From Gordius albopunctatus (Eukaryota), in NCBI GenBank assembly GCA_964276515.1, contig OZ193909.1, positions 16,926,001-16,990,000 on the forward strand: DNA of 64,000 nucleotides, in the 5' to 3' direction. Below are positions 1-64,000 of the stretch, piece after piece. Each line of letters opens with the position of its first letter. Position 1 is the first letter of the stretch. The notes under the pieces were generated by a model. It saw only the letters and a program-made list of their open reading frames with translations. It was not told the DNA's origin and did not search any database. The translations under genes and the position numbers were made by a program.

Positions 1-238
1 TTACTTGTCGTATATGTGCTGTACATATAGGTAAGATGAATATAATACAATGAAGGTTATAAGCTTATACATTTAACTTATATTATTTTATATTGTAAAC
101 ATAGGTCAAGTCAATCTTTAATATGTTTGGATACATATTTTTCTTTTATTCTACTTTAGAGCACACACAAATAATTTAAGTATTTTATCAAAATCTTTGG
201 CCAACAATATTTGAATAAAATTTAATTTATTCATTTAC

Positions 239-834
239 CCTTTTGTCTAGCTCTACGAAGGTCTTTATACCAAGATATTGTAATCTTTGATCCCAATACT
301 TCTTTATCATGAAATCTATGCAATAAATTAGCATCCACTTATAACGACTGTGTTTAATTCAGAACATTAAGTCATTCAATATACATCTAAAATGTATATA
401 CATGTATAAGAGTTGCCCAATGCAATGTGTAGATAAACTATTAATTAAAGCAATTCATAAGATGATAATACAGATGGAACAAAATAATCTTCATAAAATC
501 CATTGTTGCTATATATATTTATAATTGATTTTATTATATTAGAAAATTTATGAGGACATCAAGATTATACCTAGCCATAACATCTTTTGCGACATCCTTG
601 CTTTCAAATCGAAGTGCTACATATAAAAATCTTCTATCTTCTGACAACTTGTAAAAATCAAATGAGCATTCTCCCCCCTCTTTGTTGAAAAACTCTCTAA
701 TTTAAAATTTATGATAGCATTATAAGGTTCATATACTTTATGTCCTCTTTGTCCATATCACCATTAAAACCTCTCATAAAAAGAGTATGTTGACTTGCTG
801 GCACAATCATGGAGTTTAAGGGTAAGCGAGCCAT
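239..834 (-). CDS. 5' part of an RRM (RNA-recognition motif) protein gene; exons 834-737, 696-571, 315-239; continues beyond left edge
   Basis: Manual minus-strand translation across GT-AG introns with consistent phases: MARLPLNSMIVPASQHTLFMRGFNGDMDKEDIK|EFFNKEGGECSFDFYKLSEDRRFLYVALRFESKDVAKDVMAR|FHDKEVLGSKITISWYKDLRRARQK. RNP2-like TLFMRGF, RNP1-like FLYVALRF and terminal 'LGSKITISW' strand fit the RRM pattern. Not in the ORF track because the exons are short. Confidence 0.75.
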
Positions 835-2128
835 TTTGATTTCAAATATTTAGTCCACTGGGAAGTCATTCTCAGCCATACGGCATATTTGCAGGAATAA
901 AATATGTACTACGCCAATTTTATATGATTATTGCAAATATGATGTATAGCGAAATAGGATAAGATATTAATAGTTATTAGTAATAGAGATGTAAAGGGGT
1001 GATGAGTAAGGGCGGTAAGCTTTACTTACAATTGGCAACGATAACAAATGATTGATTTATATACTTTATTAATATTCAGTAATGAAATACTAATTTATTG
1101 GCCGTCATGGCTACAATACTTGACGTCGTCAATTGTTACACTACAAATATTGAGATAAATACTAACAAGTTAGCATAGATATGACAAAACATATATTTTA
1201 TATTGCTATTGCTACAAATTTAAGAGCGTTAGAAATATGGACCTTAATTTTTGGTATGGTGCAAGTTTGGATCTAAACCATATTCTTCTTACAACTTTAT
1301 ATAACAATCCATAAATCCCTTAATATCTATCCAATGATTCCAAATTAAGACATACTACATTTGTCTCATAAAGATTTACACTTCAAATCACTAAACCAAT
1401 CTATTCAATTCAATATAACCAATATAAAAAAAATTGCCATCAATCCACTTTATCCACTATGGAATCTATTACTATTCACATTGCATCCAACACATGCAAG
1501 TGTCTATCCCCCAAAGTTTCAGCTCGACAACATTAAGAAGTCCAAACATTCAAACAACAATCAAACAAATTACTGAGAAAGACTCACAACCACACCCATT
1601 ATTTTCAACTTGATCCCTACTATTCAAAGCAAACATTAATTTACTCAGAAACTCTTTACAAAAAAACAAACAATTACCTCACCCAATCTTTCTCTCTAAC
1701 ATCATCACTACTATTCAAAGCAAACTGAACCCTCTACTTAATAACCTAGAAACCACTTACAGTATTTCAATCATTTATACATTTCTTATCACTATTTTAT
1801 TAACATCCATAGTTTATTTTTTTTGAACATATTTAGACCTAAAATTATATACCCAAAAATTAAAAATTATATACAATATCTTATCAGGCAACTTTTTAAC
1901 AATTACAACCAACATTTACAATATGCAATATAGTATCTTTTACAAAACAACTTATCTAACCAAGGTAACAAATTTTTTTTTTAAAAAACAACTGCAATGC
2001 CACTTACTCTATCCTTAAGGTTGTCCTTTATCCTCCCACTCATAATTACTCAGAGTCTTACAATAAATCATCAGTTTTGACATGAATAAATTCTTTTCTT
2101 TGTCTGATAAAATTCATATACATATTAA

Positions 2129-5095
2129 ATGGTCCTTTTAAAAGCCCTATGCCCCTTGTGTCATCGAAATATCTCATTAAACAAAAAGAATTGTTTTTTA
2201 AAACATGGCCCTGTCACCAATAAATGCCCCTCCTCGGGGAAGCTCGCTCCCCCAAACACTACATGTCCACCATCAACCTTAATATTGGAAGATAACATTA
2301 TTCTCAGTCCCTCTGGTACTGATATTCCTAATCTAATACCTCATCAAACCTACTATACCACAAATGAAAAAAATGAGATGACATGGAGTCCAGCCTTTTT
2401 ATCTCAAACATTCCCACCAACCATATCCAGAATTCCAAGGGGGGCCCGGGCGTGCATGCAACAGTTTTTAATAAACTTACTTAACAATATTATTTCCCTC
2501 CCTCAGAACCTTTCCTATTGGGAGAAACTATTTAAATTCTCTTTTTACATTTTATCCATTCCTCAAGACAAAGAAGCAAATATCACTCATAATATTAAAC
2601 AATCAGTTTTAAAGTTCGACAGTCAAAACAGCCCTCCAGCATATAACATTGAGAGAAAGGAATCCCACATATTAACTCCCAAACAAAAAGCGAATATGAT
2701 CTCTAGAAAAATCCACGCTTTCAACATAAAAGGTGCAATCAGATTTCTTGAAGAAGACAATTCATTTCTGAGTCCTTCACAAAAATCATACGAAGAAATA
2801 GTTCTCAAACACCCCCAGAGTCTATCGTCTACTTACCTATCGCCCTCGCAACCTTCAGATATTGCTTTTAAGTCACCAGAAATTCGAGACGCCATCTTAT
2901 CCTTTCCCATGGATTCTGCAGGTTTTGTCGTACGGCATAAAACCAATTTTTTTAAAAGATCTTATAACAATTGTTAATAATAACTCCTCCATCTTATTAG
3001 ACTTACTCACCAAATTTTGTAACCTTTTAGTCAATGGGAGTATACCTAAAGAAATAACGCCCATAGTCTTTGGAGCTAAGCTTTTAGCTATTAGGAAGGC
3101 CGACAATTCAGCCCGGCCTATCGCTATCGGCGGTGTTTTTCGGAGAATTATTTCTAAATTAATTTGCTCGGCGATCAAACCAATATTGACCCCAACTTTA
3201 ATTCCGCATCAACTAGGCTTTGGGGTCAAAGGAGGGTGCGAGATAGCTACCCATGCCGCACGCTTAGCCCTGGAACACCTCCCACCGGGTGATTCCTTTA
3301 TAAAACTGGATTTTAAAAATGCTTTCAACAGCATTCTACGCACTGCCTTCATTAATGAATTTATCAAACTGTTTCCCCACTACACCAACTACATCATTTT
3401 AAGTTATGGATGCCCTTCGATTTTGAAATTTGGAGAATTCTTCATCGAACCCGCAGAAGGGATCCAACAAGGTGATTCTCTAGGCCCCCCTTTATTCTGC
3501 TTGGCCATAAATCACCTAATTAACGAAATTAACAAACACTGTAAACTTACTCTTAATGTCTGGTATCTTGATGACGCCACTCTTGTTGGGACCCCTGACA
3601 ACCTAGCCCAAGCACTAGATGTAATACATGCTTTTTCCCCCACTCTAAACTTATGTTTAAACGCCTCTAAAAGTGAAATATATTCTGACTTGGATAATAT
3701 TCACCCAAAGTTTTTTGACTTTGACAAAATTAAAAAAGACAGTTTGTATGTTTTAGGCGCACCTATCGGGGGACCCCAGTGCCTTAAAAAATTTTTAGAC
3801 AAAAATCTCTCTTCTTTAAAAACCAAATTAGACATTTTTAAATCTATGCCATCTCATCATTCTTTTTATATTATAAAAAATTATTACAACATTAGCAAAA
3901 TTTTATTCTGCTTCCGCTCTACGCAAGCTTTTTTATTTAAAGAAGTTTTACACGACTATGAAAACTTTTTTAAATCCACTCTACAATCAATTTTAAATAT
4001 TTCCTTTAACACCTGGCTTCAAGCCACACTTCCCACAAAATCCGGTGGCCTTGGTATTCGCTCCCCATCTGCGATTTCCCTAGCCGCCTTTATTTCTTCC
4101 TCTCTATCTTTTAAACATCATATCAACGACCTTGTCCCATTCCCACTTAATCCCTCCATAAATCAAGCCCTATCCTTATGGAATGAGAACGTCAATGTAG
4201 GAGCTAATATACCACAATCATACGTTCAAAAAGATTTGGATGCAAGCTTGGTGTCGCGGTCCGTTGCTTACCTTCTCTCGACATGCGACGCCAAACAGCA
4301 TTGCAACCTTAGGTCATTCCGGACATGAATGGCTTGAAGCTTACCCTAGTAAGTTTTCGGGTATGTTTTTGGAGAATCCTACCCTCTCCTACAATATAGC
4401 CCTCCGCTTGGGCTGTAAATAAACGTCCTCATACCCCTGCCGGCTTTGTAATTCACTTGTAGATGAGGAAGCACGTCACCCTCTGCATTGTAAATTTAAC
4501 AAAAGCCGGTATGGTAGGCACCAAAAAATAAATACACTACTTCAAGCTGCCCTCAAACGGGCAAAAGTCCCTTCGATCCTTGAACCTTCAGATCCCTCTC
4601 TCGAAGGGCGGATGCGCCCGGACGGTTCGTCCCTTATCCCATGGGACAAAGGCCTTTTCTTAAAATGGGACTACACCTGTATAGACCTTTTTGCCCCCTC
4701 CAACGATACTCACGACCCCCTTGGATCGGCAGAGCATCGGAAATCCGTAAAATATTCAGCTTTATCCCAAAACTCGATTTTTATTCCTATCGTCTCATCG
4801 TGCTCAGGGACATTTGGGAAGAGCGCTTTAATTTTTTTAAAGAACTCAATAAACGCTCGCCCCCTTGTAAAATATCGAATAGTTTTTTACTACGACAATC
4901 AATTGCCATCGCGATCGCTAAATCTAATTTTTATTCTTTGATGGATTCAATGCCCATTCTCAAAGATGAAGAAATGGATATTGAGTTTTAATCATTTTTT
5001 TATATAAATGTTTTCGTTCTTGTATCTTTTTATTAATTCCACTCAATATTTAATACTTTTTATTTAATAAAGCATGTCAATTTAAAAAAAAAAAA
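2129..5095 (+). mobile_element. CRE-clade non-LTR retrotransposon (N-terminal Zn finger, RT, CCHC knuckle, restriction-like endonuclease), near full length, frameshifted
   Basis: ORF pieces 2129-2977, 2862-4328, 4240-4422, 4612-4991: N-terminal CPLC..HGP..CPSSG, RT motifs RPIAIG, QLGFG, KLDFKNAFN, GIQQGDSLGP, WYLDD, GGLGIR; C-terminal C..C..HPLHC knuckle and RPDG..PW..WD RLE; AATAAA and poly(A) at ~5066-5095. A G-poor 5' UTR probably extends upstream to ~1290. Confidence 0.9.
2862..4328 (+). pseudogene. Reverse transcriptase segment of the CRE element ORF (disrupted by frameshifts near 2920 and 4320)
   Basis: QQGD and YLDD RT motifs in the 488-aa ORF; the reading frame continues in neighbouring frames on both sides. 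Confidence 0.85.
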
Positions 5096-5379
5096 TTTTT
5101 ATGTACCACATGCACTCATAAAGCCAATGATTTTCCAAAAAACAGTTTGTACACCATTTTTTCTCTTTTATTAGGGATCTCCCATCAAAAGTTTGATAAA
5201 TTAATATTAATAACAAATTCCTGATTTATATAGACAATTGTTAGCGCATCAAGACTTTTAAGGGATAAAAATCACAAAAAAATTCCTTTTCATGTGCCTA
5301 GGATTCATACGAAATGTACAAAAACGCTAAGTTGTTCTGTGCATCTCTGATATCTAATTTCATCTATAATTATTAAGTA

Positions 5380-6842
5380 AAGTTTGGATTCATTTAATTT
5401 TGACAGAATATTTTTAAGGTTAATTTAGCCGTAAAATTTGTTTATTTTAATTTTTAGGTGATTTAAAGGGGGGGGGCGGTTGTGCGAATATATCTATAAT
5501 ATCATCAGGGCAATAACTTCTAAATACTCATTCTTGAACGAATTTTAATTTCATAATTAATTTTTTTCCATATTTATGTTATAATTACGCCTTTCGAGCA
5601 TCTAGCCTAAAAAGGCTTTTAAATGTTCTCATTGTTTTCATGATATAAATGCTGCCAATATTGCATATGTAAAATTATAAAATGTTATATATATGGCCAA
5701 GATTTTTTGGGGTTTTGGCAATAATAATTTTTATAAAACCTTTTTTATATAGTTTTTTTACTATTTGTATTATTTTTTAAAATGTCAACGATTTCTGTCA
5801 ATATCCCCGTTCCACTTTGTGCCCTTACAATCATTTATACACAAACTTATTATACAAAGTGAAATTTATGTTGTTTCAACTACATTACTTTGTTTTATTT
5901 ATGAATAAATTTTCATTATTTTATAACCTAGATTCCTAGATACATACGGGTCTAAGACATACTAGTGTGATGTTATTAGATAAAATACACAAATTAGTAG
6001 CGGGATTTTAAGTTTGCCCAACGTTTATGAGAGAAAAATTCTTAATTTGCGTTTGACCCATGGTCGTATTCAGGTTTTGGATTAAGGGGGGGGGGGGGGA
6101 ATTTTTAAGGGTATATGTAGTTAGAGCCCTGCACGGGCCGCCTGAAGCCCGACCCGGCCCCAAAATTTCATAAAATAATGGGGCCTCGGGCTCGGGTCGG
6201 GCCTGATGTGGCGGCTCGACCTGAGGCCCGAGCCCGGCTCGAATTGAACTAAAGCAAATTAATCTTTTATAAAATAGAATTTAAATAAATTCAATATCTT
6301 GGCACAGCGTACATTATATAGCTCTCAAACTTCAGCTCTTTTCCCTTGTCTGTTATAATATAACCGACATGAAATGCAAATCTTATTCTATTATTTAAAT
6401 AGATTCATAGAAGTTACAACTTTAGAAATAAGAGAAGTAAATAGTTCAAAAAGTTTTTTATTTGGAACTGTAAAAAATATATTTTATAAAGTTATATTTT
6501 TAGCTTTAAATTATTAGCTGAATATATTTTAACGAGTGAAAGTGGATTTTTTATTTCAAACTTATCCTAGTTGTAAATTACGAGTAATAAAAATCTAATG
6601 CATTTTATATTTAGATGGTGAAAAAAATTTGAAAAATATAATTTTTTCGAAATTTTATTTGAAAAGTCGGGCTCGGGCCAAAATTAAAAATTTCTTTCGG
6701 GCCGGGCAAAATAAAAATTGAAAAATCGGGCTCGGGCAGAAGAAATTTATTTTTGCAGAATTTTTTTGTCCCCCCCCCCTTATGGCTTGACCAGCTCAGC
6801 CCCCCCCCCCCCCCCAAGGCAAAAAGGCTAGCTACGCTACTG
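5380..6842 (-). mobile_element. Dispersed non-autonomous DNA element (CAGTGGCGTAGC-type terminus), homologous to 40498-41180 in inverted orientation, carrying a nested hAT MITE
   Basis: 5787 caacgatttctgtcaatatccccgttccactttgtgccc is the near reverse complement of ~40849-40888; terminus ccccaaggcaaaaaggctagctacgctactg at ~6812-6842 mirrors 40498-40530. Confidence 0.7.
6122..6740 (+). mobile_element. hAT-type MITE (TAGAGCCCTGCA terminus, GC-rich CCCGG/CGGG subterminal repeats), right end truncated
   Basis: Left end tagagccctgcacgggccg matches the family termini at 45353 and 55940. Confidence 0.65.
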
Positions 6843-6907
6843 GATAAAACATTTTTATTATCACATAACTCCTTACTATCAGCAATGTTTTACATTCTAT
6901 TATCTAA

Positions 6908-7926
6908 TCTATATATATAAAGTAAAGTCTATGTATGTATGTGTGTATCTAAATTCTGAAACTACCGCCCCGATTCGCGCGAAAATTTAACCGTAGATGC
7001 CCAGGACGGCCAGGGGTAAAATAGCTTTTTCAGAATCCTAAAATTCCTTTTAGTTTTAAAAATATCTGACATTTCCCGGCCAGTTTCGTTAAGAGCATCA
7101 TATACAATAATGACGTCAGGAAAGTTAGAATATAAGTAGAAATATGTATTACTTATTTATAGGATTAATTTAATATTATTAAAAATAAATATTAGACTTA
7201 TACATTTTATATATTGAAATGGGGCACGAATTTTATCACGTCATGGATTTTATGAACCCACTATTTTTAGTTTATATATAATAAGACAAACCAATTTACT
7301 TATGATAATAATTTGTCTGACTTATTTGATCCCACATCGCCCCCATACGTGTGACATCATTTGTATTTTTTATATAATACGTTCTTATTTTCAAGGTGGT
7401 GTCCCCAAATAAATTATATGCTTCTATGGCCATGTGATAATAATGGCAGCTCATTAATTTTGTTGCCAGTTTTATTAGTTGAGTTTTTAAAAAAAAAATT
7501 TGGTAGTTTTAAATTTTCTTATTTAAATTTTTACTTTTTTTAAAATATTTTTAACATTTTTTATAGTATGTACAGATGGCGCTAAAGCTAAAATTTATCC
7601 ACCTTAATTCTGTCTTAATTTTTCCATATATGACAAAGTGATGCGAATGATAAAAAAAGTATTATTTAAGAGTGGTTAAGAAAATATAACCGATAGATCA
7701 ACAACCCCCCAGGAAACAATAAATAAAAAGTTTTCTCTCCCCTGCATTCCCCGACAAACTCTTTACCTGCAATTAGTTATTTACGTTTACTTTCCATCGA
7801 TTGTAAAAATAACACTACAATTTAGATAAAACTTCTGCAAAAAATATCCCCAACCAGTTATAGTAAGTTAGTTAATTTGTCAGACATAATGTATATGGCA
7901 AAACAACGTTTGCCGGGCTTATCTAG
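6908..7926 (+). mobile_element. Non-autonomous Helitron
   Basis: 5' TCTATATATATAAAGTAAAGTC followed by (TATG)n; 3' GGCAAAACAACGTTTGCC hairpin followed by CTAG|T; sits between A and T with no TSD. Confidence 0.8.
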
Positions 7927-8032
7927 TTTTTTATAAAGAGTTTAATTGTGCAAAGACGAATTTGTCGATTTTTTAATGATCAATTAACCATAAGTTTATT
8001 TCAACTTTAATTTCACTTTGGATTCCTGATAG

Positions 8033-8155
8033 CATTGGCTTACCGCATGACGGAGCAAATGGGAGATGTCGTGGCAACAATTTCCTCATGGCACCCGCCT
8101 ACGGAGGTCAAAAAAAGTGGTCTGCATGTAGTCGCGAATTGTTAGCCAACTCAAT
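8033..8155 (+). pseudogene. Exon of a reprolysin/ADAMTS-like (M12B) metalloprotease catalytic domain
   Basis: AG|C-ATT...TCA-AT|GT exon translates IGLPHDGANGRCRGNNFLMAPAYGGQKKWSACSRELLANS: second half of HExxHxxGxxHD, Met-turn FLMAP and WSxCS. No upstream HExxH exon was found in the window. Confidence 0.7.
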
Positions 8156-8904
8156 GTATAATAACTTTTTTTTGTATCTCTTTTGATTCAATAATTATGA
8201 ATAATTTGCTTTGGGGTATATATTTATTAAATAGCATGTCCCTATATGGTTCCCCAGAAGGCTTAAATTTAGGTCGGTTCTAAATGAAGTTAATAACACA
8301 GCTCTACAAATATTGTCTTTGTGATTACATCCCGCATTTACAATACCATTTTTCCGCTCAGATCACAATTTGCTATGTATTAAAATTAGGATGCTCAAAA
8401 AATACAAAGTATAACGTCACATCACGAGGAATATAGAAATTTATATAACGACCGTGGGGCGCCTCCAACATTCCGAGGGTCCGACTTGGGGTTTGTTTTT
8501 CTTTTTGGTACACCCGCTTAGTTTTGGGGTTTTGTTAGAAAACTCATCTATACTCCGTATAAACGTAGCTCATTTGCTATGCAATTTATGAGCAAGATAG
8601 AGGGGAAGGGTCGAAAATGCCTATGAGGCGCGAGGGGCAATGGTCATGTAGGGAGTTAAATAATACTTGTACAATGTTACAATTGTTTTTATACATTATT
8701 TTTACATTAATAATTGACCTCAATAAATGTCAAAGTTTCTATATTTATAGTTCCAACCTTATTTTATATGTATTATTAAAATTATGAAATTTAGGATAAA
8801 TTGCTATGAGCCAAATTAAACACATTGGGGGTAATTTTGGGGGTTGGACTAATTAAAGATATAAAATTATAACCACTTGTTCAAATAACAAAAGTAATAT
8901 ATAA

Positions 8905-9265
8905 TATTGGTCAGCAAGAAGCAGACAGCCATATAGCCTATAATTAGACTAGGGTAAAATATAATAAAAAATTTTAGTTCACACTTTGGCCAATGGTCAA
9001 TTTTTTCCATTGGTCAGCAGTCAGCAGACGTTCAAAAAGCGTATAAATACATAAGAGCCAAATATTAAAAAAATGAAAAAAATTTCGATTCACACTTTGG
9101 TCAATGTTTTTTCCATTGGCCAGCAGCAAGCAGACGGTCAAGAAGCGTATAATAATATAAAGACAAATTATAGAAAAAACTTTCGATTCACACTTTGGCC
9201 AATGCTCGTTTTTTTTTGTTGGTCAGTGGTCATCAGACGGTTAAAAATCGTATGAATACATATAA
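8905..9265. repeat. Degenerate tandem repeat, ~100-110 bp unit, ~3.5 copies
   Basis: Recurring ttcacactttgg(c/t)caatg...ttgg(t/c)cag...cagacg...cgtat units at ~8977, ~9089 and ~9187. Confidence 0.7.
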
Positions 9266-9329
9266 TAGTGTTTGTAAATTTAATTTACGACAAAGATGAT
9301 TAATTTTTAATAACTTAATTACTTTATAT

Positions 9330-10394
9330 TAGTGCTGTAAGTGAACGCGTACGCGTTCATGAACGGCGTTCTTTTATTTTTTGGTGAACTTTGAACGTGA
9401 ACGCGTTCCTTTTTTGATGAACGCGTTCGAATTTAACGCTTGTTCAATTTTAAAAACCCTTTTTTGTTTTTATTTATTTGAAAATTGATGTCAATACAAA
9501 TTTTTAACAAAAAAGTATTATATTTTTTAATCAGCTGTTTTTCCTGTTTATTATTACCAATTCCGAAATACTTTTAACATACTATAACGTGCAAAAGAAG
9601 ATAAAATTAAAGTTAATTAGTTTGATATTATTAATTATAGTTTAATTTATAGGTTAATATGGACAATCATAATATTATATCGTCGTCATCTTCAGATTCT
9701 AAATATTCAAAATCAGCAGATGAATTTTTATTAAGTATAATACTCCAATCCCCTCATCTGCCCCTGTGGAGCAGGTTTTTACTATAGCTAATGCTGTATT
9801 AACTGCCAAGCGTTCCTGCTTATCAGAAGACAATTTTGAAAAACAATTGTTGCGTCAATTGACTTAATTGTCTCATTTACATTACCTTACTACTTCACGA
9901 CGTTAATTGACCAATCAAGCATACCTGGCGGAGACACCACTAAATTGATTTATTTATACCTCGCGTAATTGATTTATTTATACCTCGCGGAGACACCACT
10001 AAACTTGATTGATTTATTCAATTAATTCACGAGTATATAAAAGGAGTTTAAAACTCTTTTTACTCACTTACTTTTCTTCCAACGATTTAGTTTATATTAT
10101 ACAATAAAGTAATTATTACTTTATCCTACATCACCTCAATTCTCGAAACAATTATTATTAAAAATAAATAAGAAAATAGATTATATTGATTTATAATTAT
10201 ATTGTCGAAATAAAACTATTATTTTTTATCATGGCTATTTATTGTATTAAAAAATATAAGACATTTATTTATATTAAATTAAACTTTAAAAAATGTATCA
10301 TAAAATTTTGAACGAACGTGAACGCGTTCACGTTCTTTTTAGACGAACGTGAACGGGAACGCGTTCGATTTTTTTACAAATGTTTACAGCACTA
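9330..10394 (+). mobile_element. hAT-derived non-autonomous element with GAACGCGTTC subterminal repeats and a hATC dimerisation-domain remnant
   Basis: TIRs TAGTGCTGTAA / TTACAGCACTA; internal YNTPIPSSAPVEQVFTIANAVLTAKRSCLSEDNFEKQLL(LKIN) at ~9736-9850, resuming at ~10150. Confidence 0.75.
9848..10150 (+). mobile_element. Solo-LTR-like ~300 bp insertion interrupting the hATC remnant
   Basis: TGTTGCG...CGAAACA termini, internal TATATAAAA and AATAAA; removing it restores EKQLLLKINK. TSD is ambiguous. Confidence 0.5.
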
Positions 10395-11344
10395 GATATA
10401 ACCAATTAAATTATGTACGTTTTTATCAAACCTCTATGCACAGCGGCTAATAAATTTTTTTTATATGTAATACCTGGCGACTAACAATTTTTTGACACTC
10501 ATGAAGCTTTAATTGCGTTATTAAAGAGATACTAGATATTCGATTACTCGACCGCATGAGTCCGAATATTCGTTTAAACTGGAATTAGGCAATTGTAATT
10601 TAAGCATGTTTACAATTATAGGTTTGACAGGCCTCAGCACAGCTCTCTAAAACCAAAGAGTCAATTTAAAACAAACATGCAATTCCGCAATTACTCTGAA
10701 TAATTAGGTCATATGCTTTTTGACTAATATTTGTTGTACTTGGAAATGTATCGTTGATATAATTAGTAGCTTCTTGTTAGTTTAAAACAGTCAGTTGATA
10801 AAGAATCTGAGTATGACTCAATGTAAATAATTTTTTTTCGGGTAAAAAATGAAATGTCATTTTAATTACTAAGAAATGTTATTTAAAACTTATTTTTTTC
10901 TTATTGACTCTCGCTATTTTTTACCTTAAAGTAAATATAAGATAGGGTCATGATTTGTCATTTAAACTATATAAACACTATTAACTTACACAAAACTACA
11001 TAAATATAAATTTATATCTTAAAAATTTAAATTTTCCTTCCTAAAATGTCTTTCAAACTTAATTGCATATTCCTTTAGCTGGTCGCAATGATATCGCTAT
11101 CAATTCAAAGATCAACTAATTTTTTCAAGAATTTTAGTTTTCTAAGCTTTCCGTGTATTGCTTTTATCATATATGGCGACGCATTTTTATTTGTTAAAAA
11201 TCCGTTGACAGTAATATAATATACAATACTTACATTATACATTTATTTAATAACAAATTATTAACACATAAAGTTGGAGAACTGGATTTTACAAAAAAAA
11301 CTGTGGTCTTAAAAATATTAAAAATCGATGGTTTTTAATAATAA

Positions 11345-13008
11345 AACTGGTCTACAAATAAAGGTCTTATGTAATAAACCGGGAAACGGTTAACATATTC
11401 TGATAGAGTTTTTTGTGGTGAACACAAATATGGTTTTCGTTATTTTCCTATACGTCAAGTTTTTTAGATATTTAGATTCAAAGTTGCAAAAATGACCGTT
11501 TTTGACCCTTTTCTAAGCTCAATAGAGCGATATTTAATAGCTAAAAAATTTTTAACCTCTAAGTGGTAGAACCAATTTAGGGTAAAACATTGAAAAATGA
11601 TTCTTTACCTATTGTTTTTACTTTTTCCAATATATCAAAAATGCAATTAGTCCCTATGCGAATTCGCGGCATCCTTTGAGCCTCCCTCTCTCTCTATCTA
11701 ATTGACTTATATGCTTATATAACACTATACCCTTAGTGCATGTGAGTGATTGATGAGTGTGGTGGGTGCAAGAGTAGTGGGGGTTAATACGAATCTGGTG
11801 CAAAATGTAATATGTGCAAAATGTAATAATGTAATATTCGCATTTTAGAAATTGAGACCGGTTTTCACGCATATTCATACGCATGTAATATGTACTAAAA
11901 AACTACGTAACAAAAGGATACTATAATTGTTAATTGAAACAAAATAAGTTATATCAAAATGTATGTCATATAGGTCACTATGGATTCGTTGAAGACGAGC
12001 AACGAGAGGCGCGGCATTGACCAGGTACGGGACGATAGCAAGTGAGAGACAAAATAAATCTAGGAAGAGTAACGGGAAGGACGCAAAGGAGAATAACAAC
12101 TGGCGCGGGACACACAAAGAGAGTATTATCAGAGGCAATAACAACTGGTGGAAGGAATGACAACTGGTGCAAGACACGAGAAGAAAAGAAATGTATCCGA
12201 ATAAAAGGGAACATCGGCGCACAGACAATATCAATTAATAAATTTTCTTGGATATAAATCGTTTGTGGCATAATTTTTACTTGAAATAAAATATTTATCG
12301 GAAGTACGATTTATTCGAGGACGAATTATTCTCTGATCTAATTTTGGACTTACGATTTAGTCACGGACATAATAATGTATAATACTATTTTATAAATAAA
12401 TACATATTATCAAATAAATCACTAAATCTAACCCTAACCCTTGCCTATATTACATTTTGCACATATTAGATTTTGCACAGAAGTGGGTTAATACGAACTA
12501 TTCCTACTACTAAGCCTGTCATCCCCCCCCCCCCCCCTACTAGAGGAATAGCCCGTATTACGCCACTACTCTTACACACCCACACCCCCACATCATCCAT
12601 CAATCACTCACATGCACCAAGAGTATAGTGTTATAAACCCAATTAGATAGAGAGGGAGGGAGGGAGGGAGGGAGGGAGGGAGGCTCAAAGGATACTCTTC
12701 GCATAGGGACTGATTGAATATTCGATATATTGGAAAAAGTAAAAACAATAGGGGAAAAAATCATTTTTAATGTTTTACCCTAAGTTGGTTCTACCACTTA
12801 GAGGTTTAAAATTTTTTTTAGCTATTTAATTTCGCCCTATAGTGCGTAAAAAAGGGCCAAAAACGGTAATTTGCGCAACTTTGAATCTATTATAAATAAT
12901 TCAAAAACTTGACGTATAGAGAAAAAACGAAAAACATATTTGTGTTACTACAAAAAGCTATATCAGAATATGTTGACCGTTTCCCGGTTGATTTTTTTGT
13001 AGACCAGT
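11345..13008. mobile_element. Foldback / long-TIR non-autonomous DNA transposon (Tc1/mariner-like CACTGG terminus next to TA on the right side)
   Basis: ~440-bp imperfect inverted arms: 11378 accgggaaacggttaacatattctgata... vs 12960-12988 tatcagaatatgttgaccgtttcccggt; ctggtctacaaa / tttgtagaccagtg at the ends. Confidence 0.75.
11791..12485 (+). mobile_element. Nested TIR element with 9-bp TSD (GGTTAATAC), Mutator/Merlin-like
   Basis: GAATCTGGTGCAAAATGTAATATGTGCAAAATG ... TTACATTTTGCACATATTAGATTTTGCACAGAAGTG; a shorter inverted copy lies at 33629-33902. Confidence 0.75.
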
Positions 13009-14173
13009 GTAATTGCAATTTAAAATATGAACTGGTTGCTTTATACATTCAAAGTCCATCTAAATCAACTAATATATCTTATAAAATTAGAATGAGTTAT
13101 CAATTGATAACATATTTTTGTTAATTTTAGCAGTGTCAAACCAGAATAGAAGAACAACTAGGCCAGCTACGACTAAGTGTAAATATATATTATCTTTGAC
13201 ATGATGTTTTTATAGTTGCTAATCAATTTATGTTTTGAATAATCACAACTATTAATAATAGTATCTTTGTAGTTGAATTTTAAAAATGATATTTAGTTTT
13301 ATTTTAATAAGGGAATTTGTTTTATGAATTTAGGAATACTTATCAAACATTAGAAAATATATGGCAACCCTTGACACATTCTAATAAGAAAAAGTTGAGT
13401 AGCCTGAACCAATTTAAAATATATCATAAAATTTTTCTGACGAGTAAGCATTAAATAACTACCTCATGGTATAGGAAAAATTTTGGGCTTTCATACGAAT
13501 AACTTCTTTATTCAAAGGTATTTTATTAATAAAACCGTTAAATATTTTCTCAATTTTAAGATATTTTTAACCAGCTGTACGGTTTTGTTCGCTTATTCAC
13601 AAGAACTGATTTGGTGGATAATGATTTGCTAGATTTTGGTGTCTATGTAAGACCTTAATTCATGTGAATTCGGCCTAAAATTGCTCATTTAACTTCAAAA
13701 GCCAATTAAAAAAGCTTATCATGTAACAAGGGTCTAGTATATAATCTAACATATTTCTGATATTAACTATACCCAGCACTATGAATCTTTGACATATATT
13801 TATATTAAAATCAGGTCTTCACAGGCCAAAGTATTCGGCTACAGGATTTCCGAACAAGTCGACAATGGCAACTAAGCAAACTACAACTTCCGGGAATTAT
13901 ATATTTTACAGTTAATCTTTGACACAGACATTAAAAAATAATCCTCATTTTTCTTATAGAAATTTTTATAATTAGTCATAAATACTCACCAAATGTTGTT
14001 CAAGAAAAATGATTTTAATATATTTAGGATAAAAACTTAAAAGGCCTAATTAGAGAAACCATAATATGTACGACTCTAACATTTAATACTCTTAGGGTAT
14101 ATAGCAACTTAAATCATTCTTCAGGGTTATAATTAAACGATACCACATAAATTACATTAAATTTTAAACATTA

Positions 14174-14476
14174 GCATCAACCATGAAGACGACCCAAGAA
14201 GTTCAATATATTGCGAATAACGAGACTGGAAACATATCAGTACACAACTGTTTGATGAGAATTGTGATGACAAAAAGTTCAGAAATATAAATTGTACTGA
14301 GTGTGGTAAAATACCGCTATGTTCTGATGCTACACCGACTGCCATTATATGCTATCACGATAAATGCGATGGAATTTGCAAGGCTAAATATATAGATGCT
14401 TGGAAATCTGAAGCTATAAACTGCGTCCCTACGAACATCACTAACTCTAATACATTTGTTCATTTATTATTTTGAA
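14174..14476 (+). pseudogene. Cys-rich (ShK/PLAC-like) terminal-exon candidate, possibly belonging to the decayed metalloprotease gene
   Basis: ...ENCDDKKFRNINCTECGKIPLCSDATPTAIICYHDKCDGICKAK...LLF*; preceded by Thr-rich phase-1 exon candidates at ~13131-13178 and ~13815-13891; needs a frameshift near 14240. Confidence 0.35.
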
Positions 14477-14578
14477 ATTTAGTTTATATCATGACAATAG
14501 ATATTTATCAATACACATTAATAATAATTAATAACTTTATAATTATTCCATATAGCATATCTATACACACATAAAAAA

Positions 14579-15392
14579 CTTCTCTTCTTCTTCTTCTTTA
14601 TGAGTTATTTGGTCCCACATTGGTGGGGTTTGTTTTGATGAGTCTCTTCCATCTTGACCGGGTGAGTGCCATGTTTTGAGTAATCTCTTTAGTTTCCATA
14701 ACTTTACCGACTTGCCCTTTCCACGTGACACGGGGTCGTCCTCTTGCTCTCTTCCCCGGTACCTCCATGTCCAGTACTTTTCGATTTACGTCATCCGTGA
14801 CTCTTCTTAGTATATGCCCATACCACCTTAGCCGATTTTCGTTAATCATGTCCGCCATAGGTTGAATACCCATTTTTGTCATGAAAAAGTCATTCGTCAT
14901 CATATGGTCGAGCTTAGTATACCCCAAGCTCTACCGTATCATTCTCATCTCTGTGCCTTGTAATAACTTTAATTCCGTGGTGTTTAATGCCCATGTTTCA
15001 CTTCCACAGAGTAACACCGGTCTTACGATGGATTTGTAAGCTTTGCTCTTCAACCATATTGGCATTTTCTTGTCGCACATTACACCGGATATACTTCGTC
15101 ATTTAAGCCATCCTTTTTGGATCCGGGCATTGACTTCCGTTGCGCAACCTCCCTCTTGATGTAGCATTGAGCCGAGGTAAGTAAACCTGTCTACTTTTGG
15201 GTACTTTAGATGGGCATCCAGCGATGGGGTGCCTTTACCGTTCATTTGCATGTATACCATTTTTCGATCGTTGACTTTTAAATCATATCCATCTAAGAAC
15301 TTTGACCACTTTTCGGTTTCTTCGAATACTTTCTCCCTTGTTTCCTCGCATAGTACTATATCATCGGCATATAGCATATACCATACCATGGC
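14579..15392 (-). mobile_element. RTE-clade LINE 3' fragment
   Basis: LYADDIVL RT motif, FTYLGS, RLRWYGH, GKRARGRPR; (GAA)n tail (plus-strand cttcttctt at 14579-14598). Confidence 0.85.
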
Positions 15393-17045
15393 GATCATAA
15401 ATTTAAATATTTCAATCATTTCCATGAATGTAGCTAGGGAGTTAATGGAAATAGAGGGATTCGGGCAAAGATTATAAAAATAACTTGGGGACGGGTGGTA
15501 AAATTAAGTTTCCTAATTTTTTTTTAGCATTTTCCACATACAAATAATAAAGTAACAAAATAATTCGCTATCTAAAAAATCCCATTGAGCCCGAATTGCC
15601 CGAATCTTATCATCGTGCCCTCCGATTATAAAAATTACGAAAGTTGCCCGCCTGACCCGTGGGCAGGATAGGCAGGTCCGGGCAGCGTGTTGGGCATTTT
15701 GGTCTCTGATAGAAAGGGAATTCATGTTTATAAAAGTAAATAATGTCCTTTTTACATTTTTAACCTCATTCATTTGAATGTCTATAGTTGATGAATAAAA
15801 AATATGCGTAAAATTATTTATTCTAATTATTTATCATCTTAGGGGATAGAATCACAAGTTCATATTGATAGACATTGCGTAACCCATTTATTCCATATTA
15901 ACAGAAACTTTAGGCGGGAGGCTGATTTAACAAAAAATGTTGCTATTAGGGAAACAAACCACATTTAATTATCAAATATATTTATCAACCCACTTTAACT
16001 TTAAAACTACTCGAGTAAGACACTCTAACTTTTAATAAGTTATGAATTAATTAAAATTAGGGAATATATCTTCTTTTTACGTAAAAAGGGAAACTTGAAC
16101 CTTTTAGCGTCTAGCCTAATGTAAGATGTAATTTGATCAATTCAGGTATACAACAAAGTCTAATTAATTTAGGTATAGAAAGCTTAGTTAATTCTATTTG
16201 GGTAATTTTTGTGAATGAACACAAAATTTGTAAGTTTAAATCCACATGTAAAAGTAATGCACTATTTTAAATCATAAGAAACCGACATTAAAGGTGATCA
16301 AATGCTCTGAAATGACATTTTTTATAATAGCTTGAAGGATGATTTTATAAACATAAATCGACCCAAATCCCAACCATTTTAAATTCGTGCCTTAAGATCG
16401 GGAGCATATTGCTCCCCTACATCAAACACAATTAATTAGCTGTATAAAAATTACTCTATGATTAGGTAAATTGACCACACATTTTAAACAAAATTACTAA
16501 AATATAAGGGTTATCTCAAAAAAAGAATTTATTATTAAGTCTTAGAGTAATTTTAAGGGGCGAAGGGACTCAAATTTTATAAAAAAAAATTTCCATCTTA
16601 AATTAATTAACTAAACAACCCTAGTATTTTGAACGAAGCAATGAAATTTTTTTTACAATATTTAAGAACCGCTGAGAGCTAATTTACACACAACTCACCA
16701 CTGAGAAAATGGATGTGAAAAAATAAAGTAGGTATATTTTTTAATAAGGATGAAAGTGCATATACACTTTATAATCTTACAATTACAACGATAAGAGCTC
16801 TTGACCGCTGTAAATAAATATTTCCAAGTTCTAACAAAGAACAAAAGGACATCTCTCATCATGTGGAACGGAGAGGAGACTGACCACTACCCTTATCTAA
16901 GTTTGATCTGATTAGAAATTTATCTTGATTTTATTTCCTTTATATTAATATTGTGGTTTTGACTTTCTACCCTACATTTAAAATAAAACCTTTTATTAAG
17001 ATTTAACCCTAAGTTTTGGGAAATTCCATTGATTAATATAGCTAT

Positions 17046-20000
17046 ATGATATTCCGGTGGAATACTTCTATATTCGAGGTCCAACATCGCTTCATCTTAA
17101 TCATTTCGTTGCTTATTTGTCAACTTATTAGATCCACGAATTCCAATACAACCTCGAGTGAATTCCAGGTATTCCATAGCTAAAAAATAATATTAAAAGT
17201 AAAATTTAATCCGTTTTAACTGAGTTATCTTGATTGTAAAAAATTAACTGATGCTACTTGTATAGGCGAAAATTTATTTTTTGCTGAAAACTAAAGGTCT
17301 AAAGTTGAGAAACATGTACATTGTTAAGGTATTATTAGGCAAGAATATACAATAAAATTGCATTTAATTTATTAAGAAATTTTGGAAAGGATCGCAATTT
17401 ATTTACACTTTTTCATACACGTCTTTACAAATCATTAATTGCCTTTTATTTTTAATTTTCCGAAATTAAGTTTGATACGAATCACTGAAAGTTCATATGA
17501 CCTTCTAAAATCGAATCACGTTAAGACAAACGTTTAATTAAATGCGTTAATCCATTATATAATTTAATTATTTTTCTTAACTCAAACTATTTAAAAAAAT
17601 ATAATTAATTTATTAAAATAGCTTTTATTTGAATCACAACCTTTTTGCTGAACATTACTAAATAAATACCATAATTTTACCAAAAAATACATATTTTGTG
17701 AAGGTGAGATAAATAAATTAGATTATAAAAACATCTATAAACTACTGGAATAGATCGCTGGATTCGACGAGAGGAACGATATAACGCATGAGCCCCCTCC
17801 AAATATATTGCTCGGGCGTACCTTAGATGAGTGGTATCAACTGAAGAAAGTTTGGCTGAAAAGGACGCGATATGTACTCGGACAAAATGGAGTGAATAAT
17901 TGGGATAATGATGAACAGGTATTATTTCCTATGAACTACTTCATATTATGTAATTAGGCGGGGGCGGGGATAATGGGAGGGTCATCAAAATGATCATTCT
18001 TTGAAATGTTAGCCATAATATTAATAAATTTAAACATATTTTTAGATTTAGAGGGGGTAGCCGCCCTTCCCTGCCCCCCTTGGTTACTCCCATGTTTTGT
18101 GGTGTTCATCACACCATAAAAAATTTGATTATAAACGCTACTAAATTCAAAATAAAAAGCTATTTTTCCACAATTACTGTTAATTTGTTAGAAATTTTTG
18201 GTAAAACAATAAAATTGGATTTGAATCAATATCCTCGTGTCTCCAAATATCTGAAGTTCTCGACTAAGGGGTTTAACTTAACGGCGGAAAGAATTGAGAT
18301 AAAAATATTATATTTAAAAATGATTCGATATTTGCATGATATTCGTATAATTACACGATTTTTTTTAAACATTCTCATAATTTTTTTTTAAATTATACTA
18401 TTTAATTTATAATTGAAATAATTGCATAACTCGACATTTAATAAGGAGTATACAATGACAAAATAATCGTTTTAAATAAAATATCGAAGAAAATTTACTT
18501 AAAAATTATTCAACATCCAAATATTATCATATAGTTGACAGCGGAATGGGATGGAAAATTTGACGATATAATTCCAGTGTTGAGGCAACAGCGATTTTTT
18601 GATCCGGAATTCGTGCATGCTAACAAATATCGGAGAAATAAACGCAAAATTATACCAGGTCCAGAATACAAGTGGCTCATGCCTATTCATTATCAATTCG
18701 AAGAAAAGTTGAGTAAATAAATTCAATCATAAATTAAATAATAATTTTATTTTTATTCAGATGACACAGTGAAGAATATAATAAGGACCGCTATTAAGCA
18801 TTGGGAAAGTGAGACGTGTATACGATTTAAGTACGACCCAGAGTATGCCGGTGATTATCTAATTTTCAAAAGTCCAGGAAATGTTGGGTATACATCATGT
18901 TGATTAAATTTTTCAAAAATACTAAGCATTTAAGCTTATGATTTTAGTGCTACTGCTGAGTTATAACATTTTTAAAAGACTTGTTGTTTATTCGGTAAAA
19001 TTTAGCTTATCTTTATGACAATTATAAGTAAATAAAAGCATCACAAACAATTTATCAGTAAGGTATTATCTTGAAAGTTGCCAAACTTAGTGTAATTGAT
19101 CGATATTTTTTAGAATTCTAGCATTACAATATTAATTTTTTTATCAATTTATATAAAAATAATATTTCTTATTTGTGTATTTTTTATGATACTTGTCTAT
19201 TAGGAAATGTTATTTTATATTTAAACGGTATTTTTTAATTAAATAAAACAAAATCTATTTTTTAGCTGCGCTTCGTTCGTAGGCAGGGTAGGGGGTGAAC
19301 AATCTATTTTCTTGGATGCTGGATGTCATTTCGTAAGCACTTGCAAATTTTTCACATCTATAAATTGATTTCCCTTAAATAAAACATATATTTATTTAAA
19401 AAAACTTATTTGTATTATTTCTAAGACATACATCTTTTTGCACGGAATGCGGTTTAATCATAAATATTGATATTTATCACCTCGTAAAGTTATAAGCGAA
19501 CTCTACTAATTAGTGTTGTAAAAACTTCTGGGTTTTGTTTGGTTGGCCTTTGGAGTTTTACAGCACACAAATTTTAAAAACTGTCACCCATTTAACGCAA
19601 ACGGTTAGGGAATAAATAGTATATAAGGCTACACATAAAACAGCAAACAGGCATTATGAAATTTTTATTTGTGTATAAAACATTAAATAATATCGATAAA
19701 AATTGTACCACAGGTTCCGATAGTTATACACGAAATAGGGCATTCGTTGGGATTTTTTCACGAGCAAAGCCGGTCTGGGAGAGACAATCATTTGCTTATC
19801 AATATGAGCGCCATCAACGTTTTAGCTGCTTCAAATTTTCACATCGATGAAAGTTTAAATCTTGGTACATCATACGATCCTGGCTCCATCATGCATTACG
19901 GACCTAACGTAAGAATTTCCTTAATAACTTTTAACATACAAGTTATAAAGAGGGTAGAGAATGATCAATGTGGGAAAACATTTTTAAATCCTTTATGGCT

Positions 20001-23000
20001 GTTTCATAAATTTTAGAGAAAGTTAGTATTTAGAACCCTGCACTGGTGGCCCAAAGCCCGACCCGGCTTAAAAAAGTTTCGGGACGGGTTGGATTTAATA
20101 AAATAAACGGGCTTAATACAATAAAAAAATTGTTTGTTATTTTAAATTGTTTTACAATAGTTCGATACATTAGATTTTAATTGAATAGAATGAAATCCTT
20201 GCAAAATGGCTTTTCATTTGTCCCAGCCCGGCCCGAACTTGATAAATCTTAATCCCCTAGCCGACCTGAGCGAGGTCTAAAATCTTGACTTTAGACAACT
20301 AACCATTTATAAAAAAATTTTCAAAAAACCCAACTCAATAAAATAAATATCTACCCTACAACGCACATAACACATCTATCAAGCTTTAGATTACAAAGTT
20401 AGGCCGGATCATAATTCTTTTTTATTTTGCTATTTATTATAATTTTTTTCTCAATTAAACCATCATAAATTAGTTTAAAATTGGCAATATGTAGATCATC
20501 TTAATAAACCATAAAGGTTAAACTAAAATATTAATAGATCATAACTTTCGAAATCCACTTTAATTCTTAATGTAGATATTAAAAGAAATTTAAAGTTATA
20601 GGCATATTGTAAAAAAACACCATTCACCTTATAATTAGAACAAAGAAATATTTAACAATTTCGCGACGAGGTCGGGGCCGAGCCTTAGTTATATCCGAAC
20701 CTGACACGAATCCGTCCAGGCCCGGTTCCTAATATTTTGCTTAAAAAGAGAAGCCCGTTCAGCCAGAGCCGTAGACGTCTTTAATAGAATATACCAACAT
20801 AAACACGTGTTTAAAAATATCCTTGAATAAATTTTTTACCGATTCCTAACAGGCATTTTTGGATAAAACAAAAAGAGGGCCAGTTATAAGGACGGTAAAT
20901 CCATTGTTGCAAACGACTATAGGTAGCAGTGCCCAGCTCTCCTTTTTTGATAGCATGGCTGCTAACCGCTACTACTGCCCAGGTATAATATTCCTTAAAT
21001 TTCATCAGTTTTGAATTATATTAATTGTTATAAATATCAATTACTTTCTTTAAAATAATAATTAGAGTGTGAAACTTATCTAGATCTACATCAACAATAT
21101 GTATTAGGTTTATAAATTTTATGTCTCCCTAAAATATAATATTGATTTAAAATATAAATTTATGCAGTATAATAAAAGTTAGAAGATAGATATATATATA
21201 TTTATAAATTTATTTTGCTCAAGTTTTTAATCAATACTTTACCGTTTTTAATGTGCGATGGGAATCCGATTAGAATTGTTCAGTTAAATTAAAAATATGA
21301 TATAAATATTCCTTGACAAAATTTTTGTTTAGAAAATTGCAAAAACCATCCGCCTTTGCCATGCAAGCATAAGTCTTACCTAAATCCCAACAATTGTAGA
21401 AGATGCAAATGTCCCAATATTTTATCGGGCGTCTTTTGCGATAAAGTAGAGCGTAGTAAAGGTAAAATTAAGATGACAAAACTAAATTGATTTAGAAATA
21501 TACCACATTAAATGATGCGAAATGATATATTTATGTAAATGCGGATAGCCCAAAGGAATTAGAAATGAGCAAAGCCCCCCCCCCCTCCACCCCCTTTTTA
21601 TATCTAGAAATCGTTTTTAAAATTAAAATATGTTAGAACTATTATTGCCCCCTCTAATTCAAATTTTAAATGTGCCCATGTTTATCCGTCTTTAAGCTAT
21701 ATTTAAGAGGCTAGTTTAACGTTTTCTTTAATCCTCGAGAGCATTCGTGGGGTACCACGGACCCCGCAATAGTTATAAACTTAAATATAAAACGCATTTA
21801 AAAGCGAATTGATCTGGCCTTTTCAGTAACCCAATATTTTACCAAGAACTAAGTTTGAGAAAAATTTTATAACTTTTGGCCCACTACTTTTTAAAATATA
21901 GCATCTTTCTCACTTGAGTTTTTTATGTTGGAAAAATGTATATATTTTTTTCGTTTGATGATATCTTTTACAATTTGTGTTTTTAATACATTTTGAACAT
22001 TCTTTTAATAAAAAATCACGTTTATTTTGATTTATTTTAAGGTATATGATGTCAAGAGGTAAAACTCTAAAATAACCAAAATAAAAATGGGGGTCCAGAA
22101 AATCCTTAATAAGTTTTGTAATGTTTATTAGATTCATATCAAAATTTATACCATCAATCTTAAGACCTTTATAAACACATGTTTAAAATTTGAAAGGTTT
22201 AAAAAGAATACTTAAGCCTTAAGAAGTTAAAAAATGGGGTCAAATATACCTCACGAATGCTCTCGCGTTCGGGATTTTCAGGAATGCTCTCGAGGGTTAA
22301 TTGAATTAGTAATGTAATATAATAAAAAAATTTGAAACTACTATCAACAGCTTTGGGGTTATCATTGTTTGTTATTTAAAATTATTTTACAATAGTTCGA
22401 TACATTAGCTTTTAATTAAATAGAATGAGATCCTTGCAAAATGGCTTTTCATTTGTCGGAGTCCGGCCCGAACTTGATTTATCTTAATCCCCTAGCCGAC
22501 CTGAGCGAGGCCTAAAATCTTGACTTTAGACAATTTTATATGTGATGATTATTTTACCTTACAAATACATAATGAGATTGGTTACTACTTTTATTTAACT
22601 ATAATTTTTAATGTAATATTCTGGCTTCAAAAATATAAATTTTAGTTTAATGGTCTTCCATGATTTTTTTGAATTACCATAGCTATTTTATATACACTTA
22701 TTATAAATGTGTATTAGAACAAGATTGATGATAAAATATTATTAAACCAAAAAGGATGAAAGGCAGGGAAGAATAGCTAGATAAAGCTTTTATAACTTAC
22801 AAGAACTTTTTCTTTTTTTAAACAAAAATGGTCAAATTTAATAAATTCTATTTTCTAATGGTTTGGTTATTATGATTTGCTTCGAGCCAGCTTCGGGTCT
22901 TGGGTTTAATTGAGCCAGCCCGATCCGAGCCTTAGGGCCCAATTATTTTATTAACTTTTATTCAAGACGGGCCCAAAATTCTCTCAAGCCGAATCGGACC

Positions 23001-26000
23001 TCGGCCCATCCTTGCAGGGTTCTAAAAAACTAATATTTTACACCCATCACTAAAATGAACTCAAGCTCAACTCAAAGTCAAATTAACTGTCAACATTTCG
23101 TTTTTCAGTGCAAAGATAAATTGTTCTTATTTATGCTACTTAAAAAATACAATTATTTAATTTAGATTTTTTTGTATTTTTCTGCATTCTGAATTTATTT
23201 TTGCAGGTAACTGTTCAAGCAACGTTGGTACGATTATATTAACACCAGATCACCCTAGCATAACAATTCAATCTTATAATTTTCCCAATAATTATTCCCT
23301 GGATGCCCGCTGTAACTGGATGATTAAAGTAAGTATAAGTTTTATCAAAATGCTTGAGGATTTTAACCACAAGCTGTGAATAAAATTTTATAAATTTAAA
23401 ATATATACGTCGGGGTAGCCAGCATTGGAATTATAGGGGGGCAAGAATGATTTAGGGAGGGGCAAAATGTTTTTTTTATTTTGGCCATAATTTTAATAAA
23501 TTTCAAAGAATTTTTGGACTTAGGCTATGCCTATGTATGAATATCTAAAACAATCTTTGAAATAGGTATAGAAATTAGATCAGTTCATATTTTGGATATC
23601 AATTGGCTAACTTCATTATCCCAGGTTCTTATTTGCCTAGATAACAACTTTAAGGCATAAAATTATATAAATTACGTTTTATAGACCTGGATGGCCCCAT
23701 ATAAATTGACACCAAGCAATTAAAGCCTATAAATACAATAAAATGACAATTATTTATAATGTTGTAGTCATTTAAAGCGAAGGGCAGAATTTAATTATTT
23801 TAGGAATGACAGTATGGGCGTAGCCAGCATTGGGATTAGAGGAGGCCAAAAATGATTTAGGGAGGGGCAAAATGATCATCTTTTGAAATTTCAGCCATAA
23901 TTTTAATAAATTTTCATTTTTTGGATTTAGAGGGGAGCAGCCGCCCCTCTCTGCCCCCTTCCTCCCCGCCAAAAAATGCTTTTCACTTAAATGATAACTA
24001 TTCATAAACCATAATCCACAAATGTAGGCATTTGATCCAAGCAATCCCTTTGCTAGCCCAAAACTTTTGTTCGAATTCAATCATTCGGCCACCTTCGATA
24101 TGCCCGTATCAAATAAATCCGGTTCTTGTCGACATTGGGTTGAGATCAAGCATCAAAAAGATTTTGCGATCACTGGTCCTAGGTAAATAAGCGTAAATTA
24201 TGAACTTTTCAATGTCATGACACCATTGTTATTTATATCTGCATATTCCAAAAGAAGACTCCTTTCTCTCTTATGCCCGGTGTAAAATATTAATTACCTA
24301 AACCTTTTTTCATCTAAGTGAAACAATTAGTGATCGATATTTTTGTTTGAGTTAAATAACCAAATAATACTTGTAATAAAAAAATTAGGGCCTAAACTTT
24401 TCTACTCTTTAAACAAAGCTTATAATTGAATTTTTTTAAAAATCATATCGTCAAGGAATAGGCAAAATTATAGAAAAAATTGGCGTTTTATTAATAAAAG
24501 ATTCGATCTATTAAAATATATATATATAAATATCTGCAAATTTAACACAACCTAAAATTTTATTTATATCTTCACTAAATTTAATGTTGCCCATAACATA
24601 TGACTAAGCTTTTAAGAAACAGTTAATAAAGCTTATGTGCAGGTCTCTTATAATGATTATTAACATCCATCTAATGACAAAATTGTTTGCCTGATGCGCT
24701 CTTTTTATTTCATAATAGATTTTGTGGGAACGTCCCCTATCCCAATAAAATTATATCCAGCACAGACACAATATTAGTAGCATTCCGATCTCACTCTATG
24801 TATATTTCAAACTCCAGTTATGGTTTTCAGGCGACGATCTCATACTGTAAACTTTATTTTAATGCTTCGTTACAATACATATCCAACACATTATAGAGAA
24901 TAATATAATTTATATGTCACGCATAAAACAAAAATATTGATAAAAAAGGAACCATAATTTTTTAAATCGATTTAAACAGGTGAGAATTGTAGCCCAAACG
25001 TTACCCAAAATATTACAAATCTATTTAACCCCAATGAGTTTACTTTCGCCTACGATTGGTCGACTCAAACTACCACGTCTTCGATTTGGTCCGGTAATAA
25101 TACGTCCGTATATCCTGGATCAACTGCCGCCAACTCCTCAATCACAGGCGACAACTCGACTCAAAACACTAACGATACCGAATCCAAAATTTGTTCACAA
25201 TGGACTGAATGGAGTCAATGCACGGAACCGTGTGGTGGGTGCGGAAAGCGATACAGCCTCAGACGTTGTCTGCCATTCGTTCATAAAAATAAGTGGATTC
25301 GCACTAAAAATTGCAAATCCGATCCTTGCCAACTGAATAGAACTTATTCTTGTTTTGTCCCAAGGTAATATTTCCTTCGTTGTCTGAATTTAACAAATCT
25401 TTCGGGTAAAATACTAGCTAGGCAACCTAGTAAGCATATAATGTGGCATTCCCATAGACCAATAGACTGCTAAATCCCTTTTAAGAGTTGTTCCAAATTT
25501 TGGTATCCATTTTGAAATTTAATTGAATTGTTAGGTCTATGCTTATAATATTTTCGGCTATGCCCTATATATTTGTTTTGATATAAAAATGTAAATCATT
25601 TAGAGTTTTATCCACATGAGCTTTTGAGAATCAAAATATTGGTATAAAAATTGATAATTAATTATAAACAAAATTAACTTTTATAGTGCCATTATTTTCT
25701 AACATGAATTTTCACCAATTCATATGGTTTGATGAATTTTAAAAATCGTTATAATGATTATAATGGGTTGTTTCCTGTTATAAGATCAATGATTATTGAC
25801 CAATACAATCCATCGCTGTACAAACTCTATGTAGATTTTCAAAATGGCGGTCTTTTTTTGCAACACTTTTGATGTGTGAATATATAAGAGTGGGCATTAC
25901 TAGCCCTTATAGTAGTCGTTAAGCCTGTCTGAGAGATATGACGCATCAAACGTAGCTAGGGTTTTACTCTGGAAAAAGATGGTATCAATTTGAATTTTAG

Positions 26001-26328
26001 ACTAAAAAGTTTATAAAAAAGCCTAAAAACGTAGCAAGAATTATATATGTAGATCGCAAAAGGATTTAATATAATTTCCGTATTCTTGTTGTGCAGATAT
26101 TATCCCTCCTATGCTTGTGTTTGCACGAAGAAAGATATATGCTGCCCTGGATACATTTATAATGTGGGTAAATGCCAAAAAATCATTGTTCCACCAGAGC
26201 AAAATAGATGGGGCTTATGGAATTGGACCCGTGCCCTGGGGAAGACCATTAAAAAAAGACTTGGTTATGGGATATACGAGTATATATCGGACCATGTTGA
26301 TTTTAATGGACGTGTGTATATTAATTAA
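17046..26328 (+). CDS. Secreted astacin (M12A) metalloprotease with EGF, CUB and TSP1 domains (nematode NAS-33-38-like architecture); 13 exons
   Basis: Exons 17046-17168 (signal-like FILIISLLICQL), 17754-17918, 18535-18712 (RRNKR furin-type site), 18761-18887 (HWESETCIRF), 19266-19332 (CASFVG), 19714-19908 (HEIGHSLGFFHEQSR, SIMHY), 20853-20982, 21333-21461 (EGF-like), 23207-23328, 24028-24182, 24719-24846 (CUB), 24980-25364 (S/T linker, WTEWSQCTEPCGGCG TSP1), 26097-26328 (CCPGY...stop). All introns GT-AG with compatible phases. Confidence 0.9.
20031..20780 (+). mobile_element. hAT-type MITE remnant in an astacin intron; internal ~165 bp (20130-20298) recurs at ~22366-22533
   Basis: tagaaccctgcac terminus of the family; near-identical direct copy in a later intron, with a right terminus tgcagggttcta at ~23013-23024. 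Confidence 0.55.
21732..22296. mobile_element. piggyBac-type MITE
   Basis: TTAA|TCCTCGAGAGCATTC ... GAATGCTCTCGAGGG|TTAA: TIRs flanked by TTAA TSD. Confidence 0.85.
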
Positions 26329-26345
26329 CTTATCATATATTAGCT

Positions 26346-26487
26346 CATGGGCATAGCCAGGGAGGGGCAACTGCCCCCTCTCTTGATCAAGTGAATCTTA
26401 AAAATTTAATAAAACGAAATAAATTCTAAAAATTATCATGTTGTCATTCCCAAAAGCATTAATGTTACAATCCTGGCTAGGCCCATA
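26346..26487. mobile_element. Short CATGGGC-type MITE just after the astacin stop codon (related fragments at ~17957-18093, 23410-23535, 23814-23970, 54780-54966)
   Basis: catgggcatagccagg / cctggctaggcccata inverted ends; degenerate 8-bp TSD tattagct/tgttagat. Confidence 0.55.
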
Positions 26488-27148
26488 TGTTAGATATTTG
26501 TAAGTCACACATTTCATTATAATGGTAACCCGTGGGTAAACAATCTTTCAAGCGCCATTGCATTGATATTATATATATTAGTAAAAATGAATTTATATAA
26601 GCCATTCGAAAATTATCATATATGAATAAATTTTAAATATTATTAAAAAAAGTTGTACAATATTTGAATGCTTTAAATTGGTATTTGATTGACTTTATAA
26701 TAAAGGACAACGTATTTCTAAAAATATAGAAATTTAAAAAAGGGTTTAACGCTGGCTATATTATCTAAAGCTATTAGACCACCTAAAACTATATCGAGTA
26801 TTGATAATAACTATTTTTTCAATAAACATTAAATTAAAGGTAAAATAAGGATGCTTCATTTGAAAAAAGAAAGATGGCATAGAACCTATGATCAAAATAA
26901 TTAAACCTTATATCGTGATATTGAAATTATAGTTACATTAATTTAGATCTTAAGTCTGATATAATCTTTAATTTATAAGTCAAGTAAACTAAAGTTTAAT
27001 TTTAAAATAAAATTGCACAGTTACACGCAACCAATATAATTAAATGCGTATCTATAACAATTAATAAGCTTTATTAACAATAGAATACAATGAAAAACTC
27101 AACAATGGTTATTAAAATAATTTAAATTTATTAACGCTAACATTTAAT

Positions 27149-30100
27149 ATGGACAATTTTAGTGATAGTGGGGCCGAAGACGATATTAGGCCTTTTTCTG
27201 TAACCGATGAAATGATCGAAAAATTGGAAGCATTGGCGGCTAAAGTAACCCAACGACAAAATCTGGCAAATGGCCCTAAAGCCTTTCAATCAAACTCTAA
27301 TAATTTACAAAACTTTTGTGATAGCAATTCCTCCATTATAAAAGTTGATAGAAGCTGCCCGATTCACGGAAATGACTATCTCCTTTCATGTCCTATCCAT
27401 GGTAAACTCAGTTATCGTGATGCTGAAGTGCAAACGGAGATATCCATGGCATCTGATTTGCAGTCGTCAAAATTTGATATGGCGCACCACGCAGGTGGTC
27501 CGGGTAATGATAACATCTTATCCATACAAAAACTTACGAGCAATCAGCCAATGATGAGGGGTTTAAATGTGGGATGTAAAGTGGTGGTGCAGGAAGACAC
27601 GGAAATACCCGAAAATTTTACAACGAAGAATCCCGTCATTAAGGGGTTAAACGTGGGTTGTGAATTGGAAATTTTAGGAAAATCTAATGAATCAGGCCTA
27701 TCTTCTATGACATCCCAAACAAGTAAAGTTGGCTCTGGGTTTGAAAGTATTCCAACTAATAACTATTCCCCAACACCTAAAACACGGGTAAAAATGAAGA
27801 AGGGAGCAGAAAAAAAAACTATCGCTTACGATGAAAAGCCCGAGAAAAGGCGTTTTCAATCATCAATACTTAAAGTTAAAAAAGGGAAGTCTTACTCGCC
27901 TGAACAAGTTAGGGACGACACTCCATTAGTTAATTTTATCGGGCACTCTCTCACAAAGCAGCACATTGGTGAATTGACTGGCAATGTCAAATTAAACCCG
28001 AGAGCTTCGGATAAAATAGATACACTTTTAGATTGGTCCGACCTTAAACTAACTGAAGAAGTTTTGGGGAAAGGACAATTTGGCGTTGTAGTCAAAGGTA
28101 CCGTAATTATACAAGGAAAATCTGAACTTGCCGCAATAAAAACAATGCAAATTAAAAATGATTCCAAGGCGTTAGACGCTTTGGAAGAAATGTGGAAAGA
28201 GCTTAAGGTGATGACTCGGATTGGTGCGCATCCCAATGTAGTTCGGTTGTTTGGGGCTTGTGAAAACCAAGGGCATTTGTATGTTGCAATGGAATTTCTA
28301 CCGTGTGGCGATTTGAAAAAATTTTTGAGAAAGGAGACAACCATTACTTACGAGCAAAAACTCAAATTTTGCTACGATATAGCATGTGGTATGGAACACA
28401 TTGCGTCTCGTGGTTTTATACATCGTGACCTCGCTGCTCGGAACATACTTTTAACAGAAGAATTAAGTGCCAAGGTATCCGATTTTGGACTGAGTAGGTT
28501 TGGCGAAGAATACATGTGTAAATCAAAAAATAAACCTCTACCAGTTCGCTGGATGCCTCCGGAGTCCATATTACGTGGAATCTACACGGAAAAATCTGAT
28601 GTGTGGTCTTACGGCGTAACTATATGGGAAATATTTACGGGATGTGAAATACCGTACAGGAACAAAGCTGATAGATCACAAATTATCGCTTACATTAAAG
28701 ATGGTAGCAGACTTAAACAACCCCTGACTTGTCCTGATAGAGTTTACACTTGTATGAAACGTTGTTGGGCTACTGAACCCTCCGACCGACCATCTTTCAG
28801 TGAAATTAAAGATACTTTTTACGCCCTTATTGTTCAAACTCGTGAATCAGTTCCTGAGCAGTTACCAAAAGGAACTGGTTCAAAAATGTCTGAAACAAAT
28901 TATCCTCCCATACTTTGTAAAAGCAACGAATACTGGGATATACCATATGATAAATTAAATTTTCCGATCAATACAGGTGCAAAATTGGAACTCCAAGGCA
29001 AAGATTTAATAATTGGTATACAAAAGTTGAGACAAAATGCTAACCCAGTTTCGGCACTATGCGTTTTCTATTCAAATCTTGATAAACGCGAGAGCAATGT
29101 CATAGAATTGGACAAGCTTAAAAATGAAGTCAACATTCTAAAAACTATTTCTTCAGCGTCTCCTAACATCCTAAGACTCTTTGGCATTTCAGAACATGAA
29201 GGAATATATTATGCCTTTTTCGAGAATCCTTCCTTGGGCAGGCTTAAAACATTTTTAATCCAAAGAGCGAGCAAAAAGGAAACGATTGAAGAGCGAATTA
29301 AGGTCAAATTTTGTTCAGGGATATGTCAAGCGCTACGCTTTCTTGCAGGTTATAAAATCATACATCGTGATGTAAGCGCAAGAAATGTGTTCCTTAATAA
29401 CGATTTGTGTCCAAAGCTTGGAGGTTTCCGTAATGCTAGAAAAGGTGAAACATATATACCAGCAAATCTCCCAAAACAAAATCCAGTGAGATGGATGGCA
29501 TTGGAATCTATAAGAGAAAAGGTTTTTACCCAAAAATCAGACGTATGGTCATTCGGAATTGTATGTTGGGAAATATGGTCAGACTGTGTCTCGCTACCGT
29601 TTGAAGGTAAACCACTGCCCGAGCTGATAAAGGATTTGGAAAAAGGCGAGAAGCTGGCTAAACCCATATCTTGCCCAGATTCGTTGTGGGCTATAGTCAT
29701 AAAGTGCTGGGCCTTAAACCCACATGATAGACCAATGTTTAAAGAATTAATGGTGGATTTTGAAGGGCTTTACAAAGCTTACACCCCCATAAGATCATGG
29801 TATATCGCTCTAAAGGAAAAAGGCATTGTCTTTGATGCCTCCCAAAAATCATTGATTAACAGTCTTAAAAGTCTCATAAAAATTTATGATTGCTTTCATG
29901 ATCGAGCTGCAGATTACTGGACTATTAAGGATAAACTTTTGAGTGTAGAAGATCGCACGCTTTATTTAGATAAATTTCAACGAATCACTCCAGGGCAATT
30001 GTGTAGAGAGCTGCCTGGTCAAAAAATTACAATACCAGCTACTGTTCGTAATATTTTGATAGCAGGTATAGAAGATAAGCAATTTTGGGATCAAGTAGTG

Positions 30101-32632
30101 ATTAAAGAACTTGATATGCTAAAATTTATTCCACGTCACAAAAATATTTTGCAGTTATATGGTACTTGCAAGTTAAAAGACAAATATTATATAGTAGAAG
30201 AATGGGCGGAGATGGGTGAGCTCAAAACTTTGCTTGTTAATTCTTCATTGACTGAAGCAACTAAGATGCTAATAATTTTTGGAATATGTGAAGGGATGGA
30301 ACATTTAGCGAAATATGGCATAATCCATCGGGATCTAGGAACTAGAAGCATTAAAGTAGCGCATGATTTTGTCCCTAAAATAACCAGATTAAAATCTGCC
30401 CAAAAAGGAGGAATATATTTTGAAAGTGACAAAACCATATCCGAACCACTCCCAATTCGATGGCTGGCTCCCGAAAATTTAACATTAAATATTTACACCG
30501 AAAGATCAGATGTATGGTCGTTTGGAATCTTAATTTGGGAAACATTTTCCAACGCCCAAAAGCCATACGGTGACAAAAGTCCAGAAATGGTTATGGAATT
30601 CATTCAAAAAGGTGAGAGGCTAGATAGACCGCCGAAATGTCCACCCGAGCTATATGCTCTGATGTCTAAAATGTGGAACGCCGATATTACTCAAAGGCCT
30701 ACCTTTGCTTCTTTGGCTATTTTAATTCGTGCCTTAATCCCACAGGAAGAAGGAAAAGATTCTGAATTGGATACGCGTGTTGCATCCGAAAAAAATGCTG
30801 CTGGTGACATATTTATGATCCCAAAATCTAAAGTAGAAATATTAAGTCGCGTTAGGAGAGGTGATGAGTCAGGAAAAGATGAACTTTGGCTAGGACGTTA
30901 TGAACTTAAGAAAGTTATAGTTAGATTACTAAAGATTGGGGATGACGCAGATGCCGATCATATCATTTTAAATAACGCCTACAACGAAATCAACATAATG
31001 AAAATGATTTGCCCACATCCTAGGATTGTAAATTTTGTTGGTTATTTCAAGGAGTCGGATAAAATGCATATAATTAAAGATTTTTATCCCAATGGTGATT
31101 TAAAAACATATTTGAGAGACATAAAAATAAGAGGAAATATGCCTAAACCAGAATCATTTTTACTTTTAAGCCTTCATATTTGCGAAGGTATGTCGTACTT
31201 AGTTAGCAAGAATGTAATCCATCGCAATTTTGCCCTCAAATGCATCAGTTTGGATGAAAACTTTGATCCCAGAATAGACGAATTTAATCGAGCAGTTCTA
31301 GGGCCGAGTTATGCCGAATTAGTGCCAAACATTAAAAATTTACCGTTTAGATGGCTTCCATTAGAATCTATACAAGGAGATATGGTATATACGGAAAAAA
31401 GTGATGTGTGGAGCTTTGGAATTACTATGTGGGAAATGTTTAGCTTTGGTGCCCAACCATATGGCGATATAGCTGACATTAAGGACATTGTAAAGAAATT
31501 AGAAACAGGCTTTATTCTGCCCTCTCCTCAATCATGTCCAGAAAGCGTGTATAAATTAATAACATCTTGTTGTGCTCGTAACAAAGACGATAGGCCAACC
31601 TTTGCCCAACTCCAAGGTAGTCTGAGGAAATTGGTAGAAATGCATGGTGTCGATGAACAACAGTTGCTAAAAAATTTCAGCCTCATGTCAAAAGAAAGCG
31701 GTAAAAAACCTGAAGAATATTGGGTTATTCCATGGGATGACATTAACTTATCGGTGAAACAATTAGGAAAGGGAAATTTTGGACAAGTTAACAAGGGCAC
31801 GCTTAAAAAACATGATGGAACGAAAGTTAAAGCGGCCATAAAAATGATTAAAGCCGGTGATGAAGGCAAAGATGTAAAGGCGGCTAGAGCAATTCAGGAG
31901 CTAAAGGATGAGGCCGAAATTATGAAAATTCTAGGAATGCATAGGCATGTTATTCAACTTTACGGGTACTCGATGAATAAGGGCATATTTTACGTGGCTA
32001 TGGAATATGCCGAAAATGGGAATTTGAAAAATTTTATCGAAATGCGAAAAAACACGGGAAAAATGTTATTAGAATCTAATATGATAGCCTTTGCAGCTCA
32101 AATATGTGATGGGATGGATCATTTAGCGCGTTGCCAAGTAATACACCGAGACCTTGCCTGTAGAAACATCTTGTTAGATTATCGTTATGAGTGTAAAATA
32201 TCGGATTTCGGTTTGGCGCGTATAGGCACTATATACGTGAAACAATCATCGGGCTCGCAATTACCTGTTAGATGGATGGCTATGGAATGCTTCACCAAGA
32301 AGATGTATAGCGAAAAAACCGATGTATGGGCATTTGGTGTTCTCATGTGGGAGATGTATTCATATGGTCGTCAGCCCTATGAAGGTAAAAATGGAAAAAA
32401 GATAATGGAAAGTTTAGAAAATGGAATTCGCCTAATAAGACCACCAATGTGCTGTGAACCAGCTTACGAAATTATGAGGCGATGTTGGGAAGCTGATCCG
32501 AATAATAGGAAGTCCTTTACTGGAATCGGAATCGACCTAAATATCCTTATCAAAAAATTACCTCCACCTCAAAATCTGGTTAAAAAGCCTTGGTACCGAC
32601 TGCCATTTTTAAATAAGTGCAAAAAAGCGTGA
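27149..32632 (+). CDS. Intronless 1827-aa cytoplasmic protein with five tandem protein-tyrosine-kinase-family domains (K1 and K5 catalytically intact, K2-K4 pseudokinases)
   Basis: Single uninterrupted ORF. Catalytic-loop motifs at aa ~425 HRDLAARN, ~739 HRDVSARN, ~1060 HRDLGTRS, ~1358 HRNFALKC, ~1666 HRDLACRN; each followed by P(V/I/F)RW and (S/T)DVW(S/A)(F/Y)G. K1 and K5 have GKG(Q/N)FG, AAIK and DFG. AATAAA lies ~35 nt after the stop. Confidence 0.93.
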   Translation: MDNFSDSGAEDDIRPFSVTDEMIEKLEALAAKVTQRQNLANGPKAFQSNSNNLQNFCDSNSSIIKVDRSCPIHGNDYLLSCPIHGKLSYRDAEVQTEISMASDLQSSKFDMAHHAGGPGNDNILSIQKLTSNQPMMRGLNVGCKVVVQEDTEIPENFTTKNPVIKGLNVGCELEILGKSNESGLSSMTSQTSKVGSGFESIPTNNYSPTPKTRVKMKKGAEKKTIAYDEKPEKRRFQSSILKVKKGKSYSPEQVRDDTPLVNFIGHSLTKQHIGELTGNVKLNPRASDKIDTLLDWSDLKLTEEVLGKGQFGVVVKGTVIIQGKSELAAIKTMQIKNDSKALDALEEMWKELKVMTRIGAHPNVVRLFGACENQGHLYVAMEFLPCGDLKKFLRKETTITYEQKLKFCYDIACGMEHIASRGFIHRDLAARNILLTEELSAKVSDFGLSRFGEEYMCKSKNKPLPVRWMPPESILRGIYTEKSDVWSYGVTIWEIFTGCEIPYRNKADRSQIIAYIKDGSRLKQPLTCPDRVYTCMKRCWATEPSDRPSFSEIKDTFYALIVQTRESVPEQLPKGTGSKMSETNYPPILCKSNEYWDIPYDKLNFPINTGAKLELQGKDLIIGIQKLRQNANPVSALCVFYSNLDKRESNVIELDKLKNEVNILKTISSASPNILRLFGISEHEGIYYAFFENPSLGRLKTFLIQRASKKETIEERIKVKFCSGICQALRFLAGYKIIHRDVSARNVFLNNDLCPKLGGFRNARKGETYIPANLPKQNPVRWMALESIREKVFTQKSDVWSFGIVCWEIWSDCVSLPFEGKPLPELIKDLEKGEKLAKPISCPDSLWAIVIKCWALNPHDRPMFKELMVDFEGLYKAYTPIRSWYIALKEKGIVFDASQKSLINSLKSLIKIYDCFHDRAADYWTIKDKLLSVEDRTLYLDKFQRITPGQLCRELPGQKITIPATVRNILIAGIEDKQFWDQVVIKELDMLKFIPRHKNILQLYGTCKLKDKYYIVEEWAEMGELKTLLVNSSLTEATKMLIIFGICEGMEHLAKYGIIHRDLGTRSIKVAHDFVPKITRLKSAQKGGIYFESDKTISEPLPIRWLAPENLTLNIYTERSDVWSFGILIWETFSNAQKPYGDKSPEMVMEFIQKGERLDRPPKCPPELYALMSKMWNADITQRPTFASLAILIRALIPQEEGKDSELDTRVASEKNAAGDIFMIPKSKVEILSRVRRGDESGKDELWLGRYELKKVIVRLLKIGDDADADHIILNNAYNEINIMKMICPHPRIVNFVGYFKESDKMHIIKDFYPNGDLKTYLRDIKIRGNMPKPESFLLLSLHICEGMSYLVSKNVIHRNFALKCISLDENFDPRIDEFNRAVLGPSYAELVPNIKNLPFRWLPLESIQGDMVYTEKSDVWSFGITMWEMFSFGAQPYGDIADIKDIVKKLETGFILPSPQSCPESVYKLITSCCARNKDDRPTFAQLQGSLRKLVEMHGVDEQQLLKNFSLMSKESGKKPEEYWVIPWDDINLSVKQLGKGNFGQVNKGTLKKHDGTKVKAAIKMIKAGDEGKDVKAARAIQELKDEAEIMKILGMHRHVIQLYGYSMNKGIFYVAMEYAENGNLKNFIEMRKNTGKMLLESNMIAFAAQICDGMDHLARCQVIHRDLACRNILLDYRYECKISDFGLARIGTIYVKQSSGSQLPVRWMAMECFTKKMYSEKTDVWAFGVLMWEMYSYGRQPYEGKNGKKIMESLENGIRLIRPPMCCEPAYEIMRRCWEADPNNRKSFTGIGIDLNILIKKLPPPQNLVKKPWYRLPFLNKCKKA

Positions 32633-32849
32633 AACTTGATAGATGATACATTAAAAGTTGTGAATTTAATAAATCAAGTTATAATATATCGTGATGACGT
32701 ATAATTCGATTAAACAAAATCATTACCATAAACTTTGATTACCATAATTGCAGAATAATATGGAATTGGTTTTAAAATCGATTTTGTTAAAGTATTATTC
32801 ATTATTATTCGTTTTTACTGAACACCAAGTGTATAGCCAGTGATATCTA

Positions 32850-34098
32850 CAACAGGTCAGATTTGTTTGGATTTTTCTGCCCGAACCCGGCCCGATTCAA
32901 TTTTTTAACTTCATTGCCCGCCCGGGCCCGCCCGAGTCGTTAAAGCTACCCGAATTGCCCTGCCCGAAATATTAAATTTGGCCGTTAGTCCCGAATTTGA
33001 GAGATCCCAAACAGAGGTCAGATTTGTTTAAATTTTTCTGCCCGAACACGGTCCGGTCCAAATTTTTAACTAAATTGTCCGCCTGAACCCTTCTAAGTGT
33101 CCACTCGGCCATGCCCGAACCATTAGAGCTGTCCGGCCTGATTAATAATATTAATTAAGAGTTAAGATCAAGCACGATATTTTATATAATAAAAAGATTA
33201 AAAAATATAAAGCTTAAAAACCGATGGACAGGTACAGCATTTGCACAAACATGGAACGGACAAATCAAATCTCCTAAATTAATGCAAAAAAATTTGCCCC
33301 GAGTTTTTTTAAATATTATATCATCGCTGGCAAAACCAATCATAGGTCACAGAATTTTAATTGATAAATAAAAAATTATTTAAATTTGTTATACTTACTT
33401 TTAGAATAAAATTTTTTATTTGAAGCAAAAAAAAGAATGGTTGTGAATTAGTTATGTATTATAAAAATAAGTAGGAATCAAAAAGGCTGAACGAAATTTT
33501 ATTTGTTAAAAAAATTAATGAATTAGAATTAAACACTTATACGCGCCGCATACATTGTGTGAAAATGGCATGACGCCTCTGTTTTAAGCCTAGACGGCAC
33601 ACATGTGTATTGCGAACAATGAAATGGCCACTTCTGTGCAAAATGTAATATGTGCAAAATGTAATATAGGCAAGGGTTAGATTTAGTGATTTATTTGATA
33701 ATATGTATTTATTTGATAAAATAGTATTATACATTTTGATATAACTTATTTTGTTTCAATTAACAATTATAGTATCCTTTTATTACGTAGTTTTTTAGTA
33801 CATATTACATGCGTATGAATATGCGTGAAAACCGGTCTCAATTTCTAAAATGCGAATATTACATTATTAGATTTTGCACATATTACATTTTGCACCAGAT
33901 TCGAAATGGCTACATAAATATAAATAATTCAATACTCCATAAACGTATCTAGGGATCTGAAAGAAATGGACTGGGGCAGAGATTTAACATGGGGGGTGGC
34001 AGCATTCGCGAACGCGATATACAATCTAATAAAAAAGTAAGAAGATAATTTACTAGGATTTATGCCCGAATTGCCCGGCCGGGCATTTCTGGTCTCTG
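32850..34098. mobile_element. GC-rich hAT-like MITE remnants (GGGCATTTCTGGTCTCTG right terminus, also seen at ~15690-15708) with an internal duplication
   Basis: aggtcagatttgtt...ctgcccgaac duplicated at ~32854 and ~33015; shared terminal sequence with the 15690 copy. Confidence 0.5.
33629..33902 (-). mobile_element. Internally deleted copy of the 11791-12485 TIR element, 8-bp TSD GAAATGGC
   Basis: gaaatggc|cacttctgtgcaaaatg ... tgcaccagattc|gaaatggc. Confidence 0.8.
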
Positions 34099-36214
34099 GT
34101 TGTTATATGCAGATTATAACAATTTTATTCTGTTTGGCTTAAAAATTTATAAACTGCCTTATTAGGTCAATCGCCCCCCCCCCCCGTTATAAAGAATATC
34201 CCGGGACGGGTTCGGGCCTATTCAAATAATAAACGATAGGCCAGGGCCCGGCCCGTTAATTTTCTAAAACCCTGAGCCTGGCTAGGGCCCTATACAAAAA
34301 TTTTATTTCTATTATTTTTATTTGGCATCTTAATTTTTCATTTATATATATATGTTAATAATTATCGTGTAAAAATAATAGATCATCAATAATTTCAGGT
34401 CTCTAACAAGTCCTTCTTTTAATTATCAGGCGGCCTGCAGTTGAAAAGTTCGGTCATAATTTTAAAAACCTTATTTATAAAATATCTGCTACAAAAATTA
34501 ATTGGTTTCATTGCTTTTCCTGGATTCAAAAATATCTAAAAGATATTATATAAAGGGAACTTTGTTGAGAGATGACCTTTAAAGTTATTTTTTTGTGAGT
34601 ATAAAAATCTTATATAAACTTTCAATAAACTTTATTAAAATATATAAACTGTTTATTAATTTTGGATGGTTGTGGAAACAGTTGATTAAGTCTGTATATC
34701 TTTAATTATCACTTATGTATTCAAATGTGTGTTGATGAATGAATGTATAAAGAGGGAAATGTATTCTATTTTCAATGTTAAGAATAAACTTTAAAAAATA
34801 TATATAATAAAAATTATAATAACACCTTTGTTTGTAATTTATATATTATACACAATTACAAATTTAAATTTTGTAACGGGCTGCGTGCTTTAATTATATC
34901 TACGGCTCAGGCCCGCTAGGCAATATTACGGCCCGTCCAGGTCGGTGCCGTTGTTTCTTTTAGAAGCTAAATCACGTCCAAGCCCGACCTGTGGGCCTTA
35001 TCGTGCAGTCACCCACTATTATAAACAATGATTGATCAGTACAAAGGGTAGATTTTTAATAATTGATGACTTTGGTTAACGGGTACATTAATATAATAGT
35101 GCTAAAATTATTTTGGAAGATTACTTCTCTAAAATGGTTAATAGCATTTTTAATTTGACAAGTTAAGACTCTTGTTTTTTAATATCAGCTCTAAATTTTT
35201 TTAAATAAATATTGAATTTTAGCAAAATAAATAGCACAAAGATTGCGGCCTAGATCCTTATTTAAAAGTTATCATGTTCACTCTATGATATTATAAATAT
35301 ATCTTAATTACTTCAAAAATTTGTGCTAAAGAGTCAGCAGCAAATTATTTATACGATAATACAAAAAAAGCTATAAACATTAGATTTAGATTCGGTATAC
35401 GAAACAATCAGGGAAACTAAAGTTAACAAAATTTCAATAAATATGTAATTATTATAAGCCTAGCAAAAATAAAAGGGGGTCCAATCTATTTCGCGGTGTA
35501 TTATGCCGAAATAGCAATAGTAGAATGCTCACTATTTAATATCCACTTATATTGAATCCTAAGACCGCACTAGGTCTCGCATAGTCTATTTTAACAATTT
35601 ACCCCGCGAAATTGACATTAATACCGGTGCTACCTAAAATAAGATGAAGTAATGTGGTTTGCAATTAAAAATTTTACCAAGCCTGATTCAGGAAATGTAT
35701 CTTCGAGGTGAGCGACATAAATCCTAATACCTGAACATTTATGTCAATAAGTCCATTTAGATCTTGTCTATGACATAATTCTAGATTAAAATAAAATATT
35801 GAAATGTGCTCCATTTTTAGCGATAAACACAAATCATGGATTTTATAAAGTTAAAACTTCGTGGTAAGGTTAACCTAAATTAGTTGAAAGGATGAACACC
35901 GTTTTATCTGCAATAAGGGAACGAGATTAAACTACAATGGTGATAGAAAATAGTATCCTATCTAAGACTTAGTGAATGATTAATCCCAACTATCATCAAA
36001 AAAATTTAAGGCAGGTTAGACAAACAGTAAAATTTTTATATTAAATAAGCATTTGGTGAAAGAAAAAATTTGTTAATGATGTTCTGTTGCCAACAAAATA
36101 TCATTATTAACCTCAAAAATAAACATTGCTTTCGGCGTTCCCAAGTCCCTGTGCAAGGCGTTAGGTAGGATTGGCTGTAAAAACCCACTCTACCTTAATG
36201 ATAGCTTACAATAA

Positions 36215-37811
36215 GCTGTTTAGCGATTCATAATTGAGTCGAGGCAATATCATCTCAGTGTACCCTGGATTTAAATGTTTGGTATCTCGACGACGCCACC
36301 CTATGTGGCCGCTCGGAGGAGATTAGTAAAGCTATAGAAATTATCAACAATTTTGGACCCATTCTAAATCTTAAATTAAACTCGAAAAAATGTGAAATCT
36401 ATCAGGCCCCTAACATTATTGACTTTCCAATTTTTAAAAATTTTTAGTTTTAGAGAGAGAAAACATATCCCCTTTGGGATCACCCATTGACGGTAAAAAA
36501 TCTCTTTTAAATTTTATTCATAAAAACCTCTAAATTTAAAGATCGAAAACGCAACTTTCAAAATGCTTGCCTGCACATCACTTTTTTTACATAATCAAAA
36601 ACTATTTTAACATTTCAAAGATTAATAATTGTTTTCGCTCATCTGGTGCATTTTTACACCCAGAAGTTTTAAAGTCGTGCGAAGACTTTTTAAAAACTTT
36701 ATTAGAAAAAATTTTAAATTTAAAATTTGATACTAATAATTGGATTCAAGCATCACTTACAACCAAATCTGGAGGATTAGGAATTCGTTCTCCCGGCAGC
36801 ATATCGCTAGCTGCTTTTATTTCCTCTTTTAAGTCGGTCCAAAACTTAATTTTTAATCTCACAACACATAATTCAGACCCTCTGCTAACTCAAGCCTTAG
36901 AGCTTTGGAATTTGAATGTCACACCCGAGACCATTCAACCTCAAAGTAAGAGACAAAAGGCTTGTGATTCTGGACCCGTATCGCGCTGCGTTGATTACCT
37001 TTTATCGAGCAGCGATGATAGCCAGAATTACAACCTTAGGTCCCTAGATTTTGATGGTTCCGGTCACGAGTGGCTTGAAGCCTATCCCAGCAAACTTTTG
37101 GTAATACTGCTTGAAAACTTTGAGCTATCATATTCCATAGCTTTAAGGTTGGGGATCAGTTACAGCAGAGAATTCGATTGTCGAAACTGTCTTTCCAATG
37201 TAGAAGAATATGCTAGGCACCCTCTACACTGCCTAGCAAACAAATATAAATGTGTTTGGCACACTAAAGCCAATTTATTAATTCAAGCTGCCCTTAAAAA
37301 GGCAAAAATCCTTTCAATTCTTAAGCCGTCAGATTCCTCTCTTGAAGGTAGGATGCGCCCTGACGGCTCTTCCCTAGTCCCCTGGCAAAATGGCCTATCC
37401 CTCAAATGGGATTTTACTTGTATTGATCTATTTGCCCCTTCCAATTTTAATTACCACCCTATTGCTACAGAAGAAGGGCGTAAAACTACAAAGTACTCTG
37501 CCCTTTTGGCATCTAATATTTTTATCCCTGTCGTTGCCTCGTGCTCCGGTTCCTTCGGTAAACAGGCAATGGGTTTTTTTAAAGAATCGGAAAACGCTCA
37601 CCGAAATCTAAAATTTCTGCGTCCTTTTTACTCAGGCAACAAGCAGGGATTCTTGTTGTACGATACAATTTTAAATCCTTTGCCGACTCATGACCCATTT
37701 TAGAAGATAATAATATAGATCTTTGTATTTAACTAATATGACTTTATTTATTTTTGTATTTCGCTTTTTTATGTAACTTTGTTTCGTGAAAATAAACTTT
37801 TTAACAAAAAT
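36215..37811 (+). mobile_element. 5'-truncated CRE-clade retrotransposon copy flanked by a ~60-bp direct duplication
   Basis: LNVWYLDDATL at ~36271, ORF 36567-37703 with GGLGIR, C..C..HPLHC, RMRPDG..PW..WD; AATAAA and short A tail; flanks 36155-36214 and 37812-37872 nearly identical. Confidence 0.9.
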
Positions 37812-38307
37812 AAGGTGTTAGGTAGGATTGGCTGTAAAAACCCACTCTACCTTTAATGATAGCTTACAATAATAAACGGTGCGCTCTCCATCTTCCTCTG
37901 CTTTTTCGATGAAAGTGGAAAGCTGATAAAAAAAAACGCCACAATTGTTGGACCAAATACGCGATAACGCAACTTAACTTACAACCTCAGAGATGCACTT
38001 TTAAATTTCAATGTTATTGAAAATAGTGGAATTAAAAAATAAAAACATGGATAGGTTTTTAACATTAAAATTAATGTCTGTAAGACTTTTAAGCGCCAAT
38101 TTCCTATATTCAGATTGCCATTGTTAAGTACCAAACATATTGGGCCTAAACGCCTTTCTAGATAATTAAATACGTAAAATAAGAAGCCTCGAAATATTTG
38201 AAGCTGTTTAAATTTTTTTTAAACGCTGCGACAACAGCTTACTCAGCACAATAACTTTTTTTTAAAAGTCGATACACACTGAAATTTTAACCTGTATTGA
38301 ATTTTTT

Positions 38308-38442
38308 GGGTGCCCGTCAACTTTCCGAAAACCATTTCGGCTAATTTAATGTCCCACGGTTAAAAAATGTCCCCCAGCAAACCAGGCACAAAATGTCCCG
38401 GTGAATTCGGCGAGATGATTTTCGGCGAATTGATAGGGCATC
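38308..38442. mobile_element. Mutator-like MITE with 9-bp TSD (GAATTTTTT), ~70 bp upstream of the TBL1 start codon
   Basis: gggtgcccgtcaa ... ttgatagggcatc imperfect inverted ends flanked by gaatttttt on both sides. Confidence 0.7.
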
Positions 38443-38513
38443 GAATTTTTTGAAATGAAGCTTATCCTCAGCTGTACTTTGTCTTAATATACAAAATTTT
38501 TGAATTTAAAAAG

Positions 38514-41500
38514 ATGAGTATTTTACCCGAGGAAATAAATTATGTAGTATATCGTTATTTACAAGAATCAGGTTTTTAAATATTATGTTTATTTATATGT
38601 TAATTAAGGGTTTTTTCATTCAGCCTATTTGTTTGGTGAGGAGAGTAAAATTTCTTTAACTAATATAAATAAGAAACTCATACCCACCGGCTCTTTAATC
38701 TCACTTATATACAGAGGACTATTGTATTCCGAAATCGAAAATAATATTAACGAGGTTTGATAAAACCCATAATCCCAGATTTATTATAATTTTTTTGTGA
38801 CATTTATTGTTTGTGTATATTTAAATATTTTTAAGGATGGCACTGAAAAAAGTGCATCAGCCCCAAAGCTCACTATTTTAGAGGCTATTTCACTGAAAGT
38901 TAACAACTCTTTTTATCCCCAAGCCCCATCCAATCTTACTAATAAATCAATTGCTAATGGATTAAATAATGACAATTTGATGATCTCTGCTGTTGCCAAT
39001 AACACAGAAAACCTGCACATAAGTAGAGGAATGGATCTGTCAACCATAATTTCAAATGCTAGTGCCACAGAATTTAGAACATCAAGTCCTAAACATGTTA
39101 AACTTGAAGAGCTGGGATATAATAATACTAATGTAGAAAGTAATAATTTGGCTGCAAATTTTAATGAAACATATCAAGCAAGTAGGCTGCCATTAAACAT
39201 CAAGGAAGAAAGTAAGATTTTAATTGTGTAAATGTATGGTTGCCCTCATTTTTATTAATTGTTAAAATTAATAGATTTAAAAGCAATGGAAATAGATCAA
39301 TCAGGGACAAATGATCAGGGAGTAAAATCTTTGGTAAAGATAACAGGAGCTGACAAAAATAAGGATGATAATATATATACTTCAATGCCAACTATACCAT
39401 TATCCCAACAAAACAATAATGTGGTGGTTCTCAAAGGACATATGTCAGAAGTTTTTATTTGTGCATGGAACCCTGTTAAAGATCTACTAGCATCAGGGTA
39501 TCTTAATATGAATCATACTAATTTTGTCCACTGACTTATAATATAAGTATCTATATAATAATTATATATATTAACATTATAATTGTCATATTCCTTTAAA
39601 TGTATTATATAGTCCCCATGTATTTTTTTATTTTTTACCTAGTCACCTTAGGATTACTATCTATGTAGTTAACTTTTTTAGCTCTAATTTTAAAATCCAT
39701 ATGCTTAAATAATCTTGCTTTTTTTAATGATTTTGTATCACACTTTAATTTTAATTTAACACGTTGGCTCCTGAATCATCAAAAAAAATTACACGTATCC
39801 AATATTTTGAATTAATTAATATTCTTAATTTGAATATATTTTTTAAATTTTGGAAATTAAAGTATTTTGTAATATTATGATTTTAATGAACTTATGACAT
39901 AATCTTATAACTCATTCCATCTCTAACTAACCCCTACCCATATAAATTTCTTCATAAAAGCAACACATTATACCCTCTGATGGTTTGTTCCTTATGTTGG
40001 TGGTAATGTTGTAAAAACGGCTAGGATTTGTTTTGGTCGCCTAAACATTATGTTTAGTCAACTAAACCCAATGGAGGGGCATGGTGGCGTAGTGGGTAGA
40101 GGTTTAGTCTTTGAAGCAAGAGCTCGCAGGTTCAATCCCGCCTCTGACACTTATTTTAAAAAAGATTAAAAATCACATCGTCACCACGGCTGTCAGGCCT
40201 GGATAGCCGGGCATCACCCCTTATCCAAATATCTAAGGAAGCTGACCACCACCTTCGTGTGACAACAGACAGCTATTGGATATTATTAACTAAAACCAAC
40301 GGTTGACACAACAACCCAGCCGTAGCACTAGTTGGAGGACAGTCTTTTTGAGGATATAAACCCTCATTTTTATCAATTTTTTTTTACCAAGACGTATTCA
40401 CACATATAAACATAAAACGAAAGAAAAGGGACATATTTTACCAAGATCTTAATGGGACCACTGTAGAGGCTTTGAAGCTGTATTAAACTATGAGGACCAG
40501 TGGCGTAGCTAGCCTTTTTGCCTTGGGGGGGCAAAAAATTGTAACTACAAAAAACCTTAAAAATTAGAAAAAATTATGTTCTGGCCCCCCTAATCCAAAA
40601 CCTGCATACGACCATGGGTCAAACGCAAATGAAAGTTTTTCCCTCATAAACGTTGGACAAACTTAAAATTCCGCTAATACTTTGTGTATTTTTTTTGAAT
40701 ACCATCCCACTGGTATGTCTTAGATCCTCATGTTTATAAGGCATAAAATAAATAAAATTTATTCATAATTAAAACAAAGAAATGTAAGTTGAAGCAATAT
40801 AGAACATTTCACTTGGTATAATAAGTTTTTGTATGAATGAATTGTAAGGGCACAAAGTGGAACGGGGATATTGACAAGAAATCGTTGCCATTTTAAAAAA
40901 TAATACAAATAGTAAAAAAAACTACGACAAAGTTTTTATAAAAATACTTTATTGCCACAACGCCAAAAAATCTTGGCCATATCTAAAACAAATTTTAATT
41001 TTACATAGGCAATATTGGCAGCATTTTTATATCAGGAAAACAATGAGAACGATGATATTATAGATATATTTGCACCCCCCACCCTTTTACACCACCTAAA
41101 GATTAAGATGAACTAATAAATTTAACGGCTAAATGAACCTTAAAATTATTCTGTCAAAATTAAATGAATCAAAATTTTTAGATGCATGAACATATAGGGG
41201 TATGAGCAGTCTATTAGACTATGCTTGGAGTCTATTAGTTTGTGCAAAATGATATGTAATATATAGGTTTTAATACTTGATACTCATCTTTTAGCTATTT
41301 GGAAGGTGTGCTTGTTATTGACTTCTGCGCTTTTGTAATAATCATCTTCAAGTTTTTTAGTTTCTTTTTATTAAAATTTCAAGTATTAATCGTTTCGCTT
41401 TCTGTAGTGTGGAGTCCATAGCATTCCACTGATCCTCACTAGAAAGTTTTTTGAACTCAGCTTGCCTCATAATTTTCTCTAAAATTTTTGAACTATTTTT

Positions 41501-44500
41501 TGTGGCTTTGGTCTTTCACTCATGTATTTTAAATTTTGTTATCTGACTAGTACGATTTTGCGTAATTTTTTCTCTCCAAATATAAGGTCTATTTCTAAGT
41601 CATAGATTAAAAGCTTGCGTTTTTTCTATAATATCTGTTTCTTCTTCATTATTAGAGGATTAACCATGAATTCCATGATCTCTTCGATATAACTTTCTCT
41701 ATGACCATCGAGGCCCACTCTAATACTGAGGGTCCACGTAACTAAGTTAGAGTATAAGTGGCGTTTGAAAACGTTCTTTTTCCACTCTTGGAACATCAGC
41801 TTGGGGTAGTTCAGGCTAATTCAACGTTAATCTATTTCTGTTTTGAACCACAACTGAATCGATTAATCTATTTCTCCTATAGTAGAATATCATTCTTATT
41901 GGTTTCTGTTTTGGGTTTAAGGGAGCTTGTCATTTTCAAAAACCTTCACTGCCTTTCCACCAGACGCCATCAATTTTTGCTCTTTTTGATAGGTTTTCCC
42001 ATTTTCTTCAGCTCGTCTTAGTACCAATCTTCATGATTTACTCATAAAAATCCTTAAGCGCTATCGGTTAGCGTGATAGTTGTAAACTTAGTTTATAATC
42101 TAAGCCATTTAGATGAAGAAGGTTTTCGTTGACTTTGGGGAAAGCCTTAGCTGGCTCTACCGGCCATTTTTATGTTGTGCTAGTTTGGGAATTTAGTATC
42201 ACGCCTTTCCGGGCTTGATGAACCTTTAAAAAGCATGATATCCTCTAGCCACTTAAATTATTGTACCTCTTAGGCCGAATACTAGTTGAAACCATTTACT
42301 TGATGGTTCAAATTAAAAAAATGCACCATAAGAGGAGGATTACTCACTTGCACTTTTTTGGCTCATCCCATATAGCAAGGCCATCTTGAATCGAGCCAAA
42401 CGAATTTGGTTTTGTAATTTTGCGGGATCAATGCGATCGATATGATAATATCTTGCTCCCATTTCTAACTTTATTAATTCAACGCGTCGAAGTTCTGCCC
42501 ATAGACTTTGGATTTAATTTGAATCTTTATCCTCAGACCTTTCGTCTATTTACGCGACTAAGAATATTATTCGACCAAAACCAAAGGTCGAGCAAACAAA
42601 ACCCCCCAGCCGTTTTTACAACACTAGGCGACCGCATATACCTCGTAAAAATGTCTCCTTAACGCTTTTAATTAACTTGCCGCATCGTTCCGAATTCGCA
42701 CCTTTGATGCCTTGTAGCAGGATTCACGAGATGCGAAACTTTCCTAAAATTTAGTGAAAAGTGGTTTCTATAACTTTTAAACTTCAACGAAAATTAGATG
42801 TTAAAATTAATAAGAATATTAGGTCGGGAGATTCTACGGCTAGAATATGGGATTTATCGACGATGGATAGCAATAGCTCAGCCCTGCTGGAGAAAAATCA
42901 CCTAGTTCTCAGGCATTGCATCCAGCGCGGTGGTACGGAAGTCGCGAGCAATAAAGATGTCACTTCGCTTGATTGGAATGTAAAAACATACTTTTCCCCA
43001 CAACTCAATATAACTTTGTTCTACGTGTGTGAGTTTTGTAAAAAGATCTGTGTCTTGTTTAGTCGACCAAACAAAGCCAACCCAAAGGTTTTTGGGGATC
43101 TGTCTTAGTAGAAATTTGAAAAACAAAGAGGCCAGAGGATTTTGGTCTGTGTTTGTTAAGTGAGTCCTTAGTCTTAATTTAACCAAAGGTCGAGCAAACA
43201 AAACCTACACGTCTTTTTACAACGCTCTTACATATGATATTAACGTATTTTTTGTATCTAAGTGTTAATTCCCCCTTATAAATGTTACATAGTCCGAAGG
43301 AACAGGGCTAGCTACGGGCTCCTACGATGGTTACGCCAGGATTTGGACTGCTGATGGTATTATAAATAGGCTACATTTTACAAATTTTCTCATTTATTTG
43401 CTCTTACATTTTTTTCTTGAACGGCACTACGATCGATTCATAAAAATATCGATTTATTTCAAAATATTTATGTTGATTGTTGTATTTTAGTCTAAATTGA
43501 TTATTGAATTGCTCTGTTAGGGCACTTGAAAAGTACTTTGGGTCAACACAAGGGACCGATATTCGCTCTCAAATGGAACAAAAGAGGCAATTACATACTC
43601 AGCGCCGGAGTTGATAAGGTTGCCACTAACGATTAAATCTATTTTTCCAATGCATATACAATATTATATGTGTTTGAATACTAAACTGTCTCTTAAAAGT
43701 TTGTTTGTGATAAATGTTAAGTAAAAAAATATGATTTTCAGACGCATATTTGAGACGTTGTTAATATTGGATACATGGGGTTTAGGAGGATTTCTGGAGG
43801 GTTGTTAGTCTAAATTAGGAATAATACCCTATTTTTTATTAGGGATTTTTTGTCGGTCTTCTTCATGTGGTTACCTTTATTATAGACGAGATATGGCAAA
43901 TAATGCATTTTTGTAATTTAATGGTCATTTTTATAGAACATGGTAAAAACCTTAAAAGGAAACACAAAGAATTATCACTTTCTTACCATTTATAACTCAC
44001 TTAAAAAATATTATATTCTCAACCTTATCCCCTCAACCAAAATGCAATTTAAATTAACTAAAGGTTAGCGTTTAAAGTGATTATAAACTAAATTTTTTAA
44101 AATTATCCAAATATTATAAATGTTCAAAGCAATCCTATAAAACGTTTAGCAATGGTGAAATAGAAAATATTTTTGTTTTTAAAATTTACAGACTATATAC
44201 TTTGTAATAAAGCTTAAGGGCTATCAAAAGTTTTTTTTAACTTTTACAGATTGTTATAATTATACCCAATTTAGACTACCATTATATGGGACGCTAGCTC
44301 AGGCCATTGTACACAACAATTTGCATTTCACCTAGGTACTATCGATAAAAAAATATTCCTTATTTATAATATAGGCCATAACAATTAAATTTATTATATG
44401 TCTTATTATGCAATGTTGGAATCTACCATTTTTTTAATGGTGTTAAATATATGTTGGAAATATATCTAAAGAAAAATATTTCATAAACCAAATATGGAAA

Positions 44501-47500
44501 TTTTATAATTTATATTTTTATAGTTTATGAGACAAATTCTATAATGCTTAGGATTTAAAGAACTTTAATATTGCATGTTAGCTTTGTCACTATAATCGAT
44601 TCCATATAAATTTAGATTTTTGAGTATTTTACTAGCACCCGCGCTGGATGTTGATTGGCAAAACAATACCACGTTTGCCTCATGCTCTACAGACCAATGC
44701 ATACACGTCTGTGCCCTAGGTTCTGATGCACCGCTCAAAACCTTTAGGGGCCATTGCGTAATTTTTAAGATTGTTTTATTTTGAGCTTTTGCATTCCATA
44801 ATCTATATAAAAAGTTTATAATTAAAGTGTTTTAGAAATATAAAGGTAAAAATTGAATTTGCTATAATTTTTGGAAAAACTATCATTCATTAAAACGTGA
44901 GGTTAAGAATTGTACCATTTGGTAAAATTCGTAACATTTGAAGATTTTTATTATATTTTTCTTGGATATATACAGCAATAAAATTAATAAATGGGCCAGA
45001 TTAAATCGCATTCCGACAACAGCAAACACTTTGTGGAAAAAGGCCATGCATTTTTATTTTTTTACCACGCGTATATATAATTTTTGATTTTTGCTGTTTG
45101 TTTACCAAAAATTAATAGAATGAAGTGAACGCTATAAAATGGGATCCCCAAGGCGTTTTGCTCGCCTCATGCTCCGACGATATGACTCTAAAGGTTACAT
45201 AGTGTTGTTACCTATTGCCTATAATACGAGAAATTAAATTTAGATTGCTAATATATTAGTTCTTAGAAAGTGTAATATTTGATTAAAATTTTAAATTTGA
45301 TTTGACTAAAAATAAGTTGATGATTTTTCAGTCTGGTTAAGTAGGCAGATTATAGAGAACTGCACGGGTGACCCGAGACCCGGACCGGGTAGAAAATTTG
45401 AAAATGCTTTCGGGTCGGGTTCGTGTTGAAAATTTTTAAATGCTTTCGGGTCGGGTCAAATTTTTAGAGTCGGGTCCAAGTTTATACATTGTAAAAAACA
45501 GGCGAGACCTATTTTTTTCTAACAAAATATATAATATAAATTGTATATATAAATCATATATTTGATATTTATATTTTAATAAGCATACTATTTCGCAACT
45601 TTTATGACTTTTTTCCAGCTGTCCATTTCGCCAGGGGGCTGGATTTCCTCTTTTTTTAAAATTTAAAACTCCGAACTCTGAAGTGCTAGCTAATTCTCAT
45701 CACTAATTCAAACTACATAAATTACTCCTGTTTCTAATTTGACTATTAAAAGGTAAATTATTTCAATAAAGTTATATTTTAAATTTTTTTTAGTGTTAAT
45801 CGTGAAGATTTAGCTACTCCTCATCATTAATTTAAATTACATTTAATACATATTCAAAGATAACTTAAAAGTAAGTTATAATTTTAATTAATATGGTATG
45901 ATAACTTGTTTATTTATAAAATATTTTAAATCATGTGGATGTGAGATATTTTACCCTAAGACAATATATCTTAACAATGATTTGATATTAAATAGTTGCC
46001 TCTAAAATCTATAACACATGAGTATTTAACTTAATATTAGATAGTATAAATTAGTAAATATATATTAGTTTGTTATATAATTATATAAAAAAAATTTTTA
46101 TAATATCTTAAATTGCACTTGAAACTTAAAACATTTGAACAGTTAGTATAAATTTCATTTACTATATGCATTATAATCAGCTATATAATAATGGTTTCAT
46201 AATAAATGGATGTTAAATAGTTGTCTCAAGTCTATAACATATGAGCAGTTTACTTGATATTAGGAAACTAAATGTAGATAAATAAATATGAGTTTTTTTT
46301 CCACCATCCCCTCTAAAGAATACAAATCATCATGGAGAACTTTATATATAATTTTACATTGTGTTATAGCAAAAGATCTGGAGGAGGTAAGAATTAAAAT
46401 AGCAGTTTTATAATAATATAACCCTTATACAAATTTTTTTATTAATAGTTAAACTATTTGTTTGTATTCTATTGGTCTATTTTTTAGCATTCACAACTTT
46501 TTAAGTCTTAAATAATTGAAATGATGCATGATATACAAGTGTAAAATGTTTATTCTAATCATCTATAACAATCATATTCAAATTGTATTTAAATTACATA
46601 AATAAATATTCATAAAGCAACATAAAAATATTTAAATAAATGAGTCATTTCATTAATAGTACTTTTATTTGTCGATTTAATTTTACACCGCAATTTTCGC
46701 GCTCGAAACTAATTTGTTTTACTAATTTTTCGGGTCGGATCGGGTTCGGGTTGAAAAAAAGTGACTTTGCAGTTCTCTAGCAGATTATAATTTGTGCGCG
46801 ATAAATTTTACGAATTTAGCTAACTACTATTATGACATAATTTATGTGAGGGAGGGAATAGGGGTAGTCTATAATCTTAATTATTCTCTAAAAACATGAT
46901 TTTATACTCTTTTCCTGCATATTTTTGCAATAAAATGTTTGTATGCTGGAATTATATAGATTTTTAGGGTAAATGCCTTCTCGTAATTAGTAAAAACGAA
47001 ATATGGTATCGATGTTATGTGAAAGGATTCTACAACTATTGAAGTTTTTAATATCGCAACGAATTCACAAGATGTCCAACTATTTTTTGTTTGCATTTAT
47101 ATGGTTGTTAGATATGGTCGATGAATCAAGACAACTGCCTGCACGACATCAAGGCGCACGACAAAGAAATTTATACTATAAAGTGGAGCCCGACTGGAAC
47201 AGGCACCGCTAATCCCAATTTAGCTCTCGTCCTGGCTAGGTTAGAGGAAAATATCTTATTTTATGACTACTGGTCGTTTAAAACTTGATTGGGGTCATTT
47301 GAGACCCAAAAAAGCGTCAATTATCCGCTGGAATTTCGGCACGGTGTCTTGAATCCTTATTTATTGTGTATTTGGTTCCACGGCGGTGGGGTTTGGATTG
47401 ATGAATTTCTCGCCTTTTTACTTGTCATAACTTTGTCCACTTGCCTTTTACACTTCACACGAGGTCCTCCTCCCCGGCATCTCTACGTCAAATTCTCCTC

Positions 47501-50500
47501 GATTTATATCGTTCGCATCCCTTCATTCATAGTATATGTCCTTGCCACCTAAGCCGATTTTCATTTATTATGTCCGCCATAGGTTGATTACCCGCTTTTG
47601 CCCTGAGTTAGTTATTCTTAAGTCGTGCTTTTTTATAATGGGCTTTTTGTTTTTAACCCGACAGGTACCAGTGTAACTTTTAAGTTACACCTATTTAAAT
47701 GTTGTTTATTCCAAAAGTATTAATCGAAATTAAATTTTTTAAAATTAATTCAGCACACAACTGTTGCCCAATTAGCCCACAAAACGTTTATCTCCTCCGG
47801 ATCTATAATTTTTAATATATTCTATTCCAAAGTTCACGATTTTTTCATTTTTTAAACCTTCTCAAATTATTCAATTTTCTGGAAAACCAACCTTAAGTTA
47901 TAAAATTATTTTTGCATGTTCTGAAAGAGTAATTTCTGCCCATTCTTTGGATATAAATATATTTCTATAATTATTTTTTTATCCTACCTTTTTTAACTTT
48001 TAAATTTAATGCCACCTAAAAGTGACATTGGGAATAGCATATTTCGACTAAAAGTTATTCAAGTATCTATTAACCTTGTAAACATTGCCTGTCGACACCT
48101 AAACTATTAAAAATTAATTTAGGCCTGTGTAAGCCATTTTATAATAAATATTGCTATTTACTTTTGATCTTTAAATGCACAGGGACAAAAAACTTTGTAG
48201 GAAAATTTTAATTTTTTATTATAATTATATGGTGTTATAAACTTTTTATTAATTTTTAAAACAATTTGATCGTAGCTTTTAGGACATCGGATGATCTGCT
48301 AAAATAATTGAAGAAGTTATTATTTTTTCTCCAAGCGAGGAAGGTGACACGGATTAGGAAAGTGGAGATGAAATAATAGAAGCTGATCTGGAGCATCTAC
48401 TGAGATCAATGATTACCTTTTGTATAGAGATAATTCGTGCATCCGATTTGAACTGGCACGACGTTAAAATTATTTATTCCATGTGGTCGCAAAGAAGATG
48501 ATAATTAAGACGTCGATTTAATTAATCGACTTCGGATGAAATTGTGACACTTTTGTTTGATAGGACAAATTTATATGACAGCCATCATAATATCAATTTA
48601 GACTTTACAAAGGAGGAGTGTAAAATCTATATAGCTATATTACTCCTAACTGGATGATACCTAACCCCAAAGAATATCAAAATGTTTTGAGAACTGCAAT
48701 CTGATTGCTACAGTCAAATGGTCCCTAATGAAATACGCCGCAATAGATTTCAAGAGATAACAAATACCTATGTGTATGCCACAATTTGAAGCTGGACTTA
48801 AGGGACAAATTTTCCAAAGTGCGAGAGTTTTTCAATCTCTTGAATAAACAATATCCAACATATTTCAAATATGTGAAGATATACAACATTTCAATGGACG
48901 AAACCATCGTCCCCTATTATGGACGCCACACCACCAAATAGCTTATAAAAGGAAAGCCAATGCGGTTTGGATTTAAATTATGGTCAGCGGCAACAAGGTT
49001 TGGGTACCTTACGGCTTTTGATGTTTATCAGGGTGCATCGTGTGTTTTACCAAATCAAAAAACTCTTGTTTTGGGGAAAGCTGTCATAATAGACCTCCTT
49101 GATAAATTGCCGGCGAAATATTCTCCATATAATATCTATTTTGATAATTATTTCACAAGCACAAAATTATTCAATGCACTCTCAAAAATGAACGTTGGCG
49201 CTACAGGACCTGTCCGTACGAACAGAATAAAATGTCCGCTAAGCGACCCTAAACTTTTTAAAAAAAGGAACGAGGTTATTTTGAGAAAAAAGTTGCTCCA
49301 AATTTAGTAGCAATACAATGGAATGACAATTGTGTAGTCAAGATGTTATCTAATTGTCATGGAACCCACCCTGTAAGAAAAACGGCAGAATAGGTTCAAG
49401 CAATAGTTTGAAATCGAGAATACAGGTTGGTTGCCCGTTTATGGTGCACGTGTATAATAGATATATGGGTGGGGTCGATAGATTTGACCAAAACTTTCAT
49501 TCAACAAGGATTTCTGATAGGGGGAAATATGGTATTTTCCTTTGATTGCATTTGGCATAGACGCGGCGTGTCAAAATGCAACAATGAATATATTTCTTTA
49601 TCCACATTTAGAAGGTCAATAGTGGTGTCATATTTCAAAAAATATGGTACTCAACCGAAAAGAAGTGTTTACTCTATGTGAACAAGATATAAACCGAATA
49701 TTTAAAAACATCAAAAGGAAGCCTGTTTACAGAGGCGCTGTAAAGTTTGTAAGAAGGCCGCCACTCGCCTTAAATGCTGTTATTGCAATGCCGGATTGCA
49801 TTTAAAATGCTGGGCCAAGCATCATAACTCATAATTAATTTTATTGTAATTGATTTGGATAAAAAATAAAATGTTGCATTTTTGGCGTTCCCATTGCCAC
49901 CTGAGGTACCTAGTGGGTTAAAACTTTTGAACATAGTTTTGATAAAACTCAGAGCGGTTTGCTTTGAAATAGCTTTACCTTCGCTTTTTCTTGTTAATCT
50001 TAAGCGTGTCAAAAAATTTTATAAGGAGAATATGGTTGAATGAAGAATCTGGATGTCGAAATTTTTTTTATTGATATTTAAGGTGAAGGACTTTGAAACA
50101 TAATATATAAAAGTCGGTAAATTTGCGAAACATGTTATCCTCTTTTAAATCTGCGCTTTAGTTTCCTTTCCTTTTATGCAATGGCGGCGCTCGCAATTTC
50201 AATGTTCTCGCTATTCGCAGAAAAAAAATTATGTTTCTTGTAGATTAAGCAATGGTTTTACACGTTTTCTTTTAAAATTTTGATAAAGTAATAACATTGT
50301 TACCAAACAGCTCAAAAGAAGTTTACGGGCGAAAATAATGAACGAGTAAAATATTTATTTAACCAACATTTCCTCGTCCACCCAGCGCTTCGTTTGATTC
50401 CTGCGTTAAGATATGGGATATCGAGAAGGCGATTCCGATCCATACCTTCCGCAAGCATCAAGAACCCGTTTACACGCTTGCTTTTAGCCCCGACGGGCAG

Positions 50501-51616
50501 TATTTAGCCAGTGGTTCTTTCGACAAATACGTTCACATATGGTCCTCTCAAGTATCACTTTTTTGCACCTAGGATATTTGTTGTTTTTCAACTCGACTCA
50601 TGTACTAGATACACCCTGGGTGTTGTTTATTTGTTTTCAATAAGTTGCTTCTCTGCCCCGCTTAGAAATATTATTTTACAAAGATTATGTAATCACTTTA
50701 CAACTTGTGATAGGGCCAGGTCTTGATTAAATTTCAGAGTAATATGGTCAATAAATCTCTGGATGTAGTTGCGAATTTTTTTTACGCTAAGCGATTTTCT
50801 TTTACAAGATACAGCGCTCGTATTTTACCATTTCAAGCGGCCGAGAACCTATGTTGAGCGAACGATTAAAAGGCGGCTAAAAGTTAGGAAGACGGGGGGT
50901 GGTCCGTTTCAAAAATTGTCTAAAATCAGAGTTTAGCATAGATGTATCTCTAATATAAAAGGAAGACCTGCCTGATTAGTATTTTTAGAAAGCCTCCTTT
51001 TAAAATGTATTTAAGCGAGTTGATTTTTGTTTATTAATAATAGACAGGAGCCCTGATAAACACATTTCAAGGCACGGGTGGTATATTTGAAATATGTTGG
51101 AATCATCGGGGAGACAAGGTTGGAGCCAGTGCTTCTGACGGATCGGTAAATAGCATAAAAATTATAAAAAATTTGTGAATTTTAACAACAATATAATACT
51201 TGTGTTTGTTATCTCAAAGAGATAATTATGTTAAACTTTCTAGTAACTTTATTCAGATTAAATTTTTTAGATTAAAAACTAAATATATACTGTTTTTCAA
51301 AAGATTCTTGTGGAATAAGTCTAAATATTTTCGGCTAATTTATATATATATATAACTAATATCGTAAGTTACATAGCTTTTGGAACAACATAAAATTTAT
51401 AAATTGTTATTAACTAAGTTTGATCGGTGATTCGATATAAAATATATGTTTAACCTTGTAGAGTGTAAAGATGCGTTAATTCTTAGATTTTTCAAGGTTT
51501 TATATGTTTAAAAAAATATTATTTAAACTGTATTTTTGGTATAATTCCTTTTAAAATGTTTATTTTAGGTTTTCGTGCTCGATCTACGCAATTTGAAGCA
51601 ATCAACGACAAACTGA
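38514..51616 (+). CDS. TBL1XR1: F-box-like/WD40 repeat protein TBL1X/TBL1XR1 (Drosophila ebi) orthologue; 14 exons
   Basis: Exons 38514-38571 ([20 protein letters not shown], LisH), 38609-38754, 38836-39211, 39275-39497 ([15 protein letters not shown]), 42823-42979 (SGDSTARIW...[10 protein letters not shown]), 43293-43356 ([13 protein letters not shown]), 43521-43618 ([14 protein letters not shown]), 44275-44335, 44636-44757 (PALDVDWQ), 45119-45193 ([10 protein letters not shown]), 47112-47239 ([11 protein letters not shown]), 50386-50551, 51044-51145 (GGIFEICWN...ASASDGS), 51569-51616 (VFVLDLR...stop). Confidence 0.95.
40073..40363 (+). mobile_element. tRNA-derived SINE (or tRNA pseudogene with 3' extension) in TBL1 intron 4
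   Basis: Pol III A-box TGGCGTAGTGG (~40084) and B-box GGTTCAATCCC (~40129) at tRNA spacing; poor acceptor stem; followed by a ~200-bp GC-richer body. Confidence 0.6.
40498..41180 (+). mobile_element. Second copy of the CAGTGGCGTAGC-type dispersed element (inverted relative to 5380-6842)
   Basis: Extended reverse-complement similarity to 5380-6090 and 6812-6842. Confidence 0.7.
45353..46779. mobile_element. hAT non-autonomous element, 8-bp TSD GCAGATTA
   Basis: gcagatta|TAGAGAACTGCA ... TGCAGTTCTCTA|gcagatta. Confidence 0.9.
47380..47620 (-). mobile_element. Degenerate RTE LINE 3' fragment similar to 14600-14900
   Basis: Shared cataacttt..acttgcc.ttt..ac and atgtccgccataggttga segments. Confidence 0.55.
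47657..49917 (+). mobile_element. Decayed piggyBac transposon (PGBD-like transposase pseudogene) in TBL1 intron 11
   Basis: TTAA|CCCGACAGGTACC ... [61 protein letters not shown] and a C-terminal Cys-rich domain (RCKVC...CCYC..GLHLKCW), with many stops and frameshifts. Confidence 0.92.
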
Positions 51617-52169
51617 ACCTGTCGATTTTATCTGAATAATATAACATAAATGTCTCATACATTTACCATTTTTTATACTACCTTATATTTATTTATTGTA
51701 GAATCATACGGCTCAAATTAGTTTTATATTTATTATTTGTAGAATAAATATATAGATATAACCTAACCTAATTTTTGCTTTATTTTATGATATAGTATGG
51801 GAAAAATTGACTTTACCTTACAAAATTATAAAGGATAGAACTGCGGATTTGAAACTCTTTTTAATGTTATTTACTATTTGTTTTTTTGATTTTTAATACA
51901 ATATATAGTTTTTTTTAAATATTTAACTGTTTTATAACATAAATTTACCATGATCTCCCCTTTTTGTAAATTGACAAATAAACATTTAAACTTTTCTTTT
52001 TTATTTTAAATGTAGTTAAAATTGCAAAACTTTTAACATGCAAATAAAAAAATAATCATTTATTAAATATCAAACCTTATTATATTTTTAGAGTTAGGCA
52101 TGATGAAGGTTAAATATAGTTCCAATAGTCTTCGTTTTTAGGGTTTACGAGCGTTTAATGTATTTGTGT

Positions 52170-53030
52170 TGGTGCCCTGCACGATTAACACGACCCGACC
52201 CGATTTTTAAAATTCCTTTGGATCGGTTCTGGGTTGAAAATTTTGAAATGCTTTCGGAGCTAGTTCCGGTTTAAAAGCCTTCAGGTCCCGGTCGGGTTTA
52301 AGGTCATGAATCTGACATGCATAATAGACATATCTTTTAATAATGAATAACAATGTGTGTTTAATTTATCTAATTCCGTCATTTATATTATTTCCTTGTA
52401 ATATACATCTCATTTTTGGATTTGCGCAATTTTAAACTCAATGTTATAAATTCTTATTAACATATAATGGATATCACGAAACATTTTAGCGATTTTTCCT
52501 TTTTAAATATTAATGTCTCGCCTTGTTTTACCGCCTAGAATAAAGTAAAATTATCATGATTATTTATTAGACGAATGATTAAAAGGTATAAAAAAACATA
52601 ATTTTACAAACATCTCTTCAAAAATTAGAGTTTTTGAAAAAATGATCCCTTTTTTTCTTTCATTTCTGCACTATATTGCCTCAACCATTATTAGTCTTAA
52701 AATCAAAATTACTTGTTAATACAGTCAGACTCCTTTTAATTTAGCAAAAGTTTAAGAATATCGGCCTTTCATTTTTTTATGGTGCCTACTGAAGAAAATG
52801 AATGGCTTGCTAAGAGAGATACTTTGGATGAAATATAATTTAAAAAAATTATAAATGCATTTTTTCCTAATGCTTTCACTTCTGGCAAACATGCTTTAAA
52901 ATGTTGAAAAATCTGTTTTTTGGGGAGATAACGTTTTGTTGCTAGTTAAAACTATCAAAATCAATTTTACACCAATAATTTTTTTTACTTTCGGGTTCGG
53001 GTTAAAAAAATGGGACTTTGCATGGCTCTA
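52170..53030. mobile_element. hAT MITE, degenerate 8-bp TSD ATTTGTG(T/A)
   Basis: tggtgccctgcac ... ttgcatggctcta; same subterminal cgggttcgggtt.aaaaaa motif as the 45353 element. Confidence 0.7.
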
Positions 53031-54329
53031 ATTTGTGATGCCTGCAACTTGGCATCTAGGCCTAAACGTTAAGATCATAAACAATATATATTATATAAAG
53101 TGTCATGAAAGTGATGGTTCTATAATACAGTTCAAAAAATATTAATTTGTAGTTCCATCTCGTAATATGACATATATTTCTGCTGATAGAGATTTTTACG
53201 CTGAAAAATAATATGTTTTTAAGTTTTTCCCAATACCTCCAAATTCTGAAATAAAACGTTAGAAACACCATTTTTCGCACCTTTAACCTCGAACACTATA
53301 ATTTTGCGCGTAAAATTTTTAATCATAGGTTCGATTGTGGGATGTTAATTTTCTAGCCCTGTATAATTAATAACTTTGCCAAGTGGCAATTTTTCTTTCT
53401 TACAATTGCACCATTGGAAGAAGTATAAAGGAAGATTATAAATCATACCTATATTTTAAAGTTAAAAATGGTCGGACCAATCATGTATATGTCACCAAGT
53501 GGATTACGATAAAGCATTGATTGCTACATATTAGGCCTTCTACTTGTTGCGTTGGTACTGAAAGGTCCTGAAATATGATTACGAATTAGATTAGGCTAGC
53601 TTTATCGACTCACCTACCTCCTCCAGAAAGCAAAACCACTAAACAATGGAAGACATTTAGGTAACAAGTAAAAAATATATTTTGTATATCTACATAATAA
53701 ATATCGCAGATTAAGTAGCGAACACATAAAGGTTATTCAGAAACCTCAAAGAATCTCTCAATTGCCCCTGAGACTTTCAAAATTTCTTGGATTTTTGTCT
53801 CAGTTTTTAAAAAACTAATATATGAAAAAATTCCTCATATTTTTTTGCATATTGATAAAAGATCCAAGAATATACAGTTGTTTTACCGCTCAACCGCCGT
53901 CACCTGCTACAGGATAAATGAAAAGTTATTTATATAAAAGCGTACTACTTTTAATGACCATACTTTAATGCCTATTTTAGCACCGGTCTTTTCTCTCTTG
54001 TTATTACCCTTATTACATGTATCTATCGACATGAAATATTTAGAGGCAATTAAGTTTTCAAACTTTAAATTAGGGATTCGAAACGACGCATTAGCAGTTC
54101 ATGAAACTAAATGGACTAATATTGGGGCCAAATAAAGCCTGAGAAAAATTCCAAGATGGGTGCAATTAATATAAAAAGCCCTTATATATATATTAGATAT
54201 TACTTAATACAATCATTTTTATATATGTAATCCATATATATGTATTGTGAAGATGAACCAGATATATCCCAAAAAAAGTTAAATATTATAAAATATTCGT
54301 GAAAATAATAGGAAAGTTTATACGCGTTC

Positions 54330-55798
54330 TCAACGGGGGCTATACATGTCTCGGGACTATACTTATCTTCTCGATTAATTTTGGTGTTATTAATTTTTAC
54401 CCAGTCAAATTTAGATACAAAATGTACTTTATAAAGATGCATTTCAGACATAAAAAAAAATTCTGGAAAAAAATATACATAGAAAAATTTATAGAGAAAA
54501 TAAGGTTTTTTGGGGGTAAAAGCTCCTTGTTTAATTTATCTTTATTGTTAATAACTTTCTAACTATACGGTTTTTTAGAACCCAAACAAGTTTTAGAGAA
54601 AAGAGTGAATTTTTCTATAATAAATTGCTAGAAATAAACAGTTCAGTTGTAAATAACTCTGTCATAGCATGCCCCAAATAAATATTTTAACCATGGGGCT
54701 ATTGTGACCGGGGCTATAATTACACTTTTATTCGTTCATATATTCAAAATAGTGCAATTTTATAAGTGCAAAACAAATTATGGGCATTATTAAGAAGATA
54801 AAAATGGGTTAGGCAGGGGGGCAGCTGCCCCCCCCCCTCCTCCAAATTTATAGGTTTCTATATTTTAATGAATTTAATGTTGGATTTTAAATCCTCATTC
54901 CACCCACTCACATTAAATCATATCCGGACTTTTGCCCCCCCCCCTCACTTTCTGCCTGTGCCCATGAAAAGAAATATAAAGTTTATTAAACAAAGAAACA
55001 AAAAAAAATTAAGGGATATAGCCTAAAAAACTTTGCCTCTCCCACTATAAAAAAGATACGAATAAACCAAAGTTGCTGAAAAAATAAATTAATAAAAATA
55101 AAGATTGTTGCAGTGCATGCAAAGACTATAAATTTAACATCAGCATGAAGATTGATTTACATGCAAAGGTTGCTCGATGTGAGCCCATCGATTTTGTTGC
55201 AATCATGATATTTTTATGTGTAAAATATTTGTTAATAATAAAAAACAATGTATAAAATAAGTTAATATTTTTGCTATTTTTTAGTTGTTTTAACGTTAAT
55301 TGAATGTTTTCATAAATAAAGTAAAAAAAACTACTAAGGTTATGATTAGAGTTGTTAAATTGCTAAGTTTCTTCAAACTCCAAACGCGAGCACACACACT
55401 GAGTTGCTTAATATGCGCGTTAACACAATATGTGCTCGCTGTTTGGTGCACTAGGCACAACAGTAGCGTATAAAAATGCTCTAGGGCCGAGCAGAAACTC
55501 GAGCATATGGTAGCTGGAGTTGAAGAAAGTTAGCAATTTAACAACTCTAGTTATGATAGCCCCGCTTATGAGACATGTATAGCCCCGGGCATTTTTTCAA
55601 TTTCTAGAAAATGTGTTTTTTTCAAACCTATCTGGAATTAAAAATATGGATTCTTATAGTGTAAAAAAATTTTCTAACATAAAATCTATTACTAAAAAGT
55701 AAAAACATTTTTATGGAAAAAATTCTTTAAAATAGTTATAACATTTTTGTCTAGGGCGCTTTAATTTTTTATGGCTACGATAGCCCAGGTCTCCCCTA
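54330..55798. mobile_element. Degenerate TIR element (right end GCCCAGGTCTCCCCTA; inverted GGGGCTATACATGTCTC repeats) hosting nested MITEs
   Basis: ggggctatacatgtctc at ~54336 vs gagacatgtatagcccc at ~55570; left terminus not located. Confidence 0.45.
55347..55549. mobile_element. hAT MITE with ~30-bp TIRs and 8-bp TSD GTTATGAT
   Basis: gttatgat|TAGAGTTGTTAAATTGCTAA ... TTAGCAATTTAACAACTCTA|gttatgat. Confidence 0.9.
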
Positions 55799-55939
55799 CT
55801 CCCAATCTGTATAATAAGAATTAATAATAGAATACTACAAGTATCATGTTTTAGTTTTTAGATTAATTTGTATTTAAATCAATTTACTACTCTTTAAACT
55901 GCTTAAGTAAATGTTTTGGACTAAATTGTTACAAATTTC

Positions 55940-57645
55940 TAGAGACCTTCACGGGCGGCCCGAGGCCCGGCCCGGCCCGAAAAATCCCGGTCCCGGACGG
56001 GCCCGGGCCTCAAATTTTGAGGCTTTAAAATTCCGGGCCGGACCGGGCCTAATTCATAAATAATAGGCCCGGCCCGGAATAATTTAGAAGTAAATAATTT
56101 AGAAGTAGTAGCCTAAGTAGTCTTTTCTGTTTAAAACAATAATTACAAAAAATTAATTAATTACAAGTTATTGATTCGTTCATTTTACGCTTTTTCTAAT
56201 ATACAAACAATTGAGTATGGAACAAAAAAAATCTACTCCTAATAGCTGAAAATATTCGGAAAGAATTTTATAAAGTAAAGGAAATCCACACCTACATAAA
56301 GTTAAGGATCTAGGTCTGAATTTCGACTCGAATATTTACCTGGTGAGATTCGAAAATCGAATCGAATTTTTAAAAAGGGATTTGAAAAATTATTTATACT
56401 TGATAATTGTTTTAAATATACAAGACAAAAATAATTAAACTGTTTTCATCTTTCAGCAAATTAGTTATTTTCCTCAATCACTAAATTTAAATTTTATAAG
56501 CATACATAAAATATATAAATAGCACTTTACATACAATATGGGCTTCAACTTCAAAAAATATTCCAATATTTGTGCTAACATTTTAGGTCAACTATTATTT
56601 AATGTTTATTATTATTTTTGTACTTATCCATCAAACTTTAACATAAATCATTAAACTATAAATAATATATTTTGATATGCATTAACCTTATGCGCCGAGA
56701 TTTCATTTATATATATAAACATTCTAGATTTATAATAAAACAAGATAATAACCCGTTTTACGGATACCGAAACTAAATAATAGATAAACTTTAATTAATG
56801 CCATCTAGGCGAAATTTTTAATAAGAGACTATATTAATTTAAATAATTTTGAATTTTGATACTGAAGAATAAAAATAAGTTAATGGTTTGGGACCATACA
56901 AAATCATCGAATTTGCAACCTGCAATCATCGTCTAAGTTTTTGTATATAACAAACAAAGACTGACTAAAATATCAATATTTTATCCTTCTTTAATATTTT
57001 TATATTCAATCATTGCATTTTTGTGAATAAATTCATTTATAGCGATATTTAGAAATTAAAAAACTTTAAAAATATTTGAATCGATTTCGAATCTTTAAAT
57101 TTTTTTAGAATCAAATTCAAATCCTTATTTTAATATTCAACGTCTCGAATTTAATATTTTTTAAAATAAAATTATCGAATCCGAATCGACTACTAAAAAT
57201 ATTCGATTTGATTTGAAATCCAGAGGCGTTGTGGAAAGACCATAGTGGTCAATTTCTAGCGCTTAAGTCCCTTGTTTTAAGATTTTTCGAAACCTGCTTC
57301 ATTTGCCTCGAGTGAGAGGTGTTTTTTGTTAGCGGGCCGGATTTATTAAGACCGAAGAACAAATTTAAACACGGAAATTTTCGATGCCTGTGTTTTTTGC
57401 ATCCAAAATAGTTCCATTATCGATTTATAATTATATTACCTGCGTTTTATTTTTTAATTAAAAATTTTATAAAAATTTAGTTTGATTAAATTCCTGCAAT
57501 TCTAAAAATTCCGGGCCGGGCCGGGTCCGGTCCTTGTTTTTAAAGATGCTAAAATTCGGTTCCGGACCGGGCCTTTTCCCCATTTTGAATTCCGGGCCCG
57601 GGCCGGGCCGGCCGGGCCTTAAAAATTTGATTTTGCAGGTCTCTA
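55940..57645 (+). mobile_element. hAT non-autonomous element, 8-bp TSD CAAATTTC, with a hATC remnant and a nested TTCGA-rich MITE (~56310-57222)
   Basis: caaatttc|TAGAGACCTTCA ... TGCAGGTCTCTA|caaatttc; SSERCF..AGRI..DRRTNL..EIFDACVF-like remnant at ~57305-57400. Confidence 0.88.
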
Positions 57646-58214
57646 CAAATTTCCCATCCATTTTCTTTGAATTTATAAAATAAATGCCAAAATTTATGGA
57701 ACCTTCAGAGCCTCCCATTCTTTTGAGTTTTTTAAAAAGCATTTAGGGTTTGAGTTATTATGGCCTGTACCTGCTAGATAAAATACTTTATTCGACGCAT
57801 TAAAAAAGATTTTGATTAAACACAAGCTGGATAGAGGTTTTATCTCTGAGCACTGCACAGTAAATTTTTTAATATGATATCAAAAGGATTGCTTTTATAT
57901 TAAAGGTATTAGAACCCTTATCAAAAACTAATGAATTTTTGGAGAAGTATATATTTACTTAGCATTTTATTATACCTTCACTATTTCACAAATTTAAATT
58001 AATTTAAACCAAATCGGCAATGGAAATTTTGTTGTCAACCTCTAAAAGAGGCTATTAATTAAAATTTAAAAATAAATAAAGGTAAAAAGAGGTACCTTTT
58101 ATAAGTTTTAAATATATTAGATTTCCTATTTGTAACCTAGATAATTTAGTGGCCACAATTTTCCACCTGGTTACAACCAGGAAAATACAATCTAACTAAA
58201 TTAATCACTTTAAA

Positions 58215-59130
58215 TTTTTTTTAATAATTAAAAGTTTATTTCCGAATAATTAAGTATGCTGTATGCAAAAATATATAAAATTAATGAGCTGGCATCGATC
58301 CATGGATTGAGATTGTATTAGATTTTACAATTTCCATGGTGAGTTTCTGCTAGATGTGAAAGAATTCTTTGGGATCCTGTGTAATGGAGGTTACATATTT
58401 TGATATTTGTTTGAGGAATTGGCTGCTCTCGGGACCTAAATTACCGAGGGTCGTGGTCACTACTGGTACAAAGATAATATTGCTGAGATATTTGTATTTT
58501 TCCACTTTCTTTCTTTCAGTAGAAGAGATGAGTTCGGGAGAGGCGTTATATTTGGCAAATATGTCCACTGCAGTGAAGTCCCAAAAAGCGTTTAGGCCGC
58601 GAGCCCACGGGATAATTGTTAGACCGTCGGGTCTTTTACCGTCAATGGAGATTAGGCCAGTGGGTTCCATTTAGTTGGGAAAGCCGGCTTTCTTCAAAAA
58701 TTGTCCGATTATTTTATTTATTGAAGCATGACGGGGATGCCGCCCCTTGCTGTATTGGCAGTGTAGAGGATGGTGGCCGTTTGCTAGAACGGGTTAGCGA
58801 CAGAGGTCCTAGTTGAATGACACAATGTCGCAGCCAAGGCGTAGGCCTAGAGCTATTCGAAGTTCCTCGCCCGACAAGTTTAACCCTAGATTTTGGCTTG
58901 GTAAGGCCTCGAGCCATTAGTGACCTCCGGAGGATGCCAAATTGAAGTGGAGATTTCCCAAAGATGGGTTGTTGGAAGTGAGGTAAGCTACGGAACGTGC
59001 TATCAGTGGTAGATCCAATTCCTTTTGGGTGGTTCCAGTTGCGTGAGTTGCGGAATCAAGTTTGAGGTCTTGTCACGCCTGAAGGACGCTGTCGATGTGC
59101 GGGTCTTGGGTTGTATCAATTCAATGATTC
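58215..59130 (-). mobile_element. Third, divergent CRE-clade retrotransposon fragment (knuckle, RLE and 3' tail)
   Basis: Minus strand HPLHCQYSKGRHPRH...MEPTGL..DGKRPDGLTIIPWARG..WDFT..FVPV; AATAAA and A-run at ~58215-58240. Confidence 0.8.
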
Positions 59131-60347
59131 CTGGTCAGGAGGTCAATTTTAAAAAAATGAAACAGCTCTTGAATACATACAAAAATTTATTAATTCGAAT
59201 TTATTTTAAAATCCTTGATAATATTTTAAAATTAAAATAACTTTTTATTGAATTCAATGTACCACTAGCATCAAGTGCTGCAGCCGTAAAAGTTTCAGTC
59301 TCGGTAAATTAATATTTAATGAAAAACTCACTAGTTTATTAGATCAGATTACAACCTTGAATACAATGTATCGTTGAAATTAAGTCGTTATATAATGCCT
59401 CATAAATTTTATACTTTATCAGGCGCGTAGCCAAGTGGGCAGAAAGTAAGAATTTTCTACCCATTTGATTAAAATTTGAAAAATTTTTTGATTGATAATA
59501 AGATTAAATGGGTTAAAATATTATAGTTTAGTTGCATAAAAGGTTTTGAGACACGTGTATAAAAGTCTGGAAACATAATATATACATTCAATTTTTAGAA
59601 TTTAATTTTAGACTTGCACCCCAACATTATAATTTTCCACTATTGATTGTAAATTATGAAAAGAGTTTGTATACAAGATTTTTCCCCCTTAAAATATCAG
59701 ACCCTGGTATTGCTTGTAAGTGGCTTAAGCTTTTTTTTATATTTATAGGATAGTTATAGTAATTGATTTCTTATATATATTAACTAGCTGTGCCCGGCCA
59801 AGCGTTGCTTTGGCTCAGTCCTTGAGTGGTTACATAAGTATAACCTATTAATAAGACTTATCTAAAATAAGGTCATATATGAAATAATTTATAATGTGAA
59901 AGATCCTAATGCTAATGCAAATAAATATCCATAATATTTATTGAAGAGCGATATAAAATATTTATTAATACATCTACAATGCTAAGGCAATAATCTGGCC
60001 AAATTTGGTGGCAATCGGTTGAGAACTTCAAAAGTTATTAGCGCACAAAAAAACGGCAGGATCCGTGGTATGAGGACATCTTCTCCAGTGAAAGGTCCAG
60101 TCAAAATCTAATAAAAAGGGGAGAAATGCTAAAAGAAATATAAAATTATAGAGTTTAAAAGGTGATTATACGCGAGTAAAATCAATAGGCTTTAATGGTA
60201 ATTGCTAAAAGTTATGAGTGGATAAATAGAAATAATACTAACTTTAATTATTCATGCAGAAAAGTAGTGAGGCGTTATAAAGAGGGTTGTAGGTTGGGGT
60301 AAGAGATGCTTCGCAGCTTAACTTCTTCCTTAGAAAGGAAGAAATTG

Positions 60348-61322
60348 CTATAATGCTTGGGGATAGACAATATTTTTGGTCATGTTATTATCTGTGTAGA
60401 TATACAAATTTTGTGGATTGCCGACGCGCGAACATGCAACTAATTGTCCATTTGAAAAACAATCTGTTTCTAAATCTATACCACAAATTTCTAGAGACTG
60501 GCCTTGAGCTTTGTTAATGGTAACGAGTTTAAAAGGAAATTGCAATCTTTTGAATTCAAATGGTAAATCTGTTGGAATCAAAGGGATCCGTGGTATGAAG
60601 ACATCTTCTCCAGTGAAAGGTCCAGTCAAAATCGTGGCCTCAACAACGTTGCACATTAAGCGTTTAATAGCAAGACGTGTGCCGTTGCAAAGTTTTGGCT
60701 GATTAACATTGCGCAACATCATAATCGGTACGCCAATTTTCAAATGCAAAACGTGTGGTGGTATGCCTGGGAGATCTAGCGAATTTAAAAATTCGAGCGG
60801 ATAATTAACAGCGTCATCAGCAGTAACAACAGTGTCAACCGATTTGTAGGTAACTGGAGTGCCGTCAATTGTAGACAGAATGAGATGGTTAAGTTCCCGG
60901 ACGTCTTTATTCTTTGGGGCAAGAATAGCCCGTTGACGGAGCCATATTCGATCCTGATAATGGGTGTTAATATTTGGAAAAATATTTTCTACCAAAGCTG
61001 TTTTGGACGACACAAAATGGCAGAATTTGGTAGGAAATGAAATCCGTCCTGTGTTTATATCGACGGACACGGTTCCGTTTCCAATTTCTAGAAATTTATG
61101 GGAGAATAACTCACATGCTTGCTCATTTTGTAACATTACACGCATATTAGTAGTTAAATTTAAGGTTTTTACATAAGGCCATAAAATAGAATATTTTAGG
61201 CAAGCATTGAGCTCATCAGCAGGGGTTGATCGAGGAAGCACTCGTAAAGTTTGCCTGAAATCTCCTGCAAGCAATAAAAATGCGCCACCAAATGGTCTGG
61301 AATCTCGCCGCAAATCTTGCAA
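60348..61322 (-). pseudogene. Helitron PIF1-like helicase C-terminal segment
   Basis: FGG..GDFRQ, LCNGTR, IPRIP, QFP, TINKAQGQSL, NIVY. Confidence 0.85.
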
Positions 61323-61330
61323 AGAACGAT

Positions 61331-62569
61331 CTAGAGCTTCGAGCGATTTTTATGGGCCATTGTGCATTGATCCCAAACGATAAGTTTGCACCTTACTAAT
61401 ACTTTACCCATTCCAGATGCTCGGGAAATGTTGCACATGGGAGTTTCGCTATAATGAATGTTTAAAGGCAATTTTAATGCTGAATGAGCAGTTTTACCAC
61501 CAGGCAACAATGTCGCAGCTATTCCGGAAGATGCAAGAGCCACGGCTATTTCATTTTGGGATCGAACAGTTACAAGAAGTAAAGTCAGTAAAAATGTTTT
61601 ACCAGTTCCGCCAGGAGCATCTAAGAAAAAAATATCTCCAGAACCTTTATTAACAGCTAATAATATTGTATCATAAATGGCTTTTTGTTGGAGTGTTAGT
61701 CTTGGAACATTAGAGCGCACATAAAACAAAAGATCTTCTTGGTTATAATTAAGTTCACGGTAGAATTCGGCATGTAATGGAGCGGCAGAAGAGCGATTAG
61801 GCGCAGGCATCCCCAATTGTATTAAAACTTTATTCCCGATTTGTAAGCATAAATCTTCAAGAATAATTAAAGTTTGATTATAATGTGACATTTGAGGCAT
61901 GTTAATGATAGGATGTGAAGTACTATTCCGATGAATAATATCTTCTGCCATGTGTGCTTTATATTTATCCCATAAAGATTTAGGATTTGAAGGAGAGCAT
62001 GAAGTCAATATAATCGCAAATAATGCACGGATTTGTTTTGGATGTGTAGTATGACACGCTTCACTGATGCATTCATCCCAATGATTATCGTGTTCTAATA
62101 GATGCATAGCTTGGCATGCACTGCGGAAAGTGCGATGTACAACACCGTCGACCACTTTTAATTCTTGGAAACATGTAGGACCACGTACATTAATTAAAAG
62201 CATGCGAAGAAAGAAACATTCATCTTGATTGAGATGGATAGTGTATAGTCGGCCTATCGCATCATCTTCGAATATGTCAGGGTGTCCATCGACACGCTTT
62301 CCACGTTTGCGACGGCAAAACGATCTGCTACGCGAATTCCATGTGTAGTAGGTAGGTACCTCTGAATAGAGCAGCGTCTGCGCAAAAACACCATGTTGGC
62401 ATAGCTTGAAGAAAGCTGTGAGCGTTGTGTCGGGGGGGGGGGGGTTTAAGGCAATTTGTTGGACATTAGCATTTGTAAAATAAACTCGCTGCCCATTTTC
62501 TAGATGCACGGCTAAGTGAACCACAGTAGGACTACGGTCATGTATGGGAAGGGATAGAATACGCCACAC
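61331..62569 (-). pseudogene. Helitron RepHel middle segment with the N-terminal part of the PIF1 helicase
   Basis: WRILS..HLENGQ, GPTCF, Walker A DAPGGTGKT, ASSGIAA..GGKTAHS. Confidence 0.85.
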
Positions 62570-62590
62570 AGCTTCATTACTGCTAATGTA

Positions 62591-63886
62591 TCATCCAGCC
62601 TGATACTGTGCGATTTCATCACATCCAGCAACGCACAGATCCAAATACCTCATGCTTAACAATGAGATTAACCATTGATTTAAGTTTTTGCCGGAAAACA
62701 CGGCGGTAATGTCATGCCTATCGATAGGTAATTGACCAGGAAACAAAAGGTCTTTTATGTCGTCCCACGCTGGGTTGCATGTAAAAGTTATAAATAGATC
62801 CGGACGACCGTATTTACGAACATACGCAATTGAATCTTGAGCGTATTCATGCATATGGCGTGGACTTCCTGTATAAGATGAAGGAAAAATGGTTAATCTC
62901 CCAACGTTAATGGTATTAGAGTCGTTACGAAGAGCATCTCGCAAATGGATATATTCTTCTGAGCGAAGTTTAGGCTGATTTAAGCGGATGTATAGCAAAC
63001 GCTCCGATTCAATTTTGGCATACATATCCTCGATGTATTGGTGGAATAATTGCCGGCATTTTAAAATAAAATTGTCCCCGTCCGCTCGAATCATTATTCT
63101 GTATGAATAATAGTTCATAGCGCTGCATTTTGAGTTTGTAGGTTCGCCATTGATTGGATTTATCATCTTAACGTTAAAGTGATATCCGTCAGCACCATCC
63201 CAAAATATAATTTGTAGGGGGTCATAGCAGCGATGAGTATCAGAAACTTGTGTCAAAGCATTGTTTCTCCTATGAAGCACAATGTCTCTAGGTTGAAATT
63301 GATCCCCAACTATAACAATGGCGACTTCATGTATAGTTGGGGCATTAAATCTTCTCCCATGTTCTCCCGGAGGAGTTTTGTCAGCATGAATGACTATTTT
63401 GTGGGTATCTGAAGGCATTATGTCCAGTGCAGTTTTGAATAAACGCACTAAAATATTATTAGCATGAAGCAGCAACTGAAGCTGTGAAACGATGGATCTT
63501 TTTAAACCGCTAAAAATGTCGAGGCGTGCACCTAATTCTATCTCATCATCTCCGATAAAATATAGTTGTAGGAACTTATGTTGCCCTTCTGGCAATGGAA
63601 GGAGGGATCCGGCTTTATGATAAATTTGACCTTTTACCTTGAATGTAGGCATGAATTGTGTGGTTACAACATCAGCGCCAAACGACGTCATTTGGAAACA
63701 GGAGTTGTATTTCCTGATGTTAGATAGAAAATGTTTAGAATCAGTGGTATAACCAGCCAGCAACGTTTTTAATGGCTCAGGCGGTTCTGCAAGGTGAGGC
63801 AGTTTAACTTTTCCGGCTGCGCAACACATTCCAGTCGTTTCTCCAGCGAATTTCAAGGCATTGCAATGAGGACACACAATAGACAT
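62591..63886 (-). pseudogene. Helitron RepHel N-terminal / Rep segment
   Basis: CPHC..CC zinc finger, PSSYTGSPRHM and PDLFITFTCNP motifs. Confidence 0.85.
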
Positions 63887-64000
63887 AGTACCAATGAGAA
63901 CATGGCGACGTAAACTTTCAATATTAGATGGGTAAGAAAATGCTAGGCGGTTGCCTGTGGGTAATGGCTGAGCACGTGAAGGTGGCTGAGGCAGAGTTTT

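What the first reader, a model, noticed from the sequence alone, without database searches (positions are those of the whole stretch)
27149..32632. Five-domain tandem tyrosine kinase: kinase-(pseudokinase)x3-kinase with no receptor or SH2 modules
Seen in sequence: five ~300-aa TK-family repeats (catalytic-loop motifs at nt ~28421, 29363, 30326, 31220, 32144); K2-K5 each open with a (Y/F)(W/M)xI(P)-type motif. K1 and K5 keep the G-loop, AAIK lysine, HRD..N and DFG. K2 (VSALC for VAIK, DFG->GGF), K3 (ATVR, HRDLGTRS, DFG->RLK) and K4 (VIVR, HRN, DEF) have lost catalytic residues. Established: JAKs carry one pseudokinase plus one kinase, and plant tandem kinase proteins (Rpg1, WTK1/Yr15, Pm24) carry two and act in immunity. 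I do not know of a characterised animal protein with five TK domains. Inference: a possibly undescribed soluble multi-kinase in which three pseudokinases act as a regulatory, sensor/decoy or scaffold array between two active kinases. From memory, K1/K5 most resemble Tie-family RTK kinase domains (WxDIx..LGxGNFGQV, AAIK, LFGACENQGHLYVAMEF, LPVRWM).
Basis: partly seen in the sequence, partly recalled or inferred. Interest (0 to 1): 0.92.

Follow-up and report, generated by a model that had tools for sequence, protein, structure and literature searches.

The report
Five-kinase protein with three dead domains
A gene in what is likely an animal genome encodes one long protein with five tyrosine-kinase domains in a row, the three middle ones lacking catalytic residues yet conserved in a related organism, which would make it a receptor-less signalling switch, and unrelated proteins with ten or eleven such domains suggest that this design arose more than once.

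Summary
Confirmed. An uninterrupted 1827-aa ORF (27149-32632) carries five PF07714 domains. K1 and K5 keep every catalytic motif. K2-K4 lack the β3 Lys and DFG Asp, and K4 also the HRD Asp, yet are predicted to fold as kinases. It is not a chimera: one short-read contig spans the gene. A second organism (about 94-95% identical) keeps it with K3 dN/dS 0.13-0.19. All five repeats share a Tie-like single-tyrosine activation loop (Gly+7, Tyr+10; 1 of 354 other scored domains). No signal peptide, membrane helix, SH2 or orthologue was found. Long kinase arrays are not unique: unnamed assemblies hold 10-11-domain proteins with seven dead domains first and an intact kinase last. These are Src/Tec-like; a shared clade is rejected (p-AU 0.021). 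Best reading (0.4): a Tie-derived kinase that lost its receptor part and is gated in cis by a pseudokinase array. Expression, activity and domain contacts are untested; host lineage unresolved.

The parts
27149..32632 (+). Single open reading frame, 1827 aa, five tandem tyrosine-kinase-family domains; no intron needed
   Evidence: spanned by one contig of run X1 (26000-32902, 1 difference, no gap)
27149..28033 (+). N-terminal region aa 1-295: no Pfam match, no hydrophobic segment; two SCPIHG repeats (27353-27370, 27386-27403; a possible CxxH-x7-CxxH metal site, inferred), two GLNVGC repeats (27560-27577, 27644-27661), lysine-rich stretch before K1
   Evidence: 12 of 14 listed differences to organism B in 27380-27499 are synonymous (these rows are a subset shown by the tool)
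28034..28828 (+). K1, predicted active kinase: GKGQFG, AAIK (K331), αC E351, HRDLAARN, DFG, activation-loop Y455, LPVRW
   Evidence: 46% identical to echinoderm Tie-like kinases; Tie2 best single-domain PDB hit
28931..29773 (+). K2, pseudokinase: no G-loop, β3 Lys replaced (L637), HRDVSARN intact, DFG replaced by GFR, activation-loop Y769 kept
   Evidence: fold predicted, β3 region low confidence
29915..30736 (+). K3, pseudokinase: no G-loop, β3 Arg967, HRDLGTRS, DFG replaced by RLK (KFK in organism B), activation-loop Y1090 kept; under purifying selection
30812..31633 (+). K4, pseudokinase: altered G-loop, β3 Arg1259, HRNFALKC (catalytic Asp and Asn lost), DFG replaced by EFN, activation-loop Y1388 kept; longest branch of the five
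31718..32548 (+). K5, predicted active kinase: GKGNFG, AAIK (K1565), αC Glu, HRDLACRN, DFG, activation-loop Y1696, LPVRW
   Evidence: about 40% identical to vertebrate Tie1; Tie2 best single-domain PDB hit
32549..32629 (+). Basic-aromatic C-terminal tail ending in CKKA; possible membrane-binding tail (inferred; CKKA is a poor CaaX by recalled rules)
   Evidence: sequence
32668..32673 (+). AATAAA 36 nt after the stop codon, candidate polyadenylation signal (AT-rich context, weak evidence)

Best explanation
This is a conserved, single-ORF gene for a likely cytoplasmic protein built by old internal duplication of one likely Tie-type receptor kinase domain, in which two predicted-active kinases (K1, K5) would be gated in cis by three catalytically impaired copies (K2-K4) in place of the missing ligand-binding receptor part. 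Shown: five domains; catalytic motifs intact in K1 and K5 and broken in K2-K4; no membrane or signal segment; purifying selection on K3; a shared Gly+7/Tyr+10 activation loop in all five. Inferred, step by step: (1) a receptor kinase domain lost its ectodomain and introns, most simply as a 5'-truncated retrocopy, then duplicated within the gene; (2) joining kinases in one chain gives the forced proximity that ligand-driven dimerisation normally gives, as in oncogenic EGFR kinase-domain duplication; (3) the dead domains restrain this by packing on the active ones, as the JAK pseudokinase does on its neighbour (K4 on K5 is the same N-to-C order); (4) an input still unknown, perhaps through the conserved N-terminal region, releases K1/K5, which phosphorylate activation-loop tyrosines, including those kept on K2-K4, turning the array into a phosphotyrosine switch and docking platform. 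That the gene is real and functional: about 0.9. This mechanism: about 0.4.
For: Motifs. Folds: K1-K3 mean pLDDT 82, K3-K5 86, both lobes modelled in each domain, β3 region of K2 low. Selection in K3: 26 synonymous and 14 non-synonymous of 40 listed differences, dN/dS 0.13; 0.19 if all 6 unlisted were non-synonymous. Run X4 pieces: 5.8% differences over N-terminus-K2, 5.4% over K3-K4, 4.8% in K5, with no gaps in these three. Common origin: Gly+7 with Tyr+10 in 5 of 5 repeats and 1 of 354 other scored domains; five-domain clade not rejected (p-AU 0.59). Intron contrast: the TBL1X/ebi neighbour is in at least 11 pieces. Precedents read as passages: JAK pseudokinase suppresses the adjacent kinase, and MLKL is switched by phosphorylation of its pseudokinase activation loop (PMC13519141). 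Forced proximity activates EGFR-KDD, and a dead N-terminal copy still supports activity (PMC7925532). Convergence: in 11 of 11 unrelated 10-11-domain proteins the first seven domains are pseudokinases and the last is intact.
Against: No domain-domain contact is predicted. pTM is 0.41 and 0.46, about what independent domains give, and the two-domain PDB matches do not superpose (rmsd 17-26 Å); the alignments held no orthologue, so this is weak either way. An activation-loop tyrosine is common in pseudokinases anyway (54 of 81 scored), so its retention in 3 of 3 says little about phosphorylation and may be structural. The free trees do not recover all five as one clade: K4 falls elsewhere and K2+K3 is a join of long branches. 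No retrocopy hallmark such as a poly-A tail or target duplication was seen, and plain intron loss fits too. Selection was measured in full only for K3, from one pair of organisms.
Confidence: 0.4

Rival explanations
1. The dead domains are allosteric activators rather than brakes: each would dock on the next as HER3 does on EGFR or the first copy does in EGFR-KDD, so that K4 switches K5 on and the protein is a ligand-independent, constitutive or concentration-driven kinase.
For: A dead N-terminal copy still activates the C-terminal one in EGFR-KDD (PMC7925532 passages). αC Glu, αF DVWSFG and the P+1 loop are kept in K2-K4. Unrelated arrays also end in an intact kinase (11 of 11). EGFR-KDD (9p9u) tops the PDB lists, but only because it has two domains.
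Against: The asymmetric-dimer mechanism is specific to the EGFR family (recalled), and these domains are Tie-like. The model does not superpose on 9p9u (rmsd 19 Å). K1 has no domain before it.
Confidence: 0.2
2. K2-K4 are a passive scaffold or ruler: they bind partners or substrates through their C-lobes and space the two active kinases, with no control over catalysis; the kept tyrosines are structural.
For: C-lobe motifs are conserved while the ATP sites decayed. No predicted packing. Activation-loop Tyr is common among pseudokinases (54 of 81). Scaffolding is a known pseudokinase role (PMC13519141).
Against: Linkers of 25-47 aa keep neighbours within contact range. No partner is known.
Confidence: 0.17
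3. An immune sensor like plant tandem kinase proteins: the dead domains are decoys that bind pathogen or parasite effectors and trigger K1/K5.
For: Plant kinase-pseudokinase proteins act in pathogen resistance, with early evidence for effector recognition by the pseudokinase (PMC13519141 passage; listing). The unrelated Src-like arrays seem to be expanded, with several relatives on contigs of the same length, as immune genes often are.
Against: K3 is under purifying, not diversifying, selection. No second kinase gene in the 64 kb. Contig depth over the gene is like that of the neighbouring gene's last exon, which fits a single copy. No integrated sensor domain.
Confidence: 0.12
4. The ORF is the very large last exon of a receptor gene whose ectodomain and membrane helix lie in upstream exons, so that the product is a receptor with five intracellular kinase domains.
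For: The domains derive from receptor kinases. No transcript has been seen, so the 5' end is open. The upstream gene encodes a secreted-type astacin protein on the same strand.
Against: The upstream gene has its own stop at about 26328, in an exon also found in organism B. The 820 bp between are 25% GC, with stop-free runs of at most 43 codons and a best hydrophobic window of 1.47. The 295 aa before K1 are hydrophilic.
Confidence: 0.08
5. An assembly chimera or collapsed tandem repeat, or a decaying pseudogene.
For: Run X1 may be the sample from which the window was assembled; no transcript evidence.
Against: One short-read contig spans the gene with 1 difference. A second sample covers it in four overlapping contigs, the 4390-bp one without a difference. 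Organism B holds it at about 94-95% identity. The repeats share only short DNA patches (28-90 nt at 70-93%) and 31-39% protein identity. dN/dS 0.13-0.19.
Confidence: 0.02

Closest known systems
Tie1/Tie2 (angiopoietin receptors) and echinoderm Tie-like receptor kinases
   Same: Best per-domain matches (K1 46%, K5 about 40%); Tie2 best single-domain PDB hit; short activation loop with one Tyr at DFG+10
   Different: No ectodomain or membrane helix; five domains instead of one, three of them dead; Gly at +7 rather than +6; tree support for the grouping only 62/90
Janus kinases (JAK1-3, TYK2) and three-kinase JAK-like proteins of Lingula and bivalves
   Same: Pseudokinase directly N-terminal to an active tyrosine kinase in one soluble chain; P0041, P0042, P0044, P0046, P0048 and P0059 carry three kinase-fold domains
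   Different: No FERM or SH2; JAK domains form their own starred clade apart from the query; three dead domains, flanked on both sides by active ones
Oncogenic kinase-domain duplication, EGFR-KDD (PDB 9p9u; PMC7925532)
   Same: Receptor-type tyrosine kinase domains joined head to tail in one chain
   Different: KDD is a somatic, exact duplication inside an intact receptor; here the repeats are old (31-39% identical), germ-line, under purifying selection and have no receptor part
Plant tandem kinase proteins (RWT4, WTK1/Yr15, WTK3/Pm24, Lr41)
   Same: Soluble kinase-pseudokinase chains
   Different: Two domains of a plant kinase lineage acting in immunity; the query's are animal-type tyrosine kinases, five in number, with no sign of diversifying selection in K3
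Unnamed Src/Tec-like kinase arrays in public assemblies (P0002-P0012: 10-11 domains; P0015/16: SH2 + 4; P0020-type: 4 + SH3) and Clavelina lepadiformis LOC143460772 (4 domains + SH3)
   Same: Long arrays of tyrosine-kinase domains, mostly pseudokinases; the 10-11-domain proteins end in an intact kinase
   Different: The sampled domains of the unnamed arrays form a starred clade inside Abl/Tec/Src; union with the query rejected (p-AU 0.021); SH2 or SH3 present in part; uncharacterised as far as my searches show. The Clavelina protein was not put in the tree; its best matches are Src-like domains

Membership tests
Protein tyrosine kinase domains (TK group) | PF07714 match with TK-type catalytic loop (HRDLAARN-like) and P+1 loop (PVRW) | tested here: met
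   Five PF07714 stretches; HRDLAARN and HRDLACRN with LPVRW in K1 and K5
Protein tyrosine kinase domains (TK group) | Phosphotransfer to tyrosine | not testable with these tools
   Needs an in vitro assay
Pseudokinase (sequence definition, PMC13519141) | Loss of one or more of VAIK Lys, HRD Asp, DFG Asp | tested here: met
   K2 and K3 lack two, K4 lacks all three (Glu at the DFG site)
Pseudokinase (sequence definition, PMC13519141) | Kinase fold kept | tested here: met
   AlphaFold2 models with both lobes, mean pLDDT 82 and 86; K2 β3 region under 50
Pseudokinase (sequence definition, PMC13519141) | No compensating residue; no catalysis or ATP binding | tested here: inconclusive
   Lys626 lies one residue from the site in the alternative K2 register; basic residues sit at or beside the DFG site in K2 and K3; binding cannot be tested here
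Tie receptor family | Ig/EGF/FN3 ectodomain and a transmembrane helix | tested here: not met
   No such Pfam hit, no hydrophobic segment in the ORF or the 820 bp upstream
Tie receptor family | Short activation loop with a single Tyr at DFG+10 | tested here: met
   5 of 5 repeats; among 242 other active-type domains scored, 62 have Tyr at +10, most of them Tie or Tie-like
Tie receptor family | Kinase domain falls in the Tie clade | tested here: inconclusive
   K1, K2, K3, K5 and P0313 are sister to the Tie groups at 62/90 and K4 lies elsewhere; held clade not rejected, p-AU 0.49; FGFR clade rejected, 0.034
Janus kinases | FERM and SH2-like domains | tested here: not met
   No Pfam hit in aa 1-294
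Janus kinases | Pseudokinase immediately N-terminal to an active tyrosine kinase | tested here: met
   K4-K5
Janus kinases | Kinase domain in the JAK clade | tested here: not met
   JAK rows form a starred clade (96/89) without query domains
Plant tandem kinase proteins | Two plant-lineage kinase domains | tested here: not met
   Five tyrosine-kinase domains; plant receptor-like kinases served as the distant outgroup
Plant tandem kinase proteins | Effector recognition and immunity | not testable with these tools
   Needs expression and infection data
Unnamed Src/Tec-like kinase arrays (P0002-P0034 type) | Domains in the Src/Tec-related clade of these arrays | tested here: not met
   Union of 5 query and 13 array domains rejected, p-AU 0.021
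Unnamed Src/Tec-like kinase arrays (P0002-P0034 type) | Run of pseudokinases before an intact C-terminal kinase | tested here: met
   K2-K4 before K5; the same order in 11 of 11 of the 10-11-domain proteins

The most novel reading that the evidence does not exclude
Animals have repeatedly built a so far undescribed class of poly-kinase chains: one from a Tie-type receptor that shed its ectodomain (this gene, active-dead-dead-dead-active), others from Src-like kinases (up to eleven domains, seven dead ones first). In them an array of pseudokinases replaces the ligand-binding receptor as the input device and works as an intramolecular phosphorylation relay or multi-site sensor that gates the terminal kinase.
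Probability: 0.3. Interest if true: 0.85.

Novelty: new variant of a known kind. Interest (0 to 1): 0.64.

Why it matters
Known tandem kinase-pseudokinase proteins (JAK, GCN2, plant tandem kinases) mostly have two kinase folds, and duplicated receptor kinase domains are known as cancer lesions. Here a receptor-derived kinase domain was multiplied five-fold in the germ line, three copies lost catalysis, and selection keeps them. It is a natural test of what pseudokinases do in cis and of how a duplication that would be deregulating can be tamed. The search also exposed unrelated 10-11-domain arrays with the dead domains first and an intact kinase last, which suggests a convergent design that I did not find described. 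All five domains are small and can be expressed separately, so brake, activator and scaffold can be told apart with routine biochemistry. The limit: no function, expression or host lineage is known yet.

Tried and rejected
No genome is held for the window, so paralogues and parent genes could not be sought. The exact protein is not in the collection. No orthologue appeared among 120 listed hits of 1004-3198 aa (only the 7975 candidates sharing most words were scored), 120 hits for K5 or the best 150 of 1.84 billion representatives (highest identity 45%). Metagenome scan: one 23% match, not a relative of note. Viral contigs: none, so no support for a viral origin. No RNA holder listed; this says nothing on expression. 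Host lineage: one exon of the TBL1X neighbour found only generic WD40 matches; unresolved. The protein atlas did not complete for the N-terminal region, so aa 1-295 remain unexplained. The complex predictor was not available, so K4-K5 binding is untested. AlphaFold pTM (0.41, 0.46) is uninformative on packing. The quick tree's starred placement of all five domains in a Tie/FGFR/RET clade did not hold in the careful 59-row tree; I rely. The upstream intergenic part 26534-27067 is not covered in organism B at 85% likeness; not used as evidence. Paper searches that found no description of a five-domain or longer animal tyrosine-kinase array: (listings and abstract starts only). PMC8662651 (holozoan tyrosine kinome) has no 'tandem' or 'multiple kinase' in its main text; its supplements were not read and may list such architectures. 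Subscription papers are missing from the library, including the pseudokinase survey cited there as Kwon et al. 2019, which I did not see. Earlier scan notes: none for this genome or sequence; five other-genome notes did not bear on this.
Full report
Observation. The stretch 27149-32632 (+) is one open frame of 1827 residues without N; chance at window composition is about 1e-62. Pfam finds five PF07714 stretches, each significant alone (E 2.4e-86 to 3.5e-50), and nothing in the first 294 residues. In an alignment with 26 other kinase proteins, K1 and K5 keep the G-loop, β3 Lys, αC Glu, HRD Asp, catalytic Asn and DFG. K2 keeps Glu, Asp and Asn only; K3 keeps Glu and Asp; K4 keeps only Glu. By the sequence definition in PMC13519141 (passages read), K2-K4 are pseudokinases. 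AlphaFold2, with shallow alignments of 29-30 non-orthologous rows, models both lobes in every domain (mean pLDDT 82 for K1-K3, 86 for K3-K5). The K2 β3 region is under 50 and threaded differently from the sequence alignment. No segment looks like a signal peptide or membrane helix.

Is it real? Six public runs of two studies hold the stretch or part of it; none is on record as RNA. In run X1 one contig covers 26000-32902 with one difference and no gap, joining the last exon of the upstream gene to the whole ORF; X1 may be the window's own sample. A second sample (X2) covers it in four overlapping contigs. Run X4 of organism B gives four pieces inside the gene; the three wholly coding ones are gap-free at 5.8%, 5.4% and 4.8% differences. 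For K3, 40 differences were listed (4 more not shown; 46 counted per contig): 27 at third positions, 26 synonymous, 14 non-synonymous, dN/dS 0.13, or 0.19 if all six unlisted ones changed residues. In organism B the K3 DFG site reads KFK, still without an acid. In a 120-nt slice of the N-terminal region, 12 of 14 listed differences are synonymous. The repeats are 31-39% identical in protein and share only short DNA patches, so neither collapse nor recent duplication explains them.

Context. Upstream lie exon-sized pieces of an astacin protease gene (PF01400; CUB- and thrombospondin-like pieces by my reading, without a Pfam hit) ending with its own stop near 26328. Downstream lies a TBL1X/ebi gene in at least 11 pieces. 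Retroelement and Helitron-like remains are present. This is an intron-rich genome, likely an animal's; the lineage could not be fixed. The kinase gene needs no intron, and no other kinase gene is in the window.

Origin. Per domain, the best matches are Tie and Tie-like receptor kinases, and Tie2 is the best single-domain PDB hit for K1 and K5; K4's PDB list is led by other kinases. All five repeats have a single tyrosine at DFG+10 and a glycine at +7. Among 354 other domains that my anchors could score (of 774 held; the set is rich in near-identical Tie1 rows), 63 have Tyr at +10 and one, the unnamed P0313, has both. A careful tree of 36 receptor-kinase rows places all five within a starred 31-row FGFR/RET/Tie group. 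K1, K2, K3, K5 and P0313 are sister to the Tie groups at only 62/90, and K4 sits on a long branch elsewhere. Holding the five together is not rejected (p-AU 0.59), nor holding them with Tie-like rows (0.49); holding them with three FGFRs is rejected (0.034). So a common, probably Tie-like ancestor is the best reading but is not proven by the trees.

Relatives. No orthologue is in the protein collections. The top hits are other arrays. P0002-P0012, from unnamed ENA and Logan assemblies, have 10 or 11 PF07714 domains, and 4 of 11 have an N-terminal SH2 hit. In 11 of 11 the first seven domains lack a catalytic residue and the last is intact. P0015/16 have SH2 plus four domains, and the P0020 type has four domains with an SH3. 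None of the eight such clusters looked up carries a name. Named proteins with three or more kinase folds also occur: Clavelina lepadiformis LOC143460772 (four plus SH3), JAK-like proteins of Lingula and bivalves (three), a Salpingoeca kvevrii protein (three, with LRR and lectin) and an Amphimedon model (four, perhaps a merged gene model). Thirteen sampled domains of the unnamed arrays form a starred clade inside Abl/Tec/Src, and their union with the query is rejected (p-AU 0.021). The design therefore arose at least twice. The other five-domain rows in my census were a fragment of the ten-domain family and two proteins with non-tyrosine-kinase catalytic loops.

How it most likely works. Shown: two intact kinases flank three impaired but conserved ones, in a chain without receptor parts. 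Inferred: receptor kinases are switched on by being brought together. In EGFR kinase-domain duplication, forced proximity in one chain suffices, and a dead first copy still serves (PMC7925532, passages). A chain with two live kinases and no ligand needs another gate, and in JAKs the adjacent pseudokinase suppresses the kinase until phosphorylation relieves it; MLKL is switched by phosphorylation of its pseudokinase activation loop (PMC13519141, passages). I therefore favour a cis-gated switch: K2-K4 restrain K1/K5, and their kept activation-loop tyrosines become phospho-sites on release (0.4). Against over-reading: an activation-loop tyrosine is present in 54 of 81 other pseudokinase domains scored, no inter-domain packing is predicted (pTM 0.41, 0.46), and the model does not superpose on two-domain structures. 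Rivals are an activator array (0.2), a passive scaffold (0.17), an immune decoy (0.12), the last exon of a receptor (0.08) and an artefact (0.02). Loss of introns and ectodomain by retroposition is a plausible history, not shown.

Comparison and novelty. It works most like a JAK in logic and like a kinase-domain duplication in build, but it is a member of neither: FERM, SH2, ectodomain and membrane helix are absent. Eight searches of the held library (listings and abstract starts) found no account of an animal protein with five or more tyrosine-kinase domains, and the holozoan kinome paper PMC8662651 does not use 'tandem' or 'multiple kinase' in its main text (supplements unread). Subscription literature was not searchable. 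Verdict: a real, conserved gene; a new variant of the kinase-pseudokinase tandem, extended to five receptor-derived domains, with convergent longer arrays elsewhere. Interest 0.64: surprising architecture and directly testable, but no function, expression or host is known.

Noticed in passing
P0002-P0012 (unnamed ENA/Logan assemblies): A family of about 2900-3170-aa proteins with 10-11 Src/Tec-like tyrosine-kinase domains, some with an N-terminal SH2; the first seven domains are pseudokinases and the last is intact. Several relatives sit on contigs of the same length, which suggests gene clusters. Unnamed in every source; may deserve its own study.
   Followed up: partly
P0020, P0022-P0034 type and P0015/P0016 (unnamed assemblies): Four-domain arrays: a Ser/Thr-like kinase plus three Src-like pseudokinases with an SH3 before the last; and SH2 plus two intact and two dead kinases.
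   Followed up: partly
P0243 = XP_076814510.1, Clavelina lepadiformis LOC143460772: Named tunicate protein with four kinase domains and an SH3, annotated as uncharacterised.
   Followed up: partly
P0041, P0042, P0044, P0046, P0048, P0059: JAK-like proteins of Lingula and bivalves carry three kinase folds (pseudokinase plus two) instead of two.
   Followed up: no
P0313 (unnamed Logan contig, 335 aa): The only other scored kinase with the Gly+7/Tyr+10 activation loop; groups weakly with K5 (52/22). A lead to the parent receptor family.
   Followed up: partly
window 27353-27403 and 27560-27661: Two SCPIHG repeats (CxxH-x7-CxxH, possible metal site) and two GLNVGC repeats in the unannotated N-terminal region.
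   Followed up: partly
window about 14200-26330 (+): Multi-exon astacin metalloprotease gene with CUB-like, thrombospondin-like and Cys-rich C-terminal pieces (PF01400 hit at 19687-20013; the other pieces read by eye).
   Followed up: no
window 38514-51169 (+): TBL1X/ebi WD40 gene in at least 11 pieces, with a long linker between LisH and WD40 parts that matched no listed relative.
   Followed up: partly
window 33636-33895 and 32839-33150: High-copy interspersed repeats just downstream of the gene. One has 31-nt terminal inverted repeats (97% complementary), MITE-like, and contigs skip about 280 nt there.
   Followed up: no
window 2129-4991, 36238-37703, 58350-59055 and 60348-64000: Broken non-LTR retroelement copies (RVT_1 at 2802-4325) and a Helitron-like PIF1 helicase element at the right end.
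   Followed up: no
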